Source: Candidatus Geocrenenecus huangii
GTDB lineage: Archaea > Thermoproteota > Nitrososphaeria_A > Caldarchaeales > Wolframiiraptoraceae
Length of the DNA: 37,560 bases
NCBI GenBank assembly: GCA_023254095.1
Contig: JALNLM010000005.1
Location: 1 to 37,560, forward strand
Reading direction: 5' to 3'
Positions within the stretch are counted from its first letter, which is position 1, and every line of letters starts with the position of its first letter. The position numbers and the translations under genes were made by a program. The notes under the pieces were generated by a model. That model was not told the origin of the DNA, made no database searches, and saw only the letters and a program-made list of their open reading frames with translations. Below are positions 1 to 37,560 of the stretch, piece by piece.

Positions 1-534
1 TTATTGGGTGGACGACGTTTCATTTATAATCATTCAAAAGACTATTACAGTGTAGACATATTTTTCGATAAACTAGAATATAGTCACACAATATATTTCG
101 GCGAAAAGCCTAATACTGCTAAAAGTAGGCTGGAACTAGATTTCCCAACTATCACACTAACCGATCTAGTTCTAGAGAAGTTGCAAATACATGACATAGC
201 TATGAAGGATATCATCGACCTTATAATTTTGTTTACATCGCATGAAGTATCTGAAGATGAGGAGAAAGAAAAAATAAATGGAAAATATGTCGCAACTATT
301 CTCGCCGATGACTGGGGTTTTTGGTATGATGCGACAAACAATCTTAAACTAGTTGAAGAGTATGCGGCAAGGTTAATTAATGAAAAGACGATCACGAAGT
401 CTCAGACTTTCTTAATGAATAATATTGAGAGAATGAAATTACTAATAGATAATCAACCAAAGACGAAAAATTGGGAGAAGAGAGCCCGCATAGGGACGTC
501 GAAGGAATGGTACAGAAAGGTCGAAACTCTATAA
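1..534 (+). CDS. 5'-truncated conserved hypothetical protein, probable nucleotidyltransferase-fold family
   Basis: Frame is open from base 1 (TTA TTG GGT GGA...). Motifs VDIFFDKL, LVLEKLQI, KDIIDL and DWGFWY resemble an uncharacterised nucleotidyltransferase-like family of archaea and Chloroflexi (recognised from memory). Confidence 0.6.
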   Translation, partial: LLGGRRFIYNHSKDYYSVDIFFDKLEYSHTIYFGEKPNTAKSRLELDFPTITLTDLVLEKLQIHDIAMKDIIDLIILFTSHEVSEDEEKEKINGKYVATILADDWGFWYDATNNLKLVEEYAARLINEKTITKSQTFLMNNIERMKLLIDNQPKTKNWEKRARIGTSKEWYRKVETL

Positions 535-771
535 CAAACTTCAGATAAACGAGCCTAGTCTCTCCTATAACTCTAAGTATCCTCTTGGTCTACTATCTTT
601 CCTTTTCTCTCCATATAGTAAGGTTTCTCTAAGAAGTAGATATATCGGACCTCAGACTTAATTTATGCAGAAATGCTCTGGTAAATCAGATCTATTATGA
701 AAAATTCGGTTAAAGGTTGTTGATTCTTTTATGGATGGTAGGTCCTTAAAGATTTAGCGGTCGATCATCGG

Positions 772-1611
772 TTAGATCGCTTTAAGTATTCTGTATAATC
801 CGAATCCTGCTGTTCTGTTTACTCCGACTTGTACTTCTTCTCCCATCTTCAATAATGCGTGAACTATTCTAGCATACTTTTCGTTAAATGTATCATTCGG
901 GAGGCTCAACCTAATTCTCCCAGTAAACCCTACGATGAACGCATTCCTTTTTTTATGCATCAATCTATGCGTCTTTATATCTTGTATCGCTGAGAGAGCT
1001 ATACCGCCTTCTTCAAGCCATCTACTAAATCTTCTAGAGTGTATTGTTACACCGCCATGCTCTCTCCAAATTCTAGCGAGATTCCTAAACATCAGTATAG
1101 GGTCTGGAAGTGGATAGTATCTGTAAGTAGACTTAATTCTGCCGAAGAATCTCAGCATATGTGATAATGGACCGAGAGTATAGAGTGGGATGTATGGGCA
1201 GGGCCTCCTAAAACATGTTGGGCTGAGGAACTCTAACTCATACTTTTTACAGGGGCTGGACTCGGATAAGAGTTCCTTTAAGTCTATGGATTTGTACGTG
1301 ACTTCATTTAGATAGAACTTGGAGTTGAGCAGCTCAACTTCATCAAACTTCTTAAAGAAGTCTAGTAGAGCAGTAGATATCCTGTTGTCGAGTAGGGTAA
1401 ACCTGAAGTAGTAGATGTTTCTCTCAAGCTTGAACAATGGTGAGGCTGAGAAAGGTGCCAGCCCTCTATAGTCGTGAACTCTAAAAGCGAGTACTGGATT
1501 ACAAGATTTCAAGATCTTGTAGAATAATCCTCTAACATGGAAGCCGGAGGAAAATACAGGGTAATGCTCTAGCTCTGAATAAGCGATCACGCCTACAACT
1601 TCAATACTCAA
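772..1611 (-). CDS. cas6: CRISPR-associated endoribonuclease Cas6 (solitary)
   Basis: RAMP/Cas6 motifs: GFHVRGLFY, PFSASPL, FLSPTCFR, PLPDP, GFTGR and a C-terminal Gly-rich loop VGVNRTAGFG. TTG start. Confidence 0.88.
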   Translation of the reverse strand: MSIEVVGVIAYSELEHYPVFSSGFHVRGLFYKILKSCNPVLAFRVHDYRGLAPFSASPLFKLERNIYYFRFTLLDNRISTALLDFFKKFDEVELLNSKFYLNEVTYKSIDLKELLSESSPCKKYELEFLSPTCFRRPCPYIPLYTLGPLSHMLRFFGRIKSTYRYYPLPDPILMFRNLARIWREHGGVTIHSRRFSRWLEEGGIALSAIQDIKTHRLMHKKRNAFIVGFTGRIRLSLPNDTFNEKYARIVHALLKMGEEVQVGVNRTAGFGLYRILKAI

Positions 1612-1931
1612 TCCCTATAACACTAAGAAGTAATTGATGGACCTTTAAGATAAATCTGACATCTTGAGGTCTTTAAAAACATCAAAGATCCAATAGATAG
1701 CTCTCCAATGATACAGCTCTAAAAACTTTAGGCCTCCCACCCTCGATCCTTTTAATCTAACCAAAATACCATAGAGCTCTTTAGTAGTAGACGCGTGTCT
1801 CGCGATGATGCGAATTCATGTTAAAGATGAATCAGCCATGCTTGATAAGAGGCCATAAAACTAAGATAGGCAGGATCCTAGGTAAACAGATTAGAGAAAA
1901 ACTTATACCAATAGTTAGTGATGGATTTAAC

Positions 1932-2567
1932 ATGCAGATCGAGATTGTAACATTCGACCTATATGGCACGCTCGTTGACTGGAAGTACAGTATATCTAGA
2001 GCATTAAACTATATCCATGAAAATTTGGACGATAGATTCTTTGAGATTGAATACGATACTGTTACCAATTTGGGGAAATATATTCCATACTCTAGGATAT
2101 TGGTTAAAGTCTTGGAGAGGGCACTGAGAGAGTGCAAGATAGATTTTAGAGAAGAATATGGGAGGCTATTATTGACGTCTTTTGCTAAGTCCCCCTTCTT
2201 CCCCGATGCATTGATAGGTCTTATACTCTTGAAGAAGCATGGATACAAGACTGGAATAATCTCTAATACGGATAGAGACTTGGTAGAGATAACGCTTGCA
2301 GGAGTAAGAGACTTCTTCGATTATGTTGTGACAGCTCAGGATGCAGGCTACTATAAACCAGATAAACATGCATTCATAACTGCTTACGAGATAATGAAGA
2401 CCAACTATGAGCAAGTTCTACATGTATCCTCGTATCCTCAATATGACCTAGAGCCTGCAGACCAGCTAGGAGTAAAAACGGTATGCATAGATAGATACGG
2501 ATATAGCTGGAAAGAGGAGATACAATCAATAGACAGGTTGTTAGAGGTAATTCGAAGACAATGGTAG
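1932..2567 (+). CDS. HAD-superfamily hydrolase, 2-haloacid dehalogenase (type II)-like
   Basis: Motifs TFDLYGTLVDW, ISN, YKPD and LHVSS..YDLEPA. The ATG at 1932 places motif I at the N-terminus, so the ORF-track extension to 1818 is unlikely. Confidence 0.88.
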   Translation: MQIEIVTFDLYGTLVDWKYSISRALNYIHENLDDRFFEIEYDTVTNLGKYIPYSRILVKVLERALRECKIDFREEYGRLLLTSFAKSPFFPDALIGLILLKKHGYKTGIISNTDRDLVEITLAGVRDFFDYVVTAQDAGYYKPDKHAFITAYEIMKTNYEQVLHVSSYPQYDLEPADQLGVKTVCIDRYGYSWKEEIQSIDRLLEVIRRQW

Positions 2568-2642
2568 ACACATTTTAGAGTATGCTGCTACGAGCAACAA
2601 CTCATACCTGCTCTATTTTTCAGTATTATGCTTGCCGTATGG

Positions 2643-3056
2643 TTAGGATGGGAAGATAGGTTTAACCCATTCTATCTTCTCGAAGTCTTTATCGTTGGTG
2701 TATATTTCCTGGATTTTCGCTCGCTTCATCTGGCAGGAAAGAACGACGTCATCCCACACACCATAGTCTAAGTTAAGCCTGCTAATCTCTGCAAAAGCCT
2801 CTATGAAATCCTGCAACTTTGTCTCCAGAACAAGTATTCCAACTTCATAGAGATAGTCAATGAAGGACTTCACCACTTCACCCTTTCCACGTCTAGATAG
2901 GTGTGCTGCAACCTGGCTTATCACTAAGGTTGAGGTAACTCCCTGCTCTTCCCCTCTTTCCATCCTCTCTAATATCTCTAAGCATGCGACGCCGTACATC
3001 GGGTCTTTTAACAGAACGTAGATGAAGATGTTTGAATCTACGAATCTACGCTTCAT
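2643..3056 (-). CDS. vapC: PIN-domain toxin (VapC family)
   Basis: PIN motifs FVDSNIFIY, WDD and IYTNDKDF. The start at 3056 overlaps the antitoxin 3' end. Confidence 0.88.
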   Translation of the reverse strand: MKRRFVDSNIFIYVLLKDPMYGVACLEILERMERGEEQGVTSTLVISQVAAHLSRRGKGEVVKSFIDYLYEVGILVLETKLQDFIEAFAEISRLNLDYGVWDDVVLSCQMKRAKIQEIYTNDKDFEKIEWVKPIFPS

Positions 3057-3270
3057 TTGAAAGAGCATTTTCGATCTCCTCCAAGCTCACCTCCTCTTCT
3101 CCAGCGAGTCCGAAGAGAGTTCGTGCAGTAAGCCTTCTTAGAGGAGTTAGAATAATTCTTCCACCTTCTATCTGTATGGAAAGCTCGGAGCCTTCTTTAA
3201 TTCCCAGAGCCTTTCTTATTTCAGATGGGATGACTATTCTACCCCTTTTCTCCACAGTGACTTTACCCAT
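3046..3270 (-). CDS. vapB: AbrB/MazE/SpoVT-family antitoxin (VapB)
   Basis: AbrB signature VEKRGRIVIPSEIRKALGIKEG, an acidic C-terminal tail, and position directly upstream of the PIN gene. Confidence 0.9.
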   Translation of the reverse strand: MGKVTVEKRGRIVIPSEIRKALGIKEGSELSIQIEGGRIILTPLRRLTARTLFGLAGEEEVSLEEIENALSNEA

Positions 3271-3685
3271 ATCTCATAACCCACAATGGAATAAAAATAA
3301 ACCCATATTTTAGTCTTTCTCGCTATAACTCATTCTAAGCACCTATATCCCCTGTTTATCATAATCCTTGAATCCTTAAAATAATTATACAACTATATTC
3401 TTTCCGAATAAAATGTAATATTCTTTAATCTCTTACATCATTCTCGAGACATATAAGCGGATTTTCTCAACTCATCTTTATTAATTCTTACAGTAGCTGA
3501 GCAGCATAATTGGAAGATTCTACATGCATGAACAGTGTTTGCGCGGAGTAACTTAATTGAATTAATTATTGAGGGAAATTTTTAAGATTTTAAAATAAAG
3601 GAAGATTGCAGGCTCTTAAAGTTTCAATGAATATTTAAAAATGGCATCATTAATACTAACATATGACCTCAAATAACTCTGGTTT

Positions 3686-4404
3686 TTGAGATTTTCAAAT
3701 ATTGTAATTTACGCTCTCATGATTGTCATGAACGGGCTTGCTGGTGGAACTACGATTATCGGCGGTGAAACAACCGCTCAAATTTCTGACGCGAATCCAA
3801 CATTGATAACTCCGGCTAGATACACCTTCTCCATATTGGGGCCATCTATATTTTACTCGGAGTATTCGTAATTTATCAAGCATTACCAAAGCAGCGATCA
3901 AGAGAATATAGAAACAGGATAGGCTACCTAACCATAGTTAGTAATCTACTAGATGTTCTCTGGATCTTATTATGGCAGTTTCAGTATCTTGTTTTCTCCG
4001 TTATAGTCATCTTTCTGCTACTAACTACTTTAATCCTAATCTACCTTTGATTAGAGGTCGGAAAGTCTCATGTACCGATACGTGAAAGAATTGCTTTTTA
4101 TGTTCCTTTTAATATTTATCTAGGCTGGGTCACCATTGCCTCCTTAGCGAACGTGGCTTCAGCGCTGGTTTCGGTTGGCTGGAATGGCTTTGGGGTAGGC
4201 TCGGAATTCTGGGTCACGATAACATTAGTGGTTGCCCTGCTAGCTGCATTACTGGTTATGATGACGGGAAGAGACATTGCTTATGGACTTGTAGCGATAT
4301 GGGCTTTAACGGGAATAGCCATCAATCAAGGCGCAAACCAATCTATCGTAACCGTCACGATAATAAACATCATCATACTCATTTTGAGATTAAGACATCT
4401 ATGA
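3686..4404 (+). pseudogene. Disrupted tryptophan-rich sensory (TspO/MBR-like) membrane protein
   Basis: The N-terminal part (ISDANPTLITPARYTFSI) continues in another frame from about 3838 (GAIYILLGVFVIYQALP...LWILLWQF). It then hits an in-frame TGA at 4048-4050 and resumes in the same frame (PFNIYLGWVTIASLANVAS...DIAYGLVAIWALTGI). One frameshift plus one nonsense codon. Confidence 0.8.
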
Positions 4405-4468
4405 GTCCATATTCATTCTGGAGAAACTGCTTCTGCTAAAATAGGCTTCTAAAATCACTTTTGAATAT

Positions 4469-5068
4469 TTAGATTAGCTTCTTTATTTTTTGAGTCCAGC
4501 TCTTGTGTTCTAAGAGTTTATGTTTATTCTCGATTGCTTGGAGTACAGCTTTTACAAATCTCCAGAACTCTTTAGGTGTAAACCGCATTTCATCTACTCC
4601 ATCTTTATGAAATAACTGAACGTCTACATATCTATACACTTGTTTTGTAATGGATCTTGAGGGTGCATACCCGTACATTCCATATCCTACGACTGGACCA
4701 CCTTCTGCTTCAAGGTCTACATAGGTCTCGGTCGAGAACTTCATATCGTCTATCTCATCCCATTTAACTATCTTCTCACTTAGTAGGAGCCCATCCTCCC
4801 GCACTTCAACCCTCGACGCCTCCCTATACTTGAGGGAAGATATCGTGAAAACCGTTAGAGAGCCGATCAACATGATGACGATACTCAGCAGTGCATTCTT
4901 AGTTCCTTCCTCAGGGTAGCCGAATATGAAAGCGGATCCCAGCATAAATGCAAGCATCCCGAGAATGATTGATGGCACTAAAGCCGAGACCATTACAATA
5001 TACAATATCATTGTTTTACGAGTTCTTAGACACTCGCTTTCCTGGAAAAAGATCCTAACCATTATCAT
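4469..5068 (-). CDS. Hypothetical membrane protein: two TM helices plus a soluble, possibly PH-like domain
   Basis: Two hydrophobic segments followed by VEVREDGLLL...IVKWDEIDDMKF, a pattern seen in bacterial PH-like domains. Start uncertain. Confidence 0.6.
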   Translation of the reverse strand: MIMVRIFFQESECLRTRKTMILYIVMVSALVPSIILGMLAFMLGSAFIFGYPEEGTKNALLSIVIMLIGSLTVFTISSLKYREASRVEVREDGLLLSEKIVKWDEIDDMKFSTETYVDLEAEGGPVVGYGMYGYAPSRSITKQVYRYVDVQLFHKDGVDEMRFTPKEFWRFVKAVLQAIENKHKLLEHKSWTQKIKKLI

Positions 5069-5299
5069 AGTCTACAATACCATACATAAAGATAAGTTTT
5101 AAATGAATCCATCCTCGGAGAACATTTTGAAAACATCTATTGTAGCTACAACATTCGATCATACAAATAAAGAAGCTTTAAGAACGTTTTATGGAAGCAT
5201 CACTTAGTTAGGATAATATAGATGAAGAACTAACTATTGAGCTGTAAAGATCTCCTGAAGAACCTATAGATAAAAAAGAAATCATCAGAATGTATAGGG

Positions 5300-6164
5300 T
5301 TAAGGGAGAATTTTTGTAGTTCTCAGAGATGTAAAGGAGAGTGATAATGCATTTGTTGGGCAGACTTCGATACACTCAAAACACTTAATGCAGTCTGTGT
5401 CCCTGATACTGTCTTCCCCCATCTTAATGTATTTAGATGTTATTGGTATAGATGTTCTGCAGACTTCATCACATCTCCCACAGAATGTGCATAGTTTATC
5501 AGTTATCTTTAGTTTTAAGAGTGAAAGCTTGTTGAATGTTCCGTAAAGTATTCCAGTTATGCATATCCGTCTACACCAAAATCTTGGATAAACCGTAGAT
5601 ATAATAATGTCTAGAATGAACGCCAAGAGTATTACTATTATTGCATATTCTATCTTAGCAGGGAAAGCGGTAGTTGGAGAGAATATTTGACTGAGCGAGT
5701 TTATGATTACCGAGAACATGGTGATAACGTTTAGGTAGTTTATGTAAATTGGAATGTATGCAAAGATGCTCACTCCAAAGATTACGACAAACATTGGTAT
5801 ATAGAATTTTAGAGAAAAGTATAGATTCTACTGTGGCTTGAACTTCTAGATCTTCTTAGGTTCCTAAAGTATGAGTAGAAGATATCCAGTGGGCATATCC
5901 ATCCACAGAAACTCTACCTAGAACAAGATACAGGACTAGGGTGGTTAGAAAAGCTATTGTTGGAAAAGCGATTGGCTGTTTGTAGGCTAGGAGTTTCTCG
6001 ATAGCTGCTGTAGGATCCACGAACCCTATTATGTTTAATACCTTTGATGATACTAGTGATCCAACTATTATTGGGATATTATATATGATGAGTTGATGCT
6101 GCATCATGAATAGCAAGACTGTTGCGACTTGTAGTAATCTTCGCAGGAGATTGAAAGGTTTCAC
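5300..6164 (-). pseudogene. NapH/MauN-like membrane 4Fe-4S protein, split by two frameshifts
   Basis: The 5' part ends LVLGRV. Shifting frame at the homopolymer near 5909-5911 restores FCGWICPLD. A second shift at about 5810-5830 joins the part carrying RFWCRRIC, CTFCGRCDEVC and CIKCFECIEVCP. The GTG start overlaps the torD-like stop (GTGA). Confidence 0.8.
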
Positions 6165-6910
6165 TTCTTTACTTCTTCCTCAATGAATTCTTCGATCTCC
6201 ATTACTAATTCGTAATCTTCTTTTACGTAGTTGTCTGTTAAGCTCGCTAAAATTCTGTAAAAACGCTGAACACTCTCATTTTCTATCTTCCAGCATACGT
6301 TGGGTAGCCATGTTAAGAGATGATTCTCCAGGAATCTTCTCTGTCTAGTTAGCAAACGTTTTACTTCTCTGAGATCCCCATTCCTCAGAGCTTCAAGAGA
6401 CATTGTACACATCACTACCATGTATTCCAGTTCTATTCCGATATGGTCTTCTAAGACACTATTATCTTGAAGTATCATTCCATCATCAAGCATCCAATCT
6501 CTAACTTCAAGCCACATTTTGCCTTTGAGAGTTTCTTCACCTCTATTCACAGATTCATAAGGAGTTACTAGTGGTACCGGAGTACCTATGAAGAGTCTTA
6601 CATATTCAGCCCAGACCTCTGTTAGGCAATCTTTGTCTCTACTTAACTTCTCTGCTTCTTTTAAGAATTCAGCGATGAGTTCACGGATATTCTTCTCTGG
6701 ATAATTTTGAGATAAAGTTCTTAGGACTTCATTATTGAGAATGTCGTGTAGGAATTTTTCAGAAGGTTCTTCAAGAAAAAGGGTCTTAAATAGGTGGTAT
6801 ATAGTTATTCTCATTTTTAGTAATGCATTTATCGTCTCTGATGTTATTACTCCGTGAGATGGAAGATCTATCTGCCCATCATTATTCATAGCTTTATTCA
6901 ACTCATACAA
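6161..6910 (-). CDS. TorD/DmsD-family redox enzyme maturation chaperone
   Basis: Motifs EYVRLFIG, PYESV, EDHIGIELEYM and FLENHLLTW. Lies directly downstream of the molybdoenzyme gene. Confidence 0.93.
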   Translation of the reverse strand: MYELNKAMNNDGQIDLPSHGVITSETINALLKMRITIYHLFKTLFLEEPSEKFLHDILNNEVLRTLSQNYPEKNIRELIAEFLKEAEKLSRDKDCLTEVWAEYVRLFIGTPVPLVTPYESVNRGEETLKGKMWLEVRDWMLDDGMILQDNSVLEDHIGIELEYMVVMCTMSLEALRNGDLREVKRLLTRQRRFLENHLLTWLPNVCWKIENESVQRFYRILASLTDNYVKEDYELVMEIEEFIEEEVKK

Positions 6911-6943
6911 GTCATAAACATAAAAAATATAGGGAGATCTGGT

Positions 6944-9865
6944 CTATATTATCTTCCACTCTCTTCTATAGTATTCTGCTATAATCCCTTGCGCCTCTTC
7001 TAGGGTTGCTTTTCTCACTTTCACTATCATATCTGCGAAGACTGGTTGACCCATGATCGGCGACATGATGTAGTCTACTAATTCTGAATGATTTGGCGTA
7101 TAATTTCTATGGACATATGTCCCTCCAAGCCCAGGTGAGAATCTTCCTCCAGTTGCAAACCCGATCCTTATTACTCCAGGTCTAACAGTCTCGCATACGT
7201 AGGCTTTTGATAAGACTTTTCTTCCAAGCGGGTTTTCTATGATTATTAGGTCGCCCATCTCTATTCCTAATCTCTCTGCATCGGCAGAATTTATCTGGAC
7301 TGTTCCTATGCACCACAGGTCTTTTGGTATAGTTTTCTCTACGTGAATTATCTCCATTCCTCCTGGAGATGTTTCAGCCATCTTTAGTGAGAAGCTTTCA
7401 TTCATCGGCACCCATAATCCTTCAGCGGGTGTTTGTGCCAGCCACTCACACATATGAGTCCCGCTCATCGCATGATGTACCCTCGCAGAGATCAATTGGA
7501 ATGGATATTCATCTCTATACTTAACGTACTCTGGATTCGTATAGTAGTTCCAAACAGTCTCAAACCAGTAGAATGAGGTAGGCAATTCTTTCCATCCTAG
7601 TTTTCTCCAACTTGGTGGGACTACTCCGCTTTCTATTACAAGCTTGTTTATCCCTTCATACGTATAGAAGTGTAGCTCGAGCTTCTTCGTTTTCGTCTTA
7701 ATAATTCCGCCCGGCTTCCAGTCTTGCTTCTCTTCATCCCATTCTCTGTACCTATACCAGCTCATAGGCCAGAATGCTCCACCATAATGTTTTCTCAGAT
7801 ACTCAACTGTTACATACTCGCCTGTTACAGTCTTCTTTTCATCGTCTATCTTTACCCGTCCTTCTTCGAGTGATTCAGGTGTACCGATAAGCGTGTATCC
7901 CTCCGGTAGGGTAGGATAGGGTAGGGGTCTACCAACGTTAGGTCTGCCTGGAGCGACTCGGAGCATCTCATTTACGAAGTCTTCTTCCGTCTTGTATTTC
8001 TCCCAGAATTCTTCTGGCGGTATATCGCTCCTTCCAATTTCTTTCATTTCATATTCGTAGATCTTCTTAGCAAGCATGTTCATAATGTCGGTAGGCTTCT
8101 TACTCTCGAATAGTGGTTCTATTACTGGGTCTCGTAGGAACATTATCGGATGGGTTGGATATATGTCTGAGAGGCTCATCCTCTCCAGGTAGCTTGCTTC
8201 AGGTAGAATGTAGTCTGCATATAACCCGGATTCTAGTAGGATCGTATCAATGTAGACGTATAGTTCAAGTTTGTATTCTCCATCGGGTTTCTTTGCCGTG
8301 AATGCTTCAATAAACCTATATACTGGTCCAGCCGTTATCAACGTATTACCAGTTCTCAGAATATACGCAGCCAGTGGGTACTTGTGCCCTTTGAACGGCC
8401 CATACTTTAACTCTATTCCCTCTATGATCATTCTCGGCAGGTCCCCTACTACATCATCCCATGCAGCGGGCCAGTCCGCATATCTAGCATAGTGGAGTTT
8501 CTCTTGCTCTGCCTCCACCTCGACACCGTTTATAATCCTCTTTACTTTCCTTGTGTTGAACCATCTTCCCGTCGCTGTCCCTCCTTTACTCGATTTAACT
8601 ATCTCTGTATCTATTACTCCTCCGCGTGCCTCGAAGTTCCCCGTAATTATGTTTAATACACATCCGAGAATTGATGCTACATACCCATTGTAGTGATGAC
8701 CTGGCGATTGCATACCCCATATGACTGCGGCCGGCTTAGTTATACCGAAAGCATGTGCTAGGTACTCGATCTTCTCTTTCGGAAGACCTGTTCTCGCTTC
8801 AGCCCACTCCAAGGTAAAGTACTTAAAACCATTTACAGGATCTACTTTATCCCACCAACTCTTGAAGTTCTCTAAGAATTCTTCCCATCCCTCAACATAT
8901 TTAAGTACACTATAATCGATGTAGTTTCTTGTAGGATCGGTTGGATTATTATGTTCAAGGATGTATCTGAGTATAGCAGCAAACAACTCGCCATCCGTCC
9001 CTGGTCTAATCGAGAACCATTCATCGGCTAGCGCTGCCGTATTGCTGAAGCCTGGATCTACAACGAATACTTTACATCCATTTTCTCTCTTTGCTCTAAC
9101 GGTTCCAGCATTCTCCCAAACGATTCTAGTAGCTGTGAATGGATTCCAGCCAACGTATATTATTAGTTTCGCATCGTGTTGATCATACCATTTAAGACTG
9201 CCGTCAGGCATTCTTATAGGTACAGGTCTCAGAATGTCTGGCTCCCATCTCTTCCCGTTTACTATGAGCTTCGGTCCATGTCTCCTGGGAGTATCACATA
9301 TCGCTCCATGCTCTACAGCGTTTGGTGAGCCGAAAGCAAAAGTCAGCCTCCAGTACTGGTCTCTATCTGTTACATCTCCAGTATCGGTTAATAATGCCTC
9401 CGGACCATATTTCTTCTTAATCTCAACGAGTTTCCGAGCTATCTCATCTATCGCCTGCTCCCAAGAGACCCTAACGAATTTTCCTTCACCACGTTCACCT
9501 ACTCTCTTCAATGGATACTTTATTCTATATGGACTATAGACTAGCTGTAATCCAGATATGGCTTTAGCGCAGGCTGCACCTCTACTATTGTAGGTTAAAT
9601 GAGGGTTACCGTAGACTCTTACCACTCTACCATCTTTGACCCATATTTCAAGAGCGCACTCAGCTGCACACATTACACATGACGTATATTTCACTTGTAC
9701 ATCTCTCTTCTTTATTTTCTGCTTGACCGCTCTAATGTTCTCAGCCGGTACTTGAGCTAGATACATTTTCTCATAGATTGCTGGTCCTAGGGTTACACCA
9801 GCAATTACGCCTAGAGATGCCAGAGATCCTAACTTTATAAACTCTCTTCTACTTAACTTACTCAT
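6944..9865 (-). CDS. Tat-exported DMSO-reductase-family (Mo/W-bisPGD) catalytic subunit with a probable Cys ligand; substrate unknown (Psr/Phs/Ttr/Srd/Arr-like group)
   Basis: Tat motif SRREFIK; FS0 cluster CVMCAAEC...CAK; RIKYPLKRVGERGEGKF..VSWEQA; FGSPN..HGAIC active-site loop; ADYILPEASYLER; C-terminal QINSADAERLGI cofactor-binding domain; GAGGTGA RBS. Confidence 0.93.
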   Translation of the reverse strand: MSKLSRREFIKLGSLASLGVIAGVTLGPAIYEKMYLAQVPAENIRAVKQKIKKRDVQVKYTSCVMCAAECALEIWVKDGRVVRVYGNPHLTYNSRGAACAKAISGLQLVYSPYRIKYPLKRVGERGEGKFVRVSWEQAIDEIARKLVEIKKKYGPEALLTDTGDVTDRDQYWRLTFAFGSPNAVEHGAICDTPRRHGPKLIVNGKRWEPDILRPVPIRMPDGSLKWYDQHDAKLIIYVGWNPFTATRIVWENAGTVRAKRENGCKVFVVDPGFSNTAALADEWFSIRPGTDGELFAAILRYILEHNNPTDPTRNYIDYSVLKYVEGWEEFLENFKSWWDKVDPVNGFKYFTLEWAEARTGLPKEKIEYLAHAFGITKPAAVIWGMQSPGHHYNGYVASILGCVLNIITGNFEARGGVIDTEIVKSSKGGTATGRWFNTRKVKRIINGVEVEAEQEKLHYARYADWPAAWDDVVGDLPRMIIEGIELKYGPFKGHKYPLAAYILRTGNTLITAGPVYRFIEAFTAKKPDGEYKLELYVYIDTILLESGLYADYILPEASYLERMSLSDIYPTHPIMFLRDPVIEPLFESKKPTDIMNMLAKKIYEYEMKEIGRSDIPPEEFWEKYKTEEDFVNEMLRVAPGRPNVGRPLPYPTLPEGYTLIGTPESLEEGRVKIDDEKKTVTGEYVTVEYLRKHYGGAFWPMSWYRYREWDEEKQDWKPGGIIKTKTKKLELHFYTYEGINKLVIESGVVPPSWRKLGWKELPTSFYWFETVWNYYTNPEYVKYRDEYPFQLISARVHHAMSGTHMCEWLAQTPAEGLWVPMNESFSLKMAETSPGGMEIIHVEKTIPKDLWCIGTVQINSADAERLGIEMGDLIIIENPLGRKVLSKAYVCETVRPGVIRIGFATGGRFSPGLGGTYVHRNYTPNHSELVDYIMSPIMGQPVFADMIVKVRKATLEEAQGIIAEYYRREWKII

Positions 9866-9871
9866 GTACTC

Positions 9872-10888
9872 TCACCTCTTACTCTTAAACTCTGGGATGG
9901 GAAAGATAGTTAAACCAAGCACGTACAAGAATAAAGATAATGATAGTATTCCAACGGTTGCTAGGATCTCTGTCTGTGTTGGCATAAAGTTGAGGAGCGA
10001 GTAAAGTTGTGGTGAGACTTCCACGATCTGCTGTCCCCCGATTATAAGATTCCACTTGTAAGAGTAGACTCCGGCTAGAATTAGAATAGATGCAACTATC
10101 GACCCGATTGTCGAGGTCCTCACCTTTTCTGTCGCCAACATGAAGATCGGGATTAATCCTCCTAGAATGTATTGTACGCCTATGAAGCTTAATGCTAAGT
10201 AGCCAATTAACAAGATTGAAAGCCTAGTCCATGTTAATGTTTCCGCATATGCAGTTGTTGAGAGCTCGATCAGTGTAAAGACGAGATATATTGCTAGGAA
10301 GTATAGAGTAAGCTTCCCTAAAGAATTCAGAGCATCTTTTCGTAATCCATCTTTTCTCAAAGTTATGATTGCTAGTAGAGCTACTAGAGCTGCTCCAGCC
10401 GTTATCCCTGAAAGTATGGTTGTTATAGGAGTTATGGTGCTACTCCAGACTTCTCTAGCTTTCATGCTACCAATTATAAATCCGAAGTATCCGCCGAATA
10501 TTAATGATATCACTAACCCTATCGCCGAGATTCCAGTGGATGCTCTCTGAAACCATGCCGCATCCCTATATCTACTATGTATGATTATTTGAGTGGTTAA
10601 TAGAAGCACAAAGATTATCCAAATGTATCCGAATAAGGCCATAACCGAACTCGGCGTTGGATAGAGGTAGATGTTGGGAGCTCTTAATGGGGAACCGAGC
10701 TCTAAGACTAATGGTATAGGTGAAGCTAGTAGAAATCCCCATGCAGTCACCATTGAGAAAGTCGAGATACCCTCAAGATTTCTCATCTTAAAGAGTGTTG
10801 GAGCAATTGATATAATATATGAGCCTAGCACTAAGCCTGTGATGAAAGAGTAGAGTACTATCATCGGTCCCCAGATTATGTTTGTCAT
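9872..10888 (-). CDS. NrfD/PsrC-family membrane anchor (quinol-interacting)
   Basis: N-terminal WG..IVLY, then ELGSPLR and PSSVM, many TM helices and a late IGGQ motif. Lies between the 4Fe-4S and catalytic subunit genes. Confidence 0.92.
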   Translation of the reverse strand: MTNIIWGPMIVLYSFITGLVLGSYIISIAPTLFKMRNLEGISTFSMVTAWGFLLASPIPLVLELGSPLRAPNIYLYPTPSSVMALFGYIWIIFVLLLTTQIIIHSRYRDAAWFQRASTGISAIGLVISLIFGGYFGFIIGSMKAREVWSSTITPITTILSGITAGAALVALLAIITLRKDGLRKDALNSLGKLTLYFLAIYLVFTLIELSTTAYAETLTWTRLSILLIGYLALSFIGVQYILGGLIPIFMLATEKVRTSTIGSIVASILILAGVYSYKWNLIIGGQQIVEVSPQLYSLLNFMPTQTEILATVGILSLSLFLYVLGLTIFPIPEFKSKR

Positions 10889-11568
10889 ATTTCCTTCACC
10901 ACCCCAATCTTTGGATTTATAACGGTAACAGGGGCACCAGCTTTTACGGCTTCTTCATACCCTATGTAGTAGACTGACGGACTATTTCCGGTTTCAGGTT
11001 TTATGACGCTTACAGACTTCTCTGCGAGCATCTTTGAGACAATGCTTTCAGGATGGTTTATGTCTCCAAAAATTCTAGCACCACCCATACAGTTTATAAC
11101 GCATGAAGGTACTTCACCTTCTTCTATCTTGTGAAGACAATAGTCGCATTTATCAGCTGTACCCGTATATGGGTTCCTAAATCTAGCATCGTATGGACAC
11201 GCTTGTATACAGTAACCACATCCTATACATCTATCGTAATCGATTACAACTATTCCGTCATCCCTCTTATACGTTGCTCCAACAGGGCAGACAGGAACAC
11301 ATGATGGCGTCTCACAATGGTTACATAGTCTAGGCAAGAAAACTCTTCTTAAGTATGGATACTTCCCTCGCTCTATTACTTCTACCCAAGTCCTGAAGAA
11401 TTCGTATGGGGTACCGTTTTCCATCTTACAAGATACTTGGCATGCATAGCACCCTACACATCTATTCAAATCAACAACCATGACCCATTTAGGTTTCGCA
11501 GACTTTTTGTCAATGTATCTACCGACTATATGGGGTAATTCTTCTTGAAGTTTTAAATACTTGGACAT
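10885..11568 (-). CDS. 4x[4Fe-4S] electron-transfer subunit (NrfC/PsrB/TtrB family)
   Basis: Four Cys groups: CVGCYACQVSC, CNHCETPSCVPVCP, CIGCGYCIQACP and CDYC...CVINC. Confidence 0.95.
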   Translation of the reverse strand: MSKYLKLQEELPHIVGRYIDKKSAKPKWVMVVDLNRCVGCYACQVSCKMENGTPYEFFRTWVEVIERGKYPYLRRVFLPRLCNHCETPSCVPVCPVGATYKRDDGIVVIDYDRCIGCGYCIQACPYDARFRNPYTGTADKCDYCLHKIEEGEVPSCVINCMGGARIFGDINHPESIVSKMLAEKSVSVIKPETGNSPSVYYIGYEEAVKAGAPVTVINPKIGVVKEI

Positions 11569-11586
11569 ACTTCATCACTTTACATA

Positions 11587-11669
11587 TTTCATAACTTCCA
11601 GTTACGAAACTTTATTAAAACATTCTTTAAATTGACCTTTAATTGTTTTTAGGCTGTAATTAAACAATT
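11587..11669 (-). promoter_or_regulatory. Putative promoter of the reductase operon with two inverted repeats
   Basis: TTTCATAAC-N5-GTTACGAAA (11587-11609, one mismatch); TATA-like TTTTAATAAA on the minus strand (11620-11611); AATTGTTT-N13-AAACAATT (11641-11669, perfect 8-bp arms). Confidence 0.5.
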
Positions 11670-11695
11670 TTTTACTTACTTTAACACGATTAATC

Positions 11696-12316
11696 TTAAC
11701 TCTTATAACACAGTAGTTTAACTGCCTCAATCCCAAAAGCGGTAATTCTATAGCTTTTCGATTTATCCTGCGTTATTAACCCCATCTTCTTTAGTACACG
11801 TAGATGGAAACTAAGTCTTGGAGGATCGTCTACTTGGAGTATTTTGACTAATTCTGAAAATTTGAGACTACGCTTCTCAGTAAGCAGTACTAGTATTTCT
11901 CTCCGGAGTTCATGAGATAAGCATGAGAAGATATGTTCATTTAAACTCCTACTCTTAGCCTCAGCTAAGGCTCTCTTAATGGCGATTACTAAGTCTTCAA
12001 CTCTAAAGGGTTTACAGATATAATCTGATGCTCCTTTCTTTATTGCTTCTACAGCACTGGGAATACTACCATATGCCGTGATAATTATGACAACAGTGTT
12101 CGGAGATGTTCTCTTAATTGTACTTAATAAATCGATGCCATTCATACCGGTGAGCAGTAAATCGGCAACGACCACGTCAAAGTTTTCTTCTTGAAGTATC
12201 TCAAGTGCACTCCATGCATTATATGCTAACTTAACTTTAAATTCATATCTCTCGAGCAGTTCCTTCAGTGTAGAGCATATTGTTTCATCGTCATCAACTA
12301 TAAGTATCTTGGTCAA
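11696..12316 (-). CDS. Response regulator: REC domain plus ArsR-like winged helix-turn-helix
   Basis: REC motifs ILIVDDD, VVADLLLTGMNG, ITAY and KPF, followed by IFSCLSHELRREIL...LSFHLRVLKKMGLI. The TTG start at 12316 has a GAGGTG RBS, so the longer ORF-track start is unlikely. Confidence 0.9.
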   Translation of the reverse strand: MTKILIVDDDETICSTLKELLERYEFKVKLAYNAWSALEILQEENFDVVVADLLLTGMNGIDLLSTIKRTSPNTVVIIITAYGSIPSAVEAIKKGASDYICKPFRVEDLVIAIKRALAEAKSRSLNEHIFSCLSHELRREILVLLTEKRSLKFSELVKILQVDDPPRLSFHLRVLKKMGLITQDKSKSYRITAFGIEAVKLLCYKS

Positions 12317-14048
12317 AGGGGGCACCTCTCGGCAATTTGATGGTAAAAACGCTTCCTTTCCCCAATTCGCTTTCAACAATGATCGTCCCGCCATGCATTT
12401 TAACTATCTCTTGTGAAATTGTCAAGCCGAGGCCTAGACCACCTTTACCTTTATGCTTAGAGTAAAATGGTTCAAATATTTTATCGAGATCTTCTTTCGG
12501 TATGCCGTCGCCAGTATCCCTAATTGAGATAAGAGTATTCGAGTTGTCCTGCTGTACCTCTATGGTCAAGGTGCCACCGCCAGGCATTGCTTGAATAGCA
12601 TTCATTATCAAGTTATCTATCACCAATCCAATAGCTAGAGGATCTACATAAGCTTTACATAGTTTATTGTATTTTTTAACGACTTTTATGTTATACTTAT
12701 CGAATGAATATGCTTTAAGAGAATTCTCAACTATTTCAACTACGTCAATAATTCTCTTATTTATCTTTACTTCTCTTCTTCTATATCTTAATAAGTCATC
12801 GATAGCACGTTTAATTTCCATAACATTTGATACGACCCTTTCTAAGCTCTTCTTCGTTAATTCCTCCTTAGATTCTGAGAGTATCAATTCACAGCCCAGC
12901 GTCATCCTAGTTAAAAGTGTGTTGATCTTATGTATTATACCAGCTACCAGATATTGAATTATTGCGATTTTCTCATACTGTCTAATCCTTTTATAGAATT
13001 CTTCTCTAGCCTTATCACTAGTTATATCTCTAACAATGACAATTTTTCTTCTCCCTTCTTTATCGAGATCCAAAAAGAACAACTTAATGTAGACAGTTTC
13101 TCCACCTCTATCATAGGATAGCTCAGCCTCTCCTTTAGTTGACACCGAATCCAATCTTATGATCTCTGAAAGCTTTCTATTCACAATCTCAGATTTACTC
13201 AAATTGAAGATTCTTTCAGAAGCTTTATTGCAAGAATGTATCATGCCGTCCGAAGAGATTAATAATATCCCGTCCTGAATCGAGTTGACGAGCATCTTAT
13301 ATCTATTCTTTAATCGTCTCAGTCTTTCTACATAGTTTCTTGTCTTCTCCCTCTCTTCTTCAAGCTTGTCTAACATTCTGTTAAAGGCCATAGATATCAT
13401 ACCAATTTCATCCTGAGCATCTACCTCGACTCTAGATCTGTAATCACCTTTAATGATCTTCTCTATTGCATTCTCTAAGTTTTTCATGGACACCGTTAAA
13501 CTCGTTAGAGATATGAAAAAGGATACAGCCCCTATTCCTACTATTAGTGAACCCCACAAAAAGATTTTACCTATGATGTTGAACATCTTCTCTTCTATTT
13601 GTTTGCTCGTAATTCCGATGTGTATCTCTCCTCCAATACCTCTGTATACTGGGACAGAGACATCGTAGATAACACTACCAACTGCTTGGAATTTTTTTAC
13701 TGACATATCCTCATTTACAGGTGGGTTAAATCCAACTAAAGCTTTAGGAAAAGCATCTGTGAAAGTACTTGCAACTACATTTCCATCAAAGTCTACAATG
13801 TACATGTAAGCTATGTTCGGATTTCTGGCCTTGAAGTCGTTTACCATATTATTGAGAGTTATTATATTACCTTTAACTAGCAAAGACAGGACTTCTATCT
13901 GGATTCTATCTAGATACAGTGCCGTGCTCGCTACCAATTCTTCTATGAGAGATTTACTTATCTGGTTATACAGAATGTACGCATTTATTAATCCAAATAT
14001 CATTAAGTAAAGTACGAATATAAGTGTGAACTTTTTTCTAAGCTTCAT
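12294..14048 (-). CDS. Membrane sensor histidine kinase (TM, extracellular Cache-like domain, TM, HAMP, PAS, HisKA, HATPase)
   Basis: Two TM helices; HAMP DEIGMISMAFNRM; PAS-like segment; H-box IHKIN; N-box NLIMNAIQAM; G1 DTGDGI; F-box IFEPFYS; G2 GLGLGL. Confidence 0.93.
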   Translation of the reverse strand: MKLRKKFTLIFVLYLMIFGLINAYILYNQISKSLIEELVASTALYLDRIQIEVLSLLVKGNIITLNNMVNDFKARNPNIAYMYIVDFDGNVVASTFTDAFPKALVGFNPPVNEDMSVKKFQAVGSVIYDVSVPVYRGIGGEIHIGITSKQIEEKMFNIIGKIFLWGSLIVGIGAVSFFISLTSLTVSMKNLENAIEKIIKGDYRSRVEVDAQDEIGMISMAFNRMLDKLEEEREKTRNYVERLRRLKNRYKMLVNSIQDGILLISSDGMIHSCNKASERIFNLSKSEIVNRKLSEIIRLDSVSTKGEAELSYDRGGETVYIKLFFLDLDKEGRRKIVIVRDITSDKAREEFYKRIRQYEKIAIIQYLVAGIIHKINTLLTRMTLGCELILSESKEELTKKSLERVVSNVMEIKRAIDDLLRYRRREVKINKRIIDVVEIVENSLKAYSFDKYNIKVVKKYNKLCKAYVDPLAIGLVIDNLIMNAIQAMPGGGTLTIEVQQDNSNTLISIRDTGDGIPKEDLDKIFEPFYSKHKGKGGLGLGLTISQEIVKMHGGTIIVESELGKGSVFTIKLPRGAPFDQDTYS

Positions 14049-15004
14049 TTACTCTCACCTGAGAGCAGATACTTCTCTACTAGCTCATAATAGATCGCAT
14101 AATACTCTATGGTAGGCTCAGCGAATCCTCCGGGGAACTCTGTCATACTCCATAGAGTTAGAGTAGAGTGGGAGCCAAGAGGTTCAAGCTCGATCAACGC
14201 TTTCTTTACATTCTCAACCAAATTGTTGTCCACAGCTTTGTTAGCAATTATTAGGCTTCTAGGGAAAGGTTTAGAGATTGCTATTATCTTAATTAATCCT
14301 TCTCTAGCAAGTCGAAATGCAAGCAAGTCCTGCATGGCCCCAGCATCAAATCTTCCAGAGATAACTGCTTCAGCGCATTGCTGATGGGAGCCTAGGAAAG
14401 CATACTCTCTAAAGTCTTTAAGAGATACTCCGGCTTCTTCCAGCATGATTAACGGTATTAAATGTCCCTGCGTAGAATAGTATGACCCGAAGGCAAAACT
14501 CTTACCCTTTAGTTCCGCTAAAGAGGTTATGTTTAAATCAGTTCTTGTAAAGATAACTGCTCTGTAAAACATGCTCTTATTCTCATCTAAACCTACAGTC
14601 ACAGGAATGACGTTGCCGTATCTTAGGCCTGTTACAATATAACTTACAGGGCCTACTGCAGCAAATTGGGTCACATTCATTCCTATATCATTCTGGACCA
14701 GCTCGTATGTTGGTTCGTATTTCAACCTAAACTCATAACCAGTCTTATCGGAGAGATAGCTCATAAGCGGAGCATATATCTGTATTTCAGTATCGGGATC
14801 CAATCTTGGATCAAAACCAAAATAAATAACTTTTTTACTGGAAATATTCAGAGAAGGATATGTAGTCTTTTCACCAAGATTAATTACAACGATCTCGTCA
14901 CAATGATAGGGGTTAGTCAAAATTACGATCGATAATAAAGTGGCTATGAGAGCTAGATTTAATAAAATATTCAGCTTTGTTGTCTCCATACCTGTTCCGT
15001 CCAC
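14045..15004 (-). CDS. PhnD-like (phosphate/phosphite/phosphonate-type) extracellular substrate-binding protein, probably a sensory partner of the kinase
   Basis: N-terminal membrane anchor; motifs LKGKSFAFGS..STQGHLIP and GSH...EAVISGRFDAGA. Its stop overlaps the kinase ATG (ATGA). Confidence 0.88.
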   Translation of the reverse strand: MDGTGMETTKLNILLNLALIATLLSIVILTNPYHCDEIVVINLGEKTTYPSLNISSKKVIYFGFDPRLDPDTEIQIYAPLMSYLSDKTGYEFRLKYEPTYELVQNDIGMNVTQFAAVGPVSYIVTGLRYGNVIPVTVGLDENKSMFYRAVIFTRTDLNITSLAELKGKSFAFGSYYSTQGHLIPLIMLEEAGVSLKDFREYAFLGSHQQCAEAVISGRFDAGAMQDLLAFRLAREGLIKIIAISKPFPRSLIIANKAVDNNLVENVKKALIELEPLGSHSTLTLWSMTEFPGGFAEPTIEYYAIYYELVEKYLLSGESK

Positions 15005-15026
15005 GGCATATAATTAAAAAGAATGA

Positions 15027-15060
15027 TTTATACATTCTATAATTGTAGAATTAACAATTA
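15027..15060 (-). promoter_or_regulatory. Putative promoter of the sensor operon with a palindrome
   Basis: TATAAA on the minus strand (15032-15027); near-perfect palindrome ATTCTATAATTGTAGAAT (15034-15051); overlapping AATTGT-N7-ACAATT (15041-15059). Confidence 0.4.
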
Positions 15061-15413
15061 GTGACAACCAAACACCAAGATTGATAAAAATGCTTTTAGA
15101 TGTAACGAGCTAGTCTTGTATGAATAACAGGATGTTTTTATTCGTATACTGTGTCCAGTAGCGGGTACAGTTCGTTTTAAGTAGCTCAGAAAACCTATTT
15201 CTTATCCTCTCGATTGTTTCTTCATTGTTGAAGGAATCATACTTCTTCAAACAAGCATAGGTTATCAGCTATTATTCTTTATTATAAAGTGAATAGTCTT
15301 AAAGTACGTTGCCTGAGAAGAGTTTTGAAATTAGTAAGCATGACATATTCATGTTTTCTATATCTTAACTAAAAAATAATTTTTAACTATTTTAGTGGTG
15401 TTGTTCCTGTATG

Positions 15414-16127
15414 TTAAGATCCTCTCAATATTTTCATGACTTCTTGATTGTTGAGTAGGTCGCTCGGACTTCCGTGAAAGATCGTTTCACCTCTCTCCAA
15501 CACATATAGTTTTTCAGCTATCTTTGTTGCTATTACCACATTAGATTCAGCGATTATAACTCCTATTCCTTGATTTTTTATCATTTCGATCGCATCTTTG
15601 AATCTCTCTACGACGATTGGCGCTAATCCCTCAAATGCCTCATCCAAGAGAAGATATTTCGGTAACGTTGCTAAACTTCTCGCTATAGCTACCATCTTCT
15701 TCTCTCCTCCACTCAAATAGAAGCCTTCCCTATCTAGAAAATTCTTTATCTCCGGAAATATCGTTAAAATCATGTTCATTATATCGTCAATCTTATCGAG
15801 GTTTTTAGATAGATATGCGGCTAAATAGATATTCTCCTTGGCTGTAATCCATGGAAAGACCCTCATATCTTCTGGAACGTATCCTATACCTTTCGCCACT
15901 CTTTGGTATGGTGGCAGTTTTATAATATCCAGGTCATCTACCTGAATTCTCCCTCTTGACGGTTTATAGATTCCTACGATAGATTTGAATGTGCTAGACT
16001 TGCCTGCTCCATTCCTTCCAATGATAGCTACGACCTCGCTCTTTTCGACCTCTATGGAGACCCCCCTCAAGATATCGGTATTCGATATTCTTAAGTGGAG
16101 GTCCTCCACCTTAAGCATATACACCAC
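15414..16127 (-). CDS. livF: LIV-type ABC transporter ATP-binding protein (LivF-like)
   Basis: Walker A GRNGAGKS, GIGYVPE, LSGGE and LLLDE. Confidence 0.9.
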   Translation of the reverse strand: MVYMLKVEDLHLRISNTDILRGVSIEVEKSEVVAIIGRNGAGKSSTFKSIVGIYKPSRGRIQVDDLDIIKLPPYQRVAKGIGYVPEDMRVFPWITAKENIYLAAYLSKNLDKIDDIMNMILTIFPEIKNFLDREGFYLSGGEKKMVAIARSLATLPKYLLLDEAFEGLAPIVVERFKDAIEMIKNQGIGVIIAESNVVIATKIAEKLYVLERGETIFHGSPSDLLNNQEVMKILRGS

Positions 16128-16863
16128 CTAGAAGTACTTTCTTGATTTCTTCATTTTTCCTAATCTCTTCTACTTCTCCGTCAGCGATTATTCTTCCTTG
16201 ATGCATTACTATAATCCTTACCCCATATCGGAAGACTATATCCATGTCGTGCTCGATTATTATACTGGTCACCTTAGTTTTCCTGATCACGTCTAGTATC
16301 TTCTCCATTATGTTGTCCTTATCTTTTGTAGCAACACCACTTGTCGGCTCGTCCAACATTATCAACTTGGGATTTAAAGCAAAAGAGATCGCTACATCTA
16401 CTAGCTTTCTATCACCGTAGGAAATACTCATAATATTTTCATCAGCTTCATCGCTTAATCCAAAGAGCTTCAAGATATTCTCCGTTTCCTCCAATGCATC
16501 CGTGTATTCGTCTAGTATCTTTCTGAACGCATACTGATACTTCTTCCTAGAGAGTACGGAGACCAAGATATTCTCGTAAACAGTCAGTTTATCGAACGTG
16601 TTCACTAGTTGGAAGCTTCTAACGATTCCTTTACCGACTCTCTCTAATGGGGGATAACGTGTAATATCCTCCCCCATGTACATTATTCTTCCTTCGTCAG
16701 GATAAAGGTACCCGCTGATAACGTTTATTAGCGTTGTCTTACCCGCACCATTCGGACCGATAACCATTACGACTTCTCCCTCACTGAGTGCTATGGAGAT
16801 ATTATCCAATGCTCTAACACCTCCGAAGCTTTTCTTTACTTTTAGTAATTTCAGCACTTCCAT
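16111..16863 (-). CDS. livG: LIV-type ABC transporter ATP-binding protein (LivG-like)
   Basis: Motifs KSFGG, GPNGAGKT, RSFQ, SYGD, LDEPTSG and IEHDM. Confidence 0.9.
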   Translation of the reverse strand: MEVLKLLKVKKSFGGVRALDNISIALSEGEVVMVIGPNGAGKTTLINVISGYLYPDEGRIMYMGEDITRYPPLERVGKGIVRSFQLVNTFDKLTVYENILVSVLSRKKYQYAFRKILDEYTDALEETENILKLFGLSDEADENIMSISYGDRKLVDVAISFALNPKLIMLDEPTSGVATKDKDNIMEKILDVIRKTKVTSIIIEHDMDIVFRYGVRIIVMHQGRIIADGEVEEIRKNEEIKKVLLGGVYA

Positions 16864-16865
16864 GA

Positions 16866-17864
16866 TTATCCGCCTCTTCTCCGGTGGCTGACGACGACAT
16901 CTACCAGTGTTCTTGCTAAATGAGCTATCCCTCCGGGCATTAGAATAACTATAGCGATAATGAGTATACCCATAACCATCTGCCAGTAAATGAATTTCAT
17001 TGCAAAGCTTTCTATTATATGGAAAACAAAAGAGCCTACTATTGGTCCAATAAATATTCGTGCTCCACCTAGTAGTGTTGCAAATACGACTTTCCCGGAG
17101 GTTGTCCAGTAGGCTATATCTGGAGTCACTAGTCTATGATGGTTTACAGCTAACACACCTGTAATACTAGCATATATGGCGGATATTATGAAGGCGTAAA
17201 GCCTTGCTCTGTAAATGTCGACCCCTATAAATCTAGCTCTAGTCTCATTATCTCTTATCGATTTGAGTGTAAGACCGAATGGAGAGTTAATGATCCTCCA
17301 CATTATATAGACTAGGATGAAGGTTAGACCTGTGACGAAGTAGAAGTACACGTGATGATAAGTTGCAAAGTCTAGTTTCTCCAGAGAGATCCCTAGAATC
17401 GAGAATCTTGGAATCTTTATTCCATCTGTTCCACCCGTGACCCAGTAAAACTTATAATATAAGCTCCATAATATCTGAGCTATAGCCAACATGAAGATAG
17501 CGAAAAATATTCTAGTATACCTTACTACTATCGGTCCTATTATGAGTGCAACAACAGTGGAAGATAAGATACCACCTAAAAGATGTAGCTCGATGTTATT
17601 TATTCCTAGATATTTATACATGAATCCTACTGTATATGCTCCGACCCCTAGGAATAAAGCATGTCCAAAGCTCAACAGTCCAGTGTATCCGAATAGTAGA
17701 TTGAACCCTAATAATGCGCTAATCCATGTTACTCCATGACCTAAAACTACACCCCATCCAGGTGAAAAAACGTATATTATCGGATATAGGATGGCTATTA
17801 TTGTTAGAAAAATAAAATTTGTCTTTATATCATCTCCAAAAAATCTCTTTAATCTCTCTACCAC
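16866..17864 (-). CDS. livM: LIV-type ABC transporter permease (LivM-like)
   Basis: Motifs NLLFGYTGLLSFGHALF, TGGTDG, SPFG...SIRDNE and LLGG...GPIVG. Confidence 0.9.
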   Translation of the reverse strand: MVERLKRFFGDDIKTNFIFLTIIAILYPIIYVFSPGWGVVLGHGVTWISALLGFNLLFGYTGLLSFGHALFLGVGAYTVGFMYKYLGINNIELHLLGGILSSTVVALIIGPIVVRYTRIFFAIFMLAIAQILWSLYYKFYWVTGGTDGIKIPRFSILGISLEKLDFATYHHVYFYFVTGLTFILVYIMWRIINSPFGLTLKSIRDNETRARFIGVDIYRARLYAFIISAIYASITGVLAVNHHRLVTPDIAYWTTSGKVVFATLLGGARIFIGPIVGSFVFHIIESFAMKFIYWQMVMGILIIAIVILMPGGIAHLARTLVDVVVSHRRRGG

Positions 17865-18757
17865 TTTTTTCCACCTCCAAGCCCTTCGGGTTTCAATGTA
17901 AGTATGATTATAGCGACGATGTAGATTAGTGCAAGCTCTAGCTCTGGGAACAGGATTAAGGTAATTGTTCTAAGCACGCTCACTATGAAGGCTCCTACTA
18001 GGGATCCCAGGAAACTGCCTAGGCCCCCTATAACCACGACGACGAATGCTAAGACCAAAAATTCTACAGACATTCCTAACATTGCAGATGCAGATGGGAT
18101 GAATAGTCCTCCACCTAACCCTGCGAGGAAGCTTGCAATCAGTACAGTTAACAATAAGACTTTCTTGACGTTAGCACCTAGAGCTGCCGCCATCTCGATG
18201 TCCATTGAAGAAGCTCTTAGGAGTAGCCCAGATTTGCTCTTAAATAAGAATATCCATAAGATCAAAGCAATAACCAATGCCGAGATAATTACGTAAATGT
18301 TGTAGACGGGTATTAAGTATTCACCTATAGATAAGGAGCCCGCTAATTCAAAAGGTTGAGATGCCCTAAGCGGTTCGGAGCCCCAGATCAATCTAAATAT
18401 GTCTTCGAATATCAAGAGAAGTCCATAGGTTATAAGGAGCTGTACCTCGTCTCCTTTCCCACTAATAAATAGAAATAGTGGAAATATCAGTAGAGAGGAG
18501 ACTGCTACTACGAAAGCAGCGAGGAGTGGAGGTGTTATGAGTAGTGGTATGATAGATGAACCGAATATGTTTATCATTACCCCCATGCCCGTTCCCGCAA
18601 TCGTATAACATCCTAATACGAAGAATGCTGGATGTGCGAGGTTAACGATCTTCATGACACCGTAAATGATGTTTAACCCCACCGCTATTAGGAATAACAC
18701 CGAGGCACCGAAAAAAATATTGTAGATTCTTACTAGTAGATCCATTATCTCGAGCAT
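17858..18757 (-). CDS. livH: LIV-type ABC transporter permease (LivH-like)
   Basis: Motifs AVGLNIIYGVMKIVNLAH, G..LRA...D.EMA.ALG and AFVVVVIGGLGS. Start set at ATG 18757 to avoid overlap with the binding-protein gene. Confidence 0.9.
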   Translation of the reverse strand: MLEIMDLLVRIYNIFFGASVLFLIAVGLNIIYGVMKIVNLAHPAFFVLGCYTIAGTGMGVMINIFGSSIIPLLITPPLLAAFVVAVSSLLIFPLFLFISGKGDEVQLLITYGLLLIFEDIFRLIWGSEPLRASQPFELAGSLSIGEYLIPVYNIYVIISALVIALILWIFLFKSKSGLLLRASSMDIEMAAALGANVKKVLLLTVLIASFLAGLGGGLFIPSASAMLGMSVEFLVLAFVVVVIGGLGSFLGSLVGAFIVSVLRTITLILFPELELALIYIVAIIILTLKPEGLGGGKKW

Positions 18758-18794
18758 GTCTATCGTTTCTCTAGGGTTATAGACTCTAATAAGC

Positions 18795-20201
18795 TTATAC
18801 TGGTACCACGCCTTCTCTCCATGTTTCCCTAATCCAGCTATATGCAAGAGTGCCTGCTTTAGGATCGGGGGTTCCTTCCCATCCTTCTGGAACGGTTATC
18901 TTGGATATGGGTATCACTATTGGTTTATCTAGAACGCTGAACCCGAATCGTGGATCATATTTGGAGATCCCTACTATCCCATCTTTATAACATTGATGTT
19001 TATTCGGTTTTTCGGCTCTTACGTGTATTGGTCCTGCAGGACCGTATATCGTCATACCTTCTAATGCCCTTATTATATCGTCTACTTCAGGGAATCTTCC
19101 AATCATCGTGTATGCTTTCTCAACTGCATTCTTATACAAGTATACTGCAACATATGCACCTTCAGACGGGCTATCTGGATATGTCCCCCATCTACGATAG
19201 TAGTTATTCACGAACGACTTGTTTATAGGATATTTATCCCATTCTGGGTATAGGAAGAAGTAGTTAGCATGTACTCCTGCGATATGTCCATCGGGGAAGT
19301 CCTTCACGGCTTCAGCAGGGCTCGCCGCATGAGCTATACATGAAACATACTTCATCTTCTCAAATAATCCATAACCAATTGCTTGTTTGTAGAAGTTTAC
19401 AACATCGGCGCCCCAAAGTGAAGAAGCCAGTATATCTGGCCTATTTGCGATGATCTCCGTTATGTATGGTGAGAAATCAGTAATTTTGAAAAGACCTGGA
19501 AAAGCTTCATAGACTACCTCTACCCTATCCTTACCCAAAACTTTCTCAAATGTTATCTGCATATGAGCATGCGCATTTCTACCATAAGCATAGTCTGGAT
19601 GGATATGTGCGATCCTTACTTTATCCTTCTCTGTTAGATTAAGAAGTTTGATGGCTCCTATTGCTGCTGCAACCCCATCTGCTGATTGAATATTTGTGAT
19701 TCTAAAGCAGAATCTTGGGTCTGGGACGACTGACTCAAACAAGAAGTCTGTGCATCCATCTACAAAGAACGTTAGAGTTTGAAGTTCTTCTGCTACCGGG
19801 CCTACTGCCGGAGTATTCGAAGATGATATTAACCCTACATAGAAATCTATCTTCTCATCTAGTACAAGAGTTCTATATTCTCTAACTGTTTCTTCAGGAG
19901 ACGTTTCTGATTTCACAACATACTCTATCTTTCTCCCCAGAATACCCCCACGTTCATTTATTTCTTCAATGGCTAGTATGGCTCCCTGCATCATCGGTTT
20001 ACCCCATAGAGCTCCCCCACCAGTAAGATATGCTTGAATACCTGCCTTAATGGGAGTTGTGGGTATCTCTTCTCTAACTGGCGGCGGTGGAGGAGCTAAA
20101 CCTCTATAAATCTCTGTTCCAGCTACTCCTGCAATACCTCCTACTACGAGCCCACTTACTAATCCTTTCAGAAAATCTCTTCTTCCAGTTTTTTTACTCA
20201 T
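18795..20201 (-). CDS. LIV/amide-family ABC substrate-binding protein with a Tat signal
   Basis: GRRDFLKG Tat motif followed by a hydrophobic helix and Pro-rich linker; EEINERGGILGRKIE; PDYAYG. Confidence 0.9.
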   Translation of the reverse strand: MSKKTGRRDFLKGLVSGLVVGGIAGVAGTEIYRGLAPPPPPVREEIPTTPIKAGIQAYLTGGGALWGKPMMQGAILAIEEINERGGILGRKIEYVVKSETSPEETVREYRTLVLDEKIDFYVGLISSSNTPAVGPVAEELQTLTFFVDGCTDFLFESVVPDPRFCFRITNIQSADGVAAAIGAIKLLNLTEKDKVRIAHIHPDYAYGRNAHAHMQITFEKVLGKDRVEVVYEAFPGLFKITDFSPYITEIIANRPDILASSLWGADVVNFYKQAIGYGLFEKMKYVSCIAHAASPAEAVKDFPDGHIAGVHANYFFLYPEWDKYPINKSFVNNYYRRWGTYPDSPSEGAYVAVYLYKNAVEKAYTMIGRFPEVDDIIRALEGMTIYGPAGPIHVRAEKPNKHQCYKDGIVGISKYDPRFGFSVLDKPIVIPISKITVPEGWEGTPDPKAGTLAYSWIRETWREGVVPV

Positions 20202-20662
20202 AAGTATCTAATAATGAGAAAACTATATAAAAATTTAACTGTAAAAGTTATAAGCTAGTCTGACGTTATTTAAGCCTTAAAATGATTACTTTATTAAGAG
20301 TAAAAGTAGAAAAGTATTGACTTTCAAAAAGTGGGAAACGTTTTGAATGCTATATTGTGTTCTTATCTAAATTTACATTTACTGTAAAGTTCTACGATTG
20401 CAAGAAGACTTCTTCCAATTATTTACAAAGTTTACATAGTATAGTAATGATGGGAAGCTATTAACTAATTTAAGTTCGGCGCTTCAAATCCAATCTACCT
20501 GTACTAGCTTTTTTAAGAAAATATAGGTTTCACAAGTTCGCATATCACACTAAACTCATAAATCTAATGCTCAGAATTTTAGATATCAAAGCTCTGATAT
20601 TGTCCGGAAGAATCTTAAGCAAAACAGAAGCTTTATAATATTCTTTTCTTCTTATTGTATTT

Positions 20663-21937
20663 ATGATGAAGGAATCCGGAGTATCTACCACTTTTAAGAT
20701 AATCGTCTTTACCATCGTAGGTTTATTGTTAGGGGCTGCAATAGGTTTCGGACTTTCCTACTATCTCGGTATCTCAGCTATTACACCTGCAGAAGGTAAG
20801 AAAGAATACACTATTGGAATGATTGCAGACCTTACAGGTGAGGGAGCTGATTATGGTATCGAAGTTAGAGATGCAGGTTTTCTAACGATAGACGAAATAA
20901 ATAGCTTCCTGAAAGAAGTTAATGTTCCAGTAAGTTTTAAACTTGAAATTGAAGATTCTAAGACAACTGTTGAGGGAGCTGTTGCCGCAGCACAATCACT
21001 AGGGGGAAAAGGCATAAAGATAATAGTTGGACATCTATGGAGTGGACAAGCAAATGGTATCAAAAGCTATATAGATAGTCACAAGATCTTTACTGTAAGT
21101 GTCTCTTCAACGTCTCCTCTTCTCTCGATTCCGAATGATTATCTATTTAGGATGCAGGCTCCAGACAGCATTCAAGGTAGAGTAATTGCGCATTTGATAT
21201 GGCGTTCAGGGTACAATAAAGTAGCTGCAATCTACAGAAATGACCCATATGGTTCAGGCGTCTTCAAATATTTTGAAGAAGAGTTCAAAAAATTAGGAGG
21301 CACGATTAAATCATTAGCTTACACTCCAGATCTCCCAGATTACTCTAGTGAAGTCTTACAATTGAGCGGAATGGTTAAAGAACTAGGCGAAGATAAGACA
21401 GCTGTACTTATAATTGCTTTCAATTATGAAGCAATAAAGATGTTTGATAAAGCAAGAGTAGACCCCTCTCTCTCTAATGTGCAATGGTTTTCAAGTGAAT
21501 CCTTGAAGGGCCCCGGTCTACTCCCACCAGCTGGACCAACTGAGATCGCTGATTTCCTTGTTAAAGTGAAGCTGACGGGAGCTTATCCTGCATCATTGAC
21601 CGAGAATGAGCTTATGAAGAAGTTTACACAGAAGTTCAAAGAGAGATATGGTAGGGAGCCGAAAGCTTACGGAGCCTATACATATGATGCTTTATGGTTA
21701 GTTGCAATTTCTATCCTAAGTACAGGAAGCGCTGATGCGGATGTTCTAACAAAATTCTTTGTGAACTTAGCAAGTAAGTATACTGGTGCGACCGGTTTAA
21801 CAACTCTTGATCTAAACGGTGACCGAGCACTCCAAGATTATCAGATATGGCAGGTGGAGAAGATGAATGGATACTATGACTTCCAAGTTATTGGCGGATG
21901 GAGCGGAGCTACAAACGAACTTATGATCTCCAGCTAG
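20663..21937 (+). CDS. LIV-family ABC substrate-binding protein, N-terminally anchored
   Basis: N-terminal TM helix; motifs IG..ADLTG, EDSKT, STSPLLS, YLFR..PD..QG and YTYDALWL. Confidence 0.9.
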   Translation: MMKESGVSTTFKIIVFTIVGLLLGAAIGFGLSYYLGISAITPAEGKKEYTIGMIADLTGEGADYGIEVRDAGFLTIDEINSFLKEVNVPVSFKLEIEDSKTTVEGAVAAAQSLGGKGIKIIVGHLWSGQANGIKSYIDSHKIFTVSVSSTSPLLSIPNDYLFRMQAPDSIQGRVIAHLIWRSGYNKVAAIYRNDPYGSGVFKYFEEEFKKLGGTIKSLAYTPDLPDYSSEVLQLSGMVKELGEDKTAVLIIAFNYEAIKMFDKARVDPSLSNVQWFSSESLKGPGLLPPAGPTEIADFLVKVKLTGAYPASLTENELMKKFTQKFKERYGREPKAYGAYTYDALWLVAISILSTGSADADVLTKFFVNLASKYTGATGLTTLDLNGDRALQDYQIWQVEKMNGYYDFQVIGGWSGATNELMISS

Positions 21938-22019
21938 CGTATACTTTTTACTTCAAAATCTTTATTTTTTATTTGTTTTTATTCATGTAGGGCTTATTAG
22001 GAAAAAAGGTGAGTAGTAG

Positions 22020-22952
22020 TTGGAGTTCCTTCAAGCAGTTATCTCAAGTATAGTTACAGGAAGTCTATACGCACTAATGGCATATGGACTTACTATTACA
22101 CTCGGCTCGATCAGAATATATAATTGGGCTTATGCTGAATATGTAACCATATCAGCATACGTAACCGCCGTGCTCTCCTCTAGGTACTTCATTAATGTTT
22201 TGTTATGTTTTCCGATATCACTGGCTTCAGCCATACTCGTATCTATCTTAGTTGATGAACTAGTTTACAAACCGTTAACTAAAAGGGGTGCAACAATAAT
22301 TCAGCTTATGCTTGCAGGTATAGCAGCCGGTCTCCTGGTTAGATACATTGTTTACATATTCGCCTCAATAAATAATGTAGTCATAATTAAGGCAGCCTAT
22401 GCTTCAAGAACTATACTCGTCTACGATACATTGGTGATAACTGACTTAGATGTTGTCGCTATACTTGTAACCTTGTTGATGATGGTGACATTCCACTTCA
22501 TACTACTGAAAACACTGTTAGGGAAGCAGATCAGAGCTATGTGGGATAACTTTGAGTTAGCACGATTAAGTGGTGTAAAGGTATATATGGTGAGAAGATT
22601 TGTATGCGTCTTAGTAGGTATCCCTGCGGGAATTATAGGCTCGCTCTGGTCAATCTACTCAACAGTGACACCAACTACCGGATGGGGGCTTCTCCTTCCT
22701 GCTTTTGCAGCAGTTATCGTCGGAGGTCTAGTTAGCATACCTGGAGCGATAGTTGGAGGATATTTGCTTGGAATCGGAGAAAATCTTCTTATGCTCATCG
22801 CTTATCGAGTATTCAATATATCTCTAGCCTATAAACCACTGATAATGCTTCTAATAATGTTGATAGCATTATTTATAAGAGCTGAAGTAATACCCTTTAA
22901 ACCTATCGCAGTGAATATTTATAGGTTTATTTTTAAGAGAGGTGAGGCGTAA
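22020..22952 (+). CDS. livH: LIV-type ABC transporter permease (LivH-like)
   Basis: Motifs GSLYALMAYGLT, KT.LG..IRA..DN.ELA.LSG and AFAAVIVGG. GGTGA RBS before the TTG start. Confidence 0.88.
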   Translation: MEFLQAVISSIVTGSLYALMAYGLTITLGSIRIYNWAYAEYVTISAYVTAVLSSRYFINVLLCFPISLASAILVSILVDELVYKPLTKRGATIIQLMLAGIAAGLLVRYIVYIFASINNVVIIKAAYASRTILVYDTLVITDLDVVAILVTLLMMVTFHFILLKTLLGKQIRAMWDNFELARLSGVKVYMVRRFVCVLVGIPAGIIGSLWSIYSTVTPTTGWGLLLPAFAAVIVGGLVSIPGAIVGGYLLGIGENLLMLIAYRVFNISLAYKPLIMLLIMLIALFIRAEVIPFKPIAVNIYRFIFKRGEA

Positions 22953-24016
22953 TGTTCTCTGAACTAGCAACCCTTTTATCTACCACTTTAACCTTCTTCA
23001 GCATATATGTGATGTTATCTTTAAGTCTGAATCTGGAATATGGATTCACAGGCATCCCAAACTTTGGTAAGGTATTCTTTTTCTCCTTAGGTGCATATGT
23101 CGCTGGGACGTTTGTGCCTAGAATAATGCATATCCTATTCCGGATCGATGAGCCCTTATGCTCAGCTGTTGCATCAACACAGAGAATACTCGTAGGTCTT
23201 CAAGAACCAATAACTCTAATGATAATCTTTATCGCGTCTCTAATATTTTCAGGGATTGTTGGAGCAATTATCGGCTATATGCTCTCATATCCATCTCTTA
23301 AACTTAGAGGTGACTATCTAGCAATAAGTTTGTTAATAGTTGCTGAGCTTAGCAGAGTCTTTGTTAGAACTGAGCCTAACATCGTATGTGGTACTGATGG
23401 GATAGGAGGGATCCCGAACCCCTTTATCTCCGTTGGAGATACATTGATAAAAGAGGTACTGTACTCAATATTATCTGGAGTAATCGCATACCTATCTTAC
23501 TTCTTCATCCAGAGAATTGTGAATTCACCTTATGGGAGAGTTATAAAATCTATTAGAGATGATGAGTTAGCCTCACAGCTTCTAGGAAAAGATGTAAAAA
23601 GATTTAAGGCCGAAGTCTTAATGTTTGCTTCATCCATCTCAGCAGTAGCAGGATGTTTATATGCTTTCTTCATAGGATTTGTTTATCCAGATGATTTTAT
23701 CATAGTGTGGACTATGTATTCGTGGTTGATGCTTTTACTAGGAGGTTTAGCGAACAATAAAGGTGTTGTTGTAGGAGCTCTTGTAATGGTCATAATAGAT
23801 AGAGGGTTGAGACGTATACCAAGCTATTGGCTGTCTCTACCCTTTGATGTTAGCTATCTCAGAGGGACGATCTTTATGATTTTATTACTATTGATTATAA
23901 TGTATAAGCCGAGGGGTATCTTCCCCGAGAAACCATTAGATACGCCTGCTAGACAGGTCTTTGAAGCACACATCAAGAAGGTGGTTAACCTTAAAAAGGA
24001 GTCACCTCATCAGTGA
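22952..24016 (+). CDS. livM: LIV-type ABC transporter permease (LivM-like)
   Basis: Motifs LNLEYGFTGIPNFG, LRGDYLAI, SPYGRVIKSIRDDE and PRGIFPE. Confidence 0.9.
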   Translation: MFSELATLLSTTLTFFSIYVMLSLSLNLEYGFTGIPNFGKVFFFSLGAYVAGTFVPRIMHILFRIDEPLCSAVASTQRILVGLQEPITLMIIFIASLIFSGIVGAIIGYMLSYPSLKLRGDYLAISLLIVAELSRVFVRTEPNIVCGTDGIGGIPNPFISVGDTLIKEVLYSILSGVIAYLSYFFIQRIVNSPYGRVIKSIRDDELASQLLGKDVKRFKAEVLMFASSISAVAGCLYAFFIGFVYPDDFIIVWTMYSWLMLLLGGLANNKGVVVGALVMVIIDRGLRRIPSYWLSLPFDVSYLRGTIFMILLLLIIMYKPRGIFPEKPLDTPARQVFEAHIKKVVNLKKESPHQ

Positions 24017-24022
24017 TTTGGA

Positions 24023-24769
24023 ATGACTAAAGACCATATTCTTCGTGTCTCAAATCTATATGCAGGTTACGGAAAAAACGTAATACTACATGACGTATCC
24101 GTCCTATTATCAAGAGACACTCTTACATTAATTGTGGGGCCAAACGGAAGTGGAAAAAGTACTCTTGCAAAAGCGATCTTCAATTTAGCATCTGTTTTCT
24201 CTGGAGAGATCATCTTTAAGGATATTGATGTGACAAAGATGATGGCTGAGGAAAAGACTATGTTAGGCATGCAGATGATCCCCCAGACCTCAAATGTATT
24301 CGAGAATCTTACTGTAAGAGAAAACTTAGAGATATCCTTCTTTAATACTAAGAAAGCTTACAAAAATAAGAAAACTTTTAGGGATATGTTAGAATACGTT
24401 CTTCAAATATTTCCAAATTTGAAAAATAGAGAGTATGAAAAGGTAAAACTATTAAGCGGAGGAGAAAGACAAATGGTGGCATTGGCTAGAGCTCTTATAA
24501 CAGAGCCTGAATTGATAATTTTCGATGAGCCTACTGCGATGCTCTCTCCAGCTTTATCCAACTTCATACTAAACAAGATTAGAGAAATAAATCAATCAGG
24601 TGTTGCGGTTATGCTTATCGAGCAAAATGTTAAAGCTGCAATAAATATTGCAGATTATTTGTACGTGCTTCTGTCTGGAAGAAAAGTCTTAGAGGGGCCA
24701 TCAGACAAATTTACTAAAGACTTCAAATTATTGGAGGATGCATTTTTTGGAAGAGTGAGAGAAGCTTAA
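24023..24769 (+). CDS. livF: LIV-type ABC transporter ATP-binding protein (LivF-like)
   Basis: Motifs AGYG, GPNGSGKST, LSGGERQM, DEPTAMLSP and IEQN. Confidence 0.9.
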   Translation: MTKDHILRVSNLYAGYGKNVILHDVSVLLSRDTLTLIVGPNGSGKSTLAKAIFNLASVFSGEIIFKDIDVTKMMAEEKTMLGMQMIPQTSNVFENLTVRENLEISFFNTKKAYKNKKTFRDMLEYVLQIFPNLKNREYEKVKLLSGGERQMVALARALITEPELIIFDEPTAMLSPALSNFILNKIREINQSGVAVMLIEQNVKAAINIADYLYVLLSGRKVLEGPSDKFTKDFKLLEDAFFGRVREA

Positions 24770-24773
24770 TATA

Positions 24774-25544
24774 GTGATGGAAATGCCTGAAACTATATTA
24801 TCTCTTCAGGAAGTAACAAAAAGTTTCGGCGGTTTGAAAGCTGTTAAAAACGTTTCATTAAGAATATCTCAAGGATCTATAATCGGCCTAATCGGACCAA
24901 ACGGTTCCGGGAAAACCACTCTCTTCAATCTTATAAGTGGAGTACTGCATCCTGATAGTGGACAGATATTCTTTAGAGGCTTAAGAATAGATAGGATGTC
25001 TCCTCATGAGCGTTTTAAGTTAGGGATGTGTTACGCTTTCCAGATACCTAGAATATTTAAAGGAATGACTGTACTAGAAAATACGATGCTATCACTTAAA
25101 GAACAGCTTGGAGAAAAAATCCTTACGGCACCTTTCAGAAGAAGATGGTTCATCCAAGAAATAAGAAATGCTCAGCAGATATTGCCTCTACTAGAAGATG
25201 TTCAGCTGGTAAATTCCTACGACAAGTTCTCATCGGATCTTTCAGGTGGTCAAATGAAGTTATTACAGTTAGCTAGAACTATTGCAAGCGACGCGAAGCT
25301 ATTTTTACTGGATGAGCCTGGAGCAGGATTAGCACCCTCTCTAGCCAAAGAATTGTTTAAGAATATTTTAAAGCTGAGAAATGAGAAGGGGTTGACTTTC
25401 TTTATTATAGAGCATAGATTGGATTTGCTCTTTGATATAGTGGATAAGGTGTACGTCATGAACAGGGGTGAAATCATAGCTGAAGGAAAACCTGAAGAGA
25501 TAATAGAGGATCCCAAAGTTAAGGAGGCGTATCTCGGAGGTTAA
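24774..25544 (+). CDS. livG: LIV-type ABC transporter ATP-binding protein (LivG-like)
   Basis: Motifs KSFGGLKAV, GPNGSGKTT, LSGGQ, LDEP.AG, IEH and terminal EAYLG. Confidence 0.9.
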   Translation: MMEMPETILSLQEVTKSFGGLKAVKNVSLRISQGSIIGLIGPNGSGKTTLFNLISGVLHPDSGQIFFRGLRIDRMSPHERFKLGMCYAFQIPRIFKGMTVLENTMLSLKEQLGEKILTAPFRRRWFIQEIRNAQQILPLLEDVQLVNSYDKFSSDLSGGQMKLLQLARTIASDAKLFLLDEPGAGLAPSLAKELFKNILKLRNEKGLTFFIIEHRLDLLFDIVDKVYVMNRGEIIAEGKPEEIIEDPKVKEAYLGG

Positions 25545-26900
25545 AATTCTTCATAGAGTAGCAGATCATTAAGTTCATCACTTCTCCTTATAATCTTGAT
25601 ATCACCGCTTCTTAATATCATGATATAGGGTGGTTTCAGCATACCATTAAAATTCATCAATACTTCAGGACCGTAAGCTCCCACATGGAGAAAAGCCAGT
25701 ATGTCTCCAACCGAAGTTTTTTCAGGTAGACATCTATATCTTGGTAGTTTCTCTCTATTGTATTCTTCTCCTTCAACATCATGATAAACATCTTCAGCAT
25801 CACACAATGGCCCACCTATCCTGAATCTAACATTATGTTTCTCACTTATTCTGCTAGCATTGACTATAGGATAGTACCATCTTAAAATCCTAGCACTTGG
25901 CAATACATTGAAGCCAGCATCTATGATAAGCCATCTCTCCCCTGACGATCTCTCTTTAAAATTAACAATTCTCGTTAGAAGTACGCATGCATCTGCAACT
26001 AAACTTCTACCTGGCTCAATGTATAGCTTCACATCATACTTTAGATTTCTTAGATTATCCGATATAGTTTTAGCTATTTCACATACGTCAAAGTTTGTTC
26101 TGTAATATGTTGGTAGTTCCCTATCTTCTTCTATAAGTGTCCTAGTATAATCTACAGGTATGCCTCCACCGAGGTTAATGTGCTCTAACTTTAAACCTAT
26201 ACTATCGTATAATTGGTTAACAATTCTTACAATTGTTTTTGAGGCGTTTTCCCATGAAGTGAGATCCGAAACTTGCGAGCCGATGTGAGCATGTATACCT
26301 TTCACATCTATATTTTTGAGCTCTAATGCACGACGATATGCTTTAAGAAGTTCTCCTATCTCAAAACCAAACTTAGATCTAGATATTCCTGTCTGCAAGG
26401 TAGGTACCGTAACTTCTGGCACTACTCGTAACGATATACTTGCCCTCAAACCTAGTTCGCCAGCAATATTGTTGAGAAGCTCCAATTCGTAGAATGAATC
26501 TACGTTTATGCAATTTATCTCGTTCTTAACTGCATAATGGAGATCCCGTATCCTCTTACCTGGGCTATTGTAAACTATGTCTTCGGGTTTAAAGCCGGAC
26601 TTAATAGCTTTATACAATTCCCCCATGGAAGATACTTCACATTTCAAACCCTCACTTTTAAAAATCTTTAAGATGGATAAGATAGAGTTAGCTTTCAAGG
26701 CATAGTGAACGTATGTTTCCTCGTATTCTCTTCTAAAGGATTCTTGAATAAACCTCGCATTCTCTCTTAGCTTAGATTCAGAGAATACAAAAACAGGAGT
26801 TCCATATTTTTCAGCTAAGCTTAATACATCAACATCATCAAATAATAACTGATTTCCCTTAATCTTTAGATGATCTGTAAGAGAAGCGTGTATAAGTCAT
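25541..26900 (-). CDS. Fold-type III PLP decarboxylase (Orn/Lys/DAP family), DokD-like rather than canonical LysA; start codon anomalous
   Basis: Motifs YGTPVFVFSE, HYALKAN (PLP lysine), SKFG, HAHIGSQ, NLGGG, EPGR, GPLCD and GAY. The frame is open for 66 codons upstream of the ORF-track start (to 26896) with no ATG/GTG/TTG. The ATG at 26900 is one base out of frame. Confidence 0.82.
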
Positions 26901-26905
26901 CCCCC

Positions 26906-28687
26906 CTAAAGATTGTTTAAGAAATTTCTGCATAGAGAAATCGCGTCAAGTAATGAATCATGCAGAATATTGTATTGTCTAATAAGCTCGATCTTTAATG
27001 CATGGTTTTCCCATTCTTCTTTATGTATTTTTACCATTTTATCAAGCACCTTGTAGATGCGTGGTAATGGTTTCGATAGATACCAGCATCCGTAAACGTC
27101 ATGAGAGTATTTATCCACCGTAGTCCTGAAAGCTGGATTTAGAATTCTAGATAGCTTAAACAATAGCTGGTTAACCGATCTGATGAAGGGAAGATCATGT
27201 GGATCGTACTGATCTCCATATTCTTTGGAGAGTTTGTTTATTTCTATTAACTTTTTCTCTAATTCATCGATTTCTTCTTCGAGCTTACAAATATGTGAGG
27301 TAAACAAATGTTCGGAAAAAACTTTTTTTATTTCAACAATATCCTTCTTTACTACTTCGGTAAATTTCGTGAAATCAAATGGTAGCATTGGCATGCATGC
27401 AAGTCTTAAGACATATTCCATATACAACCTTGCATGTATTTCTAAGAGCTCTTTGTCTATTTTATCTATTGTATCTTCCTCACTATGGTACCACAATCCA
27501 AAGATAGCTCCTCCCAACTTATCTAGCTCATCTTCCCTATAGGTTGCGAAGGTAAATATGTAAGGTATGCCTATGCCTAGGAATGAATTATCACCAAATT
27601 TTAATGGAACCCTTTTTTCAGATGGCCCCCCAATCACATCTTTCTCGACTTCTTCTAAGAACTTCCAAGTCTCTGGAGATGAATATGACACGAATCTACT
27701 GGCCCCGGCTAAACCGCACCCATCAATATTTACATAGGATACACCTCCACTATTAAGATCGCTCCAATAGTAATCTACGAAGTAAGCTGAGCCAGCCGCC
27801 TCACCTATTTCATGCCCATCCCAGAATCCAAACAAGAGGCTTCGTAATAGCTTATCCTTATTTTCGGAAAACACTCTAGCCATTTCTAACATGATCGCAT
27901 TGCCGGCTGAGTTATCTGTAGCGGTCCTTCCCCAAGCTTCTAAATGTCCGCCTACGATGATAAACTCTTTCTTAAACTCGCTGTTGGATGAGTTTATCCT
28001 ACACATCGGCTGATTCGAGTAGATCCATTCATTCCTAACTTTGACTTTTATCCTACCTTTAACCTTTCTACTTTTTGATAATAGTGTCTTAATGTATTCT
28101 CCGTCAAACCTCGAGATATTTATGGAAACTATTTTCGGAATTCTCTCTATGTCTTCTCTTGTCGGAACCCCCCATACACCTTTTATCGCACCCTTACCTA
28201 CGATCCTGTTTTCCCTATGACCCCAATTCATTACTATTAACGCGTTAGCTTTATTCACGCTTGCAATCTTAGCTTTCTCCGTTCTTGGCGGAGAGTATGA
28301 TAGCTCAACAAGGACGAATTTATCCTTACAGTCTTTTCCACGATATGCTTCTTCACTCCCTCCACCCAGGTAAACTATTTCGCCAATTATCCCTTCATCG
28401 GATGTGTTTTCACTAAATAAGTTAGGGAAGCAATCAATTGGTTTAACCTCCGGCTCTATAAGCTCGAAATAAGATTCTATTGGGAAGCTTGTTAAGAAGG
28501 GGAATCTTTCAATCCATACCTCTGATCCATTAATCTTTTCCAAGTAATCTATGATGTATCTTGAGGCTTTCCCGATATTCTCAGTACCTGCAATCCTATC
28601 AGGAAAAGTACAAAGTATTTCTATATGTTTCCACACATTCCCTATATCTACATGGAGCCTATCTCTAAGCATTTTTACTCTGACCAT
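26906..28687 (-). CDS. M28-family metallopeptidase/amidase with PA domain
   Basis: PA domain (GEIVYLGGG...KDKFVLV); Zn-site motifs GGHLEAW, ATDNSAG, WDGHE, NIDG and YHSEEDT. Confidence 0.88.
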   Translation of the reverse strand: MVRVKMLRDRLHVDIGNVWKHIEILCTFPDRIAGTENIGKASRYIIDYLEKINGSEVWIERFPFLTSFPIESYFELIEPEVKPIDCFPNLFSENTSDEGIIGEIVYLGGGSEEAYRGKDCKDKFVLVELSYSPPRTEKAKIASVNKANALIVMNWGHRENRIVGKGAIKGVWGVPTREDIERIPKIVSINISRFDGEYIKTLLSKSRKVKGRIKVKVRNEWIYSNQPMCRINSSNSEFKKEFIIVGGHLEAWGRTATDNSAGNAIMLEMARVFSENKDKLLRSLLFGFWDGHEIGEAAGSAYFVDYYWSDLNSGGVSYVNIDGCGLAGASRFVSYSSPETWKFLEEVEKDVIGGPSEKRVPLKFGDNSFLGIGIPYIFTFATYREDELDKLGGAIFGLWYHSEEDTIDKIDKELLEIHARLYMEYVLRLACMPMLPFDFTKFTEVVKKDIVEIKKVFSEHLFTSHICKLEEEIDELEKKLIEINKLSKEYGDQYDPHDLPFIRSVNQLLFKLSRILNPAFRTTVDKYSHDVYGCWYLSKPLPRIYKVLDKMVKIHKEEWENHALKIELIRQYNILHDSLLDAISLCRNFLNNL

Positions 28688-28742
28688 TATCCTAGAATAT
28701 TTGATGTTTATAAACTTAGTTTTTTGAATGAGAGAAGTGACC

Positions 28743-30359
28743 TCAACTCAGAGTGTATGGCCTGATCTCCCCTGAGAAATCCTTACATTGATATACAATT
28801 CTTCCTGAAACCACAGTCATCATAGTCTTCATGCTTCTGATCTCCCCTAAACTTACTTGTAGAGGATCTCTGTCAATTACGATAAAATCTGCATATTTTC
28901 CAGCCTGTAGGGTGCCTAAACGATCTTCCTCAAGTAGAAGATACGCTGATCCTTGAGTATAGAAGTGAAGAGCCTCGACTACTGATAGAACTTCGTGGGG
29001 AGTATGATTGTATAGTTCAATGCTTTCTCCGCCTCTGGAAACTGCAGCGTAGACGGTCTCCCATGGATTTAACGGTTCGATTGGGCTATCGGAGGAAAGC
29101 CCGATCTTTACACCATGTTTAGCTAATGACTTGAATGGGTATATCCATGTAGCTCTATTTTTACCTAATCTCTTGACGGCCCACCAGTCGCTAATAATGA
29201 AATGAGGTTGTATTGAAACCGCTATTCCAAGTCTAGCTATCTTCTCGATCTGGTCCGGTCTCACTATGGAGGCATGTTCTATTCTATGTCTATGCTCAAA
29301 AGATAAGTCTCTAAGATTTACATATGCATCCAAGACCGCATCTATTGCTCTATCTCCTATTGCGTGAATAGCTAGTTGTAGGCCGGCAATATGTGCTTCT
29401 TCTACGATCTTAATTAATTTATCCCTCTCGATCGTGGGCAATCCTATGGATTCTGGAAGATCTTCATATGGCTCGGATAGCCAAGCTGTATGGGCTCCGA
29501 GAGAGCCGTCCGCAAAAACCTTTACACCGAGTATCTTCAGAAAACCATCCCCGAAAGACCTTCTAATTCCAAGATGGGAAAGATTATTCAGTAATTCTTC
29601 CTTTATGTAAACTCTTACTCTTACTGGTAGTCTACTTTGATATCTAAGTATTTGGAGTATTTTTAATGAGTCAATATTGCAAGACATGAACCCTAAAGTT
29701 GTAACACCTGATGCTGCGGAATATATTAAGGCTTCATACATCATTTTTAGCATCTCGACATCCGTAAACCTGAAGATTTCCCGGAACATTTTTACAGCTT
29801 TTTCAAGTACTACGCCGGTCAGTTTCCCCTCTTGATCTTTCAAAAAATAGGGGTCTCTCGATATATCTTGACGATCCATGATTGATTGAAGAGCCACAGT
29901 ATTTACTACCGCAGCATGGCCGCAGACCCTCTCGAGAAATACGGGTTTGTCGGGTACCACCTCATCTAACTCATAACGGTTTGGGAAACGTTTCTCCTCA
30001 AATAATTCATGATCCCATCCTCTACCTAGAATCCAGGATAGATCCTTATTTCTTTCATAATAGCTTCTTATGCGTTGCTTAAGATCTCTTATTGAGCATG
30101 TATTTTTAAGATCGATTGAGTTTAAAGATATAGCGAGATTGTCAAGATGCATGTGTGCGTCAATGAACCCGGGCATGATTGTTAGACCATTAAGATCTAT
30201 TAGAGTTCCATGTAGCATGACTGTCAATCTCTCAGCTTTTTCTTTATCACCAACATATAATACTCGTCCGGCATGCGTTACAATACCCGAAGCTTTCTTT
30301 AATGGGATAAACGAAATATAGATGTCTCCGTTAACGAACCCTAAGATGTTAGAAGTCAT
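28743..30359 (-). CDS. Amidohydrolase_3 family protein (YtcJ/NfdA-like)
   Basis: Motifs PGFIDAHMH, GRGWD, KVFADGSLG, HAIGDRA, RIEHAS, SSDSP and GKYADF. Confidence 0.92.
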   Translation of the reverse strand: MTSNILGFVNGDIYISFIPLKKASGIVTHAGRVLYVGDKEKAERLTVMLHGTLIDLNGLTIMPGFIDAHMHLDNLAISLNSIDLKNTCSIRDLKQRIRSYYERNKDLSWILGRGWDHELFEEKRFPNRYELDEVVPDKPVFLERVCGHAAVVNTVALQSIMDRQDISRDPYFLKDQEGKLTGVVLEKAVKMFREIFRFTDVEMLKMMYEALIYSAASGVTTLGFMSCNIDSLKILQILRYQSRLPVRVRVYIKEELLNNLSHLGIRRSFGDGFLKILGVKVFADGSLGAHTAWLSEPYEDLPESIGLPTIERDKLIKIVEEAHIAGLQLAIHAIGDRAIDAVLDAYVNLRDLSFEHRHRIEHASIVRPDQIEKIARLGIAVSIQPHFIISDWWAVKRLGKNRATWIYPFKSLAKHGVKIGLSSDSPIEPLNPWETVYAAVSRGGESIELYNHTPHEVLSVVEALHFYTQGSAYLLLEEDRLGTLQAGKYADFIVIDRDPLQVSLGEIRSMKTMMTVVSGRIVYQCKDFSGEIRPYTLS

Positions 30360-30537
30360 CTACGATTTTCTACAATCCTTCAGGTACTTTAAAGCTTTTC
30401 ACTTTATGAAAAATGTCTATCAGGTTAGCTTATATATTGGGAACTGTTAACTTAAGTTTTCTCAAATTTCTTCCGAATACTTGAATCCTGCTGGAAGCTG
30501 GTCTTCATAGTTTCTAATAGTCTCCTTAGATGTGGTT

Positions 30538-31134
30538 TTAGCCTGTTCTTCTAGCTCCGCAGTTAGGGCATATAGTCTCTGTTTGAGGCATAAGTGTTCC
30601 ACAATACTTACACGGGATCATTACGATCTCTCGAACTATCTCCTTCTCCTTAATGATGGGTGCGGCCGATGGTTGAGCAACTTGTATTTCTAATACTTGA
30701 CTTACCGCATCGGGTCTACCCTTAACTGATACAACTCCTTTAATAGACCATACAACCCTTCTATCAATGCCCTTATATGTTGGCTTCATAGTTAATGGAA
30801 TATTTATGCTGAATGGAAATCTACCGGTGAAACCCATAGAGATATGTGTCGGCCCACTTAGGATCGGTTTAATAGAATATAGAGTTGCCGTCTCCCAAGT
30901 TTCCCTTGTAACTTCATGTTTTAAAGCTGGGTCGTAGACTCTCTTCTGAATCTTAGCTGACTCGACACATTGAAGCTCGCATCTCACTTCGTCTGCATCA
31001 AAATCTTCATATGAGTGTACTGTTAACTCTCCTTCAATATCTTCACCGAGGAAATACGCGTTCCTATTAAGGGTTATAGTTAAGTTGACTTTGGGGGGTG
31101 TAACCTTCTCAGCTAACTTCTTAATAAATGACAT
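30538..31134 (-). CDS. Arrestin/Spo0M-like beta-sandwich protein with a C-terminal zinc ribbon
   Basis: Pattern Y..GE.IEG.L.V...FPFSINIP...PTYKG....V.W.IKG, then CKYCG...CPNCG. Alternative start at 31146. Confidence 0.72.
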   Translation of the reverse strand: MSFIKKLAEKVTPPKVNLTITLNRNAYFLGEDIEGELTVHSYEDFDADEVRCELQCVESAKIQKRVYDPALKHEVTRETWETATLYSIKPILSGPTHISMGFTGRFPFSINIPLTMKPTYKGIDRRVVWSIKGVVSVKGRPDAVSQVLEIQVAQPSAAPIIKEKEIVREIVMIPCKYCGTLMPQTETICPNCGARRTG

Positions 31135-31718
31135 TGCAAAATACATCAGCCAACTCGTATTTTAATTTAACCTGACTTTATCATTTAAAGAAAGGTCGTC
31201 AAATTAATTATCTCTGAGCACCATTCTTCATATTCGCTGTGAAGTATGGTCCATCCTTACATGAATCAAGCAGTAAAGTATTTTTTGCTCCCTCCTCAGA
31301 GCCACCCTATCGGTAACACTCTCTACAGAATTAACATGCCTATAATCTAGAATCAAAGTCTAGGAATGCAAGATGAGTTTAGGTTTGAAAATGTTCTCGG
31401 ACTCTTAGAAAATTCGAGAATTTTTCAATGATATTTCTTAATTTTAAAATACGTAATCTCGTAATAGGTTAGTAAGGATTACGAGGTATTCATAGATGCT
31501 ATACTCTCAATGATACCTATGAAATCTTATAGTGGAGAATCATTCAGAAAATTAAGACATGATGAAAGTGTAACTAAACGTTTAACATGTTGAGAGGTCT
31601 GTATTCTTGAAAGTTTTTAATTATTTTTCAATAATAGAGTCATGAGATGGGATGAAGGTCTATGAGATCTGCTAAAATCCTGTCCTTACTAAGGGTAACC
31701 CTTGTAACCTACTCTCTT

Positions 31719-31888
31719 TGTTACAGGCGTTGAATTTGAGAGAGAACAAAAAGGGCTAAGTCTAATAATTCACTTATTGGGTCACTTTACCTTAGCAAAT
31801 ACGGATGCTTTTGTCGATGTAATTTCCCGATACTCTAACCTCTGTTTTATGCAGATCATCATTAATGAGTATTACAACGCCTGTAACA
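31719..31888. repeat. Perfect 14-bp inverted repeat enclosing 142 bp of apparently non-coding DNA
   Basis: TGTTACAGGCGTTG (31719-31732) and CAACGCCTGTAACA (31875-31888). Confidence 0.7.
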
Positions 31889-31940
31889 TAAATTGCTAAG
31901 GGGCATTGCTCTTGTCGCTATGAACATACCTTAACGGAAT

Positions 31941-34900
31941 TCAGGGTTTTAAGACTCTTTCTAGCTTTTCAGGCATTCCACTCCCTTTAGTGTTGAATGG
32001 TATCGTATCTCTTCCCGGAATCTTCATCCAACTTAGGATCGATGTTCCACAACTGCATGATGTCGTCTGGACTCCGCAAAACTTGTAATTTATGTTGCTA
32101 TCACAGATTTGCTCTATTCCGATAAGAGAGTTGCCTGGGAAGCGATCTTCAGGTGCAAGTGGCTCTCCTCCTAAGTCGTTGAAAAATAGGTGGTCCATCG
32201 AATCTAGTTCTCCAACATTGTAGACTGGGAATAGCCGTACTTCGCCTCCTGCACAGTCTTCACCTACTTCCAGCTCGGGGAAGAAGATCTTCTCAATCAG
32301 TAACTGGAATACGCCTGGTCCACATCCGCCTCCTTCTTCCTCGGAACTTAATCTATCTTTTAGTTCTTGAGCGATGTTTATCGCTATGGACAATATATCT
32401 CTTCCCCGAGGGTCGTCCGCTTCGAAAAGTGAGACACTAAACCCTATCAATGAATGGGGGGAAAATACGTCGCTGTATACTACGATTCTTGGAAAGTCTT
32501 CATCCCACTCCCCGCTATCGACGTCGTCTCCTACTGGGGGGACGGGTTCGGGGACCCATGTCCTAATCCCTTCAGGGGTTAGGGATACTCCAACTATAAC
32601 GTAAAATGGTTCGCTTGAGCCCCAATCATCATCCGCAACCTCAGAATATACGGAATCCAAAACTATGGCAACGTATGGGAACATATATTTTTCTACATGC
32701 CAATAGAGTATGTAATGGTAGTTACCTCTCTGGAAATGTATTTCCTGCTGTTCCTCAGTCATTCTTTGCAGAGTCGCGTAATCTAGCATAACTATCTGAT
32801 CTTCTAGGTGGTCATCCTCCCAGAATGTAAATAAGTGTAATATGAATGATAGAATGGATGATAAAAGCGCTTTGACTATCTCTACAAGAAAATTCCAAAT
32901 TCCAACTATGATGTCGGCTAGGCATATTCCAAAGCTTTCCCAGCTTTCACCACAGTCTCCTGTACCTAGAAAATCCGGCTCAACAAGCAGTACATTCTCA
33001 CAGATTTCACATGTTGGATATAGGGCGTGTTTATCTTCCGAGGCATAAAGATATAACCTGTTGTTACGGAATCTTAAGTTCGAGCAGAGGGTTTGCTCAA
33101 AAACTTTTTCTTGGCTAAAGCTGCAGACGCCTGCATCGTTGCATGATGTTCCATAAGCACTCCAGAGATCATACCGCTTACAGCATCCTCCATGCGCTCC
33201 AATGTAGACATACTCTAGAACAATTGTATGGTCGTCCACTACGCTCCACGCCATTATAAGAGGTTCAGTATCTCCAGGGTGTTCTTCAAAGGTGACTACC
33301 ACTGTACGTCCATAATCACTACTCCATGACACGACATAGTAGAATAATATGTGGGTTGGATTTTCCCTGCTTGGATATGGAGTAATTCTAGCGAAATTGA
33401 CCACGTGATCTCCTAGAGTAGCCAATAAATCTTCGTATTCATCAAGTTCTATGTAAGGATTTACCTGTCTCATGGCAGCATCTTCCCAACAATCGTTTAG
33501 GCCATCTCCATCCCGGTCAGGGAAACCGAATATAGGCAAATCACTCTCCATCATTCTTCCATTCATCGAAAATCGGAAATTGATGTCCGGGCATCCAAAG
33601 TGGAGCACTCTTGGGCTGCTTATTCTTCTATTACCTTCAATATCACAGCCTACTGCATTTACTACTATACTACGTACATTGTCTTGGGAGAACTCTTCTC
33701 TTCCTAGCGCATGATACATTCTACTTGAAGAATCATAGCTGCTTGTAAAGGATATCTCTCTCCACACTCCTTCTGTAACACTTCCATCCCAATAGGAGAC
33801 ATCAACTTTTATGAACATTTTTTCTACGCCTTTATCATCTCTTGCAGAAACACTTATCTCGACATCTTCATTCGCAGATGGATGCTCGTTACTGAAAGAT
33901 ATATCCACCGTCGGAGGCTCCAATCCCAGTGGCTGAAATGTAAAGTTAGCACTTTTGCTTCCCCCCTCCATTATGACGAAGGCATATTCTGGATTCCACA
34001 TGCCTCTCCATTCACATTCAAGCACACATTCCTGCCCCTCACATCGTTGATAAACTGGCCTTACAATATAACTACCAAAAGGATCTAATCCTCCAATAGA
34101 GTAATAATACTTTCTAAATATCTGTGTGGGCATCACCTCGTATCTATGTGGGACTGTGCCCTCAATGCAGACCGACGTACAGTACCATGTTCTTTCACCT
34201 GTAATTGGGTCTATCCTAAATCCACAAGCCTGCCTAGCTGCGCACAACTCTATTTTAAGAGTATCAGAATTATATGGGAAATTCTCTATGTATCCAGCAA
34301 TAAATGCCATGGTTGCAGTTGGAGGCGGAGCTATAATTTTCGGACCAACCTCGATCGAAACCACGACCTCGTTGTTTTCCTCATCTACTTCATCGACTTC
34401 GTTGTTTGCATCAGCGAAGAAGCTAACTTGATATGTCCCTGCCTCCAGTGGTACCCAAGATAACGATATATCCGCAACATCTTCTAGCTGACCACCCGCA
34501 GGTATACGCGGTATAGTTGTCGAACCTATATGGATCCCGTTTACTTTAAACTCGACTGTACAAGGTGGAGATAAGCTACTTCCAGTATTCCGAATCAGAG
34601 GCTTTAGCTTAACATTATCCCCAGCAGATATTCTCTCCGGCTCCCAGGATATGCCTAATGCTTCGAGGTCGGGTTTTTCAGGTTTTATCGGAATTCCCGG
34701 GACTACTTCCACTTTAAACTTGAGGTAATTATTATCCTCTTTAAACTCCCTTACATTATTCTCGTAATCAATATAAAATACTATCTCTAGGGTTCCTGCG
34801 CTTACAGGAGTCCATGTTAATTCGATCTTCCTACTCTCGCCAGGAGGCAAATCCGTCACACCCGTTAATAGCACGACGGTTTTTTCAATCAATAATGCTC

Positions 34901-35987
34901 CTCTGCAAGCACCAGAAGTAAAGTTTCCTAAATTGGAGATGACGAATGTTAAATCGACCTTTTCTCCTACTTTAGGATTTTTAGGTGAGAAGCTTACAGA
35001 GGATACTGTTAAGTCCGCTAATGAGACCCATCTTTCCCCGCGGCAATTATTTTTCTCATTTCCTTCCTTGACGGAGTTCTCCGAATCCATGCAGACCCTA
35101 ATATCGTGATCTTGAAGTTTTGCTTGCCAATAATATTCGAAAACTCTTTCTACTTCTTGATTTACACCAATTGTTCCGAGGAACTTGTCTCTCGCCACCC
35201 TAACGCCATCGATGATCAGGTCGTTGTATATTGTTGCAGGTTTTCCCGGGCTTCCTACTACCTCATCTCCAATATTTTTCATCATATAATGTATTATGTC
35301 CCCCTCCCTCCATATGTCGGTGACAACTAGGTCTGGAAATGTGGACACCTCGATTTTTGCTTCTACCCAAGCGGCCCAATCTTGGGCTGAAGTTCCTTTA
35401 ACACCAACGTATAGAATGAACCGTCCCATCTTACCAGCTAGTGAATGCAGGTCTTGGGTAAATGAGTCCAACTTATTATCGTATAATATTTGTTGACTCA
35501 TTAAGGTGGTTACACTTCCTTCTTCATCCATGAACCTCACTTCGAAGATGACGCCATCCGTGTTCAAAGCTCCTTGTAGAAAACCTATCTCAACGTTCAG
35601 CTTGGCATTCTCCGGAACTATTGTCTCAGGATAAGTCCCCATGATATAGCCCCTCTTATCAAGCCACTGTGGATGAGTTTCTAAAATTCTCTCTCTTCTG
35701 CCCCCGTCCTCTAGCACCCAATTATATCTGTATAATGCGAAACCCCGCGGGTCATCATCTCTTCCGGGAAACGGTAGAGGACCCGCACTGCTAGTCCATG
35801 ATGCTTCGGGAGCATGCTCTATGAAATCATAAGCTCCTCCTCCAGCAGAAACAAATCTTTCCAAAAAGTATCCTTTTATTGGGAGAAGCAACATGATGAT
35901 AATAATGAAGCAAAAAATGGGGTACTTGGCTTTTCTTACATGGATAAAAACCACTCCAAGGACCTCGTCTAAAAGAGTACGTACCAT
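31941..35987 (-). CDS. Large secreted or surface protein: signal/TM, carbohydrate-binding-like domain, three CARDB domains, Ig-like domain, Ca-binding loop and a Cys-rich C-terminal domain
   Basis: Hydrophobic N-terminus; three repeats of the form PDL/ADL...D..N.V.E..E.NN (about 35337-34345); DRDGDGLND; 1348-aa uninterrupted ORF. Confidence 0.82.
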   Translation of the reverse strand: MVRTLLDEVLGVVFIHVRKAKYPIFCFIIIIMLLLPIKGYFLERFVSAGGGAYDFIEHAPEASWTSSAGPLPFPGRDDDPRGFALYRYNWVLEDGGRRERILETHPQWLDKRGYIMGTYPETIVPENAKLNVEIGFLQGALNTDGVIFEVRFMDEEGSVTTLMSQQILYDNKLDSFTQDLHSLAGKMGRFILYVGVKGTSAQDWAAWVEAKIEVSTFPDLVVTDIWREGDIIHYMMKNIGDEVVGSPGKPATIYNDLIIDGVRVARDKFLGTIGVNQEVERVFEYYWQAKLQDHDIRVCMDSENSVKEGNEKNNCRGERWVSLADLTVSSVSFSPKNPKVGEKVDLTFVISNLGNFTSGACRGALLIEKTVVLLTGVTDLPPGESRKIELTWTPVSAGTLEIVFYIDYENNVREFKEDNNYLKFKVEVVPGIPIKPEKPDLEALGISWEPERISAGDNVKLKPLIRNTGSSLSPPCTVEFKVNGIHIGSTTIPRIPAGGQLEDVADISLSWVPLEAGTYQVSFFADANNEVDEVDEENNEVVVSIEVGPKIIAPPPTATMAFIAGYIENFPYNSDTLKIELCAARQACGFRIDPITGERTWYCTSVCIEGTVPHRYEVMPTQIFRKYYYSIGGLDPFGSYIVRPVYQRCEGQECVLECEWRGMWNPEYAFVIMEGGSKSANFTFQPLGLEPPTVDISFSNEHPSANEDVEISVSARDDKGVEKMFIKVDVSYWDGSVTEGVWREISFTSSYDSSSRMYHALGREEFSQDNVRSIVVNAVGCDIEGNRRISSPRVLHFGCPDINFRFSMNGRMMESDLPIFGFPDRDGDGLNDCWEDAAMRQVNPYIELDEYEDLLATLGDHVVNFARITPYPSRENPTHILFYYVVSWSSDYGRTVVVTFEEHPGDTEPLIMAWSVVDDHTIVLEYVYIGAHGGCCKRYDLWSAYGTSCNDAGVCSFSQEKVFEQTLCSNLRFRNNRLYLYASEDKHALYPTCEICENVLLVEPDFLGTGDCGESWESFGICLADIIVGIWNFLVEIVKALLSSILSFILHLFTFWEDDHLEDQIVMLDYATLQRMTEEQQEIHFQRGNYHYILYWHVEKYMFPYVAIVLDSVYSEVADDDWGSSEPFYVIVGVSLTPEGIRTWVPEPVPPVGDDVDSGEWDEDFPRIVVYSDVFSPHSLIGFSVSLFEADDPRGRDILSIAINIAQELKDRLSSEEEGGGCGPGVFQLLIEKIFFPELEVGEDCAGGEVRLFPVYNVGELDSMDHLFFNDLGGEPLAPEDRFPGNSLIGIEQICDSNINYKFCGVQTTSCSCGTSILSWMKIPGRDTIPFNTKGSGMPEKLERVLKP

Positions 35988-36110
35988 TATATAATAGTTT
36001 CTAATGTCTCAGGAAAATCCACCGCATAAAACGCAGGAGACCATCGATGTCGGGTTATCCGTTATTCAGAAGACTTATATGGCTGCTAAACATGAATATC
36101 ATGTGAAAAT

Positions 36111-36476
36111 ATGCATTTTCGGCCCTCTAAGAATGATGAAGAGGTTGAAAATTCATTTCATCTTCTTTTGAATACTGCAACTACACCCGAGCAAGCATCA
36201 TCAACAATAAAGAGGAAAAAGAAGAACACGTTCATTGCAATCGTCCTAGCATTTATCGGTGGTGTTTTCTTGCTGGGACTAGGACACTTTTACATTGGAA
36301 GAATTCTAAGAGGAATATTGCTACTAGTAACTGGGGTTGTGCTCCGTTTATCGATGTTGTTCATAACTGAGAACCTTATCGGTAATCTAGGTAGAATTCT
36401 GCTCATGGTCAATATCTTCTCTATATTCACACTATGGATCCTGCAGACTTATGATGCATATCGTCTAACAAAATAA
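36111..36476 (+). CDS. TM2-domain small membrane protein
   Basis: KKKNTFIAIVLAF...GLGHFYIGRILRGIL and terminal YDAY. Start uncertain. Confidence 0.75.
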   Translation: MHFRPSKNDEEVENSFHLLLNTATTPEQASSTIKRKKKNTFIAIVLAFIGGVFLLGLGHFYIGRILRGILLLVTGVVLRLSMLFITENLIGNLGRILLMVNIFSIFTLWILQTYDAYRLTK

Positions 36477-36698
36477 TCTAACAATCCATCTAGGAACAGA
36501 GAAAATACAAGTCATCTACAGATGAAGTCGAAGTACCCCGAATTCGAAATACCTTCTCATCATACTTTATAATTTTAAAGGTAACTGGAAAACAGTCGGA
36601 CATTACTCTTGTTTAGGAGCCTACACAAAAATATTTCCTAGATCAAAAAGGCATCTCAATGCTTCATTAGGTGACTGATGTAGAGTTTTAACAATAAT

Positions 36699-37340
36699 CT
36701 AAGTGTAAGGTAGAGTGTGCCTCTTCTTTGAGATTTCTCTCCTAGATCTGAATATAATGACTGCGACTAGGATTATCGCGATAGCTATGATCAATGGGTC
36801 GATGTATGCTGAGTAGTCTAGCAGGATCGTCCAGTACGGGCCCAGCGTGAAGCCTAGATATGTTAGCGTGAAGTTCCATGGTATTGAGCCGATTAAGGTT
36901 AATACAGTAAATTTTACCATGTTCATCTTGAATATGCCAGCCGGAAGAGAAATCACAGTTCTAACAGCAGGCATCATCCTTCCGAAGAAGACAGCATACA
37001 ACCCATATTTCTCGAATAATCTTTCCGCATACTCGAACTCATGCTCGCGTACTAAAAAATACTTCCCATATCTTTCTATAAATGGTCTTCCAATCCTCGC
37101 ACCAATATAGTAGAGGATTATAGACCCAGCTAGATTCCCCACGGATGCTACAATCGATGCTTCTATTAGAAAGTTTTCTGAATCATTTATCCATGCGACA
37201 TAACCTGAGAAGGGCATAACGATCTCGCTCGGTATGGGTATCAAGCAGCTCTCAGCCGTCATAGTCAAGAATATTCCGATCACTCCAAATTCTTCAATAA
37301 AACTTGTAAGATAGTAAGTTAGACCTTGCAAAATACCCAT
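36699..37340 (-). CDS. dedA: DedA-family membrane protein
   Basis: Motifs ES.LIPIPSEIVMPFSG, FEKYG..AVFFGRMMPAVRTVISLPAG and IPWN. Confidence 0.93.
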   Translation of the reverse strand: MGILQGLTYYLTSFIEEFGVIGIFLTMTAESCLIPIPSEIVMPFSGYVAWINDSENFLIEASIVASVGNLAGSIILYYIGARIGRPFIERYGKYFLVREHEFEYAERLFEKYGLYAVFFGRMMPAVRTVISLPAGIFKMNMVKFTVLTLIGSIPWNFTLTYLGFTLGPYWTILLDYSAYIDPLIIAIAIILVAVIIFRSRREISKKRHTLPYT

Positions 37341-37447
37341 AGTAGGATGGCTTATCTACCAAAATAATAAATTTTATCATTGAAGCTGGATCCTCTATTC
37401 GACCGATATCCTTAGCATTAGCATGGTAGTCCAACTCTTTTAACATA

Positions 37448-37560
37448 TTACAGTTTAACACCATGTTCAATAGTTGAGTTATAAGCGGAGACGTTGAATG
37501 AGTTATAGTAGAACTCGTTATCGTGAATATTATTTCTAGATGAGTGGAGGATTAGTATTC
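37448..37560 (-). CDS. Possible 3' end of a NosD-like parallel beta-helix protein cut by the window edge
   Basis: The minus frame reads ILILHSSRNNIHDNEFYYNSFNVSAYNSTIEHGVKL*, an Asn-rich pattern resembling a beta-helix repeat. Only 36 codons are visible. Confidence 0.35.
   Translation of the reverse strand, partial: ILILHSSRNNIHDNEFYYNSFNVSAYNSTIEHGVKL

Follow-up and report, generated by a model that had tools for sequence, protein, structure and literature searches.

A sensor-linked respiratory molybdoenzyme cluster of a hot-spring archaeon, probably of the antimonate reductase (Anr) type and shared with bacteria

The locus of Candidatus Geocrenenecus huangii described here, in which a hot-spring archaeon has an outward-facing respiratory molybdoenzyme joined to a three-protein sensor in a cluster common with bacteria, raises the question of which oxyanion this enzyme serves and how the cluster relates to its bacterial counterparts. 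The first-pass annotation of the window (the whole stretch of DNA analysed, 37,560 nt of contig JALNLM010000005.1) described eight co-oriented, tightly packed genes. This description was borne out, as all of them lie on the minus strand, between positions 15004 and 5300:

14045..15004, minus strand: X, PhnD/PtxB-family substrate-binding protein of 319 aa (PF12974, 164 bits, E 4.5e-48)
12294..14048, minus strand: S, membrane histidine kinase of 584 aa with HAMP, PAS, HisKA, and HATPase domains
11696..12394, minus strand: R, response regulator with REC and a C-terminal ArsR-type winged helix (HTH_5/DUF7347)
11641..11669, no strand assigned: candidate operator, a perfect 8-bp inverted repeat
10885..11568, minus strand: B, four-cluster 4Fe-4S electron-transfer subunit of 227 aa (Fer4_11)
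9872..10888, minus strand: C, NrfD/PsrC-type quinol-oxidising membrane anchor of 338 aa (PF03916, 97 bits)
6944..9865, minus strand: A, Mo/W-bisPGD catalytic subunit of 973 aa with Molybdopterin, Fe4S4, and Molydop_binding domains
6161..6910, minus strand: D, TorD/NarJ-family chaperone (PF02613, TorD/Nitrate_red_del, 83.5 bits; TorD model, 85.7 bits)
5300..6164, minus strand: H, NapH/MauN-type membrane ferredoxin pseudogene (ORFs 6164-5856 and 5794-5300)

The genes overlap by 4 nt at the X/S, B/C, and D/H junctions and are spaced by 6 nt (C-A) and 33 nt (A-D), the 127 nt between R and B being the sole real gap in the array. Such an arrangement is far beyond chance, because the same genes are found in the same layout in many genomes.

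X probably begins at position 14989, where there is an ATG; a promoter box, TTTTTAATTATA, can be read from the sequence about 22 nt before it, and hydropathy analysis indicates an N-terminal hydrophobic anchor (residues 11-29). With the PhnD equivalog model X scores 92.7, under the cut-off of 261, and among solved structures it matches PhnD (5jvb, 3.6e-18), ArrX (6x6b, 3.8e-13), and AioX (6esv, 2.6e-6). Its subfamily is distinct and comprises 57 relatives of 37-71% identity, after which identity falls to 30%. The view that this binding protein lacks a permease and an ATPase to go with it was confirmed: the genome (96% complete) encodes a single true PF12974 protein and no PhnE over the cut-off (best 46 bits vs. 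216.7), the ABC genes upstream of X are of the Liv/urea type, and no ABC ATPase gene was found less than 1 kb from X in 80 loci, except for a Liv remnant in one of them (L024). In 38 of 41 loci the histidine kinase gene begins at the stop codon of X, and in 22 of these 38 the two genes overlap by 4 nt. The reading of X, S, and R as a sensor rather than a transporter is upheld by the preservation of this triad, which stands next to the reductase clade not only in archaea but also in four phyla of bacteria.

Kinase S consists of TM1 (residues 3-21), an extracytoplasmic sensor (about 22-167), and TM2 (168-186), followed by HAMP, PAS, HisKA (His373), and HATPase domains. The extracytoplasmic domain, for which a domain search returned a weak Cache-like match, is homologous across all archaeal and bacterial modules, with Y81, T95, F96, G99, P101, H143, and G145 conserved. 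In the called ORF of R the REC domain begins only at residue 30, and the true start is therefore probably near 12316-12325; the acidic D34/D35, the acceptor D78, T106, and K128 are all present, and full-length relatives (38-48% identity) have the same architecture. Among the regulators of 38 loci, 19 have a sigma-54 output, 12 a GerE output, and four a wHTH output, while three were not caught. All four wHTH outputs are archaeal, and the REC-wHTH type of R is unlike the regulators of all 31 typed bacterial modules. HisKA_3 transmitters go with GerE, and HisKA transmitters with the other outputs, the sensor and HAMP being common to both. The transmitter/regulator pair has been swapped by lineage, and the ArsR-type wHTH output is new in the archaeal form, the bacterial outputs being of sigma-54 or LuxR type. 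Another new feature of the archaeal form is that the genome encodes no kinase besides S and no receiver besides R, having one HisKA and one REC protein; X-S-R is its only two-component system. Across the class, REC domains occur in five of 76 genomes, four of which carry the cluster. The lineage is otherwise without two-component systems.

Subunit B lacks a signal peptide of its own, and its best NCBIfam model is TtrB (249.7 bits, under the cut-off of 416). It is 73-96% identical to its archaeal relatives, 51-61% to the proteins of Bacillota-type loci and of the archaeal genome G020, and 37-47% to those found elsewhere. Subunit C has about 8-9 hydrophobic helices, as judged by hydropathy, and the B-C-A-D order with NrfD is also found in the Bacillota loci L038 and L047. 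The N-terminus of A contains a twin-arginine motif (SRREFIK), and TatC is present in the genome. The cysteines of its FS0 cluster are C63/C66/C70/C99, and the metal ligand, Cys189, lies inside HGAICDTPRRHGPK and shares an alignment column with the Cys that ligates Mo in PsrA (2vpw) and ArrA (6cz7), in a segment that is invariant in both archaeal and bacterial alignments. No NCBIfam equivalog cut-off is reached by A (PhsA, 230 bits vs. 694; ArrA, 149 vs. 1600; TtrA, 99 vs. 1750), and its best solved relatives are PsrA and ArrA. Almost every related locus has gene D behind A.

The full array is present in four of the eight genomes of the genus and at the archaeal loci L027, L106, and L107. The X-S-R triad is absent from the other 68 genomes of the class, among which G020 carries a sensor-less B-C-A-D. 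This patchy occurrence agrees with the earlier description of a self-contained module. Outside archaea, X-S-R stands beside B-A-D, with an A 54-60% identical to that of the archaeal cluster, in Nitrospirota, Thermodesulfobacteriota, Chloroflexota, and Bacillota. Among 80 genome loci with X, 41 carry an A-family gene, 11 lack it, and 28 are too short to judge. The synteny of the triad with the molybdoenzyme clade is thus conserved in 41 of the 52 judgeable loci, and all 41 fall within three X clades, which include none of the 11 loci lacking A. The uniqueness of the cluster implied by the first-pass annotation did not hold, as the enzyme belongs to a family of 2043 matches, the best 120 of which are all at least 54% identical, and the cluster recurs in four bacterial phyla. 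The A-family clade (55 rows) is monophyletic (SH-aLRT 100%) and is set apart by long branches from its Ttr-, Psr-, and Arr-like neighbours. The A tree does not resolve its deep node, and the AU test does not reject (p-AU 0.098) a single archaeal A clade that also takes in the G020 type, which has no sensor. In the X tree, the ArrX-like proteins of neighbouring arr-like clusters form the outgroup (branch 1.27). The module is self-contained and horizontally shared, and its transfer, in one or more events, may have proceeded from bacteria to archaea.

As concerns the substrate, we take the bacterial form of the X-S-R-B-A-D cluster to be, gene for gene, anrXSRBAD, which is reportedly an antimonate-respiration operon of Geobacter sp. 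SVR; no match so named is among the best 120 of 2043 or the best 120 of 295 matches. The A-family member from Desulfuribacillus stibiiarsenatis, said to be an antimonate respirer with the reductase AnrA, is 58% identical to A and is presumably AnrA itself. The X-S-R plus B-(C)-A-D module is widespread and shared by lateral transfer, and we consider it probable that its archaeal version is of the Anr (antimonate respiratory reductase) type. The substrate had initially been left unassigned, which does not stand for the bacterial form, and the proviso that the system might be an already characterised ortholog set applies in part to that form. Genes of the ACR3 family are found in seven bacterial loci, between R and B in L045 (301 bits vs. 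a cut-off of 282.8), and directly after D in the archaeal G020, and separate arr-like clusters with their own sensor adjoin the module in L033 and L045. From the four oxyanion classes proposed at first (S, Se, As, or Sb species), antimony or arsenic is probably the one concerned, and sulfur or selenium appears less likely because of these ACR3 and arr neighbours. The archaeal substrate may still differ from the bacterial one, since archaeal A is only 54-60% identical to its bacterial relatives.

The archaeal cluster resembles the reported anrXSRBAD operon in having X, S, R, and B before A and a TorD-like D after it, and its A shares an invariant Cys-ligand segment with the bacterial family that includes the D. 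stibiiarsenatis protein. It differs from anr in its archaeal host, in the ArsR-type wHTH of R in place of a sigma-54 AAA+/Fis output, and in an extra PAS domain of S. Further new features are the NrfD anchor between B and A, seen also in Bacillota loci, and a terminal NapH-like gene, which is broken in the genome studied. With the AioXSR, ArxXSR, and ArrX-type systems the cluster shares an orphan PhnD/PtxB-fold protein, a membrane kinase, and a regulator controlling a Mo-bisPGD metalloid enzyme. However, X falls in a subfamily separate from those of the solved AioX (6esv/6esk) and ArrX (6x6b), and the enzyme beside X-S-R is neither Aio, Arx, nor Arr. TtrBCA of Salmonella, SrdBCA of Bacillus selenatarsenatis, and PsrABC/PhsABC are likewise three-subunit quinol:oxyanion reductases in which a Tat-exported Mo-bisPGD subunit with a Cys ligand is combined with an FeS subunit of four clusters and an NrfD anchor, and the B-C-A gene order is that of ttr and srd; Ttr-like and Psr-like paralogues nevertheless branch far from A, and Ttr/Phs model scores are below the cut-offs. 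TtrSR is not known to include a binding protein.

Archaeal DNA-binding response regulators include Bat, LtrR (HTH-REC), and FilR1 (wHTH-DUF1724-REC), in which, as in R, a receiver is fused to a helix-turn-helix and paired with a histidine kinase. R, by contrast, has its REC at the N-terminus and the ArsR-type wHTH (DUF7347/HTH_5) behind it. It is paired with a membrane kinase that has its sensor domain outside the cytoplasm and is accompanied by a binding protein, and the host lineage has otherwise no two-component system. The REC plus ArsR-type wHTH combination is not among the main archaeal classes in the part of the account by Galperin et al. 2018 (PMC5847659) available to us, on which this comparison is based.

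Judging from the domain content and the translational coupling of X and S, membrane-anchored X would capture a metalloid oxyanion from outside the cell, with antimony as the likeliest element and arsenic as the next, and dock on the conserved extracytoplasmic domain of S, from which the signal would pass through HAMP and PAS to His373 and, as a phosphoryl group, to Asp78 of R. With its winged helix, phosphorylated R would then bind in the 127-nt gap between R and B, close to the TATA box, and switch on B-C-A-D, conceivably through TBP/TFB. This gap contains the inverted repeat AATTGTTT-N13-AAACAATT (11641..11669), with one match in the window and none in 100 shuffles, and a TATA-like TTTAAA upstream of B starts 10 nt downstream of it (minus strand). 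The repeat is kept in a 92-96% identical relative and is not recognisable in three more distant archaeal loci; it might tentatively be regarded as a candidate operator. Chaperone D is predicted to hold the twin-arginine signal of A during insertion of the bis-PGD cofactor and FS0, after which A would be exported by Tat with B riding along. The A-B pair would dock on C, where quinol is oxidised, and electrons would flow from C through the four 4Fe-4S clusters of B and FS0 to Mo/W at Cys189 and to the oxyanion outside the cell.

The same architecture and regulation could serve a substrate other than antimonate, either arsenate (Arr-independent, as proposed for Pyrobaculum) or a selenium or sulfur oxyanion, for example selenate, tetrathionate, or thiosulfate, a reading that we regard as possible but clearly less probable. 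The best curated models (PhsA for A, 230 bits; TtrB for B, 250 bits), the solved relatives of A, and the match of X to ArrX speak for it. In the part of the literature available to us, the B-C-A order recalls srdBCA and ttrBCA, and Wells et al. 2020 cite arsenate reduction in archaea by an enzyme other than Arr. However, all these model scores are far under the cut-offs, and the Ttr-, Psr-, and Arr-like paralogues of the same loci lie on long separate branches. A second arsenate enzyme would be redundant in L033 and L045, and ACR3 genes nearby suggest that the products are As(III)/Sb(III) rather than sulfur or selenium species. An Anr-type module in an archaeon would also be an illusion if the contig were a misbinned bacterial fragment, as the bacterial affinity of the closest non-archaeal relatives of every gene might suggest, or if X served a transporter, such as that encoded by the ABC genes at 15414-20201, 410 nt upstream of X. 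Both seem very improbable, given that the same array is present at six independent archaeal MAG or metagenome loci, which form their own A and X clades, that the G+C of the cluster resembles that of the remainder of the window, and that the REC-wHTH type of R is foreign to the typed bacterial modules; the neighbouring transporter has its own binding protein, and in related archaea the PhnD proteins that do belong to transporters (26-29% identical) adjoin an ABC ATPase, whereas X does not.

Gene H bears on whether the module works in this strain. The NapH-like gene noted earlier is present, but is frameshifted into two ORFs by 1-nt deletions at about 5908 and 5823, relative to the intact 312-aa ORF of the 92-96% identical relative, which has a GRVFCGWICP motif; NapH models cover positions 2-78 and 151-253 on the two ORFs. 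H is a genuine pseudogene and no artefact of assembly, because an independent metagenome run (X4) contains the broken allele too, at about 200x. In another run (X8), the base at 5908 is restored and a 43-nt deletion is found at 5462-5504 instead, which indicates a second strain with a different lesion. Since H is broken and ACR3 is present in the genome only as fragments, the module may be impaired in the present strain. An in-frame TGA is found in the neighbouring 199-aa gene of the closest relative. These features could mean that the cluster, once acquired, is now a decaying relic without function, which we consider improbable: the other seven genes, from X to D, have intact ORFs, many bacterial modules do without a NapH-like gene, and three small RNA contigs of one metatranscriptome map to B, A, and D, a weak indication in view of possible DNA carry-over. 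Across the species of the genus, A is 96% and 79-82% identical with invariant catalytic motifs, which indicates purifying selection.

The window contains, on its minus strand from 15004 to 5300, all genes that the first-pass annotation had named, in the order X-S-R-B-C-A-D-(H):

15004-14045, minus strand: X, PF12974 (PhnD-family) binding protein with an N-terminal hydrophobic anchor
14048-12294, minus strand: S, membrane histidine kinase; two transmembrane helices flank an extracytoplasmic domain of ~145 residues and are followed by HAMP, PAS, HisKA and HATPase domains
12394-11696, minus strand: R, regulator with a REC domain and an ArsR-type winged helix (HTH_5 6e-10, DUF7347 2e-9)
11568-10885, minus strand: B, four-cluster ferredoxin
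10888-9872, minus strand: C, NrfD membrane anchor
9865-6944, minus strand: A, 973-aa Mo-bisPGD enzyme with an SRREFIK twin-arginine signal and an FS0 cysteine motif
6910-6161, minus strand: D, TorD-type chaperone
5300-6164, minus strand: H, NapH-like, broken gene

Junctions between these genes are 4-nt overlaps, as between X and S, or short gaps, with the exception of the R-B gap, which is 127 nt long. The hallmarks of a two-component pair are found in S (HisKA and HATPase_c domains, H373) and in R (REC at 107.8 bits, D34/D35/D78/T106/K128). In an alignment with PsrA and ArrA, Cys189 of A takes the position of their metal-ligand cysteine, and TatC is encoded in the same genome. The host belongs to a tungsten-dependent family of archaea, and the metal of A may be Mo or W.

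The one correction to this inventory concerns the NapH-like gene, which is a pseudogene. A relative with 92-96% identity has an intact 312-aa open reading frame. Compared with it, the gene in the window is one T short within a run of T in the first CX3CP motif, and a second base is missing ~85 nt further on. A NapH/MauN membrane ferredoxin is a single polypeptide with two CX3CP and two C-terminal 4Fe-4S motifs; in the window, a 1-nt deletion splits the gene at the first CX3CP. The identical broken allele, with both 1-nt deletions, occurs at ~200x in an independent hot-spring metagenome run (X4), which indicates that the lesion is real. In another run (X8), the first base is restored, but 43 nt are deleted at 5462-5504. 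This suggests that the NapH-like gene is undergoing loss in the population, while the rest of the operon is intact.

The distribution of the module was analyzed by searching the X alignment against one genome per species and taking 10-kb flanks. Among the 80 X loci obtained, 41 contain an A-family gene, 28 do not extend far enough for a decision, and the other 11, all with at least 8 kb on both sides, are without A. The A proteins of the X-linked loci are 54-60% identical to that of the window in bacteria and 78-96% identical in archaea. In the X tree, all 41 A-linked loci fall into three clades (archaeal; mainly Nitrospirota and Thermodesulfobacteriota; Bacillota/Chloroflexota) and none of the 11 A-less loci is found there; ten of the latter form a separate clade, mainly of Pseudomonadota, and one comes from a Methanosarcinales MAG. 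A reverse search of metagenome contigs with A as a query revealed X in 12 of 28 A-family loci. Most of the remaining ones are short contigs, and at least one locus (L121) has A without X, with 10 kb downstream and 4.6 kb upstream. Thus, A can occur without the sensor, and this X subfamily occurs essentially always with A.

Within the genus, four of eight genomes contain the full array, and X, A and REC are absent from three high-quality genomes. A near-identical locus (L024) is that of Candidatus Geocrenenecus dongiae (Archaea, Nitrososphaerota, Wolframiiraptoraceae), and further copies come from archaeal MAGs and metagenome contigs that were assembled independently (L025-L028, L106-L108); the metagenome runs that contain the stretch are from hot springs. 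Relatives of the module's proteins also include archaeal members of Desulfurococcales type. The genes that flank the cluster are not syntenic within the genus, so no empty site can be defined. In a genome of another genus of the same order (G020), the locus L138 (G020:C1:286000-305900), at 7763-14354, comprises B-C-A-D without the binding protein, kinase and regulator genes, its A representing a second A subclade (61-62% identical to A of the window). A convergent gene of the ACR3 family is located directly after D of that locus, and genes of Mrp/Nuo-type antiporter subunits are located upstream.

Results of our analysis indicate that X is not a component of a transporter. The score of X with the PhnD equivalog model TIGR03431 is 92.7 bits vs. 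a cut-off of 261.1; no PhnE above cut-off is encoded in the window's own genome (96% complete), in which X is the only true PF12974 protein, and no ABC ATPase gene lies within 1 kb of X across the 80 family loci, except for a Liv remnant in L024. These three observations, of the score, PhnE and the ATPase, speak against the function of an ABC-transport binding protein of PhnD/PtxB type. The ABC genes upstream of the cluster are of Liv/urea type and have a binding protein of their own. Moreover, the X subfamily is sharply bounded, with 57 relatives at 37-71% identity and a drop to 30% in the next ones, and the real PhnD transporters of related archaea from another genus, the proteins of which are 26-29% identical to X, adjoin an ABC ATPase. 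X is thus an orphan PF12974 gene directly beside genes of a membrane histidine kinase and a response regulator, as in the AioXSR design. The kinase gene starts at the X stop codon in 38 of the 41 A-linked loci, with a 4-nt overlap in 22, and the response regulator gene then follows. In Methanosarcinales MAGs (L031 9821-17464, and L048), the gene of a close relative of X (39-47% identical) precedes those of an 878-aa kinase (HAMP-PAS-GAF-HisKA_2) and of additional kinases, with no reductase within 8 kb.

The extracytoplasmic domain and HAMP of S are homologous in all lineages and share the motifs DIEY.F, AHTF..GFP and ELH.G, while the parts downstream of them vary with the host.

Kinase and regulator architectures by host lineage (38 loci; the regulator was missed by the ORF window in 3 of them)
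Nitrospirota, Thermodesulfobacteriota and two unlabelled bacteria: kinase HAMP-HisKA; regulator REC-sigma54 AAA+-Fis; 19/38 loci
Chloroflexota, Bacillota: kinase HAMP-(PAS)-(GAF)-HisKA_3; regulator REC-GerE; 12/38 loci
Archaea: kinase HAMP-PAS-HisKA; regulator REC-wHTH; 4/38 loci, plus the window

Relatives of the REC-wHTH protein are found elsewhere, ~16 of the best 150 cluster representatives being full-length, and those with names include proteins of Ca. Pyrohabitans (Hydrothermarchaeota) and of a Photobacterium. In a REC-only tree, the archaeal regulators group loosely with other REC-wHTH proteins (57-89% support, without solid support for the placement) and not with the sigma-54-type ones, and the tree is too weak to separate a domain swap from a replacement of the whole gene.

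The genome of the window encodes one REC and one HisKA domain, both in the cluster. In the class, REC domains occur in five of 76 genomes, four of which are carriers of the cluster with one receiver each. The fifth (G017) has two adjacent REC domains on a single contig (C71:5257-5979), with no link to the module. Passages of Galperin et al. 2018 (PMC5847659) report that finished crenarchaeal genomes lack two-component proteins, that regulators which bind DNA are rare among archaea, and that archaeal two-component systems are of bacterial origin. Taken together with the status of S and R as the sole two-component system and with the patchy distribution of the cluster, these points are most simply explained by lateral acquisition of the entire module. 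The A tree shows a deep split between archaeal, Chloroflexota and remaining bacterial clades without resolution and with no root for the direction of transfer, and an AU test (reduced, LG+G4) in which all archaeal A sequences were held together did not reject this arrangement (p-AU 0.098).

The first-pass annotation had proposed a self-contained and probably horizontally acquired oxyanion sensor wired to a respiratory molybdoenzyme of unassigned substrate. Its view of the design, of the self-containment and of the lateral origin holds, and what it implied about an unassigned enzyme clade and an unprecedented system proved wrong. None of the curated equivalogs considered for the enzyme was reached: A scored 149.3 bits with the ArrA model (NF041714, cut-off 1600), 99.1 bits with the TtrA model (NF011567, cut-off 1750) and 230.3 bits with the PhsA/PsrA model (NF012032, cut-off 694; model positions 3-527 of 759), and B scored 249.7 bits with the TtrB model (NF011569, cut-off 416). 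The identities of ArrA, TtrA/TtrB and PhsA/PsrA were therefore rejected. The PDB match of A to PsrA spans residues 45-417. The A family, with 2043 matches at E <= 1e-20, each of the best 120 having an identity of 54% or more, is represented by 55 entries in the tree, where it is monophyletic (100% SH-aLRT) and placed on a long branch vs. outgroups composed of Ttr-like, Psr-like and Arr-like enzymes from the same loci. Its named members come from Desulfitobacterium hafniense, Moorella and Desulfuribacillus stibiiarsenatis, and the molybdoenzyme of the last one (58% identical) may be the published AnrA. AnrA was reportedly proposed in 2019 as a putative respiratory antimonate reductase of D. stibiiarsenatis, and is said to have been shown at the protein level, in 2024, in Geobacter sp. 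SVR, with the operon anrXSRBAD. Passages of papers that cite this work confirm that the AnrA enzymes of both bacteria exist. No match with the name Geobacter, and so none from Geobacter sp. SVR, appears among those listed, namely the best 120 of 2043 for A and 120 of 295 in a profile search, which is uninformative. In two genome announcements of this strain, no reductase genes are named, as judged from the whole text of one and the matches to search terms in the other.

The gene order of the bacterial loci is exactly X-S-R-B-A-D. It matches the order reported for anrXSRBAD, and so does the window, with the addition of C and H; the position of B before A in the bacterial loci is unlike that in arrAB. 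In terms of gene content and order, the system is probably an archaeal variant of a module that became known recently, and in bacteria only, as an antimonate respiration operon, its substrate being a predicted one.

The genomic context provides independent support for a metalloid as the putative substrate. A gene of ACR3, an arsenite/antimonite efflux protein, is located inside the operon of L045, between R and B (301 bits, above cut-off), and genes of the ACR3 family are present in seven bacterial loci as well as in the archaeal genome G020, where such a gene immediately follows D. The main rival to antimonate is arsenate or another oxyanion. L033 and L045 contain a separate, true arr-like cluster with its own sensor, which adjoins the Anr-like one and the enzyme of which scores 1051-1160 bits on the ArrA model; this argues that the enzyme studied here handles something other than arsenate. 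We consider the rival reading rather unlikely. Given the ACR3 and arr context, antimonate appears to be the most likely substrate, and the assignment of the cluster as an archaeal module of the Anr type is probable. A second metalloid module directly beside the Anr-like one was observed in three Nitrospirota loci (L033 236-9170, L045 31-5821, L034 2213-5753); it consists of a 563-573-aa open reading frame with two PhnD-like matches, a kinase, a regulator, an ArrA-like enzyme, and B and D genes. These paired modules look like an As/Sb respiration island. In the genome of the window (G000), the ACR3 family is represented only by two fragments (97 and 23 bits) near a contig end (G000:C16:437-1038), which are either a broken gene or an effect of the assembly edge.

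In the proposed working of the system, ligand-bound X would contact S, S would transfer a phosphoryl group to R, phosphorylated R would act on its DNA target, and A would reduce the putative substrate. A box of the sequence TTTTTAATTATA lies ~22 nt before an ATG of X at 14989, which suggests that the X-S-R transcript may be leaderless. In the gap between R and B, a perfect 8-bp inverted repeat, AATTGTTT-N13-AAACAATT (11641-11669), unique in the window, is located upstream of a TATA-like TTTAAA. As this repeat is kept only in the closest relative, we give it a low weight as a candidate operator. Three short RNA contigs from one metatranscriptome, which map to D/A, A and B, were rejected as evidence of transcription.

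We tentatively propose that hot-spring archaea of the Geocrenenecus type respire antimonate or a related metalloid oxyanion by means of a module shared laterally with bacteria. Under this proposal, the input half of the module (the binding protein and the sensor domain of the kinase) was retained, and its output half gave way to a response regulator with an ArsR-type winged helix, which would control an archaeal TBP/TFB promoter directly. What is new is that the module has an archaeal host and a winged-helix output of ArsR type, that NrfD and a NapH-like gene are added to it, and that it supplies the only signalling pair of a lineage otherwise devoid of two-component systems. A search of the literature by title for archaeal antimonate respiration gave nothing relevant, and term searches of Buessecker 2022 and Hua 2018 returned no mention of the cluster. 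If the proposal is true, the module would represent the first case of antimonate respiration in archaea. It would also be a two-component switch that exists in nature as a single copy and free of cross-talk, in a lineage with no second system of this kind. A comparison with its siblings of sigma-54 and LuxR type would then show one sensor re-plugged into three different transcription machineries. If functional, the module would extend metalloid, probably antimony, respiration to thermophilic archaea, which bears on the cycling of As and Sb in hot springs. With a single kinase, a single regulator and a single target operon, it offers a clean test case for the control of archaeal transcription by a phosphorylated response regulator, as no other two-component proteins of the genome would interfere in studies of the regulator. 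A comparison across hosts, with a common binding protein and sensor domain feeding into sigma-54, LuxR-type or ArsR-type outputs depending on the phylum, provides a natural experiment on the modularity of a laterally transferred sensor.

Several other observations concern the surroundings of the cluster. Two complete Liv/urea-type ABC gene sets (15414-20201 and 20663-25544) are arranged back to back on opposite strands of the window. The closest relative retains beside X no more than a 31-aa remnant of one Liv ATPase gene, and the intact copy is located on another contig. Two long open reading frames, of 1348 aa (31941-35987) and 593 aa (26906-28687), are without a match among the NCBIfam families (E <= 1e-15). 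The shorter one was rejected as a check of vertical inheritance, since its distribution is patchy, with 6 of the 76 genomes of the class at E <= 1e-20, and that part of the contig thus seems to be a variable region. Downstream of the cluster, the gene of a 199-aa membrane protein (4469-5068) has an ortholog in the closest relative that contains an in-frame TGA (G049:C28:27866-28426). At another contig end of the window's own genome (G000:C3:147-356), a short stretch matches residues 108-165 of A with 53% identity and may belong to the margin of another Mo-bisPGD gene that the assembly truncated.
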